In this document: positions 1 through 64,000 of the stretch, piece after piece
Numbering within the stretch: the first letter of the stretch is position 1
Layout: each line of letters starts with the position of its first letter
DNA from: Brevinematales bacterium
GTDB lineage: Bacteria; Spirochaetota; Brevinematia; Brevinematales; GWF1-51-8
Length of the DNA stretch: 64,000 bases
NCBI GenBank assembly: GCA_020059465.1
Contig: JAGVBZ010000030.1
Span: forward strand, 199,976-263,975
Direction of reading: 5' to 3'
Position numbers and translations under genes: made by a program
The notes under the pieces: model-generated
Seen by the model: the letters and a program-made list of their open reading frames with translations, nothing else
What the model was told of the DNA's origin: nothing
Databases searched by the model: none

Positions 1-288
1 CGGAATAGGCTGGTACACCTTTTCCTTCTGCATCCAGTTCGTCGACGTCCATGTGATATTCGTCGCGATTACTATATTGGTCTGGTAGTATGTGTCCGAG
101 ATTTTTATAATGTTCGTGACATAGATCAGGTTCGTCCTGGTCGCCGAGTTATTGGATAGAATAACCACATTGGTCTGGTACGGGTTGCCGAGCATATTCT
201 CGAGGTCGCGCAGGCTGGTGCAGTCGGTGAGTTGAAGGCTTATGATTATAGAAAATATTATCAGCAGGTAGTTTCTTATCGTTTTCAT
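1..288 (-). CDS. lipoprotein, N-terminal part only (gene continues beyond window start)
   Basis: Absent from the ORF track because it runs off the edge. ATG at 288-286 (rc), with GGAGG (rc of 294-298) upstream. My translation MKTIRNYLLIIFSIIISLQLTDCTSLRDLENMLGNPYQTNVV... has a lipobox (LTDC) and stays open to position 1. It is N/T/I-rich like the gene upstream. Confidence 0.5.
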   Translation of the reverse strand, partial: MKTIRNYLLIIFSIIISLQLTDCTSLRDLENMLGNPYQTNVVILSNNSATRTNLIYVTNIIKISDTYYQTNIVIATNITWTSTNWMQKEKVYQPIP

Positions 289-297
289 CGCGGCCTC

Positions 298-1791
298 CTA
301 TTGAACCGTATAGGGTGGACAGTACGCGCCCAGATAGGTCGGATTGAGCTGGTTCACGTTGGTCACCGTCGGGTTCAGCGAGCATTCGGGGATTGCGTCC
401 CATACCTGCTTATTCCCGTTATCGCCGTCTATCCCGGAAAGGGTCACAATCGCGCGTACCTTGCTCCCGGCCGTCAGGTTGAAGAACGACAACGGTACCG
501 CGATCTCGAAACCGTTGGTGCGGATTACCGACATCTGCACTCCGTTCATCGAACCGCCCCAGTTATTCGCGATATTTATCCAGTTCGTACCGGAGGCCTG
601 ATAGACCGCCTGACCGCCGCCGGTCTGGATTCGGAACTGTACCTGATAATCGGGCAGGAAGTTATTCGTCGGATTGAAGACGAATACCCCCCCCCATGCG
701 TCCTTCGATACGCCGGAGGAGTCCCCCTTAGTGTCGAGCGTCAGCGCGATACGGACTCCGTTGTAGTCGGACGGGGGTACGGGCAGACTGCCCGCGCCGA
801 TCCAGAAATACAGGTTATTCGCGTCGTTCGTCATCCGGAAGTCGGAAAGTTGATAACCGTTCAGTGTCGCGACAAGCGACTGTCCCATGAGCGGCGCGGA
901 ATTCCACTTAGCTTCCTTGATACCGTCCACTCCTATCAGCGCGCGGTTTATCATGAAAGAGGGGTAACTGTTCGTGATATTTACCGATGAAATCCCGTGA
1001 AGATAGAAGTAATTCATCCCGTATACGAGAGAAAAGTTTTCCGTCCACGTCTTCGAGTTGATCGAATTCGTCCATCCGGTGACGTTCGGCCCGAGGGAGC
1101 AGGTACGGATATCGTTGGTCGCGCCCAGACTGGTGACCTGATAGATCACCACCTTCGATACGGTATCGGGCGCGGTGACATACGATTTCCCGCTCAGGTC
1201 CACCGACGCCACATTCGTGACAATCCCGTCGAATTTCTTATCGTAGGTGATATAGGGCGAGTTCTTTACACGGAAGTTCAGCGCCATCGAGTAGGAACCG
1301 ATTCCGGTCAGGTTCGCGGATACCTTGACGAAGATATACGGCGCGGCCTGCTGGAATACGACCGCCTCCCACGCCTTCTTTCCGGGGGTCGGGGTAGACA
1401 CTTTCCCGTTGGTAATAAACCCGCTGTTCGTGACCGTAACATTCAGCGAAGCATTCCCGTCGGGGATAAAGTTCACGATATCGCCGTCGATCGTACCCAT
1501 TATCTTGAACGTCGGCTGTACCGTCTGCTCGTTGAACGTATTCGTGATATAGATATTCCCCTGCAGGATATACCCGTCGTTGGTAATCTGTATGTGGTTG
1601 GTGATAATACTCAGGTTGGTATATTTTACCAGTTCGATGACCGCGTAAAAGTTCGTGATATTCACATTCGGCTGTATGACATTAGTAATCGTCAACTGAT
1701 AACCGAGGGAACCCTGTACCGCGCAGGCGTTATAGAACAACGCCGCCGGGATAAATGTGAAAAAAATAAAAACACGCAAAAATAATTTCAT
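298..1791 (-). CDS. secreted N/T/V-rich beta-strand protein, possible carbohydrate-binding C-terminal domain
   Basis: 497-aa ORF with signal peptide MKLFLRVFIFFTFIPAALFYNACA. The C-terminal region (NLYFWIGAG...GFEIAVPLSFF) resembles a CBM-type beta-sandwich, which is a guess. The + strand ORFs 232..990 and 997..1785 are R-rich antisense artefacts. Confidence 0.6.
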   Translation of the reverse strand: MKLFLRVFIFFTFIPAALFYNACAVQGSLGYQLTITNVIQPNVNITNFYAVIELVKYTNLSIITNHIQITNDGYILQGNIYITNTFNEQTVQPTFKIMGTIDGDIVNFIPDGNASLNVTVTNSGFITNGKVSTPTPGKKAWEAVVFQQAAPYIFVKVSANLTGIGSYSMALNFRVKNSPYITYDKKFDGIVTNVASVDLSGKSYVTAPDTVSKVVIYQVTSLGATNDIRTCSLGPNVTGWTNSINSKTWTENFSLVYGMNYFYLHGISSVNITNSYPSFMINRALIGVDGIKEAKWNSAPLMGQSLVATLNGYQLSDFRMTNDANNLYFWIGAGSLPVPPSDYNGVRIALTLDTKGDSSGVSKDAWGGVFVFNPTNNFLPDYQVQFRIQTGGGQAVYQASGTNWINIANNWGGSMNGVQMSVIRTNGFEIAVPLSFFNLTAGSKVRAIVTLSGIDGDNGNKQVWDAIPECSLNPTVTNVNQLNPTYLGAYCPPYTVQ

Positions 1792-1806
1792 AACCGCCCT
1801 CCCGGA

Positions 1807-2340
1807 TTATAGTGTCAACGAGGCGTACGCGAAAATACCGACGGAGCCGATATAGACCCCTGTGAGATTCATCCGGTAATCCGCGCCTATCCCCAGTTCG
1901 AGCGATTCCATCAGCTGATAGCCCGCCCTTCCGCCTGCACGAATCATCAAACCCGCGCTGGTGGTCGCCGCGCCCCGAAGGGTAAAAATATTGATCGGTA
2001 CTCCCAGCCCGACGGCGGGATAGAGGGACATTCCCTCGAATAATACGATCCGGTAGCTTCCGGTGATGCCCGGCTCGATAGTAGTGATACCGAACGAGAG
2101 CGGTACGAAATCGCAGCCGACCCCCGCCGAAATGAAAAGGTTGTCCGCGATACCGCCGGAAACCGTGCTCCCGAACATCGTCATCCATCCGCCGAGACTC
2201 TGCTTAAACGACGCCTGCACGGAAAATCCCATCGCGTCGCCGTACAAGCACACGCCCCCGCCGAAATCGATAGCGCTTTTCGAGTACGATAGACCTGAAA
2301 TGAATAATACCGCCCCCGCAATCATCAGTAAACGTTTCAT
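1807..2340 (-). CDS. small outer-membrane beta-barrel-like protein
   Basis: The track start at 2346 is TTG. ATG at 2340 (MKRLLMIAGAVLFISGLSYS) lies 6 nt after GGAGG (rc of 2347-2351). Signal peptide, then a G/A/Y-rich alternating pattern typical of small OMPs. Confidence 0.55.
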   Translation of the reverse strand: MKRLLMIAGAVLFISGLSYSKSAIDFGGGVCLYGDAMGFSVQASFKQSLGGWMTMFGSTVSGGIADNLFISAGVGCDFVPLSFGITTIEPGITGSYRIVLFEGMSLYPAVGLGVPINIFTLRGAATTSAGLMIRAGGRAGYQLMESLELGIGADYRMNLTGVYIGSVGIFAYASLTL

Positions 2341-2537
2341 GAACAACCTCCGCGAACATCGTGAGATATATGCGCCCCGCAGCCTGCCTTACCCTGACGG
2401 TAATGCGTTTGCCGGGCAAAGTAAATTTAGAAACATTATTCCATACTTCGGTAATAACGGTGTTTTTAACCCCGTTGTATTATACCCTGATTTTCATGAA
2501 ATTGAAACCCGATTTTTAATTCCGGACGAATCTATTT

Positions 2538-3059
2538 CTATTCGTCGCCGGTGTCGATTTCCAGCGGCTCGACAATTTTATCCTTCCTGATGCCGAATAT
2601 CCGCGAGTATGAGAAGACCGCGAGAGATATAATCGTGCTCCACCCGAATATCAGGAAAATCCATCCCGCCGCAGTCAGACGGTATTCCCGGACGACCGTG
2701 CCCGTATATTCGAGGATTAACGCATCGCCGGAAAAATCGGGCTCCTGCCCTACGCCCACGGAAATGGCGCCGGTTTGCCATACCTCGACCCTGAACGTGT
2801 TCGTTCCGGGCTTTGCCACCGGTACTGTGATGGAAACCTGCCCCTGCGTGAAGGAATTTGTCGCAACCAGCAAGTTATCGACAAAAACATGCACCTTCGC
2901 GGAAAAATTAGTCTTCAGCGCGGCTTTAATCTGCATATCCTCGTACACGGTCTGCCCGTTGGCGGGGATGTCCAGTCCGACATATTCGTTGGAAGGCTCG
3001 CCGTAGGCCGATACGCGGATGAACGCGAGAGCTAATAAAAGGATGAGTTTACTTTTCAT
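2538..3059 (-). CDS. signal-peptide protein with beta-rich ectodomain and C-terminal TM anchor, coupled to the NSS transporter
   Basis: The internal ATG at 3059 (MKSKLILLLALAFIRVSAYG) lies 1 nt after the NSS stop (TAA, 3063-3061). C-terminal TM segment WIFLIFGWSTIISLAVFSY. The track's 21-aa N-terminal extension overlaps the NSS gene. Confidence 0.6.
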   Translation of the reverse strand: MKSKLILLLALAFIRVSAYGEPSNEYVGLDIPANGQTVYEDMQIKAALKTNFSAKVHVFVDNLLVATNSFTQGQVSITVPVAKPGTNTFRVEVWQTGAISVGVGQEPDFSGDALILEYTGTVVREYRLTAAGWIFLIFGWSTIISLAVFSYSRIFGIRKDKIVEPLEIDTGDE

Positions 3060-3060
3060 A

Positions 3061-5181
3061 TTATTCCCCCTCCACGCCGGTATGGAGTTTTTCGTCGAGC
3101 TTATACTTTTTCCACGCCGCAAAGATTATCAGATTGATAATCAGCAGGAATGCGATAAACACGATACGGATAGTCCCGATAAACAGTTTTTGGTCGACAT
3201 ATCCCCCAAGAAACTCCGCCCTCGGGAATTTAGCCACAAGGCCGCGGAAAATATCGCCTATCAGGAAACGGTTCAGTTTTTTCGCCTCGTCCGGATTTCG
3301 GGGATGCTTTATATACTCCGCAATCAGGGCGGTTGTGGACGGGTCGAGTATTTCTTTCGGGAAAAGGGTCGCCGTGTAGAAGTTTGTCGATGCAAGGCAA
3401 TTGTTCAGCCCGTTGAGGAGCGCTGCCTGCGCAGTTTCATAATCGGTGGGTTTGGCGGCAATCTGCGCGACCAATTCGAGAATACCCCGGTGCGTCATAT
3501 ATTCCGGTGTTTTTACAATATCGGGCAGCTTTCCGGGGGTCAGGTAATTGGAGATGGATCCGAGTGAGACATCATCCGCATGCACCGCCTTGGTCAAGTC
3601 CTGCTTGAACATATCGTGAACTGCCAGCATCTCCACCTTGAACGACTGAATTATATCGCGGTCGGCCGGATCGAAATATCCGATCATGTGCATCGATAAC
3701 GGGTCATTGACCCCCTGAAGGCGCTGTATCAGCGCGGCTGAATCTTTAATATCTAACTGGGTGAAATCCTTATAGTCCATTCCTCTCAACGTGATAAAGT
3801 CCCACCCTTTGAAAACGAACCATACCGCGAGAAGTATAATCAGATACGTCGGAGTGATATATTTCAGGACAAATTTGAAAAATTTCGGAATCTTGATATC
3901 CGCGCCCCTGTTCATCTCCTTCCAGCCCTTGTCGGCGCCAAGTATCCATGCGAAAACAACCGCTTCGATCGTACCGAACAGGATCAGCGCAAAATTGCCC
4001 GCCCAGAAATCCATCTCGTCCACCGCGCCGGCGTTCAGCCCGAATACCGCGAGAAGCCCCATCACGAAAAAGATGACAAATTGCGTGATAATCGACTTCC
4101 GGCGGCTGTACTTCATCTCATCCTCAAAGAACGAAATGCCCGGCTGGAGAAGCGAGATAGACGATGTGATCGCGGCGATAAAAAGCAGGACAAACCAGAG
4201 GGTTTCGAACAGCGCCGCGAGCGGGAACGCCCCGAGCACCTGCGGCATTGTGATAAACCCGAGGCTGAATACACCCGACGATGCGATGGCCTGCGCCTTA
4301 CCCATCCCCATAATCGCGATCGCGGCGGGGATAACCAGCGTACCCCCGACTATCACCTCGAAGAACTCGTTGGTAGCGTTCGCGGTCAGCGACGACAATA
4401 CGATATCCTGCTTCCGTTTCACATACGACGAATAGGTCAGGATCGCCCCGATCCCTACGCTGAGGGTGAAAAATATCTGCCCGGACGCGGCGAACCATAC
4501 GTTAATATCGCCGAGCTTCGACAGATCGGGATTCCACAGGAACGCGAACCCCTCGCCGATATTCGGGAGGGTCAGCACGCGGATCATCATCAGCGCGCTC
4601 AGGACAAGCAGTATCGGCATCATGATCTTCGACGCCTGCTCGATGCCCTTTTTCACGCCGAAGTATACTATAGAAAGATTGATCAATAATGTAATCAGGA
4701 AAAAGAAGAGCGAAGCGGGTATTCCCGCAATGGTAGTGGTCAGACTGATATAATTGGAAAAGAACGTGCCGATCAGGGCGGGGGATGACGACGCCGGAGT
4801 GAGGAGTCCCTGGATGGAGTACCAGACGTAACCGAGAAGCCATGATTCGACATAGATATAATAGAAATTGATGAACATCGGGCCGAATATTCCGAGCGAA
4901 CCGAGGTACTTCGCCCACGGCTTACGAACTACAGCGTTCAATACACCCGGCGCGCTGCCGTGGCTGAACTGCCCTCCGTAGCGCCCCAGAGTCCATTCCA
5001 CCCACGCGAGCGGAATACCGAGAAAAATCAGCGCGATGAAGTACGGGATGAGAAACACTCCGCCGCCGTTGACCGACGCCACTCCCGGAAAACGGAGGAA
5101 ATTTCCGAGACCGACCGCGCTTCCCGCAACCGCAAGTATTACTCCCAGTTTTGACGCCCAATTCTCACGTTTTGCCGACAT
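3061..5181 (-). CDS. neurotransmitter:sodium symporter (NSS/SNF) family transporter with large C-terminal soluble insertion
   Basis: NSS signature NWASKLGVILAVAGSAVGLGNFLRFP and multiple TM segments. ATG at 5181 (MSAKREN) lies 8 nt after GGAGG (rc of 5190-5194). The track start at 5196 is a TTG overlapping that RBS. Confidence 0.9.
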   Translation of the reverse strand: MSAKRENWASKLGVILAVAGSAVGLGNFLRFPGVASVNGGGVFLIPYFIALIFLGIPLAWVEWTLGRYGGQFSHGSAPGVLNAVVRKPWAKYLGSLGIFGPMFINFYYIYVESWLLGYVWYSIQGLLTPASSSPALIGTFFSNYISLTTTIAGIPASLFFFLITLLINLSIVYFGVKKGIEQASKIMMPILLVLSALMMIRVLTLPNIGEGFAFLWNPDLSKLGDINVWFAASGQIFFTLSVGIGAILTYSSYVKRKQDIVLSSLTANATNEFFEVIVGGTLVIPAAIAIMGMGKAQAIASSGVFSLGFITMPQVLGAFPLAALFETLWFVLLFIAAITSSISLLQPGISFFEDEMKYSRRKSIITQFVIFFVMGLLAVFGLNAGAVDEMDFWAGNFALILFGTIEAVVFAWILGADKGWKEMNRGADIKIPKFFKFVLKYITPTYLIILLAVWFVFKGWDFITLRGMDYKDFTQLDIKDSAALIQRLQGVNDPLSMHMIGYFDPADRDIIQSFKVEMLAVHDMFKQDLTKAVHADDVSLGSISNYLTPGKLPDIVKTPEYMTHRGILELVAQIAAKPTDYETAQAALLNGLNNCLASTNFYTATLFPKEILDPSTTALIAEYIKHPRNPDEAKKLNRFLIGDIFRGLVAKFPRAEFLGGYVDQKLFIGTIRIVFIAFLLIINLIIFAAWKKYKLDEKLHTGVEGE

Positions 5182-5413
5182 ACGCATCACCTCCAACCCG
5201 CAGTTTTACCATAAAACGATAAAATAAAAGGGGTGAAATGTCAATATTGCTTTCTTAATTCATACTGCCCGTCGTTCCCCACCGATAAAGATTCTGGGAG
5301 GAAATTCCAATAAAATTTGGCATGTATGCCGAATATCCTTTGAACGAATAAATAATTCGGTATGCAGCGCTTTTTTCGCCAAAATCCTTACCCCGGGCTA
5401 AAATTTCCCAAAA

Positions 5414-5442
5414 ACACCCATCTATGCTATACTAATGGGTGT
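5414..5442 (+). promoter_or_regulatory. perfect 8-bp inverted repeat ACACCCAT-N13-ATGGGTGT enclosing a TATACT -10-like hexamer, upstream of citrate synthase
   Basis: Read directly: acacccat ctatgctatacta atgggtgt, about 65 nt upstream of the ATG at 5508. The operator/promoter role is inferred only. Confidence 0.3.
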
Positions 5443-5507
5443 ACATTTTGTCTCAATTGCTCTATTGATTTTACGGCAGCATTTAATCTACTTAAAGGAG
5501 GTATCCT

Positions 5508-6662
5508 ATGAAGGATCAGGAAATTGCCGACAAAAAAGGTTACGTAAGAGGTCTGGAAGGAATCGCCGTTGGGGAAACCACCATCAGTTATGTCGATGGG
5601 GTTAACGGGATTCTTGTATATAGCGGTTACAATATTCACGAAATAGCCGAACGTACCTCGTTCGAAGAAGTCGCTTACCTTCTATGGCACGATCATGAGG
5701 ATTTGCCCAATAAGCAGGATCTTTCGCGTTTTTCAAACGAATTGATCAAGAACATGCATATCCCGTTCGAGGTAGTGCAGTTGATCAAGTCGATGCCGGA
5801 TTATTCTCACCCGATGGCAGTCTTGCGTACGGCGGTATCCGCGCTCGGATGCCTCGATCCGAAGGCTGAGGAACTCAGCGGGCGCAGCTTCGATAAGAAG
5901 GCAATCACCCTGATCGCGCGGGTGATGACAATTGTGGCTGGAATGCACCGGATTAAGCGAGGCGAACGCATGCTCGAACCGGATACCGATAAGTCTTTCG
6001 CCGAGAACTTCCTTTATATGTTCCGGGGCACGTGGCCGGATGAGGAAGAAGCGAAGGTTTTCGATACCCTGCTTGTCCTGCACGCCGACCACGGGTTTAA
6101 TGCGTCGACGTTTTCCGCGCGCGTGACCACATCCACACTATCGGATATCTATTCCGCCCTGACATCCGCGATAGGCACACTGAAAGGCCCTCTTCACGGC
6201 GGCGCGAACCAGAAGGTGATGGAAATGCTTTCCGATATCGGACATGTCGACGAGGTGGAAGAGTATATCGACAGCCTGCTGAACGAGAAAAAGAAGATCA
6301 TGGGATTTGGTCATCGAATATATAAAACGGAAGACCCGCGCGCCATCCATCTGAAAGTATGGGCTGAGAAACTCGCCGCGAAACGCGGACAGGAAAAGCT
6401 TTTCCAGATTGCCACACGGATCGAGAAACTGGTTATGGAAAAGAAGGGGATTCACCCTAACGTGGACTTTTATTCGGCGGTAGTCCAGTATGCGCTTGAT
6501 ATCCCGAAGGAATACTATACCACAATATTCGCGGCGTCGCGCACTCCCGGATGGATCGCGCATATCCGCGAGCAGCTCACAGATAACCGTCTCATCCGCC
6601 CCACTTCCCGATACGAGGGTAAACTCGATAAAAAGTGGAAACCGCTCAACGAAAGAAAATAG
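5508..6662 (+). CDS. gltA: citrate synthase
   Basis: 384 aa with citrate synthase motifs LHADHGFNAST, GPLHGGANQ and GFGHRIYKTEDPR. RBS aaggagg precedes the ATG. Confidence 0.93.
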   Translation: MKDQEIADKKGYVRGLEGIAVGETTISYVDGVNGILVYSGYNIHEIAERTSFEEVAYLLWHDHEDLPNKQDLSRFSNELIKNMHIPFEVVQLIKSMPDYSHPMAVLRTAVSALGCLDPKAEELSGRSFDKKAITLIARVMTIVAGMHRIKRGERMLEPDTDKSFAENFLYMFRGTWPDEEEAKVFDTLLVLHADHGFNASTFSARVTTSTLSDIYSALTSAIGTLKGPLHGGANQKVMEMLSDIGHVDEVEEYIDSLLNEKKKIMGFGHRIYKTEDPRAIHLKVWAEKLAAKRGQEKLFQIATRIEKLVMEKKGIHPNVDFYSAVVQYALDIPKEYYTTIFAASRTPGWIAHIREQLTDNRLIRPTSRYEGKLDKKWKPLNERK

Positions 6663-6910
6663 CAGCTATACCGTTTCTTCGCGGGGACTTGTCCCCGCGA
6701 GGAATACAGATGTCTGACTGGTTAAAGTGTTCAGGATAAAAACTTCGAATATATGAAGCCGTCCCTTTGCGGGCATGTTGACAAAATCGGTTACGATATT
6801 GCGAGGCGTCATGGTGAGCCGGCCGAACCATAGCCGAGGCAGTATATTTCCTTTAACAGTAATTTGATAAACAGACTGCTTCACCGCGTTGCGTCTCGCA
6901 GTGACAAAAA
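6663..6910. repeat. cluster of REP-like short palindromic intergenic elements
   Basis: Near-perfect palindrome tcgcggggac-tt-gtccccgcga (6679-6700). A gtcatggtgagccggccgaaccat-type element. A family-2 element, acagactgcttcaccgcgttgcgtctcgcagtgacaa (6871-6907), recurs inverted at 10732-10766. Confidence 0.55.
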
Positions 6911-7027
6911 GACCTTAAAGTTTGTCAACCCACCCATCACAGGGACGGCTTTATTTTTGATATTTCTTCAATCATTTCTTATCATATAATTCGGCTGTAC
7001 AAAACTTTTTTTCTGAGGATCATTACT

Positions 7028-7249
7028 ATGGAGACCCGAAAACTGAAAGGGGCAAACTGCGATATCGACCTGACCAGCGGGGGCAATGTGGATTGGAAGC
7101 AGGACGAATGCCCGTGGAATAAGGACGAGGGAATACTGTCCCATAAATGCGCGGTGAAAAACACGTCCATCTGCGAGTACTTCCGCGGATTGGAATATTT
7201 GGACACCGTCCTATGCTGTTATCCGCATGCAAATCCCGGCAGAGAATAA
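7028..7249 (+). CDS. small Cys-rich protein (73 aa), unknown function
   Basis: ORF with GAGGA about 10 nt upstream. Six Cys (C11, C28, C41, C49, C63, C64) in ...DECPWNKDEGILSHKCAVKNTSICEYFRG...LCCYPH. No family recognised. Confidence 0.5.
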   Translation: METRKLKGANCDIDLTSGGNVDWKQDECPWNKDEGILSHKCAVKNTSICEYFRGLEYLDTVLCCYPHANPGRE

Positions 7250-7278
7250 GAATATTGAAATAAATATTCCGGTAATTC

Positions 7279-8082
7279 ATGACGGATAGAATGATTGAAA
7301 TGGGGGTGTCTTCAGTAATGCATCGTATTTCATTATATTTACTGATCGCATCGATATTATCCTCCTGCGGGGTTGTCCCGCTTTATTGGCCTGCGCCGTT
7401 CCAGCCGTTTACCTCCGGTTTCGAGGACGGCACTACCGGGAAATGGACTCTCGAGCAGGGATTGCTCGGAATGATCGAGGTACAGTCTAATATAGTCCGC
7501 AAGGGCGCATACGCGGTCAAGTTCACGATTATCCCGGGAGTGACATGGCATTCGGGCAACCGTACCGAAATGGCGTACTGCAACTGGGATCCCTACGGCG
7601 AGGAAGTGTATTACGGATGGAGCTGTATGCTCGGCGCGGGATATACCGACAACGGAAAGTGGCAGATTATCGGGCAATGGCACGATCAGCCCGACTTTTA
7701 TAATAACGAATCGTGGTCGAGCTTCCCGCGCAATTCGCCGCCGTTATCGATCCATTACGTATCGAATAGGGTTTTTATCAACGTCCTCTACTCAGGCATC
7801 ATGGAAAAAACGATGCGGGAGAACGGGGTTGCGGTTTCCTGCGGGCAATGGTTCGATGTGGTGGTGCATGTGAAATGGTCGATGTACTCCGACGGTTTTG
7901 TCGAGGCGTGGGTAAACGGTACGAATATGTATTTCGAACGGATATACTGTAAAACCGTTGTGAACAGAGTGGGCAACTACCTGAAGATCGGGCTGTACCG
8001 TGACGAGAATGCGCTGGGAACAAACACGGTTTATTTCGACGAGATAAAAATAGGGAAATCCTATGCGGAGGTTGCGCCGTGA
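7279..8082 (+). CDS. polysaccharide-lyase-like / concanavalin-type beta-sandwich lipoprotein
   Basis: Lipobox LIASILSSCG. GNRTEMAY, IIGQWHDQPD, PPLSIHY, VVVHVKWS...GFVEAWVNG, YLKIGLYRD and VYFDEIKIG resemble the heparin-lyase-I/glucuronan-lyase type family (Pfam Polysacc_lyase, recalled from memory). The true start may be the internal Met at 7318. Confidence 0.55.
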   Translation: MTDRMIEMGVSSVMHRISLYLLIASILSSCGVVPLYWPAPFQPFTSGFEDGTTGKWTLEQGLLGMIEVQSNIVRKGAYAVKFTIIPGVTWHSGNRTEMAYCNWDPYGEEVYYGWSCMLGAGYTDNGKWQIIGQWHDQPDFYNNESWSSFPRNSPPLSIHYVSNRVFINVLYSGIMEKTMRENGVAVSCGQWFDVVVHVKWSMYSDGFVEAWVNGTNMYFERIYCKTVVNRVGNYLKIGLYRDENALGTNTVYFDEIKIGKSYAEVAP

Positions 8083-8654
8083 AAACACTGTTCATCGTTG
8101 GATTGTCGCTCTGTTTTTCCACAATATTCGCATCGACAAACAGCCATGAAATCACCCTTTTACTCGGCCGCTGGAATACTCTTTATTTTACAGGTTCCGC
8201 GCAGCTGATCTACCGTTCCCCGGACATCTTCGGGATTCCCCTGCGCATCGGGGCGGGAGTCGCAGGCTACGGCTCGCTTTTGATCGTCTCGGACGGGAGT
8301 TACGAACTTTGGGCGAATGCCCAGTACGGATTACATTCCGGTAAAATCTTTCATGTCTACGCGGGCGCGGGCGGGATTCTGTTTCAGTCCTTTCCGTTGA
8401 AAATAACGTCGCTCCAACCCGTCGTTTTTGCCGGGATTTCCGCACGGGTAACATTTTTCAATCCAGAGGTTTGCATGCGTTTCCGGTTTTATTCCGACGG
8501 ATGGATGGTCACGCTTCTACAGGACTATCGTTTTTATGTATCCGACTACCTTTTCCTGACATTGCATCCGAACTTTATTTTAGCCGGATTCTACGATTTC
8601 CGTTACGCCGAGATGCGGGCGGAATTTTTCGCGGGTATCGGCGGAAATTTCTGA
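8079..8654 (+). CDS. outer-membrane beta-barrel-like protein
   Basis: GTG start overlaps the preceding stop (GTGA). Signal peptide VKTLFIVGLSLCFSTIFAS, G/Y/F-rich alternating strands, C-terminal ...FFAGIGGNF ending in Phe (OMP beta-signal-like). Confidence 0.55.
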   Translation: MKTLFIVGLSLCFSTIFASTNSHEITLLLGRWNTLYFTGSAQLIYRSPDIFGIPLRIGAGVAGYGSLLIVSDGSYELWANAQYGLHSGKIFHVYAGAGGILFQSFPLKITSLQPVVFAGISARVTFFNPEVCMRFRFYSDGWMVTLLQDYRFYVSDYLFLTLHPNFILAGFYDFRYAEMRAEFFAGIGGNF

Positions 8655-8665
8655 GGGTTATAGCT

Positions 8666-9454
8666 ATGATAGAAAATTTCAGAAAGTGGGGCATGAGCCC
8701 CTATCAGGCCGCGGTTCTGCACGGAGGCCCCGGCGCGAAGGGCGATATGGCGCCGGTTGCGCTCGAACTCTCCGGGAAAATCGGGGTTCTCGAACCCCTC
8801 CAGACCGCCGATTCCATCGAGGGACTGGTCTCCGAACTTCACGATGTATTGAAAACCTACGCATCCCTGCCGGTCGTTTTGATCGGCCACTCGTGGGGCG
8901 CGTGGCTCGGATGGATATACGCGTCCCGTCACCAGCACTCCGTGAAAAAACTGATCATGGTCGGGAGCGGCCCATTCGAACGCAGGTATGTTTCTATGAT
9001 TGAGGAGACCCGGATCAGCAGGCTGACCGGACAGGAACGGGAGGAGTTTATATCGGTAATGAGACGCGCATATAAATCTCCGCCCGCGGAAAAAATCCGC
9101 CTCTATGAAAATTTCGACGATATTCTGATCAAGACCGACAATTTCGACCCGATCGAGGAAAAATCGAAGGAGGCGGGATTCGATATCGCGCAGTACGATG
9201 ATATCTGGCCCGAGGCCGCAGAGCTGCGTCAGACCGGGGCGTTATTGGACATGGGCCGCGGAATTCGCTGCCCGGTAACCGCTATTCACGGGGATTACGA
9301 CCCGCATCCCGCCGACGGCGTAAAGATACCGTTATCGCGCATTCTCCAGAAGTTCAAATTCATCCTGCTGAAGGATTGCGGGCATTCCCCATGGCGGGAA
9401 CGCGCGGCAAAGGATGAATTCTACGCGGCGCTCCGCAGTGAAATAAGCGAATAG
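8666..9454 (+). CDS. alpha/beta-fold hydrolase
   Basis: Start moved to the ATG at 8666 (MIENFRKWG). The track extension overlaps the previous gene. LHGGPG oxyanion-type motif, nucleophile elbow GHSWGAW, C-terminal DCGHSPW. Confidence 0.8.
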   Translation: MIENFRKWGMSPYQAAVLHGGPGAKGDMAPVALELSGKIGVLEPLQTADSIEGLVSELHDVLKTYASLPVVLIGHSWGAWLGWIYASRHQHSVKKLIMVGSGPFERRYVSMIEETRISRLTGQEREEFISVMRRAYKSPPAEKIRLYENFDDILIKTDNFDPIEEKSKEAGFDIAQYDDIWPEAAELRQTGALLDMGRGIRCPVTAIHGDYDPHPADGVKIPLSRILQKFKFILLKDCGHSPWRERAAKDEFYAALRSEISE

Positions 9455-9505
9455 CCATGCTGACATTACGGGCTATATACTTCTTTTCTATACACTGATG
9501 GGATC

Positions 9506-9522
9506 GGGATTAGTCTGCGCAG
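9506..9522. repeat. REP-like element, family 1 core (gggattagtctgcgcag)
   Basis: Reverse complement ctgcgcagactaatccc is identical to 31471-31487. Related copies at 21364-21408 and 57184-57348. Confidence 0.5.
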
Positions 9523-9580
9523 TACCTTGCCCTTTTTAGCGTTTTACCTTATAATAAACCGTTTATAGAACGGAGGCAAC

Positions 9581-10687
9581 ATGTCAAAAGCCATCCTGAT
9601 GCTGACCAACGGCGAAACCTTCGAGGGTAAGGCGTTCGGGCATACCGGCGAAACATCCGGCGAAGTTGTATTCAACACCTCGATGACCGGATACCAGGAA
9701 ATCCTCACCGATCCGTCCTACAAGGGACAGATTGTCACTATGACCTATCCTCAGATCGGCAACTACGGCGTCAACCCCGAAGATACGGAATCCGACAAGC
9801 CGCAGGCGGCGGGATTTATTGTCCGCGAGTACTCCAAGACCTATTCCAATTGGCGCGCCACCGAATCGCTCGACAGTTACCTGAAACGTTACGGAATTGT
9901 CGGCATCGAGGGTATCGACACCCGGAAGTTGACGCGCATTCTCCGGATTACGGGTGCGATGAACGGTATCCTGTCGTCGGTCGATTTCAGTAAGGAAAGT
10001 CTCCGCGCCAAGCTCTCGCGTGTCCCGAATATGGTCGGCCTCGACCTCGCAAAACAAGTCACCATCGATAAACCGATGCAGTGGGGCGAACGGCATGCCG
10101 GGGCGTACCATGTGGTCGCGCTGCACGCCGGAATCAAAACCAATATACTGAGAATACTCAATCACAGAGGGTGCAATATTACGCTTGTCCCCGCGAACTA
10201 TACATCCGAACAGATTATGGCGCTCAATCCCGACGGGCTGTTCGTCTCCAACGGCCCCGGCGACCCGGAACCGGTCGATTACGCGATCACTGCGATCCGC
10301 GAATTGATCGGAAAAATCCCGATTTTCGGGATATGTCTCGGGCATGAACTGCTCGCGCTCGCTGTGGGCGGAAAATGCTTCAAGCTGAAGTTCGGGCACC
10401 GCGGCGCGAACCATCCGATCAAAGACCTCCGTAACGGTAAGGTCGAGATCGCGTCGCACAACCACGGGTTCGCGGTCGACCCCGACAGCCTCCCGGATAA
10501 TGTCGAGATCACGCATGTCAATATAAACGACCAGACGGTCGCAGGGCTTAGCCTCAGGGACGCCCCGGCCTACTCGGTGCAATACCATCCCGAAGCATCT
10601 CCCGGCCCCCACGACTCCCATTACCTCTTCGACGAGTTTCTCGAGGATATGCGGGAATGGAAAAATGCGGAAAAACAAAGAAGCTAA
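9581..10687 (+). CDS. carA: carbamoyl-phosphate synthase small (glutamine amidotransferase) subunit
   Basis: 368 aa. N-terminal MLTNGETFEGKAFG, TSMTGYQEILTDPSY, and the GATase triad context GICLGHELL ... HNHGF. No carB follows it. Confidence 0.93.
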   Translation: MSKAILMLTNGETFEGKAFGHTGETSGEVVFNTSMTGYQEILTDPSYKGQIVTMTYPQIGNYGVNPEDTESDKPQAAGFIVREYSKTYSNWRATESLDSYLKRYGIVGIEGIDTRKLTRILRITGAMNGILSSVDFSKESLRAKLSRVPNMVGLDLAKQVTIDKPMQWGERHAGAYHVVALHAGIKTNILRILNHRGCNITLVPANYTSEQIMALNPDGLFVSNGPGDPEPVDYAITAIRELIGKIPIFGICLGHELLALAVGGKCFKLKFGHRGANHPIKDLRNGKVEIASHNHGFAVDPDSLPDNVEITHVNINDQTVAGLSLRDAPAYSVQYHPEASPGPHDSHYLFDEFLEDMREWKNAEKQRS

Positions 10688-10731
10688 AAGATATTATAGA
10701 CAACCTTTAAAGGTTTATTACAGTTGTTTTC

Positions 10732-10818
10732 TTGTCACTGCGAGACGGGAAAAGTCGAAGCAGTCTATTTATTAAAAGATTGCTTCATTAATCCTCGCGG
10801 ATTAACTCGCAATGACAA
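10732..10818. repeat. REP-like imperfect inverted repeat (family 2 hairpin)
   Basis: Left arm ttgtcactgcgagacgggaaaagtcgaagcagtct (10732-10766). Right arm agattgcttcattaatcctcgcggattaactcgcaatgacaa (10777-10818). The ends pair: ttgtcaYtgcgag / ctcgcaRtgacaa and gaagcagtct / agattgcttc. Confidence 0.55.
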
Positions 10819-10871
10819 TTATTCCAACTCTCCGATGAATGAATGCGTTTCATTTTTATGGGAGATAATCG

Positions 10872-11693
10872 ATGCCATACTTAAAATTCACCCTACTTTT
10901 CACTCTCATACTCTCGTTTATCCTTTCCTGCAACAAACAAGACGGACAGACCGCCGTTAACAATATCCCCGCCCGTGTAGTCAGCCTCGCGCCGTCATTG
11001 ACGGAAATGATGTTCGCTATCGGCGAGGGTGACCGTGTGGTGGGTGTGACATCATACTGCGATTATCCCCCGGATGTTACCAACCTGCCGAAGGTAGGCG
11101 GATTGAGCGACTTCGATATAGAGAAGACTGTCTCGCTGAAACCGGACTTAGTGCTCGCGTCATGGTCGGGCAACCCGAAGGACAAGGTCGAGCGCCTCAA
11201 AAGTATGGGCATCCGGGTGCTCGTCCTCCGGGAGAACAGCGTCGCGGATATCATGACCAATCTCGCGCGGCTCGCGGAGGTATTTGGGAAAGACCCCGCC
11301 GGTATCCTCGCCCCCTTCCATGAGAAACTATCGTCATTGGCAGTGATCGGCAAAATTCCATCCGCGATGGCGGTCATCTCGATCAAGCCCGTGTTCAGCG
11401 TATCGACCCAAAGCTTTATCGGGGACGTGCTCCGGATCGCGGGATACAGCAATACGGTACAGTCGGCGGCGGCATACCCGATGCTCTCCGAGGAAATGAT
11501 CGCCGCGATGAACCCGGACTACCTTTTTATCGCGGACGATTTTGCCGGAGAGAAGCCATATTTCGAAAACCTGATAAAAATATTCCGCCTGCATTCTAAA
11601 ATTGTTTTTATCGACACCGACATTCTGTCCCGTCCCGGGCCGAGGATCGCCGGGCTGATTATCGAATTGTCGAAGCTGAAGGAGGGAAAATGA
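10872..11693 (+). CDS. ABC-transporter periplasmic binding lipoprotein, BtuF/FhuD-like (cobalamin or iron-chelate)
   Basis: Lipobox FILSCN. RVVSLAPSLTEMMFAIGEGDRVVGVTSYCDYP is the characteristic N-terminal motif of BtuF-like binding proteins. Confidence 0.8.
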   Translation: MPYLKFTLLFTLILSFILSCNKQDGQTAVNNIPARVVSLAPSLTEMMFAIGEGDRVVGVTSYCDYPPDVTNLPKVGGLSDFDIEKTVSLKPDLVLASWSGNPKDKVERLKSMGIRVLVLRENSVADIMTNLARLAEVFGKDPAGILAPFHEKLSSLAVIGKIPSAMAVISIKPVFSVSTQSFIGDVLRIAGYSNTVQSAAAYPMLSEEMIAAMNPDYLFIADDFAGEKPYFENLIKIFRLHSKIVFIDTDILSRPGPRIAGLIIELSKLKEGK

Positions 11694-12157
11694 GAAAACC
11701 TAAGATCGGGCGCTATATCAGACTGCTCGGACTCATTTTGTTTCTGGCAGCATGCGATATCCTGCTACTTTTTCCTATTCCCGGAAACATGCTCCCTGCG
11801 GCAATAATACTGATAGTCCTTCTCGCAGTGACCGGCGTAATCTCGTTTAAGCTGGTGCGGGAAATCCGCCGGCCGGACGAAAATGTACAGGAGACCGAGG
11901 ACGATATCACCTCACAACTCAGGCGCGGAATCGGATGGGGCGTATTTCACCTGATTTGGCTGACAGTGGGGCTTGGTATTATGCTCTGGCTGAAAATCGT
12001 CATGCATCTTCCCGATCCGTCAATCGCGGAAGTTACAATTCCGTTTGCAGTATTCGCGGGGATTGTCGGGATCGCAATTATTGTCACTGTTATCCGAATA
12101 GTATTGAATGTCGGGCGGATGAAGAAAAATGCATCGGGTAAGCATAAAAAGGAATAA
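11690..12157 (+). CDS. integral membrane protein, unknown function
   Basis: ATGA overlap with the preceding gene. Four hydrophobic segments. No motif recognised. Confidence 0.5.
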   Translation: MRKPKIGRYIRLLGLILFLAACDILLLFPIPGNMLPAAIILIVLLAVTGVISFKLVREIRRPDENVQETEDDITSQLRRGIGWGVFHLIWLTVGLGIMLWLKIVMHLPDPSIAEVTIPFAVFAGIVGIAIIVTVIRIVLNVGRMKKNASGKHKKE

Positions 12158-12165
12158 AATCTATT

Positions 12166-12543
12166 TCATTTCCTGCGATATAGATCGAATACTTTATCGG
12201 TATAAAGAAATTCTATTTCTTCGGCTACGCATTGCGCATAGATAAGACGGTCGAACGGATCGTTATGATGGAACGGTAAAGAATAGAGAGTTTTCAGATG
12301 CGCGGGAGTCACTGAAAGAATAGACCATTCATCCGAGCTTTCAATGAGGCTCAGGGTATTTTCGAAGCCGCGTTTCAGTTCAAGTTTGCCGATAGCAGAT
12401 TTTATAGCGATTTCCCATAATGAAGCAATACTGATAAATATTACATTGGATTCGGAAGAGATTGTATGAATAAAACTTTCTGAAAGTCTTGAGTCCCCGT
12501 CTAAATACCAAAGAAGAATATTGGTATCAGGAAGGTATTTCAT
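12166..12543 (-). CDS. vapC: PIN-domain ribonuclease toxin (VapC-type)
   Basis: 125 aa. MKYLPDTNILLWYL (first PIN acidic residue), SIASLWEIAIK, HHNDPFDRLI. 4-nt overlap with the upstream antitoxin gene. Confidence 0.85.
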   Translation of the reverse strand: MKYLPDTNILLWYLDGDSRLSESFIHTISSESNVIFISIASLWEIAIKSAIGKLELKRGFENTLSLIESSDEWSILSVTPAHLKTLYSLPFHHNDPFDRLIYAQCVAEEIEFLYTDKVFDLYRRK

Positions 12544-12767
12544 TTAGTATATTCCTGAAAACTTTCCAACGGCGCGTCGAAATCATCCGCCATCTTAATC
12601 TCGCCCCGTAATGCACCGTATAAATTTTTCCTTGAAGAACCCCCTTCCTTTCCGGAAGTTTTTTCTATGATAACATTAATCTCCCCGTCTTCAATCGGGA
12701 CGGGTTCTTTCAGTTTAATCGTATCGTGATCCGAGAGTTCACCTTTTAATACAAAGGCCGTTTTCAT
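12540..12767 (-). CDS. antitoxin partner of the PIN toxin
   Basis: Start moved to the ATG at 12767 (MKTAFVLKG), about 6 nt after GAGGAG (rc of 12773-12778). The track start would translate the RBS itself. Small acidic protein overlapping vapC by 4 nt. Confidence 0.7.
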   Translation of the reverse strand: MKTAFVLKGELSDHDTIKLKEPVPIEDGEINVIIEKTSGKEGGSSRKNLYGALRGEIKMADDFDAPLESFQEYTK

Positions 12768-12823
12768 AACACTCTCCTCATTCACATCAATCGGGCGGTT
12801 TTACAGCAGCTCAAAAATCCGCT

Positions 12824-13468
12824 CTATTTCTTCCCCGCCGCGCGCAGACGTTCGCGGGCGTTCATTAACGCGGCGGCGATCGCGTCAAACTCGCCGCGTT
12901 TGATCTGTTCCTTATTGAATACGGTTTCGCCCATCCCGACCGCGATTGCCCCCGCCGCGAGGAACTGCAATCCGTAGATCAGATCGATCCCGCCTGTCGG
13001 CAGCATATCTACAAACGGCATCGGGCCGCGTATCGCCTTGAGATATCCGGGGGTCACCGCGCTCGATGGGAAGAGTTTCACAATATCCGAACCCGCTTTG
13101 TGAACCGTATATATCTCGGTCGGTGTAAACGCCGCGAGCATCAGGAGCTTATCCTCGCCCTTGACCGCGTCGACAAGGTTCAGCGCGGCAATAGGACTGA
13201 CAATAAAATCGGCTCCGTTCTTAATCGCGGCTTTCGCGTCGTCGGCATGGAATACCGTGCCCAGCCCGAATACCAGGTCGGGAAATTTCGCCTTCAACGC
13301 GGGGATCTCGTCGATTACGCCGGGAATTGTCATCGTGAATTCGATCACCTTGATCCCGGATTGCTGCACCGCGCGGGTAACCCCTTCCAGTTCTTTCGCG
13401 CTGTCTGTACGAAGGATGGGTACGACCCGTTCCGAACGTACGAGTTCCTTTAGTTCTTTTGAATTCAT
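12824..13468 (-). CDS. eda: KDPG / 4-hydroxy-2-oxoglutarate aldolase
   Basis: 214 aa. VVPILRTD, IKVIEFTMT, VFGLGTV and FIVSP...KLFP fit the Eda aldolase family pattern. Confidence 0.85.
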   Translation of the reverse strand: MNSKELKELVRSERVVPILRTDSAKELEGVTRAVQQSGIKVIEFTMTIPGVIDEIPALKAKFPDLVFGLGTVFHADDAKAAIKNGADFIVSPIAALNLVDAVKGEDKLLMLAAFTPTEIYTVHKAGSDIVKLFPSSAVTPGYLKAIRGPMPFVDMLPTGGIDLIYGLQFLAAGAIAVGMGETVFNKEQIKRGEFDAIAAALMNARERLRAAGKK

Positions 13469-13474
13469 ATTTAC

Positions 13475-15070
13475 CTACAGTTTGATTACTTTCAGTTTCT
13501 TGATCGCATCTATCGATTCCAGTTCCTTCCGGACTTTATCGCTGATCTCGGAATCGATATGCACCATCGACAGCGCGAGCTTGGTCTTGGGGTCTCTGCC
13601 CAGCATCAGACCCGCGATATTGACGCTGTTATTGCCCAATACAGTACCGACCTTTCCGACAACGCCGGGTTTGTCGTCGTTATAGATGAACAGGAAAATC
13701 CCCTCTGGTTTCAGTTCGAAGAAGTAATCGTTGAACTTCACGATCTTGGCGACATTGCTCGAATAGACGCATCCCCAGAGTTCCATAGTCTCCTTATTGG
13801 TACGGACTGTCAGACGGATCAGGTTCGTATATTCGCTGGAGAAATCGGGGTCTTTCTTCTCGACCACGCTGATTCCCTGCGACTGCGACATAGATACCGC
13901 ATTGACATAATTCACCGATTCGCCCATATAGCTCTGGAAAAGCCCTTTCAGCGCGGCGCGGGTCAGGAGGGAAACGTCCTTATGCGAAATATCGCCCTCG
14001 TAGCTCACCGTAACTTCCTCGACCTGACCTTCCACAACCTGTGAAATAAGCGAACCCAGACTTTCCGCGAGCTTGATATAAACCTTGAATTCCTCGAATA
14101 GCTCTTTATTGATAGAAGGCATATTCATCGAATTGACGATCACGCCGTGCACAAGGAAATTCGCTACTGTTTCGGCGCTCTCCATCGCAACATTAAACTG
14201 CGCCTCTTCGGTCGACGCGCCCAGATGAGGCACGGTTACCAGATTGGGGGCGTCGAGAAGCGGGCTGCGCGGCTCGAACGGGGGTTCCTTGGAATACACG
14301 TCCACAGCCGCTCCAGCGATAACCCCTTCCTTCAACGCGTCGGCCAGCGCCTGTTCGCTGATAATCTCGCCGCGCGCGGCGTTCACAATACGAAGGGATT
14401 TTTTCATCATCGCGAACTGTTCCTTTCCGATCATACCCCGGGTCTGGTCGGTTAACGGTGTATGAATAGTAATAAAATCGCTTTCTTTATAAATACGGTT
14501 GAGATCCGATAAAACAATCCCCAAATCGTTTGCGCGTTCTTCGGAAAGATACGGGTCGAAACCGAGCACATTCATCTCGAACGCCCTTGCGCGCTTAGAT
14601 ACCTCGGCGCCGATTCGGCCGAGACCGATAACTCCGAGAGTCTTGCCCTTCAGTTCGATTCCGTTGAATTTCGAGCGTTCCCACTTGCCTTCCTTCATCG
14701 ACGCGTAGGCGAACGGGATCTTGCGGGCGAGCGAAATAATCAGGGCGAACGCGAGTTCCGCGGTCGATATGGTGTTGCCCATCGGGGCGTTCATCACGAC
14801 AATTCCCTTCGCGGTCGCCGCGGGAATATCGATATTATCGACACCTACCCCGGCGCGGGAGATTACCTTGAGATTGTCAGCCGCTTCGATGATATCTTTT
14901 TTCATCTTGGTGGCGCTGCGGACTATTATCGCGTCATAGTTCTTGATATCGGCCTTCAGTTCTTCTGGCCCCATCGTGTCCTTCTCGATTACTTCAATCT
15001 CTTTATACTTCTTCAGTATATCGATTCCCTCTTTTTCGAGTTTGTCGGTTACCAGTACTTTGAATTTCAT
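13475..15070 (-). CDS. serA: D-3-phosphoglycerate dehydrogenase with C-terminal ACT domain
   Basis: 531 aa. NAD-binding [12 protein letters not shown], catalytic-region NAARG and HLGAST, C-terminal ACT-like [19 protein letters not shown]. Confidence 0.93.
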
Positions 15071-15130
15071 CTATTACTCCTTGCATTTTTTACGTTTGGC
15101 GGATAATTTTAAAATAAAACGATGAAAAAA

Positions 15131-16075
15131 TCAAAATTCAAAAAATAACAGCATCTCGTTGCCGATTTTATTGAAGAAAAAGGCCTCGGAAAACTTCTTC
15201 ATAATATAGATACCTCGCCCGGAAATCCTATCCAGCGATTCGTTTCCCATCGGCACCGTGATATTCTCCACATCGAAACCCTCGCCCATATCGCGCACCC
15301 ACAGACGCATCCCCTTGTAGCCGATCTCGTAGCTCAGAACTACCGACTTCGTGTAGTCAAGCCCGTTCCCATAAGTGATTGCGTTTACCAGCGCCTCGTG
15401 AAGAACGGTCTCTATCTTCCATATTTTATCGTAATGATACTTGAGCACTTTATTCTTGACCAGATCGATTGTCATCGACACAGCGTTAAGTGTGGATTTT
15501 ATCGTGATCGTATTGGATTCGTTAGCGGAGTGGTCGAATACGCCGAGAACCCGCCCGTCGACCTTATGCTTTTTCATCAATGCGGTCAGGTCGCTTAACA
15601 AGCCGTATGAAATCCGAGAATCGGAGTATAGAGGCGCGATAACAGCATGCAGCGCGTCATTCGTCAGGGGTTTATCGAACTGCAGAATGGTATCGTCAAA
15701 ATCCAGCTTGCACTTTTCGGGAGTTCCTTCTGCGATTATCTTGTACTTTTTTTCCTTTCGTTTGACCATCACCCAGAAAAAGTTGACACAGCGGACGGGA
15801 TTGATATAACCATCGAGCGGATACATCGATACGACATCGGAACGCGCGGGATCGCCTGAAAATACGTCCTGTCCCGCCTTCATCATTTCATCCAGTGTCT
15901 CAACCTGCTGGACATGGGGAAATTTTTTATCGACTCCCACTGTCAGGGCGTGGGGGTAATGAATATTGATCGGATTACAGAGCGATTCGCATTCGTGATT
16001 GAACGTTATCCAGATATCTTTAGTACAGGAATAATCACAAATCTGCGTCTTGATAGGTACACTAAATTTTTTCAT
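15131..16075 (-). CDS. RsbW/SpoIIAB-type anti-sigma Ser-kinase-like ATPase domain with unrecognised N-terminal domain
   Basis: C-terminal HATPase-like HEALVNAITYG ... VRDMGEGFD ... GRGIYIMKKF. The N-terminal ~200 aa carries CDYSC...HECESLC. ATG at 16075 (MKKFSVPIK) overlaps the neuB stop by 14 nt. Confidence 0.65.
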   Translation of the reverse strand: MKKFSVPIKTQICDYSCTKDIWITFNHECESLCNPINIHYPHALTVGVDKKFPHVQQVETLDEMMKAGQDVFSGDPARSDVVSMYPLDGYINPVRCVNFFWVMVKRKEKKYKIIAEGTPEKCKLDFDDTILQFDKPLTNDALHAVIAPLYSDSRISYGLLSDLTALMKKHKVDGRVLGVFDHSANESNTITIKSTLNAVSMTIDLVKNKVLKYHYDKIWKIETVLHEALVNAITYGNGLDYTKSVVLSYEIGYKGMRLWVRDMGEGFDVENITVPMGNESLDRISGRGIYIMKKFSEAFFFNKIGNEMLLFFEF

Positions 16076-17042
16076 TTTCAGCGATATCCTTATCGACAAT
16101 TTTACCGATCCTCGACAAATACTCCTCCATCGGAATACCGTCGCCCGGCCTTAGTAACGCAATATCGTCCTTTCCTAAACGACTGCCCGAAGGGATATCC
16201 CGTTTCGCATACATCCCCCGCATCGACAGCCCGCGAATCTTTTGCTCAAAATCGGTAATCTTTTTTTCGCCCGGCCCAATCGCCTGTTCGACCTCGCGTA
16301 CCGCGCGTACCAGTTCGGAAAACTTCGCCTGATCCAGCGAAATCGCGTGATCGGCGCCCGTCCAATTATTATCGATAGTAAAATGCCGTTCGATCATCCG
16401 CGCGCCCAGCGCCACGGCGGCGATCGAAAAATAGTTATTCAAACTGTGGTCGGAAAACCCTACGGGTAATCCGTACTTTTTATACAATACCGGGATAAAA
16501 TTCAAATCGAAATCGTCCTTTCCCGCCGGGTACTTCGATACGCAGTACAGAAGCGCGGTTTTTTTCGCATCCAGTATCGAAACGGCGCGGCCGATTGTGT
16601 CCAAATCCGCAAATCCGGTGGAAAGTATCGCCGGGATACCCAGTTCCCTGATACGGTATAATAACGGTTCGGTTGTGATATCTGAACTCGCGATCTTGAC
16701 CGCGTTCACCGACAGCCCGTGGAGAAACTCTAAAGAATCCATATCCAGCGGGGTGGCGAAAAAACCGATCCCTACCCTTTCTGAAAATTCCTTCAGTTCC
16801 CGGAAATCGCCGTACGAGAGTTCGTACTCCTTGAAAATCCGGAAACCGTCGGGCTGCAGCGCCCGGTTATAAAAATTCTCCGTTCTATAAACCTGAAACT
16901 TCACCGCGTCGGCGCCGCATTCCTTCGCCGCCTCGATGAGACGCTTTGCCTGCTCAGGATTACCGTTATGGTTGATCCCGATTTCCGCGGCTATTACAAC
17001 AGGACCTGCGCCGCCTGTAAAAAGGCGTTCAAGCGGTTCCAT
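16062..17042 (-). CDS. neuB: NeuB-family nonulosonic (sialic/pseudaminic/legionaminic) acid synthase
   Basis: 326 aa. AAEIGINHNG, GADAVKFQ, FSDHS, and a C-terminal SAF domain (MYAKRDIPSGSRLGKDDIALLRPG). Confidence 0.88.
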   Translation of the reverse strand: MEPLERLFTGGAGPVVIAAEIGINHNGNPEQAKRLIEAAKECGADAVKFQVYRTENFYNRALQPDGFRIFKEYELSYGDFRELKEFSERVGIGFFATPLDMDSLEFLHGLSVNAVKIASSDITTEPLLYRIRELGIPAILSTGFADLDTIGRAVSILDAKKTALLYCVSKYPAGKDDFDLNFIPVLYKKYGLPVGFSDHSLNNYFSIAAVALGARMIERHFTIDNNWTGADHAISLDQAKFSELVRAVREVEQAIGPGEKKITDFEQKIRGLSMRGMYAKRDIPSGSRLGKDDIALLRPGDGIPMEEYLSRIGKIVDKDIAENEKI

Positions 17043-17044
17043 TC

Positions 17045-17659
17045 TTATTTTTTAGCGGACAACAGCGAGTTTACATTTCCCATGTTCTTATACAATCCCT
17101 GCGCGGTCGAAATATCGAGAACACTCATGATGCTCTCCATATTCTTATCGGGCGTGTATCCCGCAAACACCTCGAGATTCTCGCGTTTTACCAGATAGCC
17201 CGCAATCTGTTTTCTGCTCTCATCCATCTTCGACTGCATGGAATTGATTTCTTTCGATACGTTCATCTTCAGGGTATAAAGCGACTTCTCATCGTCGACT
17301 TTTGTGCTGAGAAAACCGATGACCGCCTGCCCCTCGAATTTCGTGGAACTGACGATCGCGTTCATCTTTCGGGATACTCCCTGCCAGTCGATTTTTTCAG
17401 GATCCTGCCCGTCCATCGAAGATATCAGGGACTGCATATCGTTCAGACCCTTTACGCCGATATCGTTCTTCATATAATCTTTCTGGACTTCCTGCAGACG
17501 GAGCATGTCCTTCTCTAAGTTCTTTTCAAATGCGAAACTGTCTTCCCCAACCTGCATACCGTTACCGGATTTTTCGGAAACCGCGGGCGATTTGAATTTT
17601 GACTTCTCATAAAGCGCCGTCAGGTTTACATTGCCGGTAATCACATCCTTGATATTCAT
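17045..17659 (-). CDS. hypothetical protein (weak, unverified flagellin-like sequence pattern)
   Basis: 204-aa ORF whose stop codon lies 2 nt before the neuB start. STKFEGQAVIG and the C-terminal ...NVNSLLSAKK faintly recall the flagellin N/C helices. No signal peptide. Confidence 0.45.
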   Translation of the reverse strand: MNIKDVITGNVNLTALYEKSKFKSPAVSEKSGNGMQVGEDSFAFEKNLEKDMLRLQEVQKDYMKNDIGVKGLNDMQSLISSMDGQDPEKIDWQGVSRKMNAIVSSTKFEGQAVIGFLSTKVDDEKSLYTLKMNVSKEINSMQSKMDESRKQIAGYLVKRENLEVFAGYTPDKNMESIMSVLDISTAQGLYKNMGNVNSLLSAKK

Positions 17660-17746
17660 TGTCCCCTCCTACATTTCAAAGATACAGATTTCCCAATTCT
17701 TGAAATATTATAAGGTAAAATAAAAAAATTGAAAAGGTTTTTATGA

Positions 17747-18919
17747 TTATTCTGAAGAAAATCCTTCCTGAATGATGTTTTCCAGTTCGCGTACCTGCAT
17801 TTTCGGACGGATTTCATTCTGCGCGGAAATGTTCAGGAGGATGCCGACCCCCACCGCCATCATCAGCATCGACGATCCGCCGTAACTGATGAAGGGAAGC
17901 GAGACCCCTGTGGTCGGGATAATCCCGGTGGCTATCGCCATATTCAGGATCGCATGGAGGGTGATCAGCGAGACAATCCCGAAGGCGAGTAATTGGCCGA
18001 ACTTATCCTTACAGTTGACCGCGATCATCATACCCCGGATAAAGAAGAGAAAGAACGCCGACATCAGAATCACCGCGCCGAGAATTCCCGTCTCTTCCGC
18101 GATGATGGAAAAGATAAAATCGGTGTGCGGTGTGGGAAGTTTTTTTATCTTCTGGACACTGTTCCCGAGGCCTAACCCGAGCAGCCCGCCGTTGACAAAA
18201 GCCTGCTGGGACTGGATGATATGATAGCCTTTTCCGGACGGATCGTCCCAAGGGTTCAGATAGGCGAAGATGCGGTCGAGACGGTATGCTACCCGCACTA
18301 TGAACATCACCATCACCGGTACGCTCAGTAAAAGTATAGAAAGGAGATGTTTGACCGATGCGCCCCCGATAAAGAACATGATCATCGCAACTAAAAGGAG
18401 AAGAACCGCGGTCGAAAAGCCGGACTGCATGAGAATAATGAAAAAGATAACTGCGACTAAAAGCAGCGGGGGAAGGATTCCGAAGGTGAAATCCTCGAGT
18501 TTGGACTGTTTTTTAGCAAGGATATATGAAAGATAGATTATCACCGATATCTTCGCGAGTTCGGAGGGGTTAAACAGGAAAAGGCGGAAATCGATCCAAC
18601 GGCGCGCGCCGCCGCTGTATTTACCGATACCCGGGATAAACACCGCGGCTAAAAGCAGTATGGTAATAATGACTATCGGTTTGACGAAATCTTTCAGACG
18701 GGTATAGTCGAACATCATGAAAAAAATCAGCGCGCCCATTGTCGGCAGCGCCCAGACTGCCTGCCGGATAAAGAAATAATAGGGACTCACCTCGTAGGTC
18801 TTGGCGGCGTAGAAACTCGCGCTCATCACAAAGATGATACCCAGAAGTATCATCCCCAGTACGCAGAAGAAGATGACACGATCCATCCGTTCCCATATCG
18901 TTCCGCCGACCGTTCCCAA
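17747..18919 (-). CDS. FtsW/RodA/SpoVE (SEDS) family peptidoglycan glycosyltransferase
   Basis: 390 aa, about 10 TM segments. SEDS motifs RWIDF..F.FNPSELAK, LPTPHTDFIFSIIAEE and SYGGSSM. Confidence 0.9.
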   Translation of the reverse strand: MGTVGGTIWERMDRVIFFCVLGMILLGIIFVMSASFYAAKTYEVSPYYFFIRQAVWALPTMGALIFFMMFDYTRLKDFVKPIVIITILLLAAVFIPGIGKYSGGARRWIDFRLFLFNPSELAKISVIIYLSYILAKKQSKLEDFTFGILPPLLLVAVIFFIILMQSGFSTAVLLLLVAMIMFFIGGASVKHLLSILLLSVPVMVMFIVRVAYRLDRIFAYLNPWDDPSGKGYHIIQSQQAFVNGGLLGLGLGNSVQKIKKLPTPHTDFIFSIIAEETGILGAVILMSAFFLFFIRGMMIAVNCKDKFGQLLAFGIVSLITLHAILNMAIATGIIPTTGVSLPFISYGGSSMLMMAVGVGILLNISAQNEIRPKMQVRELENIIQEGFSSE

Positions 18920-18943
18920 CTTCGCTCCCCTCAGGCGGACAGT

Positions 18944-21220
18944 TTATTGCGCTAAGTTCTTTTTCTGCGCAACCTGTTTCAGTAAGCTTTGAACCTGCTG
19001 GACTGCTGCCTTCTGCTGGCTCGACGCGATCGGGTCTTTGCCTATTGTTTCAAGGAACTTATTCATATATTTTTCAGCCTCGCCCCATTTCTGCTTCTCA
19101 AAGGCAAGTATTCCTACAGTATAATAGAAGCTGTAATTATTCGACGGGGGAGTGACCGCTTCGATATTCTTAGCGATCGTATATGCCTCGTCCTTCTTTC
19201 CGAGCTGAAGCGCGGTCTGGAACGCCCAATTATTGAAATTGGTATCCTTCGCTTTAATGGCCACGAGCTTCGCAAACAGATCGCCTATCCTTGTCAGATA
19301 AGGTTTGTATTGGGATAAGTTTGCTTTGGTCAATACCGCCCCTATCGCCGTCTTAATCATATCCAAAGTGAGTTTATTAGGCGAGCTTTTCACCATTTCT
19401 TCCATCTTGATCAGTTCCAGAATCGAGTTCACCAGCGCGACATTGTCCTTCTGCGCGAGATTTGCCTTCATATCCTTCCCGATAATCGCGAGGAAATTGG
19501 TCATATAATCTTCTGTTTCCTTATTATTGCCCATTTCAAACGCGAGACGTCCCATAGTCAGGAAATACCCGGGATCCGCAAACGACGGCATGGCCTTCCG
19601 GAGGTTCTGCCCGATCGTATAGAGCAGATCGTTCTTCTGGAACTGCATCGCTATACTGAACGCCCATGCGTCGAAATATGCGTCGCTCTTCTTCAGTTCG
19701 ACCAGCTTGGCGAACATCTCATCCGCTTGCAGCATATACGGCTGATACTGGAACATATAGCCCCGGAAGAACAGGTTCTCCATCACTATCTTCACCAGAT
19801 TCAGGTCGATATTATTCGATTTCGCGTTAATCATCTTTTCAAGCTGCGCCTGAGACGCCTGCAGTTGCGAGGTAGGCATATTCATTGTCTGCTGGAGGAA
19901 ATTTTCCATCCCGGCAAAATTCTTCCATAGCGGGTTTTTGGTATGATCCTCGGTCGAACCTTTATACAAACGCAACTGCGCCTTCAACTGGTTGAGCCAT
20001 TTATCGATTTCCTTTCTGTCGGCGGCCTCGTTCTCGGGGTGGGTGAGATAATCGCGTATCAGGTAATTAAACATGACCGAGTAGGTGCCGAACGAGTTGG
20101 GGTAAAAGGTAAGAGCCTTTTCAAGCATATCGTGGGCTTTCGGGGACAAATCCTCGCCCATCCGGTTATTCAGATAGATTACCGCGATGTTATGCAGTAC
20201 CGAAATGGAATCGTGACCGTAGTACAGCGCCTCTTCGAAATAATGCAGCGCGTTCGTCCAGCTGTCCATGATAAGTTTCTCGAGTTCCATAACAATTTCC
20301 GGACGGGTCTCGGACGATTTGATGACCTGAAGCTCGCTGATTCGGTCGAGGAAAATCTCGCCCATCTGGTAATCGTAGTTGATTACAATTTCACGGGTCA
20401 GGTAGTCGAGGAACTGGGCGTTCTTGATCTCCTTCCATCGAAGCAGGAAGTCGCTGAAATAGTCCGTATCGTGGGGGGACGGGTACATTTTTACAAATCT
20501 GACCATACCGCCCGCCTTCGCGACATATCCCTGCTCGGCGAGAGAGTCGATCTTATCCATGGTGTATTTCATATCCACGCTTCTATGGAGCCATTCGGAA
20601 AATTTCTTCTGAGCGGTGGCAAACGGGATTTCTTGCACCAAGTCGAGGTAATCCACCAGCATATATTCGATATTCTGCACCTTGTACATGATGCCGTAAC
20701 GGTGATAATAATAGTCGCCGAGCGTCCACGGTTCGGGGCGTTCCCATGTCAGGTACACAGGGCGCTGACCTGTCCAATACGGGATAAAGTAAGGGTCTTT
20801 GATATCGCGGATATCTTTATAGAACGGCTCGAAACCGGCGAAAATATAGGTATCGACCATCTTCATGCGGTGTGCAAGGATATCGGGAGTGATATAACGC
20901 ATGTCGCCGTAGATACGGTTGAATATATTTCCCTTCTGGTCGTACGGCGTGATATCCGGGCGGAGCTTCTCGGCGTAAATAAAGTACACGGTCGCGAACA
21001 CCTGGTTGTCGCCGCCCTCGGTCATCAGGATCGAGTTCTGCTCGGTGGATATCATCAGGTTCTTACCGTAGTCATGGTTCAGCCAGTTCAGGTGATAATC
21101 GTTTATTTTATAATTTTTGACGAACGGGATCAGTGCAACAATGATGATTACAACGGAAACGATAATCGTTATAATATTCCATTCTTTCTTGTCGTTGGAA
21201 TTCATTTCGGGATAAGACAT
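18944..21220 (-). CDS. membrane-anchored helical-repeat (TPR-like) protein
   Basis: 758 aa with one N-terminal TM (WNIITIIVSVVIIIVALIPF). Internal duplication visible: KSDAYFDAWAFSIAMQFQKNDLLYTIGQNL vs KAKDTNFNNWAFQTALQLGKKDEAYTIAKNI, and LAFEMGNNKETEDYMTNFLAIIGKD vs LAFEKQKWGEAEKYMNKFLETIGKD. Confidence 0.7.
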   Translation of the reverse strand: MSYPEMNSNDKKEWNIITIIVSVVIIIVALIPFVKNYKINDYHLNWLNHDYGKNLMISTEQNSILMTEGGDNQVFATVYFIYAEKLRPDITPYDQKGNIFNRIYGDMRYITPDILAHRMKMVDTYIFAGFEPFYKDIRDIKDPYFIPYWTGQRPVYLTWERPEPWTLGDYYYHRYGIMYKVQNIEYMLVDYLDLVQEIPFATAQKKFSEWLHRSVDMKYTMDKIDSLAEQGYVAKAGGMVRFVKMYPSPHDTDYFSDFLLRWKEIKNAQFLDYLTREIVINYDYQMGEIFLDRISELQVIKSSETRPEIVMELEKLIMDSWTNALHYFEEALYYGHDSISVLHNIAVIYLNNRMGEDLSPKAHDMLEKALTFYPNSFGTYSVMFNYLIRDYLTHPENEAADRKEIDKWLNQLKAQLRLYKGSTEDHTKNPLWKNFAGMENFLQQTMNMPTSQLQASQAQLEKMINAKSNNIDLNLVKIVMENLFFRGYMFQYQPYMLQADEMFAKLVELKKSDAYFDAWAFSIAMQFQKNDLLYTIGQNLRKAMPSFADPGYFLTMGRLAFEMGNNKETEDYMTNFLAIIGKDMKANLAQKDNVALVNSILELIKMEEMVKSSPNKLTLDMIKTAIGAVLTKANLSQYKPYLTRIGDLFAKLVAIKAKDTNFNNWAFQTALQLGKKDEAYTIAKNIEAVTPPSNNYSFYYTVGILAFEKQKWGEAEKYMNKFLETIGKDPIASSQQKAAVQQVQSLLKQVAQKKNLAQ

Positions 21221-21363
21221 AACGTTTATCTCCTTTTTTGGGATTTATGAGGTTATAGTTTATATCAAAACCGATAAAAAGACAATAAATCAATCAATTC
21301 CGCCCACTGCATGGGGGCTAAACCCGATATCGAGGTAATATGCGCTGTCAATCTCCAGCCCGT

Positions 21364-21408
21364 GTTGCAGGCTCATTCTTCATTGACGTCGCTCAGCAGT
21401 CTGCGCGG
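21364..21408. repeat. REP-like element, family 1 variant
   Basis: gttgcaggctcattcttcattgacgtcgctcagcagtctgcgcgg resembles unit 2 at 57271-57348 (gacgcaggctcgcttctta...) and the ctgcgcagact core. Confidence 0.4.
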
Positions 21409-21546
21409 TAACATGGATATAAGAGTCGGAATCGCGGAAATGGTTACTTTATCGGGAAAAAGTTTGAAGGGGCGACTGAAGTTGTTAAGCACACTCATAC
21501 TTCGACGAGTTCAACATGATAATACCGTCATCCCAGTCACAGCAGG

Positions 21547-22335
21547 CTACAGCCAGCCGAAATTTTTCGCCGTCGTTTTCATCCACTCGCCGACGGTTCC
21601 ATAGATCTGTTTTCGCTTCTCAATACTCTCCTGATTCGGCGACACTTCCATGAGTTCGTTGATGATGGAATCGATTTGATCCGGTTTGATCGCCTGCTCC
21701 GGCAGCAGGTACGCCAGCCAGTCTTTCCGGGGTATGAACGAGCCGTTGACCGCGTACACGAACCCGCAGAAGCATTCGAACGCCTCGTGAAAATTCTGCG
21801 CCATCTGTGCGTACGCCTCCCGGTACTCCCATTTATCATAACGGTACTCGCCGCAGAGATACATATATCTCCGGTAATTCTTCATCGCCGCGTCCTTCCG
21901 GGACCCCTGTTTCTTAGGAAACAACTGTCTGATGATAGAATCCATCTCGGGATATTTCGTTGTCAGCACGACCGACTCCGAAAGGGCATAGCATTCCGAT
22001 TCCGTTTTATTCGTGTCGAATATATGCGAGAGGGTTTCCTGCTTGATCTGAAATCCCGTATTCATGAAACGGGTACAGTAATACGGAATACCGGGTTCCG
22101 TGTCCGGCCCGTAAATCCCCGGCAGATCCAGATTCCCTGAATCCGAAATAACAGTCAGGTCGACAAGAACTCCCATTTTTCCCATTCTGGCGTCCCCGCG
22201 CGCGGCCGAGCCTGTTAGGAGAATACTGGTGACATCAAACTTAGCGTTTATATCCTTAGCAAAAATCTGCGCGATGCGTCTTAACTCGCTGCAAAAATCA
22301 GCCTGCTCCCCGATTATTTTCCCTATTGTTTTCAT
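21547..22335 (-). CDS. nucleotidyltransferase-fold protein (Pol-beta superfamily) with helical C-terminal domain
   Basis: Start moved to the ATG at 22335 (MKTIGKIIGEQ), which forms an ATGA overlap with the upstream stop. LLTGSAARGD...VLVDLTVI is the NTase G-S / acidic-strand region. Confidence 0.7.
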   Translation of the reverse strand: MKTIGKIIGEQADFCSELRRIAQIFAKDINAKFDVTSILLTGSAARGDARMGKMGVLVDLTVISDSGNLDLPGIYGPDTEPGIPYYCTRFMNTGFQIKQETLSHIFDTNKTESECYALSESVVLTTKYPEMDSIIRQLFPKKQGSRKDAAMKNYRRYMYLCGEYRYDKWEYREAYAQMAQNFHEAFECFCGFVYAVNGSFIPRKDWLAYLLPEQAIKPDQIDSIINELMEVSPNQESIEKRKQIYGTVGEWMKTTAKNFGWL

Positions 22336-24326
22336 TGCTTCTCCGGTAATTCGAATGTCAATTCCCTCGGGAACCGTCCGCGGATATCGAGCATCGCGCC
22401 GAGCGTCAGAACTGTGCTCCATGCCGCGTCCGTATGGAAAAAACCCTTCGTGCCGAACCGGCGGTGCTTATAGTCCCAGTTCGTCTGGTTGACCTGCTCC
22501 GGCTGCCACCCCTCGAACTCCGGCCCGCGCCCGAGCCTTTCCTCCGGCGACGATACCAACTGTACGCAGGCGCGCATCATCCCGCGCGCGACATCCCGCC
22601 AAAACTCTTCGCCCGACTCGTCCGCGAGACGCAGGAAGTCGTACGCGATGCGCATACCGTAGAAATCGAGATGGTGATGCGCGACCGATACGGAGGTCAT
22701 CCCGCGGGTCTGGAATCCCAGCTTTCCGAGCGGCGACCCTTCGGGGAACGCAACATTGTAAGTCCATATCCATGATAGGATAAACTCCGCCGCCCTCCGC
22801 GCGTAACGGATGTACTTTTTATCGGGGGTGAGTTCGTTGAGGTCGAGGAACGCGGTCAGAACGGCGCATCCCGCTTCCTTGTCGGTGCTGTCCGCGTCGA
22901 GGGTGTCCGCGCCGAAATCCATCCGATCAGCGAGACCGCCGTAATAATCCGCCGCCTTCGCGAGCGCGCCGCGTACCGCTTTATCGCCCGGTTTCAGCCG
23001 TTCAAACTCCGTAAGCAGGGTGATGATATACGCGCCGTTCGTACCGTAGCTGTCCAGTTCCGCGCCGTCGAGCGTACGCCATCGCCCGAAATTTCCATCG
23101 GGAAGCTGATACTTCAGGTAGAACTCCGCGTTCTTCCGCGCGAGGTCGAGATACTCTGGATGCTCGCGCCCCGCCTTCTTCAGGAGCGAGTAGAGCCGGA
23201 GGAATCCGGACATCGTCTCGCCGTTCGCGCGCGCGTTCACCCCGTTCTTCCATTCCTCGCGGATGCCCGCGCCGAGATATCCGCCCCATTCCTTGCTCTT
23301 GAAGCCGTACATATCCTGGTGCGCGCCGTTATCGAACGTACGGGAGAGGAAAAATCCCGCGATGCCCTCGGCGGTATCGATATCGCCTATGCGCGCATAT
23401 ACAGCCGCCGCCTCAAGCCCGCGTATCAGGAAGCTCCCCGCGGTAAACTCGTAGTAGCTCTGGAATAAGCCGTTCCCTTTGCCCATCTTTATCCATACGT
23501 TACCGTCATCGCGTTCTGTCAGAAAACGAAGGTGCGCGAGACGGCGCGAGAAAAACCCTTCATAATCGGGAGTTGTTTCCTCCGGCGGCGCGAACTTCTC
23601 CCACGCCGTACGGAACACGGGCAGGAAAAAATCTGCCGATGAGTACGGTTTATCTTCGTCGAATACATAGAATTCTCTTTTATAGGTATACGGGAGCTGA
23701 TTTGGCCTGATACTGAGGACACGTTCGGTCGGGGCGGTCAGCCCGCCGAGCATAATGCCCTTCTCGGTATAGGTCTTGGGATACTCGATAAACGGGACGC
23801 ACAGGCGGAATACGGGTATTTCCCCCTCGAGAAAGGTCATCGCGCTCCCGGTGAATGAATCGTCCTGCGCGGGCGACATAAAGACCGCACGGTACCCCGA
23901 CTCCCCGTAGACTGCGGTGCATCCCGGCACCGGCATCCTGTCTTCCCGGAACGACCATGGCACATCCAGCCCGCCCTTCGGGAATTTCCCCTCGCCGTGA
24001 ACATTGCCGTCATACATCACCGACGGCACAATTCTATTTCCGAACCCTGTTCCGGAAGTAATGAAATCGAAGTGAAACCGGTAATCCCCCGGCCGCGTCA
24101 CCCGCCACTCGCGCTCAATCCTCACACCGTCACCCACGTCGGAAAACCGGTCGGTTACAGTCACCCCCGTGAATTTCACTGTCGCCGTCATCCCGTCGAT
24201 AGTCACAAGTTCCGCAGGCAGCAGTATATTCCGGTTTCGGAGGAGGGTATAACGGATATAGCCGATCAATTCGTCGTCGTACATCGCAATCAGGTTGCGT
24301 TTCGGCTGAAGTTCTAATCTCGGCAT
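22332..24326 (-). CDS. large cytoplasmic protein, possibly (alpha/alpha)-toroid glycoside-hydrolase/lyase-like
   Basis: 664-aa ORF with no signal peptide. An N-terminal beta-rich ~230 aa is followed by a helical-repeat region (YLKYQLPDGNFGRW, GTNGAYIITLL, AEFILSWIWTYN). The fold call is a guess. Confidence 0.5.
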   Translation of the reverse strand: MPRLELQPKRNLIAMYDDELIGYIRYTLLRNRNILLPAELVTIDGMTATVKFTGVTVTDRFSDVGDGVRIEREWRVTRPGDYRFHFDFITSGTGFGNRIVPSVMYDGNVHGEGKFPKGGLDVPWSFREDRMPVPGCTAVYGESGYRAVFMSPAQDDSFTGSAMTFLEGEIPVFRLCVPFIEYPKTYTEKGIMLGGLTAPTERVLSIRPNQLPYTYKREFYVFDEDKPYSSADFFLPVFRTAWEKFAPPEETTPDYEGFFSRRLAHLRFLTERDDGNVWIKMGKGNGLFQSYYEFTAGSFLIRGLEAAAVYARIGDIDTAEGIAGFFLSRTFDNGAHQDMYGFKSKEWGGYLGAGIREEWKNGVNARANGETMSGFLRLYSLLKKAGREHPEYLDLARKNAEFYLKYQLPDGNFGRWRTLDGAELDSYGTNGAYIITLLTEFERLKPGDKAVRGALAKAADYYGGLADRMDFGADTLDADSTDKEAGCAVLTAFLDLNELTPDKKYIRYARRAAEFILSWIWTYNVAFPEGSPLGKLGFQTRGMTSVSVAHHHLDFYGMRIAYDFLRLADESGEEFWRDVARGMMRACVQLVSSPEERLGRGPEFEGWQPEQVNQTNWDYKHRRFGTKGFFHTDAAWSTVLTLGAMLDIRGRFPRELTFELPEKQ

Positions 24327-24430
24327 ATCATTCTCCTTGCTTTTCCTGCTTTTGCTTGTTTTTTCAAGTAAAAACTATCATAATAAGGGAGATGAATGCT
24401 GTCAATAGTAAAAACGTACCGGAGGCTGAA

Positions 24431-25231
24431 ATGTTCGAGAAGTACCGTATAGAAAAAGAGGTAAAAGTAGATTTGAAGGATTTCGACCCCGGCGAGAACG
24501 GCAAACTCGACAAGAAGGAGATGGAGGAAAAGACTGCAAAAAACCTCGAAGTATTGGACGAACTGCAGTATAAGCTCTACGCCGAGGGAAAACGTTCGAT
24601 CCTCGTCGTCCTGCAGGCGATGGACGCGGGCGGGAAGGACGGCACTATCCGGAAGGTGTTCGGTATCCTGAACCCGCAGGGAGTGCGCGTTACATCGTTC
24701 AAGGCGCCCACCGACGAAGAACTTTCCCATGACTTCCTTTGGCGCATCCACCGGAACACCCCCGCGAAGGGCATGATAGGCATTTTCAACCGCTCCCACT
24801 ATGAGGACGTATTGATCGTACGGGTCAATAAATGGATCAGCAGTAAGGAATGCGAACGGCGATATCGTGTTATCAACGACTTCGAACGGATGCTTGCCGA
24901 CAACGGAACTGTTATCCTGAAATTCTACCTTCACATATCGAAGGACGAGCAGAAGAAACGGTTTCAGGAACGTCTGGACGACCCGGCGAAAAAGTGGAAG
25001 TTCTGCAAAGGCGACCTCGACACCCGTAAAAAATGGGACGAATATATGTTACAGTTCGAGGAGGTATTCCGTAATACAAGCACCGGGAAAGCGCCGTGGT
25101 ATATCATCCCGGCGGATAATAAACGTTACCGGAACCTTGTCATCAGTTCCGTCGTCAGGGATACGCTCGAAAAAATGCATCTCAAGTTCCCCGAACCGGA
25201 GACGGGACTGGAAGATATCGAAATCGAATAG
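24431..25231 (+). CDS. ppk2: polyphosphate kinase 2 family (polyphosphate:nucleotide phosphotransferase)
   Basis: Start moved to the ATG at 24431 (MFEKYRIEK), 5 nt after GGAGG (24421-24425). PPK2 motifs VLQAMDAGGKDGTI (Walker A) and FNRSHYEDVL. Confidence 0.88.
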   Translation: MFEKYRIEKEVKVDLKDFDPGENGKLDKKEMEEKTAKNLEVLDELQYKLYAEGKRSILVVLQAMDAGGKDGTIRKVFGILNPQGVRVTSFKAPTDEELSHDFLWRIHRNTPAKGMIGIFNRSHYEDVLIVRVNKWISSKECERRYRVINDFERMLADNGTVILKFYLHISKDEQKKRFQERLDDPAKKWKFCKGDLDTRKKWDEYMLQFEEVFRNTSTGKAPWYIIPADNKRYRNLVISSVVRDTLEKMHLKFPEPETGLEDIEIE

Positions 25232-25239
25232 GTGCGTCA

Positions 25240-26298
25240 ATGAAGCCCACTCTTTACCTGATTATTCTCCTTTCAAGTCTATCCCTGTCGTACGGGATCG
25301 AGTTGAAAACGAACGCGGTGTACGAAAACTCCTCGAAGGACGCTTATCTGCTCGGATGGAACTTCGACAGCGGGTTTTTCGCGCGGGTACTGAATATTAA
25401 GGATATGTCGTTTGTTATGCTCGACGCATACGGAAAGGTGTACGGGCCGTTCGTATCGAACACCCAGACAGCGATCAGCCCCGACTGTTCGAAATTCGCG
25501 TACACGGTTGCAGGAAAGGGGGGAACGCAGGTTTATTTCGGTGATAAATTATTCGCGGAACACGAAACAGTTACACATCTCGAAATCATGCCCGACTCAT
25601 CCGCGCCGGTATTCATCTTCAGCAAAAACGGCAAGGATTATCTGTATTATAAAGGAATGTCGATCGGCGGATACCGTCAGATCTCGGAATACGAAATAGC
25701 GGGAGATACGCGGAGCTGCGGACTTATATACCGGGTAAACCGGAGTTATTATCTCCATACAGGATTTACCAACACGGGTCCTTACAAGGAATGTAAAAAG
25801 CTGAAACTTTCATATAACGGCGCGTCCAGTATCGCTATCGCTAAAAGTTCCGTCCTGTCCAACTATCCCGCCGCATCGAAAGACTCGGAGACTTCGATCA
25901 GTGCGGACGGATCGATGAAAGGCGTCTGCTACCTGAAGAATTGTCTTTATATTGTCGGGATAAACGATTTCGAGTATGGGCCTTATGAATTCGCGTCCGC
26001 GCCCGTATTCGGGGACAAGCCCGGGGAATATGCGTTCTGCTATGTAAATGGGGGACAGTCCTTCATCCGTTCCGGCGAACAGATCTACGGGCCGTGGGAC
26101 TTCGCCTATAACTTCGCGTTCCTGACGGAATACCCTTACTTTGTGTTCGTAATTCAGTCCGGCGGCGATTATTATATCCGTCTCGGCGAGAACGAGACGC
26201 TCGGCCCGTACAGTTACGCCGATACCCGAATCGCGGGCGGGAAACTTCATATCCTATCTTGCGCCGGCGGCACCTTCTACTTCTGCGAGATGAAATAA
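25240..26298 (+). CDS. secreted repeat protein (recurring YGP[FWY] motifs)
   Basis: 352 aa. Signal peptide MKPTLYLIILLSSLSLSYG. Repeated ...YGPF, GPYKE, YGPYEF, YGPWDF, LGPYSY motifs suggest a beta-repeat fold. Confidence 0.6.
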   Translation: MKPTLYLIILLSSLSLSYGIELKTNAVYENSSKDAYLLGWNFDSGFFARVLNIKDMSFVMLDAYGKVYGPFVSNTQTAISPDCSKFAYTVAGKGGTQVYFGDKLFAEHETVTHLEIMPDSSAPVFIFSKNGKDYLYYKGMSIGGYRQISEYEIAGDTRSCGLIYRVNRSYYLHTGFTNTGPYKECKKLKLSYNGASSIAIAKSSVLSNYPAASKDSETSISADGSMKGVCYLKNCLYIVGINDFEYGPYEFASAPVFGDKPGEYAFCYVNGGQSFIRSGEQIYGPWDFAYNFAFLTEYPYFVFVIQSGGDYYIRLGENETLGPYSYADTRIAGGKLHILSCAGGTFYFCEMK

Positions 26299-26330
26299 AC
26301 CTGCCGCCCGGTTAGAAGCCGGGGTCATAC

Positions 26331-26738
26331 TCAGGAGACGCCCTTCGAGACAAGGTATGGGACATATTTCATATCGAGAAACTTGATATGCTTGAGCAGC
26401 CAGTCGCGCAGAAAATTCAGGACATCGATCGATACAAGCATCCGGCCTCTGTCGAAGTCCTTCCGGAGCTTACCGATTTTTTCGATAAACTCCAGATGCT
26501 GGGTTTTCTGGCCGTCCAGTTCAGGATATTTATACGCCGCCAACAGGTTTTCCTCGTCGTTGAAATGCACCTTCGCATAATTCTCCAATTCGACAAACAC
26601 CGATTCGAGAACCTGCCCGCCCGTCCCCTGATTCATCGCGTCGTGAAGTTTATTAATAATCCCCACAAGCTTTTTATGCTGATTATCGATATGCGCGATA
26701 TTTGTGTTCAGATCATCGCGCCATTCAATGAAATTCAT
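26331..26738 (-). CDS. bacteriohemerythrin paralog 3 (ligand position 77 is Gln)
   Basis: 135 aa. WRDDLNTNIAHIDNQHKKL, VHFNDEE, GQKTQH and LLKHIKFLD align without gaps to the two paralogs upstream. Confidence 0.85.
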   Translation of the reverse strand: MNFIEWRDDLNTNIAHIDNQHKKLVGIINKLHDAMNQGTGGQVLESVFVELENYAKVHFNDEENLLAAYKYPELDGQKTQHLEFIEKIGKLRKDFDRGRMLVSIDVLNFLRDWLLKHIKFLDMKYVPYLVSKGVS

Positions 26739-26767
26739 AATTTCTCCTCATTTCATATGGATAAATC

Positions 26768-27175
26768 CTACTTTATCCCCTTTTCGGCGAGATAAACCGC
26801 ATATTTCTTGTCAGAATCTGCAATATGCGAAACCAGCCAGTCCCTCAGAAAGTTTAACACTTCTATGGAAACCAGCATCTTTCCGGAAATAAAGTCCTGC
26901 TTGAACTGATTCACTCTTTTCACGAAATCGTCGTGCTGAATCTTATGCTGGCTAAATCCGGGATACCCGTTATCGCTCAGGATTTTTTCCTCGTAGGTGA
27001 AATGCTCTACCGAGTACGCGGCCATTTCATCCAAAATCGTCTCGAGGATATTTTTCCCCTTCCCCTGCTTCATCGCATCGAAAAGCGAGTTAAGGATATC
27101 GACCAATTTTTTATGCTGGCTATCGATAGCCGCTATTTTTAAATCGAGACTGTCGCTCCATTGAAGATAACCCAT
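26768..27175 (-). CDS. bacteriohemerythrin paralog 2
   Basis: 135 aa. WSDSLDLKIAAIDSQHKKL, EHFTYEE, QHKIQH, SHIADSD. Confidence 0.88.
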   Translation of the reverse strand: MGYLQWSDSLDLKIAAIDSQHKKLVDILNSLFDAMKQGKGKNILETILDEMAAYSVEHFTYEEKILSDNGYPGFSQHKIQHDDFVKRVNQFKQDFISGKMLVSIEVLNFLRDWLVSHIADSDKKYAVYLAEKGIK

Positions 27176-27257
27176 AGTACCACCTCCTTACTGATAACTA
27201 TTTCTCTTTATAAAAATACTCGGAGACAAAGCGTTCCAGGAAAAACAAATAGAAGAT

Positions 27258-27674
27258 TTATGTTTTTTCAGTTTTTTGAAGACTGTTCTCATACTCTTTA
27301 TAAAGGATACTCTCCTCGCGGTTGATCCTGTTTGTAAGTACCGCGCATAATGCGCCGAAAGAACGGGCGAAATCGAAACCCGAACTCTCCGCCGTATACT
27401 TGGCATAAAAATCTTCCACCTGCTTGACGACCGTATCCATATCCTTCATAAATACGTTCATCGTATTAAGAATCTGAATATCCGACTTGCCGGCTTCCCT
27501 TAAAACAGGATAGAGATAAGTGTCCTCGCTTTTCAGATGTTTGACAAGCATATCCTTGATTGAAAATAGGAGTTCTTTGCCTTCCCGTGTGGAAATCCCT
27601 TTCTCTTTTACAAGCCTTACCGCCTCCTGAATCTGTAAATGATCTTTCTGAAATTCTTCCAGATGACCCGGCAT
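27258..27674 (-). CDS. hemerythrin HHE cation-binding-domain-like protein
   Basis: 138 aa. FQKDHLQIQE and VKHLKSEDTYLYPVL fit the H..E / H..E(D)..L(Y)P pattern of HHE domains. Confidence 0.65.
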   Translation of the reverse strand: MPGHLEEFQKDHLQIQEAVRLVKEKGISTREGKELLFSIKDMLVKHLKSEDTYLYPVLREAGKSDIQILNTMNVFMKDMDTVVKQVEDFYAKYTAESSGFDFARSFGALCAVLTNRINREESILYKEYENSLQKTEKT

Positions 27675-27735
27675 ATTGATACCTCGCTATATACTATCGT
27701 TTTCTTTTCCGCAGAAATTATCGCGGAACGGATTT

Positions 27736-28143
27736 CTACTTCATTCCCTGAGTGTTCAAAAAAGCCCCGAACTTCGTGTCGACCTCCGCGATGTGCGAGA
27801 CAGTCCAATCGCGCAGGAAATTCATCACTTCGATGGAAAGCAGAATCTTTCCGGCCTCGAAACCCTGCTTGAACTCGGTAACCTTCCTGATAAACGAATC
27901 ATGCTCGGTCTTGTGCTTGGTATAGCCGTCGTAGGAAAACTTCTGCATGATACGTTCCTCGGCGGAAAAATGCTCCACCGAATACTTGGCAAGCTCGTCT
28001 ATCGTAACCGAAAGAACATCCTTCCCTTTACCCATCTTCATCGCATCGTACAGATTATTAATCAGGTCGATGAGATGCTTATGCTGGTTATCGATCTCCG
28101 ATACAGCAATCGATAAATTGTCAGACCATACCATAAAACCCAT
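27736..28143 (-). CDS. bacteriohemerythrin paralog 1
   Basis: 135 aa. WSDNLSIAVSEIDNQHKHL, EHFSAEE, KHKTEH, SHIAEVD (full set of canonical His/Glu/Asp ligand positions). Confidence 0.88.
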   Translation of the reverse strand: MGFMVWSDNLSIAVSEIDNQHKHLIDLINNLYDAMKMGKGKDVLSVTIDELAKYSVEHFSAEERIMQKFSYDGYTKHKTEHDSFIRKVTEFKQGFEAGKILLSIEVMNFLRDWTVSHIAEVDTKFGAFLNTQGMK

Positions 28144-28161
28144 ATATTCCTCCTATCCTTC

Positions 28162-29313
28162 TTATGATTTCAACGGAAGCGTGAAATAAAACTTCGATCC
28201 CGAACCGGGAAGGCTCTCCACTCCGATCACGCCCTTATGCCCTTCGATAATTATTTTCGATATCAATAGACCTAACCCGGTACTTTCCTCGTTCCCGGAG
28301 GGGCGGTTGGTTCCTCTCTGGAACTCGTTAAATAAACGCGAAATATCGTCGGGGGATATACCCGGACCCTGATCGGAAATACTTGTCCTGATAAAATCGC
28401 CGTCTCTCGCGGCTTCGATAATGATTTGTGAACCTTCATTCGAATACTTGATCGCGTTCCCGATCAGGTTATTCAGGACTTGCAATATCTTGTTCTTATC
28501 GAATTCAAACAAAGGAATATCGTCATTTATTCTTAACGTGATGGCGATTCCTTTTCTCGCGGCAAGTATCCGGTTCAGCTGATAATTATGCGTCAGGATA
28601 TCGCAATAATCGTTGACGTCGATATCCAACGTGAGCTGGCCGCTCTCGATCTGCGAGGAAGTCAGGAGATTCCTGATCAGGTGATTCATAAAGCGTGTCG
28701 AACTGATAATCGAGTCGATAAACTCCTTATGTTCGTCGCTCAGCGAATCACCAAGATCTTCCAGAATGAACTTCGCATAGATATCGATTGCGGACAATGG
28801 ATTACGGAGATCGTGCGCGACAATTCCAAGGAAGCGGTTTTTCGCCTTATTCAGTTCCTCAAGCTTACGGCGCTGCTCTTCCACCTCGCTGATATCGTCC
28901 ACAATTAATAGCACAGTATCCTCGCCGCTATAATGAATGAATTTTGTCGTGTAGAGTAAGTATTTCATGATCTTTTTCCCGCCGATATAGAAACAGCGGG
29001 TTAGTTCATGCCGGAGTATCGTTTCCCTGTCAGAAATTGTCTTCATGATCGATTGACGAAGCTGGCATTCCCCGCAGTAATCGGTGGTTCCGCACTCCAT
29101 CCCGGTTTCCGCGACATACATGCATTTTATACCGTTACCGCAGAGCTTACCGATAAAATCCAAAGCTTTCTGCCCGAATAGAACCTCGGCGGTATCGTTG
29201 ACATTAATAATCCTCGCGTCTTTATCGACAATAAAAACGGCAGAGGTCAGGTTATTGACAAGGTTTTGTAAAAATTCTGACGATTCTTTAAAATCTTTTA
29301 TGTCAAATTTCAT
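28162..29313 (-). CDS. cytoplasmic sensor histidine kinase with Cys-rich PAS-like sensor domain
   Basis: 383 aa with no TM. PAS-like N-terminus carries C-x5-C-x9-C-x5-C-x2-C (LCGNGIKCMYVAETGMECGTTDYCGEC). H-box FLGIVAHDLRNPL. N and G boxes (NLIGNAIKYS, DQGPGI, GLGLLISK). Confidence 0.88.
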   Translation of the reverse strand: MKFDIKDFKESSEFLQNLVNNLTSAVFIVDKDARIINVNDTAEVLFGQKALDFIGKLCGNGIKCMYVAETGMECGTTDYCGECQLRQSIMKTISDRETILRHELTRCFYIGGKKIMKYLLYTTKFIHYSGEDTVLLIVDDISEVEEQRRKLEELNKAKNRFLGIVAHDLRNPLSAIDIYAKFILEDLGDSLSDEHKEFIDSIISSTRFMNHLIRNLLTSSQIESGQLTLDIDVNDYCDILTHNYQLNRILAARKGIAITLRINDDIPLFEFDKNKILQVLNNLIGNAIKYSNEGSQIIIEAARDGDFIRTSISDQGPGISPDDISRLFNEFQRGTNRPSGNEESTGLGLLISKIIIEGHKGVIGVESLPGSGSKFYFTLPLKS

Positions 29314-29424
29314 ATTTCACTTCGATAGATTATATATTATTTAATAATAATAATATAATAAAAAAAAGGCAAGAGACGAATGATAAAACCCGGTACTATT
29401 TCCGTCAGAGTATATCAGACACGT

Positions 29425-29460
29425 AAAAAAAGGAGCGTCCTAACAGGGCGCCCCTTTTTA
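29425..29460 (-). terminator. rho-independent terminator downstream of the ferredoxin gene (bidirectional-looking)
   Basis: aaaaaaa-ggagcgtcc-taaca-gggcgcccc-ttttt: GC-rich imperfect stem flanked by an A-run and a T-run. Confidence 0.6.
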
Positions 29461-29477
29461 TTAACCGCGTGTACTTA

Positions 29478-31467
<1,990 letters not shown>

Positions 31468-31490
31468 CTGCTGCGCAGACTAATCCCATT
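31468..31490. repeat. REP-like element, family 1 (ctgctgcgcagactaatcccatt)
   Basis: Core identical to rc of 9506-9522 and similar to rc of 57318-57348 (ctgctgcgcaggctaaacccatt). Confidence 0.5.
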
Positions 31491-31566
31491 CTCGATGTGA
31501 TCGCCCTGCGATAAAAGCAGCCTGCGACCGCAGGATACGGAAGCAATCTATCAAGTAAATTCGCAG

Positions 31567-31632
31567 CCGCCTCCGAAAGGACTATCCGCAAGGGGGCCTG
31601 CCCTCGAAGGGTAATCCTTCGGGGGCGGTTTT
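31567..31632 (+). terminator. terminator hairpin after the vWA gene (left copy of a duplicated hairpin)
   Basis: ccgcctccg ... atccttcgggggcgg followed by tttt. Homologous to 33005-33044 but with an extra ~30 nt in the loop. Confidence 0.6.
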
Positions 31633-31765
31633 ATATTTGATTGAAATAATGATTATAGCTAAAAATTCAGATAACATTAAAGAGAAATAATATTAACCCA
31701 TAGTAGATTACCCAATGACAGATATTCAATCGTTATATATTATAAAACATGTTTCTAAAAATATG

Positions 31766-31794
31766 TTGACATAATTCATAAAAGTTAATACAAT
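31766..31794 (+). promoter_or_regulatory. sigma-70-type promoter (TTGACA-17-TACAAT)
   Basis: TTGACA at 31766-31771, 17-nt spacer, TACAAT at 31789-31794, about 30 nt upstream of the ATG at 31823. Confidence 0.6.
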
Positions 31795-31822
31795 ACTACA
31801 AATTACTTTTTTGGAGTATCCT

Positions 31823-32380
31823 ATGAAAAGAGTACTAGTCCTTATTTTTGTTCTCGTTTCAGTACCGTTGTTTGCTGATAGTTTCAACGTTGATACAATT
31901 CAGGGTTTGTTAAAGAACGGACAGTATTTGAAACCGCTCATCAACTATAATATCGTATCCTCGGTTTCTTCGCTTTCCATGGAAGAACGACAGGGACTGT
32001 ATTACAAATGCGTCAAGAAAGACGCTTTTGGTGGATTCATTTTGAATTTCTTAATCGGATTTGGTATCGGAAATTATGCTATCGGCGATACACAAGGTGG
32101 GACAATTACGCTATTCGGATATTTATTATCCGGTGGTATTATTGCCCTAAGTCAGGGTATGGGAAGTTCCATTTCTGTTGGGAAAAGTATTGTTCTAGCT
32201 ACTGGTTTATCCGGTTTGGGATTTTTCATCATTCGCGGCTGGGTCAGTCCATTTACCTATCAGGCTTACCGAAACGAGGAAATGAAAAAGCTTCTGCTTC
32301 TAAACGACAATCTAACTTATAATCGCCAGTCTATGTCAGGTGATATATTTCATCTCGAACTTATGTCGTTTAGTTTCTGA
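31823..32380 (+). CDS. membrane protein, paralog A (GFGIGNYxIGDTxGG motif)
   Basis: ATG at 31823, 6 nt after GGAG (the track start at 31811 is TTG). Signal peptide, three G-rich hydrophobic segments, C-terminus ...LMSFSF. Collinear with the next gene. Confidence 0.65.
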   Translation: MKRVLVLIFVLVSVPLFADSFNVDTIQGLLKNGQYLKPLINYNIVSSVSSLSMEERQGLYYKCVKKDAFGGFILNFLIGFGIGNYAIGDTQGGTITLFGYLLSGGIIALSQGMGSSISVGKSIVLATGLSGLGFFIIRGWVSPFTYQAYRNEEMKKLLLLNDNLTYNRQSMSGDIFHLELMSFSF

Positions 32381-32407
32381 GCAAACAAATTATTTTAGGA
32401 GAAAATT

Positions 32408-32980
32408 ATGAAAGCATTTATAGCGATTATTTTCATACTGTTGTCGATTAATTGTTATGCTCAGGTAAATAACGTAGTTCAACTTCAGTCAGGAATTGAT
32501 AAACAACTATTTTTAGACCCGAATAAATTCGACGGTTTAGCCTCAATTTCATCTCAACTTCCACTCGAAATGCGTGAATTTGCATACAATAACGGGCAAA
32601 AAAGCGATGCTGTCGGCGGTTTGTTACTGAATATTTTTCTTCCGGGGTTTGGTATTGGGAATTATGTAATCGGAGATACATCCGGAGGAACATTGAATCT
32701 TCTGGGTTTTCTTGCCTCAGCAATAACACTCGCTTTAGGTAGTTCATTAACTGAACCAGGGATACCTCCTATTATCCGTCAAATATCCACTTTAGGTATG
32801 GTTGTATCCGGAATTGGTGGAGCCGGTGCGGCTTTCTTTGTTATCCGCGGATGGATTTCTCCTTTTATCTATCAGAACATGTATAATGAAAACCTGAAAA
32901 AACTACTCCTCCCCGAACAGCAGAAACTTACACATTCTGCGAATGAATTCGAACTACCGGTACTTTCAATAAGTTTTTAG
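32408..32980 (+). CDS. membrane protein, paralog B
   Basis: 190 aa with AGGAG RBS. Shares GxGIGNYxIGDTxGGT, FxIRGWxSPFxYQ, KKLLL and a C-terminal ...SF with paralog A. Confidence 0.65.
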   Translation: MKAFIAIIFILLSINCYAQVNNVVQLQSGIDKQLFLDPNKFDGLASISSQLPLEMREFAYNNGQKSDAVGGLLLNIFLPGFGIGNYVIGDTSGGTLNLLGFLASAITLALGSSLTEPGIPPIIRQISTLGMVVSGIGGAGAAFFVIRGWISPFIYQNMYNENLKKLLLPEQQKLTHSANEFELPVLSISF

Positions 32981-33004
32981 TAGTTGATCTAATGAGATAA
33001 AGTA

Positions 33005-33044
33005 CCGCCTCCGCAGGGAAAAATCCTCCGGGGGCGGTTTTTTA
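33005..33044 (+). terminator. rho-independent terminator (right copy of the duplicated hairpin)
   Basis: ccgcctccgcagggaaaaatcctccgggggcgg followed by tttttt. Confidence 0.7.
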
Positions 33045-33144
33045 TACTCTTCCGCCCTAACAAATCCCCATCCCCCTCCCGGCAATCCCCCAATATTTTC
33101 CGGATAGTATCAATTGAACTTTTACTATTTATTCTAAAATTTTG

Positions 33145-33173
33145 TTGATATTTTTTTCAGGTGTTATTATACT
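33145..33173 (+). promoter_or_regulatory. sigma-70-type promoter (TTGATA-17-TATACT)
   Basis: TTGATA at 33145-33150, 17-nt spacer, TATACT at 33168-33173, about 30 nt upstream of the ATG at 33205. Confidence 0.55.
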
Positions 33174-33204
33174 ACTAATTAAATAGGTATATTTGGGGTG
33201 TAAT

Positions 33205-33429
33205 ATGTTTGAATGTGATATTATCAAGGAATGCCCGTTTTATAACGACCGTATGCTCAACATGCCCGCGTTTTCCAATTCCATGAAAAAAATTTTTTGT
33301 CATGTGGACAATAGCGATTGCGCGAGGCATATGATCAAGGAAACACTGGGTTTGATGAAAATCCCTCACGATTTATTCCCGAACGAGTCCGAACGGGCAA
33401 GGGAGATCATTAAAAACCATACTTTCTAA
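33205..33429 (+). CDS. small Cys-rich protein (74 aa), conserved-looking C..ECPFYN...C....DCARH...DLFPN pattern
   Basis: ATG at 33205 (MFECDIIKECPFYNDRM...). The track start at 33193 is TTG. Four Cys. I recall similar small proteins in anaerobes but cannot name a family. Confidence 0.55.
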   Translation: MFECDIIKECPFYNDRMLNMPAFSNSMKKIFCHVDNSDCARHMIKETLGLMKIPHDLFPNESERAREIIKNHTF

Positions 33430-33660
33430 TAGATTTATTTTTTACATATCCAGGCTTTATCTATATATAATATCGCATTTCAGCAGGCGCATCTTATTTC
33501 GGATTGCGGGTGCCGACAGGGCTGAAGAAATCATACTCATTTTTCCGGAGTATGAAACGCGACCTCATCACTCAATCCGTATCATTGCTTATTCTGTGAT
33601 TTTGATAATTCGAACGGCGATGCTCTTACTTCGGAGGATTTTTATTAAACGAACGCTCCC

Positions 33661-33843
33661 TTATTCCTCGATGATCGCCTCGGTTGGGCATTGTTCGGCC
33701 GCTTCATGCGCAAGAGTGCTGTCGTAATCCGTCAAGCCCGTGACATGCGCCTTTCCGTCGTCCTCCATTCTGAATAAGTCCGGGTACAGCCCCTCGCATA
33801 CCCCGCATCCGATGCACGCATCTTCGTCAATTCTTACCGCCAT
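33661..33843 (-). CDS. small single-cluster ferredoxin (60 aa)
   Basis: MAVRIDEDACIGCGVCEGLYPDLF...AAEQCPTEAIIEE: CxxCxxC ... CP arrangement of 3Fe/4Fe mono-cluster ferredoxins. GGAGG RBS (rc of 33849-33853). Confidence 0.8.
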   Translation of the reverse strand: MAVRIDEDACIGCGVCEGLYPDLFRMEDDGKAHVTGLTDYDSTLAHEAAEQCPTEAIIEE

Positions 33844-34123
33844 TTTTTACCTCCATCAAGGTGATACTCAATTATAATCATTTTATTCCCTTTTGTCCAG
33901 TAGGATTATAATATTTTACATATCCCGGTATTGTCCAATCCCGATTGGACTTTTCCGCGCCGTTAAGGTAAAATATCGGAGAGATTATTTAATACGCCGT
34001 ATCTGTTTGATGCCGCACGGATGAATATTTTCAGATGGTTTTAAATCAGAGGATACTTAGAAAAGAGGGGTTCGAGATGACGGAAAATACCGTTACTTTT
34101 TCCCGGTTAGGACGTAGTAATAT

Positions 34124-34723
34124 ATGAACGGCGAATTTGAGACGGATGTCCGGGCCGACGAAATCGACCAATGGGCCGAAAAAAGCCGGTACGGCGACCG
34201 GAAAGCGTTTGCCAAGCTTTACGACCGTTTTGTGACACCGATCTACCGGTTTGTCTATTTCCGGGTGTACAACAAGTGCCTCGCGGAGGATTTAACCTCG
34301 CAGACTTTTCTGAAGGCGGTAGAGAATATTGCCGGCTACGACCGAAACAAAGGAAAATTTTCTTCGTGGCTCTACCGGATCGCCCGGAACCTGGTGATAG
34401 ACTATTACCGTTCGCGGAAAAAGACGGTCGAACTGGATGAAACTTGGGAAATCCCGTCGGATATCGACATCGAGGACGACCTGCACAAAAAGGACTTAGC
34501 CGAACGTCTGAAAGAATTGATGGATATCCTTTCCGGCGAACAGCGCGAAATAGTGGTCTTGCGCCTCTGGCAGGAGCTCCCCTATAGCGAAATCGCGTTG
34601 ATAATGGGTAAAAGCGAGGCGGGATGCAAAATGATGTTCTCACGCGCGATTGTAAAACTGCGTGATGAAGCGGATTTTCTCGCATTGGTGATCCTGTTTC
34701 TCGTCACAGGACTGACGGGATAG
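34124..34723 (+). CDS. ECF-type RNA polymerase sigma-70 family factor
   Basis: 199 aa. Region 2 (FAKLYDRFVTPIYRFVYFRV...AEDLTSQTFLKA, SWLYRIARNLVIDYYR) and region 4 (QREIVVLRLWQELPYSEIALIMGKSEAGCKMMFSRA). Confidence 0.9.
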   Translation: MNGEFETDVRADEIDQWAEKSRYGDRKAFAKLYDRFVTPIYRFVYFRVYNKCLAEDLTSQTFLKAVENIAGYDRNKGKFSSWLYRIARNLVIDYYRSRKKTVELDETWEIPSDIDIEDDLHKKDLAERLKELMDILSGEQREIVVLRLWQELPYSEIALIMGKSEAGCKMMFSRAIVKLRDEADFLALVILFLVTGLTG

Positions 34724-34732
34724 GAGAAAAAG

Positions 34733-36106
34733 ATGAAACGAAATATAAAAGATCTGATAAACGAATTATTACGTGACGACCCCTCGCTGAAAGGGAAAGA
34801 GGCCGAGCTGGAAAGAATTCTTTCCAAGGTCGCCGGGATGCGTCCCACAGCCGAACCCGGGCCGGAATTCCGCGAGCGCCTGAAAACCGAACTGCTCCGT
34901 AAATTTCCCGCGCATGACAGTCGAAAAAAAAGCCTGATCTTCTGGCTGATGCAGAAACGTGTCCGCCTCCTGATTGGGAGCGGCGCGGTGATCTGCCTGA
35001 TCGCGGTTACCGTTATTACCAACCCGATCGCGCAGATGACGATGAAAAACCAGCCCCAGCAGGCGGCGCCTGCGATTCAGCAGATTGTCACTCAGACCCA
35101 GGCTAACGGCAATTCCCAGTCTCCCTCCGCTGCTCTCCCCCAAAAGCAGGAACACGTTCTCCAGTTCCCTCCCGCCGACGGGACAACGATAGACATTAAG
35201 GAAAAAGGAACCGTGATACTCGATGAAATAACGGAGGAGAAAAACGAATTAAAAAGCGAAGTCACGGTAAGCGCGGAGGCATTGAAAGATACTAAACTGG
35301 ATGACGCCGGCGAAAAGAAAGGGGATTCGGCATTCAAGGGACTTGCCGAAGCCGATAAAGAGGGTGCGTTTCTCGCGGCAGCCGAGAAGAAAGCCAAGGC
35401 AGTTGAGAACGCGGGGATCGCGCTCGAGCAAACCCCGCTGAAGCCCGCCCCGAAAATGTTTACCTATTCCGACGTCAAGGACGAAATAGCCTCCGGAAAA
35501 CTGCCTCAACCGTCTTATTACGTCAAAACCGATATCATGATCGATTCATTCGATTATATATTGCCGGCCGGGTTCGATAAAACCCAGCCGCTTTATACCG
35601 AAATCGCCCCGTGTTCGTGGGATAACCGTTACGCCCTGCTTGTCATGCTTCTTCCCGGGGAGATTGCGAAATCCTGCAATTATCCTCCGTCGGTTCAGAC
35701 ATCCGCCGGACAGAAGGTCGCGGCGAAGTGGCTGAAACTCACTCAAACTCTTTCGGGATCGCGCCCACAGGCCGTATTCGGACTGATCCCGGCATCTGTC
35801 TACGGAGCATCAAAAGTGTCGCAGCCGCTGGAAGTAAAAATCCGTTACTTCGAGACATTCGCAGGCAAGACGAAGATTATCACTCAAAAGCTTTATTACC
35901 CCGCCGGCGTATCCGCAACCTCGTCCCTATTCCGGTTTATCTCCGCGGTATCCGAGTGGGCGCTTTTATTGAACGATCCCGCGGACGTTCCCGACGGTTC
36001 CTATGCCGACGCCCTTTCTCTCGCGGAGAAAGCTCAAGGCGCGGTTCCTGATGCGCAATGGAAAGAGTTTATCGAGGTCCTTAAACTCACAATAAAGAAT
36101 CAATAA
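34733..36106 (+). CDS. putative anti-sigma factor: single-pass membrane protein whose ectodomain has YfbK N- and C-terminal modules but no vWA core
   Basis: Starts 10 nt after the sigma gene. One TM (LLIGSGAVICLIAVTVI). SGKLPQPSYYVKTDIMIDSFDYILP...APCSWDNRYALLVML and FRFISAVSEWALLLND...WKEFIEVLKL align by eye to 29788..31467. No DxSxS MIDAS. Confidence 0.6.
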   Translation: MKRNIKDLINELLRDDPSLKGKEAELERILSKVAGMRPTAEPGPEFRERLKTELLRKFPAHDSRKKSLIFWLMQKRVRLLIGSGAVICLIAVTVITNPIAQMTMKNQPQQAAPAIQQIVTQTQANGNSQSPSAALPQKQEHVLQFPPADGTTIDIKEKGTVILDEITEEKNELKSEVTVSAEALKDTKLDDAGEKKGDSAFKGLAEADKEGAFLAAAEKKAKAVENAGIALEQTPLKPAPKMFTYSDVKDEIASGKLPQPSYYVKTDIMIDSFDYILPAGFDKTQPLYTEIAPCSWDNRYALLVMLLPGEIAKSCNYPPSVQTSAGQKVAAKWLKLTQTLSGSRPQAVFGLIPASVYGASKVSQPLEVKIRYFETFAGKTKIITQKLYYPAGVSATSSLFRFISAVSEWALLLNDPADVPDGSYADALSLAEKAQGAVPDAQWKEFIEVLKLTIKNQ

Positions 36107-36163
36107 CCTTTTTTTCTTGCTTATCCCGCCCGTCGTCATTAGAATACTATACAGGAGGCTGAA

Positions 36164-36619
36164 ATGCTGCGTAAACTGTTTATCATGATTATCCCCGTGA
36201 TTATTATGTCGTGCGGCGGTTCGAATACCGCGGTACCCGAAAAAGGTGCACTAAAAAATCCGGATGAACCCGCTGCGGTTGAACCGGTTTATCAGACTAA
36301 AAAGGCGACCGCCGGGCTGACTAAGTATTCCGAGCTTTCGGTTAACCTGAATAAAAAAATGACTATCGTTGCCGCAAAGAGTACAATGATCATGCAGCAT
36401 ATGATGGCGGGCTCGCCTAAAACAGTCGATAATTACTTCGACCTCGACGGGGGAGCGCAGATCGTGGTCTATTCTCTGAAACCGATTCCCTGCAAGGGTA
36501 AGACTAAAATTACCGGAACTGTCGGACAGGTGTCCGGGCCCGGCAAAGGCCCTAACAAAGGGGGCGGTACGCATTCAGAATACTATCTTTCCGCCGATGA
36601 ATGGGAGTGCATGGAATAA
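36164..36619 (+). CDS. small lipoprotein, unknown function
   Basis: 151 aa. Lipobox VIIMSCGG. Third gene of the sigma/anti-sigma operon, on the same strand. Confidence 0.55.
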   Translation: MLRKLFIMIIPVIIMSCGGSNTAVPEKGALKNPDEPAAVEPVYQTKKATAGLTKYSELSVNLNKKMTIVAAKSTMIMQHMMAGSPKTVDNYFDLDGGAQIVVYSLKPIPCKGKTKITGTVGQVSGPGKGPNKGGGTHSEYYLSADEWECME

Positions 36620-36631
36620 GGGGGTTACCCC

Positions 36632-37339
36632 ATGTGTTTCCGGGTTTCCCGTAAGATGCCGAACGAAGAATGGCTGATCGATTTCCATGTCGAGGAGAAG
36701 GATAATACTGTTTCCGAATTGGATATGATGCCGTCCTATAATATCCCGCCCGGCGTCAAGGCGCTCGTAGTCTATAAAAATCCCGTTACCAATAAGATCA
36801 CTCTCGGCGCGTTCAAATGGGGACTCGTGCCCCATTGGGCGGCGGACGTCACGATCGGCCAGAAGCTCGCCAACGCGCGTTCGGAAACCCTGCTCGAAAA
36901 ACCGAGTTTCCGCGATGCGTTTAAGAAAACCCGGTGCCTATTCATCGCCGACGGGTTCTACGAATGGGTCACCGACCCCGGTTCCGGGAAAAAACTTCCG
37001 TACCATGTCCGCCTCAAGAACGGCAAACCGTTCGCGTTCGCCGGGCTGTATTCGCAATGGGATTGCCCCGATAAGGGCGAAGTCCTGATGACCTGTACGA
37101 TCATCACCACATCTCCGAATTCGCTGATAGAGAAGATACATGACCGGATGCCGGTCATCCTCGACCCGGGCTCGTACGACCAGTGGACTACCCCGGGATT
37201 TTCACCCGGCCTGCAGAGTCTGCTGACATCCTTCCCGTCCGGCCTGATGGAAACCTACCGCGTATCCCCGTTCGTGAATAAGGCCGGAAACGACTCCCCG
37301 GAATGCGTCCGCCCTCTGAAGGAGAACGAACTATTCTGA
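36632..37339 (+). CDS. SOS-response-associated peptidase (SRAP/YedK family, abasic-site processing)
   Basis: 235 aa. N-terminal MC (catalytic Cys2), YNIPPG, WGLVPHW, ANARSET, ADGFYEW, FAFAGLY, TTSPN, IHDRMPVIL. Confidence 0.88.
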   Translation: MCFRVSRKMPNEEWLIDFHVEEKDNTVSELDMMPSYNIPPGVKALVVYKNPVTNKITLGAFKWGLVPHWAADVTIGQKLANARSETLLEKPSFRDAFKKTRCLFIADGFYEWVTDPGSGKKLPYHVRLKNGKPFAFAGLYSQWDCPDKGEVLMTCTIITTSPNSLIEKIHDRMPVILDPGSYDQWTTPGFSPGLQSLLTSFPSGLMETYRVSPFVNKAGNDSPECVRPLKENELF

Positions 37340-38533
37340 TTCGCCGCCGGGCATCGTTCCCATACCGGCAGCCGCGCGAAGCGCGTCGTCATACACCCGC
37401 CGGAACGGGATATTATTCGCGCGGGCTAACTCCGCGCAGTCCTCGTACTCCGGCGCGGCGCTGACCCGTTCGCCGTCAAAATACCCCAGCTTGACCCGCA
37501 CTTTCCCCCACTCAGTCGCCGCTTCGGCAGTATCGCGCCGAAGGATTACCCGTTCTGTCGTACGCACCCGCGCGCCGAGCGTACCCGTCTCGCGGAACAG
37601 CACTGCAAGGAGTTCGCCGCGCTGTCCGGGCATGGCGATCACGGAAAGCACGTGCCCCGGCCTCCCTTTTTTCATCAGTACAGGCGCAATGGTGACGTCG
37701 AGCGCGCCCGCGCCGAATAATTTCTCCTGAGCGTACCCGAGCGCTTCGGGAGAAATGTTGTCTATATTCGTGATTATTTCTATGACAGTTTCACTGCACG
37801 TTTCGGAAGCATCCGCGCTCTCGCCGAGCGTCAGCCTGAGCAGGTTCGGGCGCTCGTCGAAATCCTTACTGCCCGCGCCGTAACCCGATCCGGTCACCGT
37901 CATCGGCGGCATCACCCCGAACCCGCCGGCAAGCTCCCGCAGAAGCGCGGCCCCCGTGGGGGTCGTGAGCTCCGATTCGATACCGCCGTCGATCACAGGG
38001 ATTCCCTCAAGGAGGCGCAGGGTCGCAGGCGCGGGAACAGGCAAAATCCCGTGCGCGCATCTGACGGTACCGTGCCCCGTCGCCACCGGAGACGAATATA
38101 CCTGATCTATACCGAGCATCGAGAAGCCGAGTATTGTCCCGGCGATATCGTAAATCGAATCGAGCGCGCCTATCTCATGGAAATGCACTTCTTCCGGGGC
38201 GATATTATGGATAGCCCCCTCCACCCCCGCTATTTCGCGGAACACCTTCATTGTTCGTTCCTTCACCCCCGCGGGAAGCCCGGACTTCCCTATAATCCCG
38301 CCTATCTCGCGGAGTCCGCGGTGCTCGTGTCTATGCCCGCGCTCCGTTATCTCGAAGTATGTTCCGGTTATCCCGTGCTTCTGCACTTTTTTTACCGACG
38401 GTTCGCATTCGCTGAGCCCGAGGGAGTCCATCGCGGATTTCCACTCGCCGAACGGAAGCCCGGCATCCAGAAGCGCGCCGACTAGCATATTCCCGCTCGC
38501 GCCGGAAAAACAGTCGAGGTACGCGATTCTCAT
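37331..38533 (-). CDS. larC: nickel-pincer cofactor biosynthesis protein LarC (nickel insertion, DUF111)
   Basis: 400 aa. MRIAYLDCFSGASGNMLVGALLDAG and HFHEIGALDSI are typical LarC N-terminal motifs. Confidence 0.88.
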   Translation of the reverse strand: MRIAYLDCFSGASGNMLVGALLDAGLPFGEWKSAMDSLGLSECEPSVKKVQKHGITGTYFEITERGHRHEHRGLREIGGIIGKSGLPAGVKERTMKVFREIAGVEGAIHNIAPEEVHFHEIGALDSIYDIAGTILGFSMLGIDQVYSSPVATGHGTVRCAHGILPVPAPATLRLLEGIPVIDGGIESELTTPTGAALLRELAGGFGVMPPMTVTGSGYGAGSKDFDERPNLLRLTLGESADASETCSETVIEIITNIDNISPEALGYAQEKLFGAGALDVTIAPVLMKKGRPGHVLSVIAMPGQRGELLAVLFRETGTLGARVRTTERVILRRDTAEAATEWGKVRVKLGYFDGERVSAAPEYEDCAELARANNIPFRRVYDDALRAAAGMGTMPGGESE

Positions 38534-39375
38534 GGCGTTTCTCCGTCACCGGATGAGAGATCGTTGTTAAAGTCGGAAATTTCCTTATTCGCAGAGGATA
38601 TTTCCCTATCCGGAACAGACGGATTCCCGTTTTTATAGATCAGTCCGGCGGAAAAACCCGCCCCGAACCCGTTATCGATATTGACGACCGAGACCCCCGG
38701 CGCGCAGGAATTGAGCATCGATAAGAGCGCGGCGATCCCCTGAAAGTTCGCGCCGTATCCGACGCTGGTGGGCACCGCTATCACAGGGCAAGGAACAATT
38801 CCGCCGACCACGCTCGCAAGCGCCCCCTCCATTCCCGCGACCACCACCGCCGCGCGCGCGTCCAGCAGGATATCCAGATGCGCGAGGAGACGATGCACCC
38901 CCGCGACACCGACGTCGTACAGGCGAACCACCCGGCATCCGAGGAGTTCGGCGGTCACCGCAGCCTCCTCAGCGACAGGCAGGTCGGAAGTGCCCGCGGA
39001 AACCACTGCGATATACGGGCCGTCTTCCTTCAGCGCAGGGACAGCCCCGACAGTCACTATCCGCGCGGTCTCGAAATAATCCGCGCGTCCCCGGAGATAC
39101 TTGAGCGCGTCGTAAACATCCTTGCCTGCGCGAGTCCCGATCACCAGCGCCTGCGATTCGGAAAGACGTTCGAAGATCGCGGTAATCTGTTCGATGGTCT
39201 TACCCTGGCAGAACACCACCTCCGGAAAACCCTGACGGATATTCCGGTGGGTGTCGAGACGGGCGAAACCGAGATCGGCGTAGGGAAGATGTCGGAGCGT
39301 GTTCATCGCATCGTCCACAGGAATCTTTCCCGCGCGGACATCCTCCAGCAGGGATTTTATTTTATCTTTATCCAT
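38530..39375 (-). CDS. larB: LarB (pyridinium-3,5-biscarboxylic acid mononucleotide synthase, AIR-carboxylase-like)
   Basis: 281 aa. N-terminal DLGFARLDTHR region, PurE-like core VVSAGTSDLPVAEEA...VAGMEGALASVVGG. 4-nt overlap with larC. Confidence 0.85.
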   Translation of the reverse strand: MDKDKIKSLLEDVRAGKIPVDDAMNTLRHLPYADLGFARLDTHRNIRQGFPEVVFCQGKTIEQITAIFERLSESQALVIGTRAGKDVYDALKYLRGRADYFETARIVTVGAVPALKEDGPYIAVVSAGTSDLPVAEEAAVTAELLGCRVVRLYDVGVAGVHRLLAHLDILLDARAAVVVAGMEGALASVVGGIVPCPVIAVPTSVGYGANFQGIAALLSMLNSCAPGVSVVNIDNGFGAGFSAGLIYKNGNPSVPDREISSANKEISDFNNDLSSGDGETP

Positions 39376-40177
39376 TCATCAGTTCCTTCGGGTTCATCTT
39401 ACCCTGCCGGTATCCGTCGAGGTCGAGGCAGAATGTCTCGTAGCCCAGCGAACGAAGCCGCTCTATCAGGTCGGCGCGAAACTTGTTATCGGTCAGACGC
39501 GCCATCTCCTCAGGGGCTATCTCAATCCGCGCGGTAGGAAACGTATCCCTGACGCGCACGACCGAAAACCCCTGATTGTTCAGGAATTCCTCAGCCTCTC
39601 CGATCCGCCTCAGCCGTTCCGGCGTAATCCGTTCACCGTAGGGTATACGGGTGGCGAGGCACGGCGATGCGGGGCGATCCGCGGTAGGGAGATTGAAACG
39701 GCGGGACAGTTCGCGAATCTCCTTTTTAGTAAGCCCTGTTTCAAGGAGGGGGCTGCGTATCCCGAGTTCCCGCACCGCGCGCATCCCGGGACGGTAGTCG
39801 TTCAGATCGTCGGCGTTCGTCCCCTCGACAATCGTCACATCGCCGGGAAGAGTATCCTTTAGCTTCGAGAACCGTGAAAGTTTACAATGGTAGCAGCGTT
39901 CGGGGGTATTCTCGGCAAATTCGGGATTTTCCAGTTCGTCCGGCATCGGTATCACCTCGAACGGCGCCCCGATCAGCAAGGCGGTTTCACCCGCGCTCGT
40001 CAGCTCGCCCGGCTTATTGAGCGGGGAATCAACCATATAGGCGGTTGTATTTCCGGGGCGGGCTTCCCACGCTGCTTTCAGAAGGAGCGTGCTGTCGACA
40101 CCGCCGGAATACGCCACCCCGATCTTCTCCATCCGCGACAGCATTCCCATCAATTTTGCGAGTTTTTTGTCAAGCAT
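39368..40177 (-). CDS. larE: LarE (ATP-dependent sacrificial sulfur transferase, PP-loop)
   Basis: 269 aa. PP-loop GVAYSGGVDSTLL, CYHCK, Cys-containing SPCLATRIPYG. 8-nt overlap with larB. Confidence 0.85.
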   Translation of the reverse strand: MLDKKLAKLMGMLSRMEKIGVAYSGGVDSTLLLKAAWEARPGNTTAYMVDSPLNKPGELTSAGETALLIGAPFEVIPMPDELENPEFAENTPERCYHCKLSRFSKLKDTLPGDVTIVEGTNADDLNDYRPGMRAVRELGIRSPLLETGLTKKEIRELSRRFNLPTADRPASPCLATRIPYGERITPERLRRIGEAEEFLNNQGFSVVRVRDTFPTARIEIAPEEMARLTDNKFRADLIERLRSLGYETFCLDLDGYRQGKMNPKELMNG

Positions 40178-40357
40178 ACACGTTCCTTATTATAAAGTGA
40201 TATATCATAAATGAATTCATAAAAAATGTAAACATCCCGGATTTAAGCGAGAAATTTCAGATAAATCGGATATTAATATTGATTAAATTTAATTTCGGCT
40301 TATAATGTATTATAAATTAATTTTCCAAATTAGTTCATAGAGTGAAAGGAGCGGGAT

Positions 40358-40891
40358 ATGAAAATCTTAATATTGAATGCGCTGAAGGAGTGGATTCTTA
40401 AGGCATTCAGTCCGGAAAAATGGAAGGAAATTGCTGAAAGTTCAGGTCTCGGGGTAGAACAGTTCCGGGAAGGCGATAAAGTTTTCTCCGACGACCGTTT
40501 CGCCCTGCTGGTGGCAAATCTGTCCCATCTCCTCGATATGGCCGAAACGGAAGTCGTGGAACAATTCGTCCATTACTGGATGACAGATTTCGCGCCGAGA
40601 ATTTATTCGTACTACCTGAAAAAATCCGCCACCGCAAAGGAATTCGTACTCGGCATATTCCAGATGAATAACCTGCTCTGTAAATTATTCCCCAATAACC
40701 ACCTTTCGAAAGTCGATTATCAGGAAATCGACCGTTATACCCTGACCGCGGTGTACCCGACCGAAAAGGCGTTGGTCGATATAGTCGCTATCCTGCGCGG
40801 CGTCAACCAGCAGTTTACCGACCGTTTTACTATCCGCAAGATCAACCCCCACAGTGTGGAGATCATGTTCGAGAAACGGGAAGAAGTATAG
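40358..40891 (+). CDS. H-NOX/HNOB-like domain protein lacking the proximal heme His
   Basis: 177 aa, standalone. Collinear by eye with Thermoanaerobacter-type H-NOX (recalled from memory): MKILILNALKEWILKAF..., FxxMxxxx where the His is expected (GIFQMNNLLCKLF), and Y-P-T-E-K in place of Y-x-S-x-R. Confidence 0.5.
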   Translation: MKILILNALKEWILKAFSPEKWKEIAESSGLGVEQFREGDKVFSDDRFALLVANLSHLLDMAETEVVEQFVHYWMTDFAPRIYSYYLKKSATAKEFVLGIFQMNNLLCKLFPNNHLSKVDYQEIDRYTLTAVYPTEKALVDIVAILRGVNQQFTDRFTIRKINPHSVEIMFEKREEV

Positions 40892-41068
40892 GCTGCGCGG
40901 ATGCGCCTTATAATCGGCGCCGTTTCCCTATACCAGTTATTCGAATCCTGCCGCTCCGCGTATCTTTCATATTGATATCTTACCGCGCAAAAAAACATAA
41001 TTATTGGGAAACTCATCATTCTGTGCCATAATGCCTGATCGGGCAGGAACGTTTTTTCGGAGGTATTT

Positions 41069-41719
41069 ATGAATAGAAAAAAAATTCCCTCACCCGCGCT
41101 GATCGCAGGAACTATCATACTATCGGTTTTTTCAGTATTAAGCGGAATATCAGCACGCATACCCATGTCGTCCGCGCTCCCGTCGCAGACCCAGTACGAT
41201 AACGATATACCCGACCTAGAGTACGCACTGCCTGTCAACGCATTCTCGAAACTATCCTCGTCGTCCACCCTGAAGGCGCAGGGGGCAAACAATTACTCGG
41301 TCAAGAACCTGTTCGACCGCGACCTTTCCACATGCTGGAGCGAGGGAGTCAAAGGGGTAGGCGAAGGCGAATGGATCGAGTTCGAGCTGAAGGATGATAC
41401 CGGCATCTATGAAATATGGATAGGCGCGGGATATCTTAAATCTCCCGATACCTATAAAAAGAACTCCATTCCGCTTCGAATCGAGATTTCACTATTTTAC
41501 GACCACTCGGATAAACCGGACGTCATCTACGCCGATCTCAAGAGTATCGATAATTTTTATAACGATATGTACAACGGCGTACAGCTTTTAAATATGTTCG
41601 ACGAAACGATCCACCCCTATAAAATCCGGCTGACTATCTTAAAAGTTCTTCCCGGTACGAAGTATCAGGACACCTGTATCTCGGAACTTTACTTCTTCGG
41701 CACATTTAATGGAGAATGA
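41069..41719 (+). CDS. membrane-anchored/secreted protein with C-terminal discoidin-like (F5/8-C / glycan-binding-type) domain
   Basis: 216 aa with an N-terminal hydrophobic anchor. NLFDRDLSTCWSEGVKGVGEGEWIEFEL ... CISELYFFG. Confidence 0.65.
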   Translation: MNRKKIPSPALIAGTIILSVFSVLSGISARIPMSSALPSQTQYDNDIPDLEYALPVNAFSKLSSSSTLKAQGANNYSVKNLFDRDLSTCWSEGVKGVGEGEWIEFELKDDTGIYEIWIGAGYLKSPDTYKKNSIPLRIEISLFYDHSDKPDVIYADLKSIDNFYNDMYNGVQLLNMFDETIHPYKIRLTILKVLPGTKYQDTCISELYFFGTFNGE

Positions 41720-41785
41720 ATAATAATTAGATTGTTTCAGCGAACCGGAGTATAATAACCCGTCAGGACAACAACCGGGGGAATT

Positions 41786-43129
41786 ATGCAGAACTTCCCT
41801 TCCCGAATACGGACGCTTCTTTTCCGTGTCATTCCAATCATCATCCCGTGTATTCTCGCCGCCGATTATTTAACGATTACTCGTCCGTCCGTGATCGGGA
41901 CCGGCGCGGTACTGATCGATACTCCGAACGCGGTCAAGGTTGAGAAGGCCGTATTCAACCTCGTATTCGGGGATACGTTCTGCGATGTGACCGCCGAGTA
42001 CACCCTTCATAACTACGGCGGGACTGCATCTTTCCCGTTACATATCCCCGTCTATTATTTTAATGACGGTATCCCGGATAAAAAGTGGGGCGCGGACGAA
42101 TTCTCCATCCTCGCAGTCGCGGCCGGCAGTATAAAAATTCCCTGCTCTGACGCAACACAGCCCGCCCAGTACTCCCCTGAATATATCCGCGGTTATATCC
42201 TGTACAGCTCTGAAAAACCGCCGCTGATCGAAACCTATTATTATACGTTCAATCTGAAAATACCGTCCAAACAACCGTTGACAGTCAAAGTCGCCTACCG
42301 CGCCGCCCTGTTCCGCGAAGATCATATCAACAGCCAGTACTCGTTATCCGGCACTTTCGGTTACTCCCAGTTCCTCCTGGATTTCAGGCCGCTTGCGGGG
42401 TTCGGCGACGGCGTTATCGGCGAACTGAAGATCGTCGCGGATACCGGCATATTCGCCGGAAAATCGTCCGGGCTGATTCAATCCGTATTCCCCGAGGACG
42501 CGCTCTATTCGGCGTGGCAAGGCGGATTCTCCTATACGGTCAGCAATCTTTATATCACCGGCGCGCTTCCGCTGTATCTGGCATGGGACCTGTCGGGTTA
42601 CCTCAACGCGAGTTATATCATGAAACACACTCTTCCGAAAGAAGCGGTCAAAAAGACGGTCGCGTCGACTATCCTCAACTATAAGCAGGACCCGTTCAAG
42701 GAATTCTCGCTTACCTGCCTGTACGACAACCGTCTGGACACATGCTGGAGCGAGGGGAAAAAGGGTTCCGGGGAGGGCGAATGGATCGAGGTCAAGGTCG
42801 CGAAAGGATATAAGGTATCGGCGATAGCGGTCGCGACGGGATACCTCAAGACGGAGAACCTTTACAAGAAGAACTCAGTCCCCGTCAAATTCAGGGTGGA
42901 TTTTATCTATCCGGGCGGAAAGGTGAAAACGATGACCGCCGATCTCCCGAAGCTCCCATACAATAATATGGAACTTTACAGCCATATCCGCAAGCTGGTC
43001 GAACTGGACGCGCCGGAACGTGTGGATAAGATTCGGATTACGATACTGGGGGTGTCGCCCGGCAAGAAGTACGATAACGCGTGCATATCGGAATTGTATA
43101 TATTGGGGGAGAAGTCGAAGGGGAAATGA
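41786..43129 (+). CDS. larger paralog with the same C-terminal discoidin-like domain
   Basis: 447 aa. CLYDNRLDTCWSEGKKGSGEGEWIEVKV ... YLKTENLYKKNSVPVKF ... CISELYILG parallels 41069..41719. Confidence 0.65.
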   Translation: MQNFPSRIRTLLFRVIPIIIPCILAADYLTITRPSVIGTGAVLIDTPNAVKVEKAVFNLVFGDTFCDVTAEYTLHNYGGTASFPLHIPVYYFNDGIPDKKWGADEFSILAVAAGSIKIPCSDATQPAQYSPEYIRGYILYSSEKPPLIETYYYTFNLKIPSKQPLTVKVAYRAALFREDHINSQYSLSGTFGYSQFLLDFRPLAGFGDGVIGELKIVADTGIFAGKSSGLIQSVFPEDALYSAWQGGFSYTVSNLYITGALPLYLAWDLSGYLNASYIMKHTLPKEAVKKTVASTILNYKQDPFKEFSLTCLYDNRLDTCWSEGKKGSGEGEWIEVKVAKGYKVSAIAVATGYLKTENLYKKNSVPVKFRVDFIYPGGKVKTMTADLPKLPYNNMELYSHIRKLVELDAPERVDKIRITILGVSPGKKYDNACISELYILGEKSKGK

Positions 43130-43175
43130 TATTCATTCTAATACGCTTAGAAATATATTGTTTATTGTTTTTACT

Positions 43176-43388
43176 TTATGAAAATATCATCAGTTCGCTT
43201 TCAGTTTTATTATCGGGAATCAACAGCCCTTCCGCTTCCATTCCCTCAATATGGAACTTAATCCCTTCATAAATTAATTCTTCGGTTTCTTCTTTCGTAT
43301 CGCCAAAAGCAACACAACCCGGAAGGTCGGGGACATACGCGCTATACCCGTCTTTTGATTTTTCAAATAATACCACATATTTTTTCAT
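43176..43388 (-). CDS. hicB: HicB-family antitoxin
   Basis: 70 aa. YSAYVPDLPGCVAFGDTKEETEELIYEGIKFHIE is the HicB N-terminal fold signature. 4-nt overlap with hicA. Confidence 0.85.
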   Translation of the reverse strand: MKKYVVLFEKSKDGYSAYVPDLPGCVAFGDTKEETEELIYEGIKFHIEGMEAEGLLIPDNKTESELMIFS

Positions 43389-43597
43389 AGCTTCTCCTCA
43401 TCAATCTGAGCCTGCTTCATTATACTCTTCAGAGTTAATAATGGGACGTCTTTGGATAATTTATGACAGGCAATTGTTACCAAACCTTTTTTTATCGGAT
43501 GTTTATACTGCCGATGACTTCCTTTTTGCCTATCCAAGCACCAACCGTCTTTTTCAATAATTTTTATTATATCAGATACTTTATAATTTTTCATCAT
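43385..43597 (-). CDS. hicA: HicA-family mRNA interferase toxin
   Basis: 70 aa. VSDIIKIIEKDGWCLDRQKGSHRQYKHP...VTIACH (HicA G-S-H motif). Confidence 0.85.
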   Translation of the reverse strand: MMKNYKVSDIIKIIEKDGWCLDRQKGSHRQYKHPIKKGLVTIACHKLSKDVPLLTLKSIMKQAQIDEEKL

Positions 43598-43635
43598 TCA
43601 CCTTAGATTATTTTTCAGCAGTCTTCCACATCCCC

Positions 43636-44676
43636 TTACTTCACGAATATCGAGTTAATCCGCTCCAAGGCGTACATCCGCGCCAACTCGGGGTCTTCGC
43701 CCTCCTCTCCGGCGGTCTTTGCCGCCCCGTCAAGGATACCCTGCACGAACGAATGATCCGCCAGTCCCGGCGCGATCTGTACCACTCCCTCCATCGCGAG
43801 ACTATCCCATTTGATGCCGGAACGGTTCAGCGTATCCTCGAGCACCCTCCGCAGGGTGTCCAGCGATGTGAACCCCGGGGGCATCGTGCCCCGCGCGTTC
43901 ACCGTAAGCCTCGCGTTATCCTTGTCCTCCACCCCGGAGAGCATCTGTTCGAGTTTCTCAGGCAGAGTCTCGGCGGTATCGCGGATATTCACAGGAAGTT
44001 CGATAGTCTGCAGGTATGGGACAGGCAGGTCGATCCGGCGGGTCTTCCACTTTTCAGCGTCGGTGACAAACACCGCGCGCCGCCCTGTGACCGTGTTCGC
44101 GGTCGCCCATGCCGAACCCGGATACACCGCAGTCGTCTTCCCGGTGTTCCATTCCCGCGCGTTATGGTAATGCCCCAGCGCGGCGTACCGGAAATACCCG
44201 TCTATATCCTCCATGAATACCGGCATATATTTCTTATCGGTCATGCCGTAGAAACGGCGGTTGTCGAAAAAACTGCCGTGAAGCATCAGCACCGAGTTCT
44301 TCGGATCGGCGGGGATACGCCCGATCTCCGCGAACTCCTTATTATCGCGGTACGGCACCGCCCACAGCTCGACCCCGTCCATATCCCGTTCGCAATAATC
44401 CGCTTCCGGGTTGAGTATCTCGGAATTTTCCGACAACCGTTCGCGCCCCCTGAGGAACTCGAGGTCGTGATTGCCGGGAATGAGGTAGATGAAGCCGTTG
44501 AATTTACCGAAGATGTCGGAGACCTTTCCTTCGAGGGTCAGAGGCGCGCGGGGCTCGTCGAAAAAATCCCCCGCGATCAGGAGATAATCGCACTTCTCGA
44601 AGTTCGCTAGATCGACTATAATCTCAAGCGTCTTGAGGTCGTCCTTCTCCCTGAGGTGCGTATCGGATGTGTGCAT
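43636..44676 (-). CDS. calcineurin-like metallophosphoesterase (SbcD/Mre11-like) with C-terminal extension
   Basis: Start moved to the ATG at 44676 (MHTSDTHL). The track extension is R-rich and overlaps the upstream gene. Motifs DTHL, GDFFD, GNHD, HG, GHYH. Confidence 0.8.
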   Translation of the reverse strand: MHTSDTHLREKDDLKTLEIIVDLANFEKCDYLLIAGDFFDEPRAPLTLEGKVSDIFGKFNGFIYLIPGNHDLEFLRGRERLSENSEILNPEADYCERDMDGVELWAVPYRDNKEFAEIGRIPADPKNSVLMLHGSFFDNRRFYGMTDKKYMPVFMEDIDGYFRYAALGHYHNAREWNTGKTTAVYPGSAWATANTVTGRRAVFVTDAEKWKTRRIDLPVPYLQTIELPVNIRDTAETLPEKLEQMLSGVEDKDNARLTVNARGTMPPGFTSLDTLRRVLEDTLNRSGIKWDSLAMEGVVQIAPGLADHSFVQGILDGAAKTAGEEGEDPELARMYALERINSIFVK

Positions 44677-44690
44677 GAATTTCACAGATT

Positions 44691-45416
44691 CTACATCCCC
44701 CCGGCGGTTTCGGTCAGCCCGTCGAGCGTGAACGATGCGTCCGATAACGGATACTCGCCGATCTCGTCGATACCCCATGCCCCGGTGATCCCGTCGATTG
44801 CCGATGCCGCGAGAAGCCATCCGTTCTCAGGATGTGCGAGGAACCGCATCATCACGAGGGTTTTCGCGAGGCCGGACGTATTCTTATCCAACCCGTCCGT
44901 CAGGATTTTAAATTCCGGTAGGCCGCAGAAATAAAGATGTAGGTATTTCGCTTCGCCGGTCTTCTTGACGTCGATCACGCTAAATTCTTTACAGGCATAT
45001 CCGCCGATCGTCGTTTGACTGACTACATACTGCATCGTCAGATTCTTAAGAATATCCGACTGAGCGGCTTTCTGCTTGGCGAGCAGGTCGAGATAGCCCT
45101 GCAGCCCCTTGAACGGGAATTCGCGGTCGATCAGGAACGCGGTGACGTCGTTGTAGGTCTTGCTCTTCTCATCGACATCGACCATCCTATCGCCGATGAC
45201 TAGAGTATATTTCCCGGGGCGGTCGGAATAGACCATCTTCAGCTTATCGTGATAGATATAATACTTCACTATTATCGACGGTTCAGATTCGCGGACGGTA
45301 TACTGGATATAGTATCCGGGGTCGGCCAGCGAGCCGGGTTTCACGGAAACCCCTCCGCATGAAACGACTGCCGCCGCGATAAAAAAGAAAAGAACTGATA
45401 ATATAAATTTCTTCAT
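44691..45416 (-). CDS. lipoprotein, unknown function
   Basis: 241 aa. Lipobox AAVVSCGG. Beta-rich. Confidence 0.6.
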   Translation of the reverse strand: MKKFILSVLFFFIAAAVVSCGGVSVKPGSLADPGYYIQYTVRESEPSIIVKYYIYHDKLKMVYSDRPGKYTLVIGDRMVDVDEKSKTYNDVTAFLIDREFPFKGLQGYLDLLAKQKAAQSDILKNLTMQYVVSQTTIGGYACKEFSVIDVKKTGEAKYLHLYFCGLPEFKILTDGLDKNTSGLAKTLVMMRFLAHPENGWLLAASAIDGITGAWGIDEIGEYPLSDASFTLDGLTETAGGM

Positions 45417-45478
45417 TGTATCCCCCTAATGTGAGTACTATATCTTACCACGAACTCAGACTCTTTTCAATAAAGAGT

Positions 45479-46225
45479 TTATTTGCCGACAGGTAGTTCC
45501 TTCATTCCGTCGAGCGAAAACATTGAGGGATCGATCATCGTCTCTTCTACCGCGATAATTACAAACTTCGATCCTTTGAAACTCGGTTTATACAAGGGGT
45601 TTTCTCGCGACGGTTCCTCGATATTTTCATACTTCATCAATATCCCGAACTTTGGATGTTCGAAAAATATAGATTTTATCATCGTATTCGCGAAATACTC
45701 CGTGGAGGAATAAATATCTGCAAGCATTTCCTTTAATCGGGGGTCTTGCGAGAAATAGAACTGCATATATGAACCGTCGGACGCTTTCCCGACATACAAG
45801 TCGCATTTGAATCCCGCGGCGGTCACTTTTTTCCCGACCGACTTCGGGTCCATCTTTTCTATCAATTTCATTTTCAAATTATAGATGTTTTGCAGGTATT
45901 GCTTATCGCCGCCTGCCTTGTTGATGGGATGGTAATCCGTGATATCGTAATAAGATTGCGGGGGTATTACATGGAAGCACTTTTTCTCTTGGTATATTTT
46001 ATACGGTTCGTTTTTCATAGGCGACCCGTTTCCCATATAGAACATCTCATACATCCGGTCGCATGTAACAAAATAATTAAAATTATGCCATGTATTCGCG
46101 CCGTAGTATTTAACATACCCGCCGGAATACGTCCCGTATTTGATATGATATCCTTTTACTGTCTCGGCAAGCAGTTGCAGATTGATACCTATAATAAGAA
46201 ATAGCGCCCCAAAAACCGGCCTCAT
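45479..46225 (-). CDS. secreted protein, unknown function
   Basis: 248 aa with signal peptide MRPVFGALFLIIGINLQLLA. Loosely similar in organisation to 44691..45416 (YFC/YFS...P..K motif region). Confidence 0.55.
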   Translation of the reverse strand: MRPVFGALFLIIGINLQLLAETVKGYHIKYGTYSGGYVKYYGANTWHNFNYFVTCDRMYEMFYMGNGSPMKNEPYKIYQEKKCFHVIPPQSYYDITDYHPINKAGGDKQYLQNIYNLKMKLIEKMDPKSVGKKVTAAGFKCDLYVGKASDGSYMQFYFSQDPRLKEMLADIYSSTEYFANTMIKSIFFEHPKFGILMKYENIEEPSRENPLYKPSFKGSKFVIIAVEETMIDPSMFSLDGMKELPVGK

Positions 46226-46285
46226 CTATCCTCCGGTAAGGTATGCACTGATTTGAAGGCCTGCCCCAATTTCTTGTGCTCTCTA

Positions 46286-46936
46286 CGCCGTCTTCGCCTC
46301 TTCGGCGCCTTCCTTCAGTATCTCTAATATCTTGTTCGTGACATCGGTTCCGTATGGGGGCTTGCCCTCGGCGCTTTTTACGCCGTCTTCGCCTCTTCGG
46401 CGCCTTCCTTCAGTATCTCTAATATCTTGTTCGCTGCATCCGTTCCGTATGGGGGCTTGCCCTCGGCGGTATTTACGCCGTCTTCGCCTCTTCGGCGCCT
46501 TCTTTCAGTATATCCAGTATCTTGTTCGCTACATCCGTTCCGCAAAGGGGGCTTGCCCTCGGCGGTATTTACGCCGTCTTCGCCTCTTCGGCGCCTTCTT
46601 TCAGTATCTCAAATATCTTGTTCGCCACATCGGTTCCGCAAGGGGGCACGCCCTCGGCGGTATTTACGCCGTCTTCGCCTCTTCGGCGCCTTCTTTCAGT
46701 ATCTCTAATATCTTGTTCGTGACATCCGTTCCGTATGGGGGCTTGCCCTCGGCGGTATTTACGCCGTCTTCGCCTCTTCGGCGCCTTCCTTCAGTATCTC
46801 TAATATCTTGTTCGCGACATCCGTACCGCAAAGGGGGCTTGCCCTCGGCGGTGTTTACGCCGTCTTCGCCTCTTCGGCGCCTTCTTTCAGTATCTCTAAT
46901 ATCTTGTTCGTGACATCGGTTCCGCCGGGGGTGCAC
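46286..46936 (-). repeat. 7 x 95/96-bp tandem repeat: 3' end of rnfB (tail + stop + spacer) plus six downstream copies
   Basis: Unit starts (plus strand, cgccgtcttcgcc...) at 46286, 46381, 46476, 46572, 46667, 46762 and 46858, giving periods 95, 95, 96, 95, 95, 96. The last unit is the genuine rnfB 3' end. See findings. Confidence 0.95.
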
Positions 46937-47151
46937 TTCGAGTGCGATATTTTATCCTCGACTATCGCGTCGGCATAACCTGCGCACCCGGGGTATCCGC
47001 ACGCTCCGCAGTTATAGCCCGGCAATACATGCTGAATTTTCTCGATCCGGGGGTCGAGCTGGACATGGAATACCTTTGCGAAAATCGCGATCATGATTCC
47101 CAGGAATACGCTCAATACGAGCATGAATAACGCGGAGTATAGTATTGTCAT
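46855..47151 (-). CDS. rnfB: RnfB, truncated form (TM + N-terminal Fe-S domain only, 98 aa)
   Basis: TM (ILYSALFMLVLSVFLGIMIAIFA) plus LPGYNCGACGYPGCAGYADAI...KCTPGG matches the RnfB N-terminal cluster domain. No CxxCxxCxxxCP ferredoxin domains follow. The stop TAA at 46857-46855 lies inside the repeat array. Confidence 0.8.
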   Translation of the reverse strand: MTILYSALFMLVLSVFLGIMIAIFAKVFHVQLDPRIEKIQHVLPGYNCGACGYPGCAGYADAIVEDKISHSKCTPGGTDVTNKILEILKEGAEEAKTA

Positions 47152-47161
47152 TTTCGCCCCC

Positions 47162-47749
47162 TTAGCCTAATTTCACTATGCCGAGGAACCCGAACATCGC
47201 AAGCGACATCAGCCCAGCGGTGATAAACGCTATCGGAAGGTCTTTGAACGCCTTCGGCACTTCCGCCGTATCGAGCCGTTCCCGAACACCGGACATCATC
47301 ACGAGCGCAAGCGTAAAGCCGATACCCGCCGCGAACGCGAACACGAGGCTTTCAAGGTAATCGAAGTTCTTCTGGAGAACCAAGAACGCCGATCCGAGAA
47401 TCGCGCAGTTTGTGGTAATGAGCGGGAGATAGATGCCCAGCGCCTTATACAGGCCCTTGCTCAGCTTTTTCAGCACGATCTCCACCAGCTGGACGAACGC
47501 CGCGATCACGAGGATAAACACGCTGATCTGCAGGAACTTGTCCAGTCCGAGTGGCACAAGGATATATAAATTGATCGGGTAGATAATCATAATCGACATG
47601 ACCAGCACGAATGTCACCGCGAAACCCATCCCGATCGCGGAATCCATTTTCTTCGATACACCGAAGAACGGGCAAAGCCCGAGGAACTGCGAGAGGATGA
47701 AGTTATTGACGAAAATAGCGCTGATGATAATGACAAAAAGTTCGTTCAT
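47162..47749 (-). CDS. rnfA: Rnf complex subunit A
   Basis: 195 aa, six TM. FVNNFILSQFLGLCPFFGVSKK is the RnfA/NqrE signature. Confidence 0.92.
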   Translation of the reverse strand: MNELFVIIISAIFVNNFILSQFLGLCPFFGVSKKMDSAIGMGFAVTFVLVMSIMIIYPINLYILVPLGLDKFLQISVFILVIAAFVQLVEIVLKKLSKGLYKALGIYLPLITTNCAILGSAFLVLQKNFDYLESLVFAFAAGIGFTLALVMMSGVRERLDTAEVPKAFKDLPIAFITAGLMSLAMFGFLGIVKLG

Positions 47750-47759
47750 TTACCGCCTC

Positions 47760-48509
47760 CTACGCCGCTTTATTCGCGGTTTTCGCCGCGGCGGCCATTT
47801 TTTTCAACGCTTTTTCACGCTCTTCTTTTTTATTCTTACGGTACTTGATTACCGCGAGCATCAGTCCCATCAGGAGAAATCCGCCCGGAGGCATAATCAT
47901 CACCATAGCGGGGGATGTCAGCACCTGCGCGACATTGATTACCGACGGGTCGCCCAGCACGGGCGCGCCGAAGTTGTAAATATTTCCCATTCCGGCAAAC
48001 TTCAGTGTAATAGTCGCGCTCCCGACCAACTCACGGATCAGCCCGATGATAAACAGCGCGAGGGTAAATCCGACGCCCATCCCAAGCCCGTCAAGCGCCG
48101 ATTTCCCGACCGTGTTCTTATTCGCGAACGCTTCCGCGCGGCCGAGGATGATACAGTTCACCACGATCAGGGGAATAAAGATACCGAGCGATTTATTGAT
48201 ATCCGGGGTAAACGCCTGCATGACGAGCGAAATCAGTGTCACGAACGACGCGATCACCACGATATAGCTCGGAATACGTACAGCGTCGGGGATAAAATTC
48301 CGCAGGAGAGAAATAATGATATTCGAACAGACCAGCACGAATATCACCGATACGCCCATGGCAAGCCCGTTAATCGTCTGAGTGGTCACAGCAAGAGTCG
48401 GACATAAACCGAGCACCACAACGAATATGGGGTTTTCCCGGAAAATACCCTTGACAAACTCATACCATCCGCTCGTCTTGGGAATATTAGGAATTTTATC
48501 AGCGCTCAT
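47760..48509 (-). CDS. rnfE: Rnf complex subunit E
   Basis: 249 aa. NPIFVVVLGLCPTLAVT (RnfE/NqrD signature), with a K/A-rich C-terminal tail. Confidence 0.9.
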   Translation of the reverse strand: MSADKIPNIPKTSGWYEFVKGIFRENPIFVVVLGLCPTLAVTTQTINGLAMGVSVIFVLVCSNIIISLLRNFIPDAVRIPSYIVVIASFVTLISLVMQAFTPDINKSLGIFIPLIVVNCIILGRAEAFANKNTVGKSALDGLGMGVGFTLALFIIGLIRELVGSATITLKFAGMGNIYNFGAPVLGDPSVINVAQVLTSPAMVMIMPPGGFLLMGLMLAVIKYRKNKKEEREKALKKMAAAAKTANKAA

Positions 48510-49102
48510 TTAGTGCCTCCCTTTTGCGTGTTCGTGTTCGTCATCGCCCCCGGTATTCCGACCGGAGCCACAGCCTTGAGCTGTTCGAACGCGAGCTTGA
48601 GATTGTCCGCGACAGCCATCGAGGTGATGGTCGCGCCGGTGATGATATCCAGCCCGTACTTGCTGAAATCCGCCTTCGAGCCGGGGACTTTATCCGCTGT
48701 CAGGTTCGTGAACTGGGACTGCCACGCCTTCTCGGTACATTTATTCCCCAATCCGGGGGTTTCCGACGCGGCGCTGAGGACAAAGACACTATTGATCGAA
48801 CGGTCCGGCTTGACCCCGACAAGAGTGACCACAGGGCCGCCGTACCCGATTTTCGCTTTCTTAAACACATATCCCGCGATATTCTTCTGCGAGTCGTACC
48901 CGATATAGTACGGCTCCCCGGTATTCGTGATTTTCTCGAACACCGCCGCCTGCGGAAGTACCGCTGTCAGCGCGTCGTTCTCTTCTTTCTGTATCGTTTC
49001 GTCGATCTTCTTTTCGAGAAGCTGATAGGTCATACCGAGCGCCGCGCCGAAAAACACGGCTATGATAACTAAGGGATAAATCGTCTTGATTAAGTTTTTC
49101 AT
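48506..49102 (-). CDS. rnfG: Rnf complex subunit G (FMN-binding)
   Basis: 198 aa. N-terminal TM, GYGGPV, ETPGLG, ITGATITS (flavinylation Thr motif). Confidence 0.9.
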   Translation of the reverse strand: MKNLIKTIYPLVIIAVFFGAALGMTYQLLEKKIDETIQKEENDALTAVLPQAAVFEKITNTGEPYYIGYDSQKNIAGYVFKKAKIGYGGPVVTLVGVKPDRSINSVFVLSAASETPGLGNKCTEKAWQSQFTNLTADKVPGSKADFSKYGLDIITGATITSMAVADNLKLAFEQLKAVAPVGIPGAMTNTNTQKGGTK

Positions 49103-50307
49103 TTAGCGCCTCCCTTCATCAGAATAGCGGCTTTGCCTTTGCCGTAGATTTTAGGCTTCAGGTAACGGTCGAAGATCGGCACGAAGAAGTTCATGAATAC
49201 GATGGAGTAGCTCACTCCCTCGGGATACCCGCCCCACAACCGGATAATAACGGTCAGGGTGCCGAGCAGGATACCGTAGATAAGCGTTCCCTTGATAGAC
49301 ATCGGCGATGTCACATAGTCGGTCGCCATAAAGAACGCGCCTAGGAACAATCCGCCGGACAGGATATGGTACAGCGCGTCTCCCGCGAACCATCCCAATC
49401 CCATCGGGAGTCCCCCGAATATCCACACGAGAAGCGCGGCGGAACCGATATAGACAATCGGGAGAATGGGGATCAGCACCTTTCGCCACATCAGGTAGAT
49501 CGCGCCGAGCAGAATCGCCAGCGCGGAGGTTTCCCCGATACAACCGGGCACATTACCGATAAACAAGTCCCAATAACTGTACGCCATCGCCGGCGCGACA
49601 TGGGACGCGTGGCTGACCGCCTCGACCGCGTTCGTCGCCTTCGACATCGTCTCGTACATCGATTTCAGGCTTCCCAGCGGGGACGCCCCGGTGATCATAT
49701 CCACCTTCACCTGATTGGTGAGTATATTTGTCTGGATTGTATTGGAAATCTGCGATATCTGCGAATAGACCTGATTGGTGACATAAGGCACCTTTTCGAT
49801 TATCACGTCGCTCGCCTGCATAAAACTCAGGCCCTTGCTCATCATAGTGGGAACCGTGGGCGACCAGACGTTGACCATCGCGCCCGACCACGCGGCGAGA
49901 ACGAAAATACGTCCGCCGAGCGCGGGGTTCATGATATTATGCCCGAGGCCGCCGAACGCCCATTTCACGATAGCGATGGCGAACATACTCCCGAACACGG
50001 TGACATACCACGGCGAGGACGGGGGGAGGTTGAACGCGAAGAGGATGCCTGTGATGACCGCGCTCCCGTCGGCGATGGATATCGGCCGTTTCAGTATAAG
50101 ATTCATGATAAGTTCCGTGATAACTGCCGTCCCGACGCTCATGCCGATAATCACCGCGGCGTTATAGCCGAAGAAATAAATCGCGGCGGCGGTCGCCGGT
50201 ATCAGCGCGATGACCACGTCCCACATGATGCGGTGCAGTGTCAGCGGCGCGTGAATATGCGGCGAAAAAGGCGCTGTTGCCGCCTTTCCTCCTTTAGCCT
50301 TAGCCAT
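49099..50307 (-). CDS. rnfD: Rnf complex subunit D
   Basis: 402 aa polytopic protein of the RnfD/NqrB type (SPHIHAP..., GLGHNIMNPAL, ITGASPLG). GGAGGG RBS. Confidence 0.9.
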   Translation of the reverse strand: MAKAKGGKAATAPFSPHIHAPLTLHRIMWDVVIALIPATAAAIYFFGYNAAVIIGMSVGTAVITELIMNLILKRPISIADGSAVITGILFAFNLPPSSPWYVTVFGSMFAIAIVKWAFGGLGHNIMNPALGGRIFVLAAWSGAMVNVWSPTVPTMMSKGLSFMQASDVIIEKVPYVTNQVYSQISQISNTIQTNILTNQVKVDMITGASPLGSLKSMYETMSKATNAVEAVSHASHVAPAMAYSYWDLFIGNVPGCIGETSALAILLGAIYLMWRKVLIPILPIVYIGSAALLVWIFGGLPMGLGWFAGDALYHILSGGLFLGAFFMATDYVTSPMSIKGTLIYGILLGTLTVIIRLWGGYPEGVSYSIVFMNFFVPIFDRYLKPKIYGKGKAAILMKGGAK

Positions 50308-50337
50308 TATGCCCTCCTGGGTTCATTACTCTATTAA

Positions 50338-51666
50338 TTATCCCGCCTGCTTTGCGGCGGCGGCCTGTTTACGTCTCCAGAATCCCTTGCCGAACCGGAA
50401 CATCGCCACAAGCGGAATAGTCGACGGGCACACGAACGAGCACGAGCCGCACTCGATGCAGTCCAGCAGTCCGCGTTCCACCGCCTCTTCCAGCAGACTC
50501 TTATCGACAAGCGTCTTCAGATACCACGGCTCCAGCCCTATCGGGCATACGAACTGACAGCGGGCGCAGCGGATGCACGGGAAATCGTTCACCGCGTAGT
50601 CGCGCTTCTTCGGGAGCACCACGATACCGCTAGTGCCCTTTGTGACAGGGAACTGCATATCGGTCAATTCAAGCCCCATCATAGGCCCGCCCGCGATCAC
50701 AGTACCATGCTCGGCCGGCATGCCGAGCTCGTCGATCAGCGCCTGTACCGGCGAGCCGATACGCACTTTATAGTTGCCGCGTTTCTCGATCTGTTCTCCG
50801 GTGTAGGTCAACCCGCGTTCGATCAGCGGCTTCTGGAATACCACCGCCTCGTAGATCGCGAATATGGTCGCCACATTCTGCACCAGCACCCCTACGTCCG
50901 ACGGAAGCCCGCCCGACGGCACTTCGCGCCCGGTGAGCGCCTGTATCAGTTGTTTTTCCCCGCCCTGGGGATAACGTGTCCTGAGCGCGTAGATTTCGAT
51001 GGAAGAATCACCCTCCGACGCCTTGGATAATGCCTCGATAGCGTCGGGCTTGTTCTCCTCGATACCGATCATGACGCGTTTCACGCCGAGGATTTTCTTG
51101 ATAATATTGACGCCTTCGATAATCGCGTCGGGTTTTTCCAGCATGGTTCTATGGTCGATCGTGAGATACGGTTCGCACTCGGCGCCGTTCACTATGAAAA
51201 TATCCATCGGTTTTTCTTTCGGGGGGGAGAGTTTGACATGGGTGGGGAAAGTCGCGCCGCCCATTCCGACGATGCCGGCGGCCTTGATCATCTCGAGCAG
51301 TTTCTCGGGGGAGGTTTTGGAATAGTCGAACTTCTTGTCGTACCAGTTCCGGATACTCCCGCCGGTCTCGATGATCACATGATCGACTCCCTTCGCGACC
51401 AGCGTATCGCCCTTCTCGACCGCGATTACGGTGCCGGATACGCTCGCGTGGATATTCGCCGATATAAACCCGACCGCTTCGCCGATCAGTTGTCCTTCCT
51501 CGACCTTGTCGCCCGCCTTGACCAATACCTTCGCGGGCGCGCCGATATGCATATTCATCGGGATACGGATCTGTTTCGGCAGGTGCGCGTTCGTGATCGG
51601 CATATCCGCCGTGTATTTGGAATCATGCGGATGAATCCCGCCCTTCTTAAAATACTTTAATTCCAT
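50338..51666 (-). CDS. rnfC: Rnf complex subunit C
   Basis: ATG at 51666 (MELKYFKKGGIHP), 5 nt after GGAGG (rc of 51672-51676). GMGGATFPTH, CIRCARCQFVCP and CIECGSCSFVCP. Confidence 0.92.
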   Translation of the reverse strand: MELKYFKKGGIHPHDSKYTADMPITNAHLPKQIRIPMNMHIGAPAKVLVKAGDKVEEGQLIGEAVGFISANIHASVSGTVIAVEKGDTLVAKGVDHVIIETGGSIRNWYDKKFDYSKTSPEKLLEMIKAAGIVGMGGATFPTHVKLSPPKEKPMDIFIVNGAECEPYLTIDHRTMLEKPDAIIEGVNIIKKILGVKRVMIGIEENKPDAIEALSKASEGDSSIEIYALRTRYPQGGEKQLIQALTGREVPSGGLPSDVGVLVQNVATIFAIYEAVVFQKPLIERGLTYTGEQIEKRGNYKVRIGSPVQALIDELGMPAEHGTVIAGGPMMGLELTDMQFPVTKGTSGIVVLPKKRDYAVNDFPCIRCARCQFVCPIGLEPWYLKTLVDKSLLEEAVERGLLDCIECGSCSFVCPSTIPLVAMFRFGKGFWRRKQAAAAKQAG

Positions 51667-51790
51667 ATCGGCCTCCAATATTACTAGAAATCCGGTACAG
51701 GTATGCTGATGGTATTTCGGTTACCCGTATATGATATTTTCATTTTAAAGATTAGTCAATTTTTCAAAAGATTGAGATTATGGAAAGGAA

Positions 51791-53143
51791 TTACCCGATA
51801 AGCGCCCTGAATTTAGATTCGATCCCGTCCCGCAGTTTCTTCCATTCGTCCCAATCCTCACGGGTTTCCGCATCAATCCGTTCCCAGTCTATCGTGATAT
51901 GCGAACCGGGCGAGTTTCTTTCCGCAATACTCCGTCTGATAAGAGCGTCGTTCACTTCTATATTATCGATCTCCTTCGCCGCCTCGCGGTACGCGTCGCG
52001 GAACGGCATCCCGTCACGGACTTTAGCGAACGCCAGATCGGTGGCGAATATACCGGGGGTCATCTGCTGGCGAATCCGTTCCGGGTCGAACCTGATATGA
52101 CCGAGTATCACCGCCATCGCGCCGAGCGACTCCGATGTGATATCCAGCGCGCGCATCACCTGTTCCTTGGTCTCCTGCACGTCGCGGTTATACCCGGAGA
52201 TAGTCCCGGACACGAGAGTCTTGAGCGCGGTCGAGCACGCGAGCACGATATTCGCGCGGCCGCGTATCAGTTCGAGCGCGTCGGGATTCCGTTTCTGCGG
52301 CATGATCGAGCTTCCGGTCGTCACTTCCGGGCCGAGCGCGATATACCCGGTTTCCTCCATACTCCAAAGGATGAGGTCGGACGCCATCCTCGAAAGGTCG
52401 TGCATCACCGACCAGCATGCGTCCGCGATAAACGCCTCGATTTTCCCGCGCGAGTTCTGCGCGTAGACCGGGCTGTCCTGCACCCCGCCGAAACCGAGCA
52501 GATCGGCGGTCATCTTCCGGTCGAGCGGCAGCGGTACGCCGAATCCGCTCGCGGTCCCCAACGGGTTCTGGTCGGTAAGTTGATACGCGGACTTCAGTAT
52601 CTGATGGGTGTCCTGCCCCGATTCGATAAACGCCGCGCACCACATCCCGACGGTCATCGGCATCGCCTGACGGGTATGCGTGTAACCCGGCAGAACAGTG
52701 CCGCCGTTTTCCTTGTTCAGGTTGAGAAGCGAATCGGTCAATATTTTTAGCTGTTCCGCTATTTCAATCAGTTTATCTTTTTCGAACAGGCGCAGAACAG
52801 TAAGAATCTGGTCGTTCCGGCTGCGCCCGGTATGGAGCTTTTTCCCCGTATCGCCGAGACGCGCGGTCAGCAGGTTCTCCAGCTTGGAATGGATATCCTC
52901 GTCGGACACTTCGAGAACGATAGAATCGCCGTATTCTGTATGAAGTTTTTTTATTTCATCGAGAAGGGAATCCCGTTCGGTATCGCTGAGAATCCCGATT
53001 TTACCGAGCATCGATGCATGCGCGGCGGACGCGGCGAGTTCGTAACGGAATAGCCTGCGGTCGAGAATGTAATCGTTCCCGACAGTGTACCGTTCGATCA
53101 CCGGGTCGAGTTTCGCCCCGCCTTTATCCCATACTTTCGCCAT
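51791..53143 (-). CDS. argH: argininosuccinate lyase
   Basis: 450 aa. LHTGRSRNDQ, GYTHTRQAMP, GSSIMPQKRNPD (fumarate-lyase signature). Confidence 0.93.
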   Translation of the reverse strand: MAKVWDKGGAKLDPVIERYTVGNDYILDRRLFRYELAASAAHASMLGKIGILSDTERDSLLDEIKKLHTEYGDSIVLEVSDEDIHSKLENLLTARLGDTGKKLHTGRSRNDQILTVLRLFEKDKLIEIAEQLKILTDSLLNLNKENGGTVLPGYTHTRQAMPMTVGMWCAAFIESGQDTHQILKSAYQLTDQNPLGTASGFGVPLPLDRKMTADLLGFGGVQDSPVYAQNSRGKIEAFIADACWSVMHDLSRMASDLILWSMEETGYIALGPEVTTGSSIMPQKRNPDALELIRGRANIVLACSTALKTLVSGTISGYNRDVQETKEQVMRALDITSESLGAMAVILGHIRFDPERIRQQMTPGIFATDLAFAKVRDGMPFRDAYREAAKEIDNIEVNDALIRRSIAERNSPGSHITIDWERIDAETREDWDEWKKLRDGIESKFRALIG

Positions 53144-53149
53144 ATTTGC

Positions 53150-54100
53150 CTACCGCATCAGTTCGTGCATGATCGCTTTCTGCGCGTGAAGCCTGTTCTC
53201 GGCCTCGTCCCACACTACCGAGTTCGGCCCGTCGATCACCTCGGCGGCGACCTCTTCCCCGCGGTGCGCGGGAAGGCAGTGCAGGAAGATATAATCGGGC
53301 TTCGCGAGCGATACCAGCTTCGAGTCGATACAGTATCCCGCGAACGCCTTCAGACGCTGTTCGGACTCTTTCTCCTGCCCCATCGACGTCCATACGTCGG
53401 TATATACGACATCGGCGTTCCTGATCGCCTCACGGGGGTCGTCCGTAATCAGAACTTTACAACCCGTCAGTTTGGAATTGGAGTTTATTTTCGATACGAC
53501 TGTGGATTCCATCTCATACCCGTCCGGCGTTGCGATCGCGAAATTCACACCGAGCTTACTGCATAACAGCCCCAGCGAATGCGCCATATTATTGCCGTCG
53601 CCGATAAACGCGAAATTCAACCCGCCGATCTGCCCCTTATGCTCCTGCACAGTCATCATATCGGCCATTACCTGGCACGGATGCAGGTAATCGGTCAGCC
53701 CGTTGATAATGGGAATCGTTGCATGTTCAGCAAGCTGTTCGACATCGGAATGCGCGAACGTCCGGATCATGATGCCGTCGAGATAACGCGATAATACCTT
53801 TGCGGTATCTGCGATAGGTTCGCCGCGCCCGATCTGGATATCGTTGGTGTTCAGGAAAATCCCCATCCCGCCGAGTTCGTATATCCCGGCCTCGAACGAG
53901 ACCCGCGTACGGGTGGACGATTTGGTAAATATCATGCCGAGCTTCTTCCCGGACAGGCTGTTCTTATAGTCAGCCTTCGACTTCTTCATTTTAATAGCCA
54001 GACGAATCAGTTCCATCAGCGCTTCCCGCGAGAAGTCGTTAACGGTGAGAAAATCCTTTTTTCCTTCGATCATCGCGTCCTCCAATGAAACAATAATCAA
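53150..54100 (-). CDS. argF: ornithine carbamoyltransferase
   Basis: 316 aa. FTKSSTRTRVSFE, DYLHPCQ, FLHCLPAHRGEE. Adjacent to argH. Confidence 0.92.
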   Translation of the reverse strand: MIIVSLEDAMIEGKKDFLTVNDFSREALMELIRLAIKMKKSKADYKNSLSGKKLGMIFTKSSTRTRVSFEAGIYELGGMGIFLNTNDIQIGRGEPIADTAKVLSRYLDGIMIRTFAHSDVEQLAEHATIPIINGLTDYLHPCQVMADMMTVQEHKGQIGGLNFAFIGDGNNMAHSLGLLCSKLGVNFAIATPDGYEMESTVVSKINSNSKLTGCKVLITDDPREAIRNADVVYTDVWTSMGQEKESEQRLKAFAGYCIDSKLVSLAKPDYIFLHCLPAHRGEEVAAEVIDGPNSVVWDEAENRLHAQKAIMHELMR

Positions 54101-54226
54101 GAAAATAATTGTATCATACTCCTTTAAAAAAGAAAAGTCTCTGAATAGCGAAGCCGCGACAAAAAAAAAGACCCGTGCGCAGAATACCTGCCACGGATCT
54201 ATAATTCTAACTTTTTTATAACCGCT

Positions 54227-55510
54227 CTACCAATGATAGAGATATGCAGTACCCTGATTTGTTGCGTTGTTAATATCGGCGTAATCCGCACCGATCAAAC
54301 CTTCCTTTCCGTCCGATGATATCGCTATGGTATGTCCGAAATAATCGCTATTCGCCGCATCGTACGCAGTAATCTTTTTCGACTGCGTCCACGTAAAATT
54401 ATCGTTCCTCTGGAACAGATAAGCCGCACCCTGGCTGGAACTTTTAGCATAAGCGCCGATAAGAACCCAGCCGCCGTTTTCCGATAAGGCGACGCTGTTT
54501 CCGAACATATCGCCTGTCGCGGGGTCGGAATGGGTAAGCCGCACTTCCTCCCACGATCCGGTTCCGTTATACCTGTAAAGATACACTTTTCCCTGGTTGT
54601 TAGTTGTACCATTGTCGTCATTCGGCGCGCCAACGGCGATCACGCTGCCGTCAACCGAAATATCCAGCGAGATAGCAAAGGAATCGTTTGCGGCGCCGTC
54701 CGACGCAGTCAGATGATTAGCTTCCGAATATGCCGAACCAATCCATTTATATACATAGGCGCTCCCCTGAAAACTGTTCGCGCCGACCGTATCGTTATAC
54801 GCACCCGCGACTGCCGTTGATCCGTTTGCATTGACGGCAACCGAATAACCGAACCGGTCGTTGCCCACTCCGTCGGACGCAGTCAGGATATACTCCGTCC
54901 AGCCGGATCCGTTCCAACGATAGATATATGCCTGTCCCTTCGAACTGTTTTTGTACGGCGCTCCTATTACAAGCGTCAGACCATCGTCTGAAATATCTAC
55001 ATCCTTTCCAAAACAATCGCCGGCGGCGGTATCGGACGCAATCATTTTTGTTTCCAACCATTCCGCTCCGTTCCATTGATATAAATAAGCTGACCCGCTC
55101 TGGGCGCTGCTCCCGATATCCGCATAATGAGCACCGATCAGAACGGATGTTCCGTCGCCGGAGATCGCCGATGATCCGCCGAAGTATTCATCGAAAACCC
55201 CGTCCGAGGCGACAAAGGTTTTAATTTCCATCCATCCTGCGGAATTATCCCACTTATAGAGATAGACTTTTCCCTGATAATAATCCCACCCGATTCTCGC
55301 TGAACTGGCGCCGACCAGGAGATACTCCCCGTTTCCGGAAACCGCAACCGAACTACCGAACATATCGTAAGCCTTTCCGTCCGATGCAACCAGCTTCTTC
55401 ATTGCCGGCTTAGATAGGGAGGCACTTCCTGAAGGTTCTCCGGCTACTTCCAGACACCCGATTGTTAAAAAACTCACCGCTAAAACTAATGATATTCCCA
55501 GATATTTCAT
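54227..55510 (-). CDS. FG-GAP-like beta-propeller repeat lipoprotein
   Basis: ATG at 55510 (MKYLGISLVLAVSFLTIGC), about 5 nt after GGAGG (rc of 55516-55520). About 7 repeats of ASDG...D.FG.SVA.S.DG....GA......GxAY(L/V)Y. Confidence 0.75.
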   Translation of the reverse strand: MKYLGISLVLAVSFLTIGCLEVAGEPSGSASLSKPAMKKLVASDGKAYDMFGSSVAVSGNGEYLLVGASSARIGWDYYQGKVYLYKWDNSAGWMEIKTFVASDGVFDEYFGGSSAISGDGTSVLIGAHYADIGSSAQSGSAYLYQWNGAEWLETKMIASDTAAGDCFGKDVDISDDGLTLVIGAPYKNSSKGQAYIYRWNGSGWTEYILTASDGVGNDRFGYSVAVNANGSTAVAGAYNDTVGANSFQGSAYVYKWIGSAYSEANHLTASDGAANDSFAISLDISVDGSVIAVGAPNDDNGTTNNQGKVYLYRYNGTGSWEEVRLTHSDPATGDMFGNSVALSENGGWVLIGAYAKSSSQGAAYLFQRNDNFTWTQSKKITAYDAANSDYFGHTIAISSDGKEGLIGADYADINNATNQGTAYLYHW

Positions 55511-55673
55511 GAATTCCTCCAATACTTGATATGTATATATTAACATAAGCACAGAATAATACAAGTAGAATTTTCATATCACGATGCCGCAAACATTCTG
55601 ATAATATTTATTTCGAAACAGGATAGGTAAATAGAGGCGGACGTTTCCGCCCGCCTCGATATATCTAATGAAT

Positions 55674-57050
55674 TTACTGATTCGTATACTGCTGGATTAC
55701 AACCGCTGCAGTATCGACCCCCGCGACCGGTGTAACCTGTATCGTCGCCGCACTGTCGATTCCCGCAATATTTGTGGATACCCCGTTTACAGAAGTGTTT
55801 GCCACAGTTAAAGACGCGTTACTCATAAAGGCCGCGCCGGGCAGTTCGCCGTTAGCGTCGAGCTTCAGCACCCAAATATCCGAGAAACTCGCGCTCCATG
55901 AGTAGGAATAGCCCCCGATGATATAACCCCCGTCCGATGTCTGACGCACCGATTGCCCCATATCGTTATTCGTCCCGCCGAATGTATTCTGCCACAGAAT
56001 GTTTCCCAGACCGTCGATTTTCAGCGCGAGAACATCCGCGCCGCCCTTTCCAAAGGAAGCCGTATTCCCCGCGATAATAAACCCTCCGTCCGACGTCTGC
56101 TGAATACTTTTAGCATATTCATCGGCGCTCCCGCCGTATGTCTTCTGCCAATTCGTCGTACCGTTGCTATTCAATTTGAGAAGCCAAATATCGTAGCCGC
56201 TCGCGCCGAAGGAAAGAGTATTGCCCGCGAGGAGATATCCGCCATCTGTGGTCTGCAGGACAGAGTATACGCTATCGGAATCAGCGCCCCCGATTGTATA
56301 CTGCCATTCTGCAATCCCAGTACCGTTAAGTTTTAATATCCATATATCACCGAGGCCCGCGCCCATGGATGCAAATCCGCCAACAATATACCCGCCGTCC
56401 GACGTCTGCTGCACCGTCATAGCGCCGTCTTCAGCACCGCCGCCGTAACTTTTCTGCCAGTTCGTCGTACCGTTTGCATCGAGTTTCAGCACCCAGATAT
56501 CGCCGCCGCCCGCATCGAAAGAATAGGTACTGCCTACGACGATATATCCTCCGTCGGAGGTCTGCTTAACATCCGTCACTTCCTCGAAGGAAGTGCCGCC
56601 GAATGTCTTCTGCCAGCTTGAATTTCCATTCGCGTCCAGTTTCAGTACCCAGATATCGGCACTACCCGCGCCGTAGGAATAGGTATAACCCGCGACAATA
56701 TATCCCCCGTCGGACGTCTGCTGAACAGATTGCCCATAATCATTGTTGCTCCCCCCGAATGTCTTCTGCCAATTGGTGGCACCGTCCGCATCAAGCTTCA
56801 GCAACCAGATATCCGAATTCCCGGCGCCGAACGAATCGGTTTGCCCGGCGATTAGATATCCCCCGTCGGATGTCGGCACTATGTTACCCAAATAATCCGG
56901 ATTAATGCCTCTGTACGATTTCGCCCATTTGACGACAGTTACGCCGGTAGGCGGATTATTATCCGCAGGAGGCCCGCCGCAGCCCGCCAATCCCGTCACT
57001 ATTGCCGTAGAGACGGCAACTACAGAAAATATTCTGTGAAAATGTTTCAT
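55674..57050 (-). CDS. beta-propeller repeat lipoprotein (SDGGYI / WQKTFGG repeats)
   Basis: 458 aa. Lipobox GLAGCGG. About 8 tandem ~48-aa repeats: WQKTFGG..D....V.QTSDGGYI.AG.T.SFGAG..DIW.LKLD.NG. Confidence 0.75.
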   Translation of the reverse strand: MKHFHRIFSVVAVSTAIVTGLAGCGGPPADNNPPTGVTVVKWAKSYRGINPDYLGNIVPTSDGGYLIAGQTDSFGAGNSDIWLLKLDADGATNWQKTFGGSNNDYGQSVQQTSDGGYIVAGYTYSYGAGSADIWVLKLDANGNSSWQKTFGGTSFEEVTDVKQTSDGGYIVVGSTYSFDAGGGDIWVLKLDANGTTNWQKSYGGGAEDGAMTVQQTSDGGYIVGGFASMGAGLGDIWILKLNGTGIAEWQYTIGGADSDSVYSVLQTTDGGYLLAGNTLSFGASGYDIWLLKLNSNGTTNWQKTYGGSADEYAKSIQQTSDGGFIIAGNTASFGKGGADVLALKIDGLGNILWQNTFGGTNNDMGQSVRQTSDGGYIIGGYSYSWSASFSDIWVLKLDANGELPGAAFMSNASLTVANTSVNGVSTNIAGIDSAATIQVTPVAGVDTAAVVIQQYTNQ

Positions 57051-57183
57051 AGTCCCTCCTTAATCAGTTGTTACTATTATACACCCATTTATCGTTATGT
57101 CAAATATTTTCCGCAGACTGCGGTAAAAATATCAACTATTCAACTATGTACCGGTGCGGGATTACTCCCGTGCGATAGGCACA

Positions 57184-57348
57184 GCGCTGTCTTCGACGCA
57201 GACTGACTGCCACTATGCTGGCATTTCTATCGTAATGGGTTTTGCCTGCGCAGCAGCAGCCAATACACCCGCGCTGTCTTCGACGCAGGCTCGCTTCTTA
57301 TATACCTGTCTTTCAAACGTAATGGGTTTAGCCTGCGCAGCAGTTGCG
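57184..57348. repeat. two tandem REP-like units (family 1), each an imperfect palindrome
   Basis: Both units start gcgctgtcttcgacgcagRct and end cgtaatgggtttWgcctgcgcagcag (57184-57269, 57271-57348). The ends are partly self-complementary. The core matches 31468-31490 and 9506-9522. Confidence 0.6.
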
Positions 57349-57399
57349 TTTTTTAGCGTATAGAATTAAAATAAAGCTGTCAGTATTCCGGAGGAACCC

Positions 57400-58692
57400 A
57401 TGAAGGTAGTGACACCAGAATCCCTGCGAATGTACCGCAGGTCCTTAGCTGAAATCGATAAGAAGATACTCGACCGCGTCGCTGAGATTATCGACGAGGT
57501 ACGCGAACGCGGCGACGATGCGCTGATCGACTTCACGCGCGAATTCGACCGGGTTGAGGGAGATTTCCAGATCGAGGCAACCGACGAGGAATTCGACGAC
57601 GCCCGCGCCCAGGTACGCGCCGAGCACGGCGATATCCTCCGTTATTTCCTCAACGCCGCTGACAATATACGCCGTTTCCACGAGCGCCAGCGCGAATCGT
57701 CGTGGATGTATACCGATAACGGCAACCTGTTCGGGCAGATGATCACTCCCATAGACCGCGCCGGGGTATATGTCCCGGGCGGTAAGGCGTTCTACCCGTC
57801 GTCCGTTCTGATGAACATTATCCCCGCGAAGACCGCAGGAGTACCGGAGATAGTGATCTGCACGCCGCCGCTGAAAAACGGCTCCGCGAACCCGATGGTA
57901 CTGACGCTCGCAAAGGAACTGGGGGCGGAACGGGTGTTTAAGGTAGGCGGGGCGCAGGCGATCGCCGCGCTTACATACGGGACTGAAACCGTACCTTCGG
58001 TCGCAAAAATCACCGGGCCGGGAAATATTTATGTCGCGACTGCGAAACGTCTTGTGTCCGGGATGGTGGGGATCGATTCGATCGCGGGGCCGTCCGAAGT
58101 GGTGGTGCTCGCCGACCATAGCGCAGACCCGGAGCTTGCCGCTATCGACCTCTGCGCGCAGGCAGAACATGACGAAAATAACGCCGTGTTCCTGATCTCG
58201 CCCAGCCGGAACTTTATCGACCAGGTAAACCGCTGCCTCGACAGCATTATTCCTACGCTGGAACGGCGTCATATCATAGAAGCATCGCTCAACCTTCATT
58301 CGTTTGCTGTTGCGGTCGACGACCTCGATCAGGCGTTCGATATCGTGAACAGGATCGCCCCTGAGCATATCGAGGTCATGATGGATATGGACTCGACCGA
58401 GATATTCACACGAATCCATAACGCGGGCGCAATCTTTATCGGAAATTTCTCTCCGGTCGCAACCGGGGATTATTACTGCGGGCCGAACCACATCCTGCCC
58501 ACCAAAGGCACCGCGAGATACTCGTCGCCTCTTGGAGTGTACGATTTTATCAAACGCAGCAGTTTTCTCAGCCTGTCTGAGAGTTATCTGAAGGAAAAAG
58601 GCGACGAGATCGAACAGATTGCGCTTTTCGAGGGATTCGAGGCGCACGCGCTGTCGGTCAGGAAGCGTCTGGACGGGACAAAGGAAGGGTAA
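57400..58692 (+). CDS. hisD: histidinol dehydrogenase
   Basis: 430 aa. GGAQAIAALTYGT, ITGPGNIYV, AGPSEV, QAEHD, APEHIE, GDY..GPNHILPT. Confidence 0.93.
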   Translation: MKVVTPESLRMYRRSLAEIDKKILDRVAEIIDEVRERGDDALIDFTREFDRVEGDFQIEATDEEFDDARAQVRAEHGDILRYFLNAADNIRRFHERQRESSWMYTDNGNLFGQMITPIDRAGVYVPGGKAFYPSSVLMNIIPAKTAGVPEIVICTPPLKNGSANPMVLTLAKELGAERVFKVGGAQAIAALTYGTETVPSVAKITGPGNIYVATAKRLVSGMVGIDSIAGPSEVVVLADHSADPELAAIDLCAQAEHDENNAVFLISPSRNFIDQVNRCLDSIIPTLERRHIIEASLNLHSFAVAVDDLDQAFDIVNRIAPEHIEVMMDMDSTEIFTRIHNAGAIFIGNFSPVATGDYYCGPNHILPTKGTARYSSPLGVYDFIKRSSFLSLSESYLKEKGDEIEQIALFEGFEAHALSVRKRLDGTKEG

Positions 58693-60494
58693 AAATGAAC
58701 GACGAACCCTCGCCCGGTTCCGATTCGACCCATATCGTACCGCCGTGGAGTTCGACGATTTTCCTGCAGACAGACAAACCGACGCCGCTTCCTTCCACTT
58801 CATCATAGGTAACCAGACGCTGAAACGGCTCGAATATTTTCTCCCAATATTTCTCGTCCATCCCCACGCCGTTATCGGAAACCGTAAACCGATAGAAATC
58901 CCCGGTTATTTCACAGCTTATGTCGATTTTCGGAGGAGTATCGGGTTTGGCATACTTTATAGCGTTACCGATCAGATTTTGGAACAGACGGGAGATTTGG
59001 GTGATATCCCCGTATATTTCGGGCATTTTCCCTGCCGTAATAACGGTGTTTGTTTCATCTATCAGTATCTTCAGGTTTAGCAGCGTTTCCTGCAACGCCG
59101 CATCCATCGAAAACACGGAAAACTCTTTTTTAACTGTGCCGATCCGGCTGTAATCGATGAGGTCTTTTATCAGGGTATTCATCCGCTTCCCGGCATTCAG
59201 GGCAAGTTCGATGAATTCAAGCAATTCCTCATCCCTTACCGGATTTCCTTTGATTTTCCCCGATCAGGCCTAAAAATCCCGACATCGTATGCAGAGGGGC
59301 TTTCAGGTCGTGCGAAACCGCATATGCAAACTGTTCGAGATCTCGGTTACTCTCTTTTAAGAGTTTCTCCTGCTCCTTCTGCCGTGAGATATCGATAATT
59401 AATCCTCTGATACCGGATATTATGTCATCGTCCATTATCGGCGTACTTGAAATCAATGCGGGGATTTTCGTATTTATATCCATTGCCGCTTCGCTTTCCA
59501 ATCCTTGTATCCTCTTCTCACGCATCATGGATAATATTTCAGTATCCCCCGCTTTTATCAGGTCCTGTATCCGCAATTCCTGGGGATGTGAGGCCGCGTA
59601 CAGACGAAACATCTCTTCAAGAGATTTATTATAGTAAACAATTCTTCCGGAAACATCCGTCTCGAATACCGAAATAGGCAGAAGGTCGGAGAGTTCCCGA
59701 AAACGTGTCTCGCTCTGCTTCAGCTCGCGGAACAGCAGACGATACGGTTCGCTCAGCCCCGTTTTTATGATCGCGCGGTAGATCAGGTAAAATGAGAGGA
59801 GTTTGAAATAATGCCCGATAAGATTGGTAAAACCGTAATTATCGGTATAAACCGTAAAGAATAATTCGGCCGCAATAGTAAAAACGAGGGAGAACAGGAG
59901 CAGCAGGAAAATATTTTCATCGAATTTCTTTCTGCGATAAACAAGCGCCCCAATTCCTGCGGCGAGAATCCCGCAGATAATGTATTCGCTTATTATTTTA
60001 AATTCCGTCTGACCAAGGCCCTCGACAAAACAAACCGGAAAGTTCTTCCAGATGAATATCGATGCAAATAACAGGATAGTCGCGGCTGAAAAACCCAAGA
60101 TCGTTAAGTGCGGGTGTTTCAGCTCTTTCTTTTTTGCAAAGAAGATGCCTGCAAACAGGCTGATGCTCTCCATAAAACGCCCGCCGATCCAGAGCTGATT
60201 AGCATAGTAGTCGTAGTCGGTAAATATATTCATTCCCTTATATGAGAGGGCGTGGAGAAGATCGATGCCGCCGATAAAAAGATAAGCTATCCCGATGAAC
60301 ACCAGATACCCGTTGGAAATGATTTTCCGGGTATTCCATGTGATAAAAAAGATTGTTACGGATACAGTGATACTGAAAAATTCTATTAACGAATGGAAAA
60401 GAAGGTAATTATAACGGCTCGAAAGATATAAGCCCCCAATAATAAAAAGCCAGAATACGGAATATCCCGCTTTATTTATCAGATGTTTCCCCAT
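58658..60494 (-). pseudogene. membrane sensor histidine kinase interrupted by a 1-nt frameshift in the DHp domain
   Basis: ORF 59229..60494 (about 6 TM + PAS + H-box FAYAVSHDLKAPLHTMSGFLGLI) ends ...NQRKSGKG-TGA. The adjacent frame continues DEELLEFIELALNAGKRMNTLIKDLIDYSRIG + HATPase (58658..59233). The junction lies at a GGG run (rc of 59233-59235). Confidence 0.75.
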
Positions 60495-60598
60495 AGTCTA
60501 TTTTAGTCCCGCACCCGCCTTCTGTCAAATTATCCCATAATTCCGGCGGTTGCGTAATTCTATGGCATTCTTTACAATACTGCTGCAGGCGGTAAAAT

Positions 60599-62011
60599 AT
60601 GAAAACTGCTTTTTTCGCATATCTGGCCGGGATTCTTTTATCAGTCAATCTTATCAATATTTTCGGGCTGTACCCGGTTCTGATGATATATTCCGCCCCC
60701 GCCGTTATCCATTCGATTATTCGTCTCGCCCCCTCTTTCGATAAGAAAAATTTTTTTCTCAGCGCGCTTCTCCTTTTCGCGGGGATAGGCGGGATACTCT
60801 CCGGATGGCTCGCCGACGGAATTCATACCGATTCCGAAAAGCCGGATCCGGTCACCGCGCCGGTAACCATCGAGGCCGTGTTCACTATTACAGGATTCCC
60901 GGATGTCCGGGAGATTGCGCCTAACGGAAAACTTGTTTTTTCCGTCCGCGCGGGCGGATACCAAATAATATCCGAAGATGCGGGAAAACTCTACCCGTCG
61001 ATGTCCGTAACCGTGCACGGCACGCTTTACCCGTACGGCGGAGGCGGGAGTATATACGCGAGTACCAACGGTATCGCTGTTCAGGAAACGGGAATCGCCC
61101 CGTTATCGTTGATCGCCGCCCTGAGAAACAACACCTCCATGCACTTTGTCCGCACAAAAAATCCCGTGACACGCGCGCTTTTATTCAGCCTGATTACAGG
61201 AAACCGCGCGTTTATGAGCTATAGCGATCTCCAGTCGTTCCGGATGAGCGGGATTGTCCATCTCCTCGCGCTGTCCGGGCTACATGTCGGGCTGATCAGT
61301 TTCGGGATAGTATTCCTCCTGAGGCGGGTTATGCGTGAAAAGACCGCATACCTGATCTCATCGTTCGCCGTGATGGGGTATATGGCGCTCGGGGGAATGG
61401 GGCCGTCTCTCCTGCGGGCAGGACTGATGTTCGTACTGTACACGTTTCTTCGGGGGATAGGGCGAAAGCCAGATTTTATCGATATTCTTATATTCAGCGC
61501 GTTCGTCCTGCTGATGATCGACCCCCTTCTCGTCAGGAACATCGGATTTGTCCTGAGCTATGTTTCGACCGCGGCTATTGTACTTTTCAGCGGGCCGGTC
61601 CGAAGCAGACTCGGTCTGAAAGGGTACTACGGAAATATTTTTGCCGGGACTCTCGCCGCCAATACCGCCACTCTCCCCTTTCTGTTCTATTATTTTCAGG
61701 GGGCGAGCCTGATCGCGCCGCTCACCAATCTCCTTGTGATTCCGGTTTTCGGGGTAATACTGGGCTTAGTGTTTCTCCACTTTCTGCTGAGCTTATTCGG
61801 AATATTTTTCGTCGAGGCGGCGGTTGATGCGTTATGGTCGGGTATCGGGGGATTCTCGGATATCCTGACCCGGCCGGGATTTGTATATATCCATATCGAC
61901 GGTTTCAACTGGCTGTGCCTGATTGTTTCGCTCCTGCTGATCGCCGGGATATTTTTCGTTTATCCCCGCATCAGGTATCGTTCTGCGGCATTTCGGGACA
62001 AATCTGCATAA
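60599..62011 (+). CDS. comEC: ComEC/Rec2-family membrane protein (no C-terminal metallo-beta-lactamase domain)
   Basis: 470 aa. N-terminal OB/DUF4131-like region, then the competence domain SGIVHLLALSGLHVGL, and polytopic to the end. Confidence 0.8.
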   Translation: MKTAFFAYLAGILLSVNLINIFGLYPVLMIYSAPAVIHSIIRLAPSFDKKNFFLSALLLFAGIGGILSGWLADGIHTDSEKPDPVTAPVTIEAVFTITGFPDVREIAPNGKLVFSVRAGGYQIISEDAGKLYPSMSVTVHGTLYPYGGGGSIYASTNGIAVQETGIAPLSLIAALRNNTSMHFVRTKNPVTRALLFSLITGNRAFMSYSDLQSFRMSGIVHLLALSGLHVGLISFGIVFLLRRVMREKTAYLISSFAVMGYMALGGMGPSLLRAGLMFVLYTFLRGIGRKPDFIDILIFSAFVLLMIDPLLVRNIGFVLSYVSTAAIVLFSGPVRSRLGLKGYYGNIFAGTLAANTATLPFLFYYFQGASLIAPLTNLLVIPVFGVILGLVFLHFLLSLFGIFFVEAAVDALWSGIGGFSDILTRPGFVYIHIDGFNWLCLIVSLLLIAGIFFVYPRIRYRSAAFRDKSA

Positions 62012-62125
62012 AAATATACCTGAAACAGCAATATACCTATTATTACCGTCGGAATAATGAACAGTATTTAACCACTTCAAATTTCCTGCCTATATAATAA
62101 CCACGTTTTCGCATAAAATTATTTC

Positions 62126-62135
62126 TTCCGCGGAA
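62126..62135. promoter_or_regulatory. perfect 10-bp palindrome TTCCGCGGAA, candidate enhancer-binding-protein site
   Basis: Lies about 90 nt upstream of the sigma-54 promoter. A related aTCCGGAat is at about 62203-62211. The functional assignment is inference only. Confidence 0.25.
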
Positions 62136-62221
62136 ACATAAAAATATACGAAATCTATAATTCTTTATATTATATATACATAATGATATTCCTTCCTGTT
62201 TTTTATCCGGAATGAACTGTT

Positions 62222-62237
62222 TGGCACTTATTTTGCA
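62222..62237 (+). promoter_or_regulatory. sigma-54 (-24/-12) promoter TGGCAC-N5-TTGCA
   Basis: tTGGCACttattTTGCAata with GG and GC elements at consensus spacing (TGGCACG-N4-TTGCW). About 215 nt upstream of the ATG at 62451. Confidence 0.6.
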
Positions 62238-62450
62238 ATATACATATCAGGAATGAATATTCAAAGCATATTGAGTAATTATTAGGCGTTATTTTATACG
62301 ATTTCGCCTAAAAAACGGTTCATCGAACGGATGATGAAACAGTACAAGCATTGGAATATATACAAGGAGAGACCGCTTGAAAAAGCGGGTGTTACCGGGG
62401 GCCCGTTTCGGCGGGTATGATAGTCAAGAATACTTTTATAGGAGGAGAAC

Positions 62451-63146
62451 ATGAGAGTTCTTCGGAATGTTGCATTGACGGCGGTATTGGTGATGGGCAT
62501 GATGATCGTGATGCTGGATAAGGCGCACGCCTATTCCTTCAACGCATGGGTGGGCTTAACCGGCGATAAGACAATCGCAATCAATCCGTTTATGTATGGG
62601 AATATCACCCCCGGTTCTTTCAGCTCTACTTTTGAAAATGTGGTGGAGTTCGGTATCGGCGCGAACGCGGATTTTTTCATCAGCACGATGGGCTGGGGAA
62701 TGGCTCGTTTCGGTTTGGGTGATCCCAATCAGATCATCGCCTTAAAGGCCACGGCCGGATTGGGCGACACAAACGGCGGTTTTGGAACGTTTGGCCCTCA
62801 GTATCACGGCGTCTTTAACTTCGGGGATACTTTCACCCTCGAAGCCAACCTGTGGTGGGATTTGTCCTACATGAATTTGGCCGATATGACGATCACCGCG
62901 GTTATCGCTCCTGTTGTAAAGTTCGACAAGGACGCCACTGTGGCCGTGTTTGTTGAGATCGATCCGGTGCTCACATTGTCCGGCGGGTCTTCCGCTTTTG
63001 CCCTGAACATCGTACCCGGATTGTCTTTTCTTAACGGTACCGTGAGTGTCGGTCTTACGATCGGCGGTATCACCGGCTCCGCTGTCACGCTCGGTTACGG
63101 CGCGTGGCTATGGGTTCCGTTCTCTCTCGGAGGCGGTACGCAATAA
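62451..63146 (+). CDS. secreted beta-rich protein (possible outer-membrane barrel), paralog 1
   Basis: 231 aa with AGGAGG RBS. Signal peptide ...LDKAHA. Shares F(N/S)AW, INPF/LNPV, EFGIGAN.DFF.ST, VIAPVVKF, VEIDPV, VPG(L/I), (L/I)GYGA with 63327..63998. Confidence 0.65.
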   Translation: MRVLRNVALTAVLVMGMMIVMLDKAHAYSFNAWVGLTGDKTIAINPFMYGNITPGSFSSTFENVVEFGIGANADFFISTMGWGMARFGLGDPNQIIALKATAGLGDTNGGFGTFGPQYHGVFNFGDTFTLEANLWWDLSYMNLADMTITAVIAPVVKFDKDATVAVFVEIDPVLTLSGGSSAFALNIVPGLSFLNGTVSVGLTIGGITGSAVTLGYGAWLWVPFSLGGGTQ

Positions 63147-63188
63147 GTAAAAACGCTAGAGGTTAATACCTCCAGATCTCTCTATTTA

Positions 63189-63222
63189 GCGGCGTCCCCA
63201 CCCCCGGGGATGCCGTTTTTTT
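63189..63222 (+). terminator. rho-independent terminator
   Basis: cggcgtcccc-accccc-ggggatgccg followed by eight T. Confidence 0.75.
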
Positions 63223-63259
63223 TACATTTTCCTTCATTGCGATATAATTATCAAACAGA

Positions 63260-63288
63260 TTGACAAAATAAAATGAGTCCGATATAAT
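63260..63288 (+). promoter_or_regulatory. consensus sigma-70 promoter TTGACA-17-TATAAT
   Basis: TTGACA at 63260-63265, 17-nt spacer, TATAAT at 63283-63288, about 38 nt upstream of the ATG at 63327. Confidence 0.7.
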
Positions 63289-63326
63289 GCTAATTATGTT
63301 AGAAAAGACTAACTTGGAGGTATGGA

Positions 63327-63998
63327 ATGCGCGGTATGAAATTTATCCCGGCAGCGCTGGTTTCGTTTATCATGACGGCTATGATAACGGTCAATCTGAA
63401 CGCTTACTGTTTTTCTGCGTGGTGCGAGAAGGTTCCTCAGAACCAGATATTTCTCAATCCGGTCTTATCCGGAAAGCTCGACGGTGTTTCCTATACCGAC
63501 TGGGAATTTATTATCGGATTCGGCGTCGCCAAAAACATCGATTTCTACTTCAGCACCGATCAGTACGGTATCATCCGTTACGATTTTAGCGGAAACGATA
63601 TGGCTATCGTCGGATTGGAGGCCAGCTCTGCCGATTTTGCCCTGGAATTTCACGGGGTATATCCGCTCGATCCGTCTATCCTCATCGAGTTCAATGCATC
63701 CCTGACCATGCAGTACGGCAGTGTTTTAGAGACACCGGTTTTCAATTCGATCGTCGCCCCCGTATTTAAACTTTCCCCGGATTTTTCACTGTTCGTCGAA
63801 TTTATCCCCACCTATAGCTTCGCGTCAAACGGCGGTCTTTCCATGCAATTCGTTCCGGGAATCACCCTTTTCGACGGCGCATTCACCTTCGCGGTACCGA
63901 TTGAACTCACAGGCTCAGAAATCCAAATCGGATACGGCGCAATGATCGGTATCGGTTTCGATATCCCGCAAACCCCCGAAGAAACGGAAGAAAAATAG
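63327..63998 (+). CDS. secreted beta-rich protein, paralog 2
   Basis: 223 aa. GGAGG 6 nt upstream. Signal peptide ...VNLNAY. Collinear with 62451..63146. Confidence 0.65.
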   Translation: MRGMKFIPAALVSFIMTAMITVNLNAYCFSAWCEKVPQNQIFLNPVLSGKLDGVSYTDWEFIIGFGVAKNIDFYFSTDQYGIIRYDFSGNDMAIVGLEASSADFALEFHGVYPLDPSILIEFNASLTMQYGSVLETPVFNSIVAPVFKLSPDFSLFVEFIPTYSFASNGGLSMQFVPGITLFDGAFTFAVPIELTGSEIQIGYGAMIGIGFDIPQTPEETEEK

Positions 63999-64000
63999 AA

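Follow-up and report, generated by a model that had tools for sequence, protein, structure and literature searches.

In the H-NOX/HnoK and NosP/NahK systems, the gene for a small gas-binding protein adjoins that for a soluble kinase, often without an adjacent regulator gene, and the kinase relies on its partner for sensing, the cofactor being haem. The kinase NreB has an adjacent NarL-type regulator, NreC. NreB of Staphylococcus carnosus is a [4Fe-4S] O2 sensor and that of Bacillus licheniformis a [2Fe-2S] sulfide sensor (PDB 9WEX); these kinases carry the cysteine motifs CX2CX11CX2C or CX2CX11C and a DHp domain of the HisKA_3 type, and they establish that Cys-ligated Fe-S clusters in the same N-terminal PAS region that is considered below can control a soluble kinase (PMC13478379). 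[quoted passage not shown] The term 'histidine kinase' occurs in that review only in the definition of HAMP and in one reference title, so it contains no kinase-linked hemerythrin sensor. In Campylobacter jejuni, the single-domain hemerythrins HerA and HerB protect the Fe-S enzymes Por and Oor from O2, and HerA showed no repair activity (PMC4257069). According to passages of the survey by Alvarez-Carreno et al. (2016; PMC4919030), the iron-coordinating residues vary in 106 single-domain O2-binding hemerythrins, and the characterisation of such ligand variants is called for; these passages hold no residue-specific analysis, and neither Gln nor glutamine is among the main-text words.

A conserved kinase-hemerythrin operon in Brevinematales-type genomes

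The locus described here lies in a stretch of 64,000 nucleotides (the window), to whose first letter all coordinates refer. Its five genes and their flanking features have the following boundaries:

28162-29313, minus strand: kinase gene (HK), 383 aa, at the head of the operon
27736-28143, minus strand: Hr1 gene, 135 aa, bacteriohemerythrin orthogroup A
27258-27674, minus strand: HHE protein gene, 138 aa, divergent HHE-domain protein
26768-27175, minus strand: Hr2 gene, 135 aa, bacteriohemerythrin orthogroup B
26331-26738, minus strand: Hr3 gene, 135 aa, bacteriohemerythrin orthogroup C
29344-29372, minus strand: promoter-like site of the operon from a consensus scan (-35 TTGCCT, 17-nt T-rich spacer, -10 TATTAT), a consensus match and not a mapped transcription start
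29425-29455, minus strand: intrinsic terminator behind the ferredoxin gene that lies upstream, hairpin GGGGCGCCCTGTTAGGACGCTCC followed by TTTTTTT, 5' boundary of the operon
29478-29645, minus strand: ferredoxin of 55 aa, 2x[4Fe-4S], from the translation and its Fer4 domains

From the kinase to Hr3, the intergenic gaps measure 18, 61, 82 and 29 nt, and each of the five genes is preceded by its own Shine-Dalgarno sequence. A terminator scan detected no minus-strand terminator within the operon; the same scan picked up the stem of the ferredoxin terminator, which it assigned to the other strand. Hairpins equivalent to this terminator are present in three further genomes (L082, L084 and L087), and the block CTTGCC-T-rich-TATTAT(TA) upstream of the kinase is kept in the window, L082 and L084. 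Taken together, the ferredoxin terminator, the conserved promoter block and the lack of internal terminators indicate that the five genes are a transcription unit of their own. The adjoining ferredoxin gene, which precedes the kinase gene in L082 and L084 as well, has its own promoter-like sequence (TTGACA-17-TATACT at 29705-29677) and is predicted to be a separate transcription unit. This separation had escaped the earlier note on this DNA.

The operon is kept in four Brevinematales-type genomes (the window, L082, L084 and L087), with kinases that are 61-78% identical and with the hemerythrin orthogroups in a fixed order, the last gene always encoding Gln at position 77 (Gln77). Hr1 shares 84-89% identity with the first hemerythrin gene product of L082 and L087, and Hr2 shares 80-81% with L082_g4 and L087_g3 and 62% with L084_g3. 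The kinase stop codon is separated from the first hemerythrin start by 14-19 nt in the window (18), L082 and L084, and by 141 nt in L087. The dN/dS values of 0.05-0.17 for every operon gene indicate that all of them are under purifying selection. The proposal of the earlier note that the five genes act as one unit is thus borne out by the promoter block, the lack of internal terminators, the gene order kept in four genomes and the purifying selection. In addition, the recurrence in four genomes, together with the four Cys that are invariant in 35 members of the kinase family (see below), argues that the arrangement is more than chance.

A soluble kinase with an invariant cysteine site

The kinase has the Pfam architecture PAS, HisKA (PF00512) and HATPase_c, and its features are located as follows:

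28894-29277, minus strand: N-terminal PAS domain, aa 13-140, from an AF2 model and Foldseek
29065-29142, minus strand: Cys segment C58-x5-C64-x9-C74-x5-C80-x2-C83, from the translation and invariant columns
28639-28845, minus strand: HisKA dimerisation/phospho-acceptor domain, aa 157-225, with His167 (PF00512, 59.6 bits, 3e-16)
28168-28500, minus strand: HATPase_c catalytic domain, aa 272-382 (PF02518, 90 bits, 2e-25)

No TM segment was found in the kinase, the maximum 19-residue Kyte-Doolittle hydropathy being 1.34. In the kinase family alignment A2, the H-box residue His167 is invariant, as are A166, D168, R170 and P172 of the surrounding AHDLRNP motif (L169 nearly so) and the G-box G346-L347-G348-L349, while N282/N286 and D314/G316/G318 are nearly invariant. 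The H-box His, the HATPase_c domain and the conserved G-box glycines of a class-I (HisKA) kinase are all present, and the kinase appears catalytically intact.

The Pfam PAS models cover only residues 13-58 and end at the Cys segment. An AF2 model of residues 1-148 had a pLDDT of 90 (84 for the whole kinase), and a Foldseek comparison with the solved PAS domains of NtrB (3b33), LOV, FixL and NifL gave TM scores of 0.6-0.8, so that a PAS fold of the N-terminus is confidently predicted. In the model, the Cys segment lies between a predicted helix at 58-70 and a helix at 84-95, a position that would correspond to that between the helices forming the cofactor pocket in the PAS domains of FixL, LOV, NifL and NreB.

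Among 35 members of the kinase family from several phyla (34-78% identity), C64, C74, C80 and C83 are invariant and C58 is nearly so. Of the 47 best database matches, 45 have the Cys motif at one and the same position, a 46th (P0034) has it with a shorter first spacing, and all weaker matches lack it; the motif cleanly delimits the family. These alignments indicate that the cysteine density reflects a real invariant site and not a compositional accident, and they place the kinase in a small cross-phylum family of proteins of about 385 aa with four invariant Cys (C64-x9-C74-x5-C80-x2-C83). The sources of the family are taxa and metagenomes of anoxic habitats, such as sediment, sludge, Brocadiae and Caldisericia. 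The combination of C-x2-C with two distal Cys is common among structural Zn sites, and the Cys4 pattern of the kinase would be equally compatible with such a site.

No response regulator was found when the 64-kb window was searched by phmmer with CheY, PhoB and Spo0F, and a receiver-domain profile built from about 149 sequences gave no match at E<=10 among window ORFs of at least 40 aa. The window contains a second kinase, a MASE3-PAS HK that is split into two ORFs near 59225. Response regulators are almost absent beside 54 other loci of the kinase family, and the few present pair with a different kinase.

Three bacteriohemerythrins, one with a glutamine at a ligand position

Hr1, Hr2 and Hr3 align with one another without gaps and score 154.7, 151.4 and 141.7 bits, respectively, against the NCBIfam bacteriohemerythrin model NF033749 (cutoff 84), which assigns all three to the O2-binding bacteriohemerythrin subfamily on sequence grounds. 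At the ligand positions 21/58/62/77/81/117/122, Hr1 and Hr2 read HHEHHHD, the complete set of seven diiron ligands (five His, one Glu, one Asp), and Hr3 reads HHEQHHD, the deviating residue being encoded here:

26508-26510, minus strand: Gln77 codon of Hr3 (translation DGQKTQH), replacing the first His of the HxxxH pair

With six of the seven ligands, Hr3 is therefore a ligand-variant bacteriohemerythrin by sequence homology, and not a canonical one. The closest solved structure is DcrH-Hr (2avk), residues 7-136 of which match Hr3 residues 4-135 with an E-value of 1.3e-21; McHr (4xpx) matches with an E-value of 6e-17. Hr3 is thereby homologous to a solved hemerythrin four-helix bundle over its full length. 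The HMMER alignment sets G-Q-K-T-Q-H of Hr3 under R-H-K-E-I-H of DcrH-Hr, with the Gln aligned to the His that opens the HxxxH pair. This His is an Fe1 ligand in established hemerythrin structure. The motif description assigns it the same role (PMC9388753).

Gln77 is present in all Hr3 orthologues, namely L082_g5 (73% identity), L087_g4 (71%) and L084_g4 (49%), and the dN/dS values of Hr3 are 0.08-0.17. That the last gene of every array conserves Gln77 had not been recognised in the earlier note. Position 77 is the only tolerant one among the hemerythrin ligand positions, with Gln as the dominant replacement, and Gln77 occurs in at least 29 protein clusters (<50% identity), chemoreceptor sensor domains among them. 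These distributions argue that Gln77 marks a widespread natural class and is neither a one-off nor a peculiarity of Hr3. Since Gln77-type hemerythrin domains form the C-terminal domains of chemoreceptors (MCP fusions), the variant is used in signalling proteins, and a dead protein is unlikely.

The HHE protein matched only Pfam PF01814 (1e-9). It did not match the bacteriohemerythrin model NF033749, and no RIC model exceeded its cutoff (TIGR03652, 18.2 bits versus 204.7, E 0.0017), although JGI annotates the protein as RIC family. Its only His residues are at 4, 12 and 46, and the ligand His of the second half appear to be replaced by D78 and N115. Only three relatives were found among 5.8 billion clusters. 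The gene has an orthologue in L082 (63-64%), is missing from L084 and L087, and has a dN/dS of 0.05.

These data bear on an alternative that we regard as improbable, in which the locus serves iron and Fe-S homeostasis: the hemerythrins and the HHE protein would be iron buffers or donors for Fe-S repair, similar to RIC/YtfE, the kinase would monitor Fe-S cluster status, and the Gln77 protein would hold more labile iron. The RIC label, the weak TIGR03652 match and the conserved ferredoxin neighbour are consistent with such a role, as is H-ferritin, where Gln is a weaker ligand at the labile ferroxidase site. Conversely, the RIC score is far under the cutoff (18 versus 205 bits), the HHE gene is missing from two of the four operons, Hr1-3 fall into the O2-binding subfamily, and C. 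jejuni HerA lacks repair activity (PMC4257069).

The link between kinase and hemerythrins is specific to one clade

The earlier note had taken the locus to be a dedicated module. A dedication of the kinase to hemerythrins was not sustained, as 347 kb of flanks at 54 non-Brevinematales loci of the kinase family contain no hemerythrin; the kinase-hemerythrin linkage is therefore clade-specific. No recurrent genomic partner of any kind was found at these 54 loci. One hemerythrin gene does lie near the kinase of a distant family member, L140, on a short contig; it is divergently oriented, at a distance of 230 nt from the start of the kinase gene. As a base rate, unrelated kinase loci totalling about 1.1 Mb contained a single hemerythrin. 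The functional tie between kinase and hemerythrins may be no more than shared transcription.

Since all four operon-bearing genomes come from a single order and have a wider stretch of some ten syntenic genes in common (VWA, ferredoxin, kinase, hemerythrins, 352-aa protein and PPK2), common descent could account for the adjacency. This clade-limited linkage, the missing conserved partner elsewhere and the common structural-Zn pattern would fit a somewhat doubtful reading in which the genes are unrelated neighbours, the kinase responding to a signal other than O2, the Cys4 site being structural Zn, and a promoter being shared with the hemerythrin array by inheritance within one order. Against this reading, the copy number of the array shifts (A' gained; HHE gained or lost) while the kinase-array junction and the promoter remain unchanged, the other surrounding synteny is rearranged between the window and L084, and the kinase family comes from anoxic habitats.

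By analogy with H-NOX and NosP, one or more free-standing hemerythrins might instead bind the kinase and set its autophosphorylation by their oxy, deoxy or met state. O2 would then be sensed by the hemerythrin, for which Hr1, encoded immediately after the kinase, and the Gln77 paralogue are candidates, and the Cys4-PAS domain would serve as a docking or second-input module. The short distance of 14-19 nt in three of the genomes, the sensing role of hemerythrin domains in fusions (PMC9388753), the Gln77-type domains of MCP fusions and the L140 arrangement point in this direction. We nevertheless consider such a split sensor unlikely: the kinase brings an invariant sensor site of its own, the 54 other loci are without a neighbouring hemerythrin, the gap in L087 is 141 nt, and the single L140 co-occurrence does not exceed the base rate. 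A further reading, which also seems improbable to us, would make the Cys4-PAS kinases a new class of Fe-S (or redox-thiol/Zn) kinase unrelated to NreB, with free-standing hemerythrins, notably the conserved Gln77 paralogue and its altered Fe1 site, recruited in the Brevinematales as trans-acting O2 co-sensors; if true, this would be a split hemerythrin-kinase O2 sensing system without characterised precedent.

A probable oxygen/redox defence unit

What the earlier note had observed was correct in every particular: five co-oriented genes at 26331-29313 (all ORFs called on the minus strand), three gap-free 135-aa hemerythrins with a full ligand set in Hr1 and Hr2 and H77Q in Hr3, a kinase without TM segment but with the motif C-x5-C-x9-C-x5-C-x2-C, and a window that lacks a response regulator. 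Its interpretation is only partly supported. The Rnf/ferredoxin context is real, as the window contains Rnf genes and two ferredoxins. Sensing or buffering of O2, redox state or iron, as the note proposed, would be a putative role of the module. The five genes probably form an oxygen/redox defence unit assembled from known parts, of which two are so far uncharacterised, and the most likely function is that of an O2/redox-responsive kinase co-transcribed with O2-scavenging, Fe-S-protecting hemerythrins. As a whole, this explanation, a redox-sensing Cys4 kinase with a protective hemerythrin array in an Rnf/ferredoxin anaerobe, has in our estimate a probability of about 0.5.

The operon belongs to a Brevinematales-type anaerobe, a relative of the spirochaetes, with Rnf/ferredoxin metabolism. 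The N-terminal PAS domain with its invariant four-Cys site is the kinase's only sensor and would hold an O2- or redox-labile metal centre, more likely an Fe-S cluster, with a Zn/thiol site as the alternative. The kinase would report the O2 or redox state to a putative response regulator encoded elsewhere. The hemerythrins, three long-diverged paralogues each kept by selection, and an optional, degenerate HHE protein, would be co-regulated with the kinase; by analogy with HerA/HerB, the hemerythrins may bind or consume O2 or peroxide, shielding Fe-S and ferredoxin-dependent enzymes during O2 transients. In Hr3 (paralogue C), Gln would stand in for an imidazole group as a ligand of Fe1, the six-coordinate iron. 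Being a neutral O-donor and the weaker ligand, Gln should shift the redox potential, the rate of autoxidation or the lability of the iron, and the substitution may create a graded set of properties across the array.

Comparison with known systems

The analogy with NreB drawn in the earlier note holds for the architecture: both are soluble cytoplasmic kinases of about 350-380 aa with an N-terminal PAS domain as sole sensor, whose helical cofactor region includes a cysteine cluster (residues of about 58-83). It does not extend to the Cys spacing (CX2CX11CX2C or CX2CX11C in NreB versus CX9CX5CX2C here), the DHp type (HisKA_3 versus HisKA, PF00512) or sequence similarity, since the family profile A3 matched the NreB PAS domain (9WEX) with an E-value of only 0.24 over residues 10-45, the generic N-terminal strands. 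The Brevinematales kinase also has no regulator nearby in the 64-kb window. We thus rejected an assignment as NreB homologue on spacing, DHp type and similarity; the relation is one of analogy, not membership.

Like H-NOX/HnoK, the operon places a co-oriented gene for a putative gas-binding protein (Hr1) directly after the kinase. It differs in that the Brevinematales-type kinase has its own invariant sensor site, usually occurs without hemerythrins and would be associated with diiron instead of haem; an H-NOX/HnoK-type association is not upheld across the kinase family, given the 54 non-Brevinematales loci and L140 as the only, divergent case. With the fused hemerythrin sensors the locus shares the bacteriohemerythrin subfamily, the signalling context and the occurrence in anaerobes, whereas their hemerythrin is joined to an output domain and is here free-standing beside a kinase. 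Those characterised sensors keep all five His, which Hr3 does not. A kinase with free-standing hemerythrins had not been recognised in the earlier note as a characterised arrangement, and indeed none is found in the review of hemerythrin sensors (PMC9388753).

As in the case of HerA/HerB, the host is sensitive to O2, depends on Fe-S oxidoreductases and has several free-standing hemerythrin paralogues, but the C. jejuni genes are dispersed, with herA beside iscS/nifU, and are not arrayed behind a kinase, and a Gln ligand variant is not reported for C. jejuni. The ligand variants in the passages of PMC4919030 resemble Hr3 in that iron ligands vary in single-domain hemerythrins; compared with that survey, the variation described here is localised to one position, with Gln as the dominant residue, and is found in conserved orthologues and in MCP fusions.

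Organization and conservation of the kinase-hemerythrin array

The array comprises five minus-strand genes, and the coordinates proposed in the earlier note proved exact. Pfam assigns PAS, HisKA and HATPase_c domains to the kinase and PF01814 to each of the other four proteins.

Genes of the array, in order, and the adjacent ferredoxin gene
28162-29313, minus strand, histidine kinase, ORF of 383 aa
27736-28143, minus strand, bacteriohemerythrin Hr1, ORF of 135 aa
27258-27674, minus strand, HHE protein, ORF of 138 aa
26768-27175, minus strand, bacteriohemerythrin Hr2, ORF of 135 aa
26331-26738, minus strand, bacteriohemerythrin Hr3, ORF of 135 aa
29478-29645, minus strand, 2x[4Fe-4S] ferredoxin of 55 aa, co-oriented and upstream of the kinase

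The gaps between the five genes are 18, 61, 82 and 29 nt, and every gene downstream of the kinase has its own Shine-Dalgarno sequence. The ferredoxin gene (for which the listed ORF 29478-29918 is too long) lies directly upstream of the kinase also in two related loci, L082 (4394-4561) and L084 (7536-7703). Nevertheless, its own near-consensus promoter-like site (TTGACA-17-TATACT) and the intrinsic terminator directly after it, a G+C-rich hairpin followed by seven T, rule out an operon start at this gene, which, though a conserved neighbour, forms a transcription unit of its own. Between this terminator and the kinase start is an AT-rich stretch with the promoter-like site TTGCCT-17-TATTAT, the surrounding block being kept in L082 and L084, and a terminator scan found no minus-strand terminator-like site within 26331-29313. 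Together, the ferredoxin terminator, the conserved promoter block and the lack of an internal terminator argue most simply for one predicted operon that starts with the kinase. A candidate Fur/PerR-like operator, the perfect 7-1-7 palindrome TATTATTAAATAATA overlapping the -10 region upstream of the kinase, was rejected as AT-rich chance because L082, L084 and a third related locus, L087, lack it.

The kinase is encoded on a JGI metagenome contig and on an NCBI contig of 284 kb. It is most closely related to proteins of a Brevinematales bacterium (78%) and of Spirochaetes bacterium GWF1_51_8 (61%), and the arrangement recurs in three related loci.

Related loci with the same arrangement
L082, GCA_013177895.1: kinase followed by proteins of 135, 135, 139 (HHE), 135 and 135 aa
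L084, GWF1_51_8: kinase followed by proteins of 135, 135, 133 and 135 aa
L087, last hemerythrin identical to a GWF1_49_6 protein: kinase followed by proteins of 135, 133, 135 and 135 aa

Pairwise identities divide the hemerythrins into three orthogroups, A, B and C (the Hr1, Hr2 and Hr3 types), in the fixed order A-(A')-(HHE)-B-C. Group A has two copies in L082, L084 and L087, and the HHE gene is found in two of the four genomes. For the kinase and all hemerythrin pairs, those of group C among them, the Nei-Gojobori dN/dS ratios lie at 0.05-0.17. The five genes represent a conserved predicted operon with three hemerythrin orthogroups under selection, one of which has an altered Fe1 ligand, and the array is correct as observed and non-random. 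A gene for a VWA/YfbK protein (29560-31467, plus strand), divergent from the ferredoxin and kinase genes, is kept in all related loci.

The HHE protein does not match the NCBIfam bacteriohemerythrin model, scores far under the cutoff for RIC/YtfE, and has only three relatives in an index of 5.8 billion clusters. Its only histidines are at positions 4, 12 and 46. The first half keeps H-x3-E, and by our reading D78 and N115 occupy the expected His positions of the second half. The protein is a degenerate HHE-superfamily member, specific to this lineage and optional in the operon.

A glutamine at a ligand position of the last hemerythrin

Hr1-3 score 142-155 bits against the NCBIfam bacteriohemerythrin model (cutoff 84) and align gap-free. 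A column census at positions 21/58/62/77/81/117/122 gave the complete diiron ligand set HHEHHHD for Hr1 and Hr2 and HHEQHHD for Hr3, as the earlier note had read them. In an HMMER alignment (E 1e-21), the G-Q-K-T-Q-H of Hr3 falls under the R-H-K-E-I-H of the solved DcrH hemerythrin domain (2avk), which places the glutamine at ligand position 77. Gln77 is present in the group C protein, encoded by the last gene, of all four genomes (DGQKTQH, DAQKTQH, DAQKTQH and AGQKAQH); this conservation and the low dN/dS mark it as a selected, inherited feature, not a lesion.

To place this variant, we used the best 150 cluster representatives of an exhaustive HMMER search (<50% mutual identity) and 29 closer matches, which together contain 258 hemerythrin domains. 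At all ligand positions but one, conservation was 97% or higher; at position 77, His occurred 213 times, Gln 39 times and other residues 6 times. It should be noted that this Gln77 frequency of 15-17% may be inflated, because a Gln77 query was used to rank the matches and none of 26 non-orthologous word-index matches has Gln77; the fetched loci supplied only two other hemerythrins for the census. The existence of many independent clusters of Gln77 domains is nevertheless robust, and Gln77 marks a widespread class that is not peculiar to Hr3.

Of the 29 representative proteins with Gln77, 13 consist of a single domain, 4 have other regions as well, and 12 are fused multi-hemerythrins with the patterns QH, HQ, QQ, QQQ and QHH. 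Four methyl-accepting chemotaxis proteins (P0154, P0244, P0256 and P0299) share the architecture of DcrH, their C-terminal hemerythrin being of the Gln type. The Gln-type domains cluster only partly: a Gln domain was among the three nearest neighbours of 25 of 34 Gln-type domains versus 40 of 204 His-type domains. Position 74, which precedes the variant ligand by three residues, is Leu in 65% of Gln77-type versus 29% of His77-type domains; this Leu may be a second-shell adjustment accompanying the ligand change. Four tandem bacteriohemerythrin domains in one polypeptide (P0151, P0152, P0153, P0161 and P0208) and the common two-domain fusions (33 HH and 8 mixed H/Q) are fused counterparts of the present tandem gene array, and the mixed fusions hint at a possible functional pairing of His-type with Gln-type domains.

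The printed alignments of hemerythrins from a PDB sequence search contain no Gln77, and characterised hemerythrin sensors are described as keeping all ligands (PMC9388753). The accessible part of a study on single-domain hemerythrins notes ligand variation, there without residue detail (PMC4919030). Our searches of the literature for a Gln ligand in hemerythrins, or for Brevinema hemerythrins, returned nothing relevant; position 77 as the sole tolerant ligand position, with Gln as the preferred replacement, chemoreceptor sensor domains included, is thus absent from the searchable literature. For bioinorganic chemists this class offers a natural, selectable His-to-Gln series, and Hr2 and Hr3 of the same operon permit a direct comparison of how Fe1 coordination affects O2 affinity, autoxidation and iron lability.

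An orphan kinase family with four invariant cysteines

Translation placed the cysteines of the kinase at C58, C64, C74, C80 and C83, exactly the string written down at first reading, and a maximal 19-residue hydropathy of 1.34 bears out the absence of a TM segment. The best 47 database matches (~362-408 aa) all align end to end with the kinase, and 45 share the motif C-x(8-10)-C-x5-C-x2-C at a matching position. In a 46th, P0034, the first spacing is shorter, and the motif is in none of the weaker matches. In a 35-member alignment (34-78% identity) that takes in Sumerlaeia, Brocadiae, Labilibaculum, Caldisericia, Spirochaetota and Bacteroidota, C64, C74, C80 and C83 are invariant and C58 nearly so. 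The catalytic motifs of an active histidine kinase, H-box His167 and the G-box glycines, are conserved.

The AlphaFold model folds residues 1-148 as a PAS domain (pLDDT 90), with Foldseek matches to NtrB-PAS, LOV, FixL and NifL domains (TM 0.6-0.8). Short helices at 58-70 and a long helix at 84-95 flank the Cys segment, and it is this region that supplies cofactor ligands in cofactor-binding PAS domains. The model thus puts the invariant Cys4 site (C64, C74, C80 and C83) in the predicted cofactor region. Alignments to Pfam PAS models end at residue 58, so that the Cys-bearing part is outside every curated model. Literature searches for Cys4 or Zn PAS kinases found nothing relevant, and orphan soluble kinases with this site, which form a coherent family across phyla, are not described in the searchable literature.

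No response regulator is encoded in the window, as had been stated: three seed regulators and a profile of ~149 receiver domains detected no receiver domain within the 64 kb. The receiver domains came from the loci of 80 unrelated kinases, retrieved as matches to generic H-box/N-box patterns of the full-length kinase alignment, which also served as base-rate sample. With the Cys segment as seed, a scan of metagenomes yielded 66 loci. No hemerythrin was found in the 347 kb of DNA flanking the 54 non-Brevinematales loci with a recovered kinase ORF, 35 of which include at least 1.5 kb of downstream DNA. Clustering of the neighbours of these 54 loci revealed no recurrent partner or regulator, only clade-specific synteny; the few regulators near family loci are each paired with a different kinase. 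The family therefore consists of orphan, stand-alone kinases, and the hemerythrin linkage is specific to the Brevinematales lineage. The sole co-occurrence seen outside Brevinematales is on L140, a 1.1-kb metagenome contig on which a hemerythrin with the full ligand set and a distant Cys4-PAS kinase (33%) are divergently encoded ~230 nt apart (20-502, minus strand; 736-1128, plus strand). This single case is not above chance, because one hemerythrin also occurs in ~1.1 Mb of unrelated kinase loci, and it was not accepted as an independent association.

Two less likely, rival explanations are that kinase and hemerythrins form a split sensor of the H-NOX/HnoK type, and that they are functionally unrelated neighbours.

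Other genes of the window

A free-standing H-NOX protein of 177 aa (40358-40891, plus strand; PF07700 HNOB, 1.6e-14), ~11 kb from the operon, is a second putative gas (NO/O2) sensor; we noticed no kinase or cyclase alongside. The gene for a MASE3-PAS histidine kinase is broken into two ORFs (58658-60494, minus strand): 59229-60494 stops 28 residues into HisKA, and 58658-59224 encodes the remainder of HisKA and the ATPase domain. The frameshift or stop near 59225 points to a pseudogene or else to an error in the assembly. The operon kinase is therefore not the only kinase of the window. At 34124-36106 (plus strand), an ECF sigma factor gene precedes that of a 457-aa protein with a C-terminus weakly matching YfbK_C (4e-5); this protein is a possible anti-sigma factor that would have a domain in common with the VWA protein. 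Tandem paralogous proteins of 189 and 190 aa (31811-32380 and 32408-32980, plus strand) have signal-peptide-like N-termini, and one weakly resembles the Borrelia membrane protein P13 (2e-4). Three co-oriented genes (37331-40177, minus strand), two of them annotated Ni_insertion (PF01969) and AIRC (PF00731) on the matching JGI contig, resemble a set of the LarC/LarB/LarE type, for the nickel-pincer cofactor.

Proposed function and comparison with known systems

The earlier note saw in the array a dedicated O2/redox/iron-sensing or buffering module. An O2/redox module is plausible, but only partly supported; the linkage of kinase and hemerythrins is clade-specific, the likeness to NreB is one of architecture, and the Gln variant belongs to a widespread class. 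In such a module, the Cys4 site would bind an O2- or redox-labile centre; an Fe-S cluster is favoured over structural Zn because of the anoxic distribution of the kinase family and the NreB precedent. The kinase would signal to an unlinked regulator, and the hemerythrins, their paralogues probably differing in affinity or redox behaviour, would scavenge O2 or peroxide and shield Fe-S enzymes; Gln77 would alter the six-coordinate iron. The model for this protective role is provided by HerA and HerB of C. jejuni, which protect Fe-S enzymes (PMC4257069). The organism encodes Rnf and ferredoxins. A role in iron or Fe-S homeostasis is a rival to the O2/redox module.

The analogy with NreB drawn in that note holds for the architecture only; C63, C66 and C78 of Bacillus licheniformis NreB come from the same PAS region (PMC13478379). 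Homology was rejected: the Cys spacing differs, NreB has a HisKA_3 DHp domain instead of HisKA, and against the NreB PAS (9WEX) the profile of the kinase family reaches no better than E 0.24, over generic N-terminal strands. If the Cys4 site binds an Fe-S cluster, the family would have arrived independently at a second solution to the task of NreB and would offer a handle on O2 sensing in uncultured anaerobes (Brevinematales, Brocadiae, Caldisericia and Sumerlaeia). The array does not overturn current understanding: next to an uncharacterised Cys4-PAS orphan kinase family and an uncharacterised Gln77 hemerythrin class, it presents known kinds, namely PAS kinases, bacteriohemerythrins and O2 defence in anaerobes.

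Follow-up and report, generated by a model that had tools for sequence, protein, structure and literature searches.

Silent-cassette gene-conversion systems, among them Neisseria pilE/pilS, Borrelia vlsE, Treponema tprK and Anaplasma msp2, keep promoterless partial copies near an expression site, in frame, and these exchange sequence with the expressed copy; the systems are selected for non-synonymous diversity of surface antigens, and a cassette does not carry a stop codon of its own. Bacterial VNTR (minisatellite) loci consist of head-to-tail units of ~100 nt with strain-variable copy number, homogenization within the array and greatest divergence in the terminal units. Translation across or closely after a stop codon is known from translational bypassing, as in T4 gene 60, and from termination-reinitiation, including 70S re-initiation in operons. 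Mycobacterial interspersed repetitive units (MIRUs) are tandem repeats of 40-100 bp, dispersed at many loci. They are intercistronic and hold small ORFs coupled to neighbouring genes, with start-codon insertion and -4 nt coupling (PMC12548453). We have analysed a 64-kb window of DNA from an uncultured Brevinematales bacterium, in which an array of copies of the 3' end of rnfB lies directly past that gene; a search of the literature for a comparable system gave nothing relevant beyond MIRUs.

The rnfB array shares with silent-cassette systems the promoterless, in-frame partial copies near the expressed gene and their exchange with it, but its variation is synonymous and every unit has its own stop. 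It has all the VNTR properties listed above; unlike in ordinary intergenic VNTRs, what is repeated is the stop-containing 3' end of a gene that looks essential, and the silent units show purifying selection at the codon level. As with MIRUs, tandem units of ~50-100 nt lie between operon genes, oriented with the gene and showing coding-like frames. MIRUs, however, occupy many loci and are unrelated to the flanking gene, whereas the rnfB units derive from rnfB itself at one locus in the 64-kb window; and in MIRU ORFs both start and stop overlap those of neighbouring ORFs, whereas the rnfB units lack a conserved start codon and end 57 nt from the next ATG. The array resembles sites of bypassing or re-initiation in that a stop is closely followed by repeated coding sequence, one lineage having an ATG in frame 17 nt beyond it, but it has no matched take-off and landing codons, and no conserved frame relation, start codon or structure.

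On the minus strand of the window, at 46283-46923, the genuine rnfB tail and six silent copies of it follow one another head to tail. Each copy corresponds to the last 22 rnfB codons plus the stop (69 nt), and 26-27 nt separate one copy from the next. The expressed tail T1 (46855..46923) comprises rnfB codons 77-98 (GTDVTNKILEILKEGAEEAKTA) and TAA; the six silent units (46283..46854) each consist of a spacer and then a 69-nt copy of the tail that ends in a stop of its own, namely S1 (46828-46854) and T2 (46759-46827), S2 (46733-46758) and T3 (46664-46732), S3 (46638-46663) and T4 (46569-46637), S4 (46542-46568) and T5 (46473-46541), S5 (46447-46472) and T6 (46378-46446), and S6 (46352-46377) and T7 (46283-46351). 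The spacers measure 27, 26, 26, 27, 26 and 26 nt from S1 to S6. All seven tails are exactly 69 nt long and encode G-T-D-[V/A]-[T/A]-N-K-I-[L/F]-[E/D]-I-L-K-E-G-A-E-E-A-K-T-A-stop, with codons 14-22 invariant; the stop is TAA in six and TAG in T7. In the remaining 57-nt intergenic stretch (46226..46282, minus strand), GGAGGA stands 4 nt before the ATG at 46225, and GGGGCAGGCC seems to be a relic of the spacer core that has since diverged.

An earlier note on this DNA had described seven tandem rnfB-tail copies with 95/96-bp periods, each with a stop, and both the motif positions and a repeat finder bear this out: CGCCGTCTTCGCCTCTTCGGCGCC recurs at 46286, 46381, 46476, 46572, 46667, 46762 and 46858 (periods 95, 95, 96, 95, 95, 96), and Tandem Repeats Finder places an array at 46284-46924 with period 95, 6.7 copies, 91% matches and a score of 1059, together with a 3-unit higher-order period of 286 nt (93% match). 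The 27-nt unit core has seven matches in the window with 0 mismatches, all inside the array and none elsewhere in the 64 kb, and no match in 100 shuffles. Nine nucleotide sites vary among the tails, six of them at third codon positions, exactly as previously listed, and a 90-aa ORF at 46664..46936 is present as claimed.

The array adjoins an rnfCDGEAB operon (46855..51678, minus strand), assigned from ORFs and Pfam matches: rnfC (50338-51678; RnfC_N/Complex1_51K), rnfD (49099-50307; NQR2_RnfD_RnfE), rnfG (48506-49102; FMN_bind), rnfE (47760-48509; Rnf-Nqr), rnfA (47162-47749; Rnf-Nqr) and a short form of rnfB (46855..47151). The 98-aa RnfB has one N-terminal transmembrane helix and the Cys-rich Fe-S domain PF04060 (E 2.9e-14); this is its only Pfam match, the C-terminal ferredoxin-type 4Fe-4S domains of solved RnfB subunits being absent. 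Residues 3-89 align to the N-terminal part of the solved RnfB chains 7zc6_B, 8ahx_B and 9eri_B, and 36 homologues of 71-137 aa likewise carry PF04060 alone. Judged by these alignments, the 98-aa RnfB is not truncated, and RnfB with the N-terminal Fe-S domain only is a conserved family. A truncated rnfB is thereby ruled out, as is the decayed linker of a formerly full-length gene that the earlier note had allowed for. Downstream lies a gene of 248 aa without a Pfam match (45479..46225, minus strand). The array is probably intercistronic, because this gene is syntenic in all array-bearing relatives. Between rnfB and this gene no terminator-like or promoter-like site was found on the minus strand, and neither a recombinase nor a guide sequence is apparent near the array in the ORF list or the Pfam matches.

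Three related lineages have arrays downstream of rnfB that are homologous in position and junction: L089, with four units; GWF1_51_8 (contigs L004, L006 and L087), with three; and GWF1_49_6 (L093-L096, L099 and L100; hereafter 49_6), in which strains have four, three or one unit (L093, L094 and L097) between flanks that are 98-100% identical. L100 carries the same 49_6 array, the contig L104 stops at rnfB, and L101 is without the region. Single-unit strains are represented by L097, L003 and L098. No array was found at ~75 other rnfB loci or in the nearest outgroups, L102 and L105; a scan of a genome collection with the short-RnfB alignment (80 loci) recovered arrays only in GWF1_51_8, and when metagenome DNA at large was scanned for pairs of spacer cores at a distance of 91-111 nt, the GWF1_51_8 array was joined only by two high-G+C repeats that are unrelated to it (L086 and L088). 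Between array-bearing lineages, 4-fold sites are only 53-83% identical. These data show that the array has persisted or re-formed in four related Brevinematales lineages, and that its copy number varies between close strains, with head-to-tail units in the range of ~10 to more than 100 nt that typifies minisatellites.

The window, as assembled, has seven units as against two in the JGI contigs L001 and L002 of the same strain, which are 100% identical to it over 4.5 and 3.6 kb outside the repeat; collapse by the assembler could account for this gap. The converse would be that a metagenome assembler unrolled a real repeat of two or three units, or strain variants, into seven, the synonymous differences then being differences between the native tails of strains. 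The two-unit contigs fit such an artefact and join within the ~54 nt where T2 equals T7; contigs of related lineages (L090, L091, L092 and L005) end in or at the array, and no two of the six silent units are alike, as would be seen if every branch of an assembly graph had been traversed once. Nevertheless, a unit with spacers on both sides needs at least three units in a real molecule. The heterogeneous 49_6 array was recovered independently, in the same order, in NCBI, JGI and three ENA assemblies, of which L094 and L095 (ENA) are k127 contigs that phase neighbouring units; the GWF1_51_8 array has the same order in its three contigs; and L091, from a different sample, likewise has CTC in T1 followed by CTT in T2. 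The 3-unit higher-order period of the window array also argues against unrolling, and we give an artefact only a slim chance.

The spacer consists of the rnfB 3' flank rejoined to codons T-P-G-G at a C-run, a junction that points to birth by slippage between two C-runs. A segment of ~95-102 nt, from codons T-P-G-G to ~25-35 nt past the stop, would have been duplicated in tandem, probably by slippage between ACC CCC GG within the gene and GCAGCCCCCCG in the 3' flank. With such a span, each unit re-encodes the last 22 residues and the stop, and RnfB itself is therefore unchanged at any copy number. Up to the C-run, the 49_6 spacer GCTCGCCGAGGATCAGCTTCGCAGCCCCCCGGC is identical to the genuine 3' flank that follows the final unit; past the C-run it goes on as the native ...CCCCCGGCGG. 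Apart from a gap of 8-9 nt, this spacer is matched by those of the window, L089 and L004. In the arrayless strains L003 and L098, the in-gene C-run is interrupted (ACG CCC) and the flank is without a C-run.

Pooled over the four arrays, the tails differ by 40 substitution events, of which 28 are synonymous and 12 non-synonymous in the RnfB frame (P = 2.8e-9 at a chance expectation of 0.25, 2.1e-7 at 0.30). Third positions account for 30 of the 40, and, counted per site, 72% of changes are synonymous when read in the RnfB frame as against 5-20% in four other frames. All three changes within stop codons retain a stop, and none of the 14 silent tails has an indel, whereas spacers do, their lengths within arrays varying from 24 to 27 nt. 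The window alone gives 7 synonymous and 4 non-synonymous events, a codon bias that is marginal by itself and decisive only with the three related arrays included. Between the three GWF1_51_8 tails there are 11 synonymous and 0 non-synonymous events, so that the copies encode exactly the native peptide, and the two 35-nt spacers of this array differ at one site. The silent tails thus bear a clear signature of purifying selection in the RnfB reading frame. Because they change mostly at synonymous sites, something keeps the copies protein-ready. That the divergence respects the reading frame, and that this calls either for selection on the copies as coding sequence or for their exchange with the expressed one, had been argued from the window; copies from relatives strengthen the argument and preserve the third-position bias on which it was built.

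Simpler sources of this pattern were considered. A model in which the copies are snapshots of past native alleles predicts ~42% synonymous changes and is rejected (P = 3e-4); moreover, spacers have indels and tails none. An antisense gene is likewise rejected: one antisense frame is 65% 'synonymous', the expected echo of a wobble-aligned frame, antisense ORFs are not conserved, and none spans the 49_6 array. Orthologous silent units of 49_6 strains showed no differences in their tails, a comparison that consequently has no power on selection.

Exchange between silent and expressed units offers one explanation. Silent copies resemble the native tail of their own lineage more than they resemble copies of other lineages. 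A derived synonymous CTG is common to T1-T3 of L089, where T4, 49_6 and L003 have TTG; similarly, a derived synonymous ACA is common to T1-T3 of 49_6, with ACG in T4, L097 and L089. At three pairs of sites in the window array, all four allele combinations are present. Units are therefore more alike within than between genomes and share derived states, as in an array evolving in concert. Most non-synonymous changes sit in the terminal units, L089 T4 and 49_6 T4, as expected if array edges are homogenized less. As far as alignment can tell, the derived states common to the native unit and the inner copies reveal exchange between native and silent units, in one direction or both; the earlier note had offered such exchange as one of its two alternatives.

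From these observations we suggest that unequal recombination and short-patch gene conversion may move sequence between silent and expressed units, and that variants harming the C-terminal helix of RnfB would be removed once they stand in the expressed position. Translation of the copies would then be unneeded, and the array may have no function of its own. Several considerations weigh against this. Indirect selection through exchange presupposes that exchange occurs often, but the units are rather far apart at synonymous sites. On population-genetic reasoning, the 11 changes among GWF1_51_8 tails against one spacer site imply slow homogenization of the tails and hence weak indirect selection, so that a reading by exchange alone fits that lineage poorly. 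Crossovers should concentrate in the longest identical block, the ~50 nt from codon 14 to the spacer core, and a crossover there always leaves the 5' half of a silent tail unexpressed. Nor would a neutral array, free to expand and contract, be expected to last across lineages as far apart as these at 4-fold sites, unless it were re-born at C-runs or selected. In balance, we judge the chances about even that the locus is a lineage-specific, copy-number-variable minisatellite that straddles the rnfB stop codon and evolves in concert with the expressed tail, selection reaching the copies through exchange with that tail.

Alternatively, the silent units could be translated and directly selected; re-initiation or recoding past each stop would supply the RnfB C-terminal helix, GT[D/E]V..KIL.ILKE..., in free form or as a C-terminal extension. 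The record of GWF1_51_8 is too clean for weak indirect selection, and both of its spacers have an ATG in the tail frame, 1 nt after GAGGG, that opens a 26-aa ORF (MPPVATEVAAKVLAILKEASEEQAKA); GTG stands at the homologous codon in window spacer S3, and codons 1-13 of the tail encode residues within the conserved fold of solved RnfB structures. However, 1 nt is a short distance for GAGGG, a Shine-Dalgarno-like sequence, and a start codon at that position is missing from five of the six window spacers (AAG), from L089 (AGG) and from 49_6. Three of the 11 short-core spacers have 1-nt indels between core and tail, and the tails behind them show no sign of faster decay. Unit periods of 93, 94, 95, 96, 101 and 102 nt span all three frame classes, and there is therefore no conserved frame relation between units. 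The -1-frame, read-through relation proposed earlier falls with this result, and the 90-aa ORF has no counterpart in relatives. In the four arrays, signs of programmed frameshifting, read-through or bypassing are lacking: the frame relation is not fixed, no structure is conserved and no slippery heptamer was seen by eye at the stops. Translation of the copies is in our view unlikely, if still worth weighing, and suits the GWF1_51_8 array best; if true, it would be a previously undescribed amplification of one structural element of a respiratory-complex subunit. Peptides specific to translated silent units would be MPPVATEVAAK... in GWF1_51_8, AEGKPPYGTDV or TPPRASPLCGTDV in the window and ARRGSASQPPGGTEV in 49_6.

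A further possibility is that the array is a functional intercistronic or 3'-UTR element of RNA or DNA (an mRNA stabilizer, processing site, protein-binding platform or expression spacer) and is maintained as such, its tails looking like coding sequence only because they are converted by the native one. Such an element would accord with the persistence of the array in several lineages and with the lack of a terminator before the next gene. The core of the spacer, CCGAGGGCA[A/G/T]GCCCCC, hardly varies between lineages with only 53-69% identity at 4-fold sites, and within arrays spacers are almost unchanged (1 change in 70 nt in GWF1_51_8, 1 in 99 nt in 49_6). The hairpin CGGCG-UAAAUAC-CGCCG, proposed at the unit junction, is indeed part of the minimum-free-energy fold, but in 49_6 it is lost (ACG to ACA) and the 'core' itself contains an extra 8-9 nt. 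A conserved 3'-UTR structure was not supported: the RNAalifold consensus of 12 units from four lineages has only 8 pairs, an energy of -4.1 kcal/mol and a covariation term of 0.01, and Rfam gave 0 matches even at E up to 1. The fold of the whole array has a high z-score, which is uninformative for a repeat. Single-unit strains exist, and an RNA or DNA element alone leaves the triplet periodicity unexplained; we regard this possibility as quite doubtful. Two specific candidates were rejected, a terminator or promoter array, for which the rnf strand shows no such site, and a CsrA-type sponge, for which GGA motifs are, by eye only, unconserved between units or lineages.

It is highly improbable, finally, that the locus is programmed to exchange RnfB tails for protein diversity, as the silent cassettes of pilS/pilE or vls are. 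Promoterless partial copies do adjoin the expressed gene and bear evidence of exchange with it, but the variants are almost wholly synonymous or conservative (V/A, T/A, L/F, E/D and E/K), and those of GWF1_51_8 leave the native peptide untouched. Unlike a surface antigen, RnfB is an internal redox subunit, and a recombinase or guide sequence is not apparent nearby. A diversity-generating function of the cassettes is accordingly not upheld.

Non-coding duplicates of gene fragments should decay at random; the 14 silent copies of the four lineages depart from this. For the present the biological impact is modest, any function of the array being putative. Whichever explanation applies, the locus is a practical VNTR marker and an assembly break-point in these genomes. 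If recombination explains the pattern, the array would be a compact natural case in which concerted evolution exposes untranslated DNA to selection at the protein level, and in which a tandem duplication that spans a stop codon persists without harm; it would then advise caution in calling genes from coding-like conservation or dN/dS signals. If, on the other hand, the copies are translated, they would represent hidden small peptides, and an unusual route of expression, in an energy-conserving complex of uncultured groundwater relatives of the spirochaetes.

On the minus strand of the window, a complete rnfCDGEAB operon is followed by an array of seven 69-nt rnfB tails. The first, T1, is the true 3′ end of rnfB (46855–46923, minus); six silent copies, T2–T7, lie downstream of it on the same strand, reaching 46283. 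Tandem Repeats Finder reported a repeat at 46284–46924 (period 95, 6.7 copies, 91% matches), a diagnostic motif starts at 46286, 46381, 46476, 46572, 46667, 46762 and 46858, and a scan of the whole window placed all seven occurrences of a 27-nt core, each with no mismatch, in the array; shuffled sequences gave no match. These results confirm the repeat and its location as described in the earlier note. All tails fit the consensus G-T-D-[V/A]-[T/A]-N-K-I-[L/F]-[E/D]-I-L-K-E-G-A-E-E-A-K-T-A-stop, the stops being TAA in six and then TAG. Codons 14–22 are invariant in seven of seven, the spacers measure 27, 26, 26, 27, 26 and 26 nt in order, and the array has a higher-order period of three units (286 nt). 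From the final stop it is 57 nt to the next gene, which begins at 46225. Because the interval from rnfB to this gene has no terminator-like or promoter-like site on the rnf strand, the array is probably intercistronic. A second tandem repeat, at 57184–57343 (87-nt unit, 1.8 copies, 81% match), sits between genes, upstream of a 430-aa ORF at 57400; its unit has no relation to the rnfB one.

The RnfB of the window (46855–47151, minus) has 98 aa, comprising a membrane helix and a PF04060 Fe–S domain, and has no ferredoxin-type domains. The possibility that rnfB is truncated was rejected, since 36 database homologues of 71–137 aa share this architecture and align with it over their full length. 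Of the 85 fetched loci, 20 encode short forms (84–105 aa), in Brevinematales, Thermosipho, Bacilli and other groups (besides the window, L007–L009, L011, L032, L047–L051, L053, L073 and L077). Solved RnfB structures carry ferredoxin-type 4Fe-4S domains, which the ‘mini’ form of the window lacks. Residues 3–89 align to the N-terminal domain of the solved subunits 7zc6_B, 8ahx_B and 9eri_B, indicating that tail codons 1–13 encode a helix of the conserved fold. The end encoded by the last nine codons is acidic and variable.

Other features of the neighbourhood were recorded. Two genes are inserted between rnfC and rnfD in the GWF1_51_8 lineage (L004, 328–1820) and in the 151-kb JGI contig L089 (1–1450), and are absent from the window and from the related locus L003. 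They encode an AAA_15/AAA_21 ATPase of 342–343 aa, with HEC-02A, PD-T4-4_A, NsnB, AriA and PtuA as best PADLOC matches, and a 142–152-aa protein without a match; the insertion looks like a defence-type cassette within a respiratory operon. In the window, a HicA toxin and a HicB-like antitoxin of 70 aa each lie at 43176–43597 (minus; PF07927, E 9e-21; PF15919, E 6e-10). Also there, a 447-aa protein encoded at 41786–43129 (plus) ends in an NADase_transloc (F5/8 type C) domain and is syntenic in L004 and L089, and a 458-aa protein encoded at 55674–57050 (minus) consists of DUF5122 beta-propeller repeats behind an N-terminus like that of a lipoprotein.

The earlier note had called for comparison with related loci, which were obtained by looking up exact proteins and scanning collections; the nearest relatives that bear a name are metagenome-assembled genomes labelled Brevinematales bacterium and Spirochaetes bacterium GWF1_49_6 and GWF1_51_8. 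Arrays were found in three further lineages, with variable copy number: L089 has the native tail and three copies (periods 93, 94 and 95 nt), GWF1_51_8 the native tail and two copies in at least three assemblies (L004, L006, L087; period 101 nt), and GWF1_49_6 the native tail and three copies in L093, L095, L096, L099 and L100 (period 102 nt), two copies in L094 and a single unit in L097. Close strains thus differ in copy number. The first-spacer C-run reads CCCC or CCCCC between samples (L091, 1120–1160; L089, 4890–4925), altering unit period and frame, through either real slippage or sequencing error. The array is absent from L003 and L098 (sisters of L089 and GWF1_49_6), from the nearest outgroups L102 and L105, and from about 75 other rnfB loci in many phyla. 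Identity at fourfold degenerate sites, compared across the lineages other than GWF1_49_6, gave the tree ((L089, L003), window), GWF1_51_8, with values of 0.83, 0.69 and 0.53; GWF1_49_6 would join L089 and L003, on the ground that its RnfB and RnfE cluster with theirs at 90% identity.

An assembly artefact, which would concern copy number rather than the phenomenon, is quite improbable. L001 and L002, identical to the window outside the array, have only two units, and a number of contigs terminate at the array; against this, heterogeneous arrays of the same order have been assembled repeatedly and independently, and the k127 contigs L094 and L095 phase adjacent units.

Purifying selection acts on the silent tails in the frame of RnfB. 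Counting minimum substitution events per codon inside each array gave 7 synonymous and 4 non-synonymous changes in the window, 4 and 2 in L089, 11 and 0 in GWF1_51_8, and 6 and 6 in GWF1_49_6. The codon-periodic divergence that the earlier note had reported is therefore marginal in the window alone but robust over the four arrays (28 versus 12), where a synonymous fraction of 23–29% is expected by chance (binomial P = 2.8e-9 at 0.25 and 2.1e-7 at 0.30). Third positions hold 30 of the 40 changes, all three stop-codon changes retain a stop (TAA to TAG, TAG to TAA, TAA to TGA), and no indel occurs in any of the 14 silent tails, while spacer lengths vary within arrays. From the 12 and 28 events we calculate a non-synonymous/synonymous rate ratio of ∼0.14, by our own arithmetic, taking each tail to have ∼49.5 non-synonymous sites and ∼16.5 synonymous ones. 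When changes were scored in six frames, 72% were synonymous in the RnfB frame, 5–20% in four others and 65% in the remaining frame, an antisense one with wobble positions matching those of the sense frame; there is no conserved antisense ORF, and GWF1_49_6 has no antisense ORF at all over the array. The central proposal of the earlier note, that respect for the frame implies coding selection or exchange, was largely right.

Such selection could mean that the units are translated directly, which we consider rather unlikely. GWF1_51_8 fits best, as every spacer has an in-frame ATG 1 nt after GAGGG, opening a 26-aa ORF, and the window spacer S3 has GTG at the homologous codon. Other spacers, however, have AAG or AGG at the start position, 1-nt core–tail indels do not coincide with faster decay, and unit periods include every frame class, which also disposes of the read-through between units suggested previously. 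That the array is a functional RNA or DNA element is unlikely: conservation of the spacer core and persistence of the array hint at it, but strains with one unit exist, and the lack of an Rfam match and of essentially any consensus structure or covariation speaks against the RNA function first envisaged.

The anatomy of the unit suggests how it may have arisen. The GWF1_49_6 spacer, GCTCGCCGAGGATCAGCTTCGCAGCCCCCCGGC, is the same sequence as the true 3′ flank past the last unit as far as the C-run, beyond which it reads on as native ...ACC CCC GGC GG(A). The unit therefore spans from the Thr-Pro-Gly C-run to a second C-run ∼100 nt downstream. We infer from these ends, a signature of slippage between runs, that the array would have been born by tandem slippage duplication between the in-gene and downstream C-runs. 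In array-less L003 and L098, the in-gene C-run is broken (ACG CCC) and the flank has no C-run. In the window, L089 and GWF1_51_8, the spacers align with that of GWF1_49_6 minus 8–9 nt, and the common core, CCGAGGGCA[A/G/T]GCCCCC, points to arrays that may share ancestry or may have been born repeatedly at the same microhomology. The core pattern also matched two high-G+C metagenome contigs with tandem repeats of their own (L086, 4860–5030; L088, 770–1221), with GAGGGCCAGCCCCCA inside a ∼19-nt unit in one case and 4.6 copies of a 99-nt unit in the other; a relation to rnfB was rejected on G+C and the different units, with ORFs inspected in the L086 flank only.

The feature is a copy-number-variable minisatellite across the rnfB stop codon that leaves RnfB unaltered and evolves in concert with the expressed tail. 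Copies resemble the native tail of their own lineage, not copies of other lineages. A Leu codon in L089 is CTG in T1–T3 and TTG in T4, GWF1_49_6 and L003, and a Thr codon in GWF1_49_6 is ACA in T1–T3 and ACG in T4, L097 and L089; in two lineages, then, a synonymous change has spread among expressed and inner silent units. Most non-synonymous changes sit in terminal units (alanine to valine and to threonine in L089 T4; alanine to asparagine and glutamate to lysine in GWF1_49_6 T4), and all four allele combinations occur at three window site pairs (codons 2/5, 5/13 and 2/13).

An economical explanation of selection on silent tails is exchange with the expressed unit: unequal recombination and short-patch conversion would move sequence between silent and expressed units, and damaging variants would be purged once in the expressed position. 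We give this explanation an even chance, because of a quantitative problem. Synonymous-site divergence between units is considerable, and greatest in GWF1_51_8, where 11 synonymous changes separate three units whose spacers differ at one of 35 positions; homogenisation would thus be slow and indirect selection weak. Moreover, whenever a crossover falls in the long invariant block, the 5′ half of the silent tail stays unexpressed. If copies were purely ‘snapshots’ of former alleles, ∼42% of changes should be synonymous; this model was rejected (P = 3e-4).

In its concerted evolution and edge effects, the array behaves as a bacterial VNTR. Dispersal over many loci is a feature of MIRUs, and both this defining property, as judged across the 64-kb window, and coupled ORFs are lacking here. 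As an intercistronic tandem repeat with coding-like frames, the array is nevertheless like MIRUs (PMC12548453). Silent-cassette loci share the architecture but vary in a different way, and a diversity-generating cassette system, contradicted by the synonymous variation, is scarcely credible. Searches of the open-access literature gave no account of purifying selection on arrays of a gene tail plus its stop, which is weak evidence of novelty. The rnfB-tail array is a real, replicated evolutionary oddity.

Follow-up and report, generated by a model that had tools for sequence, protein, structure and literature searches.

The rnf operon on the minus strand of the window (the whole 64-kb stretch of Brevinematales DNA analyzed here) ends with an rnfB gene that encodes a protein of only 98 amino acids, and the question raised by this locus is whether such a gene is complete and, if so, how the complex would receive electrons from ferredoxin. 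In canonical Rnf, ferredoxin docks on the C-terminal polyferredoxin domain of RnfB, and a chain of clusters leads the electrons from there to a terminal mobile cluster, which moves over to RnfA/E and reduces the [2Fe-2S] cluster within the membrane. For the short protein, the original prediction put forward three explanations: a naturally minimal class of RnfB, a complex in which a separate polypeptide serves as the ferredoxin-binding module, and truncation of the gene by the event that created the adjacent repeat array. The evidence presented below indicates that this rnfB is very probably an intact, naturally minimal gene and that soluble ferredoxin most likely reduces the single cluster of its product directly.

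The rnf operon and the short RnfB protein

The operon has the gene order rnfCDGEAB, with rnfB in the last position, and the other five subunits show the ordinary Pfam architectures, as the original prediction had it. The rnfC gene (50338..51678, minus strand, as are all genes of the operon) encodes the NADH/FMN subunit with 2x[4Fe-4S], which matches the RnfC_N, Complex1_51K, SLBB and Fer4 families of Pfam and contains two C..C..C...C motifs; the ORF opens with a TTG codon at 51678, and the likely start is the ATG at 51666, which yields a protein of 442 aa, the same length as RnfC of relatives. The products of rnfD (49099..50307; PF03116, E-value 6.9e-107) and rnfG (48506..49102; PF04205, FMN_bind) contain a TGAS flavinylation-type motif and a TGAT motif, respectively. 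The rnfE (47760..48509; E-value 7e-65) and rnfA (47162..47749; E-value 1.5e-59) genes both encode PF02508 proteins, with the cysteine contexts LGLCP and VNCIILG in RnfE, and LGLCP and TNCAILG in RnfA. The [2Fe-2S] cluster within the membrane is held by these conserved contexts in RnfA and RnfE; the flavinylation motifs belong to RnfG and RnfD.

The minimal rnfB itself occupies positions 46855..47151 (minus strand, stop codon included) and encodes the protein MTILYSALFMLVLSVFLGIMIAIFAKVFHVQLDPRIEKIQHVLPGYNCGACGYPGCAGYADAIVEDKISHSKCTPGGTDVTNKILEILKEGAEEAKTA, which ends with KCTPGGTDVTNKILEILKEGAEEAKTA immediately before the stop codon. This protein is 100% identical to P0001, which bears the JGI name “RnfABCDGE-type electron transport complex B subunit”. 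The sole Pfam domain detected in it is PF04060, “FeS” (residues 43-75, E-value 2.9e-14, 52.9 bits against the cut-off of 23), and a Pfam scan of the 98-aa protein yields no match to Fer4. The RnfB profile of NCBIfam, TIGR01944, is matched above the cut-off (83.2 vs 68.7 bits), with coverage of profile positions 7-91 of 190 only, and the alignment with the E. coli-type RsxB model extends over positions 3-94 of 190. This partial coverage implies that rnfB stops at the start of the canonical ferredoxin half, in agreement with the earlier claim that the gene ends at the canonical linker. None of the NCBIfam equivalog models comes near its cut-off (e.g., 76 vs 203 bits and 81 vs 252 bits), and the C-terminal domain of the canonical class with at least two CxxCxxCxxxCP motifs, as represented in the equivalog models of long RnfB (PRK05113, PRK07118 and rnfB_Methano), is absent.

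In the AlphaFold2 model (mean pLDDT 88), the protein consists of an N-terminal transmembrane anchor helix (residues 2-27, 47071..47148, pLDDT 94-98), the single [4Fe-4S] domain delineated by PF04060 (46927..47025), in which the cysteine loops are flanked by two short helices, and a long final helix (residues 77-97, 46861..46923), the part of the gene that recurs in the array downstream. The single-cluster domain corresponds to FdI of Clostridium tetanomorphum RnfB and to B8 of the Acetobacterium woodii protein. Four cysteines of this domain, C48, C51, C56 and C73 (CxxCxxxxC...C), are invariant across 25 aligned short RnfBs and are the predicted ligands of the single [4Fe-4S] cluster. Thus, the ORF, the Pfam assignment and the structural model agree on the description given in the original prediction, namely a membrane helix and an N-terminal cysteine domain with no ferredoxin domains.

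A profile of the short RnfBs aligns with the N-terminal portions of long RnfBs of known structure, that is, with residues 4-90 of the C. tetanomorphum protein (7ZC6_B), residues 4-94 of the A. woodii protein (9ERI_B) and residues 1-87 of the Azotobacter vinelandii protein (8AHX_B), and the anchor helix aligns with the transmembrane helix of each of these three proteins. A Foldseek search started with the model identifies 9ERI_B as the top match, and the N-terminal [4Fe-4S] domain of the corrinoid iron-sulfur protein is also among the best hits. The latter domain, from the large subunit of CFeSP (4DJD_C, 2YCL_A), shares the PF04060 fold and the cysteine motif with RnfB according to both the profile and Foldseek comparisons; unlike RnfB, it is soluble, belongs to an unrelated enzyme, has no membrane anchor and is not encoded in an rnf context.

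Downstream of the fourth cysteine and its helix, nothing resembling a ferredoxin domain is detectable. A six-frame scan of positions 46101-47000 reveals no C..C..C...C motif, consistent with the earlier statement that no CxxCxxCxxxCP motif follows the gene, and no trace of a lost ferredoxin domain turns up near rnfB in a tblastn search for which the polyferredoxin halves of nine long RnfBs served as queries.

Short RnfB in relatives and in other lineages

A word-indexed homologue search that covered 5.8 billion proteins retrieves 36 RnfB homologues, all of which are 71-137 aa long and contain PF04060 alone; these include a protein with 86% identity from a Brevinematales MAG and one with 74% identity from “Spirochaetes bacterium GWF1_51_8”. 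In the relatives with 48-86% identity, an rnfB of 96-103 aa is the terminal gene of the rnf operon, and the repeats are absent in most of them. Analysis of the genomic contexts of six homologues (86% to about 44% identity) shows that the short rnfB closes an rnfCDGEAB operon in all six, and the 25 aligned short RnfBs end within approximately 10-25 residues of the helix of the last cysteine. Every RnfB sequence recovered from Brevinematales is short; the forms from Treponema, Rectinema and Sediminispirochaeta are 262-285 aa long.

The short form extends well beyond this order. A scan of GTDB with one genome per species (80 loci) yields 13 loci with a complete short rnfB (95-108 aa) devoid of ferredoxin motifs, from Brevinematales, Thermotogota, Erysipelotrichaceae, Acholeplasmatales, Xianfuyuplasma, Onthovivens and other Bacilli, and a scan of JGI metagenomes detects short rnfB at 20 of 80 loci. 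In a crude neighbor-joining tree, in which resolution is weak owing to the short alignment, the Brevinematales proteins form one group and the short forms from Bacillota and Thermotogota are found elsewhere. This scatter, as far as the sequences go, suggests that the polyferredoxin domain was lost independently several times.

Other variants of RnfB and of the operon come to light in these searches. Three proteins of the representative library (P0038, P0039 and P0066, 148-231 aa) contain two tandem PF04060 domains and no Fer4, and in P0037 (391 aa) a pair of PF04060 domains precedes a polyferredoxin, so that the input modules of RnfB appear to be more diverse than the division into short and long forms implies. 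Some operons with short rnfB accommodate additional ORFs, such as a 60-aa ORF between rnfA and rnfB (L006, 7807-7989) and a 232-aa ORF with no Pfam match between rnfD and rnfG (L007, 5548-6246). In GWF1_51_8, a two-gene cassette is located between rnfC and rnfD (L002, 3328-4820; L003, 3027-4519); it encodes an AAA_15/AAA_21 ATPase, for which the best PADLOC matches are HEC-02A, PD-T4-4_A, NsnB, AriA and PtuA, and a 152-aa protein without matches, and resembles a defence-type module.

The distribution of the short gene bears directly on the possibility that the window rnfB is the remnant of a long gene that was recently truncated by the duplication that formed the array. The position of the array, which starts inside the last 23 codons of rnfB, and the fact that the gene ends where canonical proteins go on would fit such an event. 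However, the form of 95-103 aa and its end point are the same in array-free loci (L001, with 86% identity, L004, L005, L008 and L091-L094); the short architecture and its end point are shared by Thermotogota and Bacillota; no ferredoxin-domain relic lies 3' of rnfB; and synteny with the next genes is preserved in relatives. Because relatives that lack the array have an equally short gene that ends at the same point, truncation by the array, one of the explanations offered originally, is refuted and can be regarded as highly improbable; the short RnfB is the norm in this clade, mostly without any array, a situation that the original prediction itself had named as its refutation.

Loss of a downstream ferredoxin domain through an error of assembly or sequencing is even less credible, to the extent of being practically negligible. 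Tandem repeats are indeed prone to misassembly, two JGI assemblies from the same species differ from the window in the number of repeat copies, and one JGI contig ends 187 bp past the rnfB stop codon, within the next gene. These facts make the copy number of the array uncertain, whereas the end of the rnfB gene is certain, given that the identical 98-aa ORF and the same neighboring genes are present in independent assemblies, namely the window and the two JGI ones (L088 and L089), as well as in three other species.

The remaining alternative is a polyferredoxin that was split off and is encoded elsewhere in the genome, serving as the ferredoxin-binding module by docking on RnfC or on the short RnfB. 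Two published observations could be read in its favor. The Rnf preparation from Thermotoga maritima included proteins beyond the six expected ones, and mass spectrometry detected RnfC, RnfD and RnfG only, so that RnfB was missed (PMC7414866); and in A. woodii, RnfC binds to the polyferredoxin portion of RnfB through its C-terminal helix (PMC11889175), which means that a docking surface for a split polyferredoxin could exist. Against this stands the genomic context: none of the six short-rnfB operons examined has a conserved gene for a Fer4-domain partner beside it, and the genes located 3' of these operons vary by lineage and are unrelated to each other, including lipoprotein-like unknowns, SpoIIE phosphatases and a signal peptidase. 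Among ORFs of 40 aa or more in the 64-kb window, the C..C..C...C motif is confined to RnfC and a standalone ferredoxin located 17 kb from rnfB, and membranes of T. maritima oxidized a heterologous ferredoxin (PMC7414866). A separate ferredoxin-binding polypeptide is thus unsupported and, all in all, unlikely.

Comparison with known systems and the proposed electron path

The minimal RnfB of the window is not a new class. In T. maritima, where the operon likewise has the order rnfCDGEAB, RnfB is a protein of 10.56 kDa with one predicted 4Fe-4S center (Kuhns 2020, Commun Biol, PMC7414866); the lengths of RnfB in different organisms are compared in Fig. 9 of the same work, and the authors caution that the true number of one cluster in this protein “remains to be established”. 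Vitt et al. (2022) label the T. maritima-type RnfB “FdI domain only” (PMC9588780). The window protein shares with this type the operon order, the transmembrane helix, the single CxxCxxxxC...C domain and the terminal helix; it has 49% identity (E-value 7e-31) to the 95-aa RnfB of Thermotoga profunda (WP_041083408.1), and belongs with the 95-aa Thermotogae proteins to the same length class, with the same end point after the helix of the fourth cysteine. The differences lie in the phylum, Spirochaetota (Brevinematales), and in the tandem array of the gene tail that follows rnfB in the window. Thus, of the original explanations, the naturally minimal class is the one that is borne out, in Brevinematales, where it is standard, as well as in Thermotogota and Bacillota, and it had already been described in these two publications. 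In a 2025 review, the role of ferredoxin acceptor is still assigned to a C-terminal domain of RnfB with “between two and seven” clusters (PMC12174285), so that this class is under-advertised, even if not new.

Canonical RnfB/RsxB proteins, such as those of E. coli (192 aa), A. vinelandii (8AHX_B), C. tetanomorphum (7ZC6_B, 274 aa) and A. woodii (9ERI_B, 333 aa), are homologous to the window protein over their first 90 or so residues, which comprise the anchor helix and the mobile domain with its single cluster; what the window protein lacks is the canonical C-terminal domain of 2-7 [4Fe-4S] clusters, described in reviews as the ferredoxin acceptor site (PMC12174285). In A. woodii, residues 30-100 of RnfB form the mobile “B8 domain”, and its cluster donates electrons directly to the [2Fe-2S] cluster of RnfA/E (PMC11889175). 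An analogous arrangement is seen in NqrF of the Na+-NQR, where one transmembrane helix and a small mobile Fe-S domain feed the NqrD/E cluster (PMC12174285); unlike RnfB, NqrF is non-homologous and combines a [2Fe-2S] cluster with an FAD/NADH domain.

These comparisons suggest a short route for the electrons in the window organism. With the chain of polyferredoxin clusters absent, the membrane-anchored mobile [4Fe-4S] domain would be all that remains of the input module, and we infer that ferredoxin docks directly on this single-cluster domain. A soluble ferredoxin would then reduce the RnfB cluster, and the path beyond it would be unchanged, from RnfA/E through RnfG, RnfD and RnfC to NAD+. Two standalone ferredoxin genes reported in the original prediction are both real according to Pfam: a clostridial-type 2x[4Fe-4S] ferredoxin of 55 aa (29478..29645, minus strand; two Fer4 domains, E-value 1.5e-16, also recovered by the motif scan) and a single-cluster ferredoxin of 60 aa (33661..33843, minus strand; Fer4_15 and Fer4_13). 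The 55-aa protein is a candidate soluble donor or acceptor for Rnf and might be the one that reduces RnfB. That a complex with a short RnfB can be active with ferredoxin is taken, by analogy, from the work on T. maritima, in which membranes and purified Rnf reduced NAD+ with reduced ferredoxin from Clostridium pasteurianum and transported Na+ (PMC7414866).

A tandem array of the rnfB tail

The 3' end of rnfB is the first unit of a tandem array (46284..46924, minus strand; period 95, 6.7 copies, 91% matches). The array comprises seven copies with spacings of 96, 95, 95, 96, 95 and 95 nt, the first of which is the genuine end of rnfB. Each unit consists of the last 22 codons of rnfB (GTDV[T/A]NKIL[E/D]ILKEGAEEAKTA), the stop codon and a spacer of 26-27 nt with the sequence A[CTA]A[CG]CGCCGAGGGC[AA/GT]GCCCCC... 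Two sister lineages have a comparable array in the same place: GWF1_51_8 (101 bp x 2.6 copies; L002, 8235-8495; L003, 7934-8194), where it is recovered identically in an ENA and a JGI assembly, and the lineage of a metagenome contig that encodes an RnfB with 88% identity (L090; 102 bp x 4 copies, approximately 330-740). The array is absent in the relative with 86% identity and in the more distant Brevinematales examined.

In the window's own species, two JGI metagenome contigs (L088, 3297-3451, and L089, 3297-3484; assemblies 3300007351 and 3300007354) contain 2 copies of the tail compared with 7 in the window, in an arrangement that resembles the head of copy 2 fused to the tail of copy 7; this difference reflects either copy-number variation or assembly collapse. 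The duplication junction and the T-P-G-G codons of the gene have a CCCCC(G)G motif in common, which makes an origin of the array by slippage, followed by unequal crossing-over, plausible.

The copies show signs of constraint at the level of the encoded peptide. Across the three arrays, the 30 variable sites are split 5/3/22 among the first, second and third codon positions in the frame of RnfB (chi-square P of about 2e-5), and the stop codon is retained in 14 of 14 copies, with TAA, TAG and TGA interchanging. In GWF1_51_8, the three copies encode an identical peptide in spite of 10 synonymous differences, and MPPVATEVAAKVLAILKEASEEQAKA is an example of the peptide predicted from the array copies in this lineage. 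In two of the lineages, the spacers vary even less than the tails and are better conserved than the synonymous third positions: in GWF1_51_8, 1 of 38 spacer sites is variable against 11.6% in the tails, and in L090, about 2% against 8.2%, with the tail differences falling mostly in third positions in both cases.

The preservation of the frame and of the stops, the synonymous changes and the conserved spacers fit a reading in which the copies are maintained coding cassettes, either a recombination reservoir for the C-terminal helix of RnfB or a source of translated products, and this reading as a whole is best considered doubtful. In the version with translated products, these would be 26-aa peptides in one lineage, where an in-frame ATG is available, or in-frame read-through modules in another; they would resemble the final helix of the single-cluster domain, with a possible modulating effect on Rnf. 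As a conserved mechanism, independent small genes are not supported: an in-frame ATG is found only in GWF1_51_8 (L002), L090 has no start codon, and in the window the equivalent position is occupied by AAG in five copies and by GTG in one; a Shine-Dalgarno-like GAGGG is located only 1 nt from the putative start; and the unit lengths of 95/96, 101 and 102 nt place the copies in inconsistent frames. The L090 units are in frame, with TAG stops, and the frames in the window are mixed.

Several other roles of the array were considered and rejected. For a structured RNA, there is no match in Rfam, and the folding z-scores of individual units (-1.8, -0.9 and +1.2) are not significant; the z-score of -5 for the whole array arises solely from pairing of the repeats with each other. 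A function in termination is not indicated, as the transcribed strand has no terminator-like site in the interval from rnfB to the gene that follows. A diversity-generating retroelement or a shufflon does not fit the data, given that the differences among copies are synonymous and do not diversify the amino acid sequence, that all copies are in direct orientation, and that the two ORFs immediately downstream of the array have no Pfam match. The GGA motifs of the units, which could suggest a sponge for CsrA, vary between copies and species. Finally, an element dispersed throughout the genome is not indicated either, with only one extra occurrence of the spacer motif in the 64 kb.

The extra occurrence of the spacer motif, CGAGGGCNNGCCCCCTTGCGG, is at 31586-31606 (minus strand), within a long terminator-like hairpin that reads CCGCCCCCGAAGG...CCTTTCGGAGGCGG followed by TTTT on the plus strand and lies downstream of the plus-strand ORF 29560-31467. 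The array is spanned in antisense by an ORF of 193 aa that opens with TTG (46332-46913, plus strand), a consequence of the CT-rich antisense strand, on which all frames of the repeat are free of stop codons; this ORF is probably spurious. Other repeats in the window are units of 181 nt spaced 156-309 nt apart, with 66-73% identity (56076-56877), and a tandem repeat of 87 bp x 1.8 (57184-57343). The two adjacent minus-strand genes downstream of the array (44691-45416 and 45479-46225) encode proteins of 241 and 248 aa, respectively, for which no Pfam match was found; they have hydrophobic, signal peptide-like N-termini and are weak paralogs (21% identity, E-value 1e-7). In the GWF1_51_8 relative, four such genes are arranged in a row.

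Implications

The architecture of the short RnfB, its conservation, its spread throughout the clade and its independence from the repeat array are direct observations. For the biology of Rnf as such, little is gained from the window protein; the array is a modest, separate curiosity. The single-cluster class of RnfB is extended from Thermotogae to Brevinematales and several lineages of Bacillota. The polyferredoxin “antenna” would thus be dispensable in many lineages, which is relevant with regard to recent reviews that place the docking of ferredoxin on 2-7 extra clusters. For genome annotation, the implication is that shortness alone is no reason to mark an rnfB gene as a fragment or a pseudogene.
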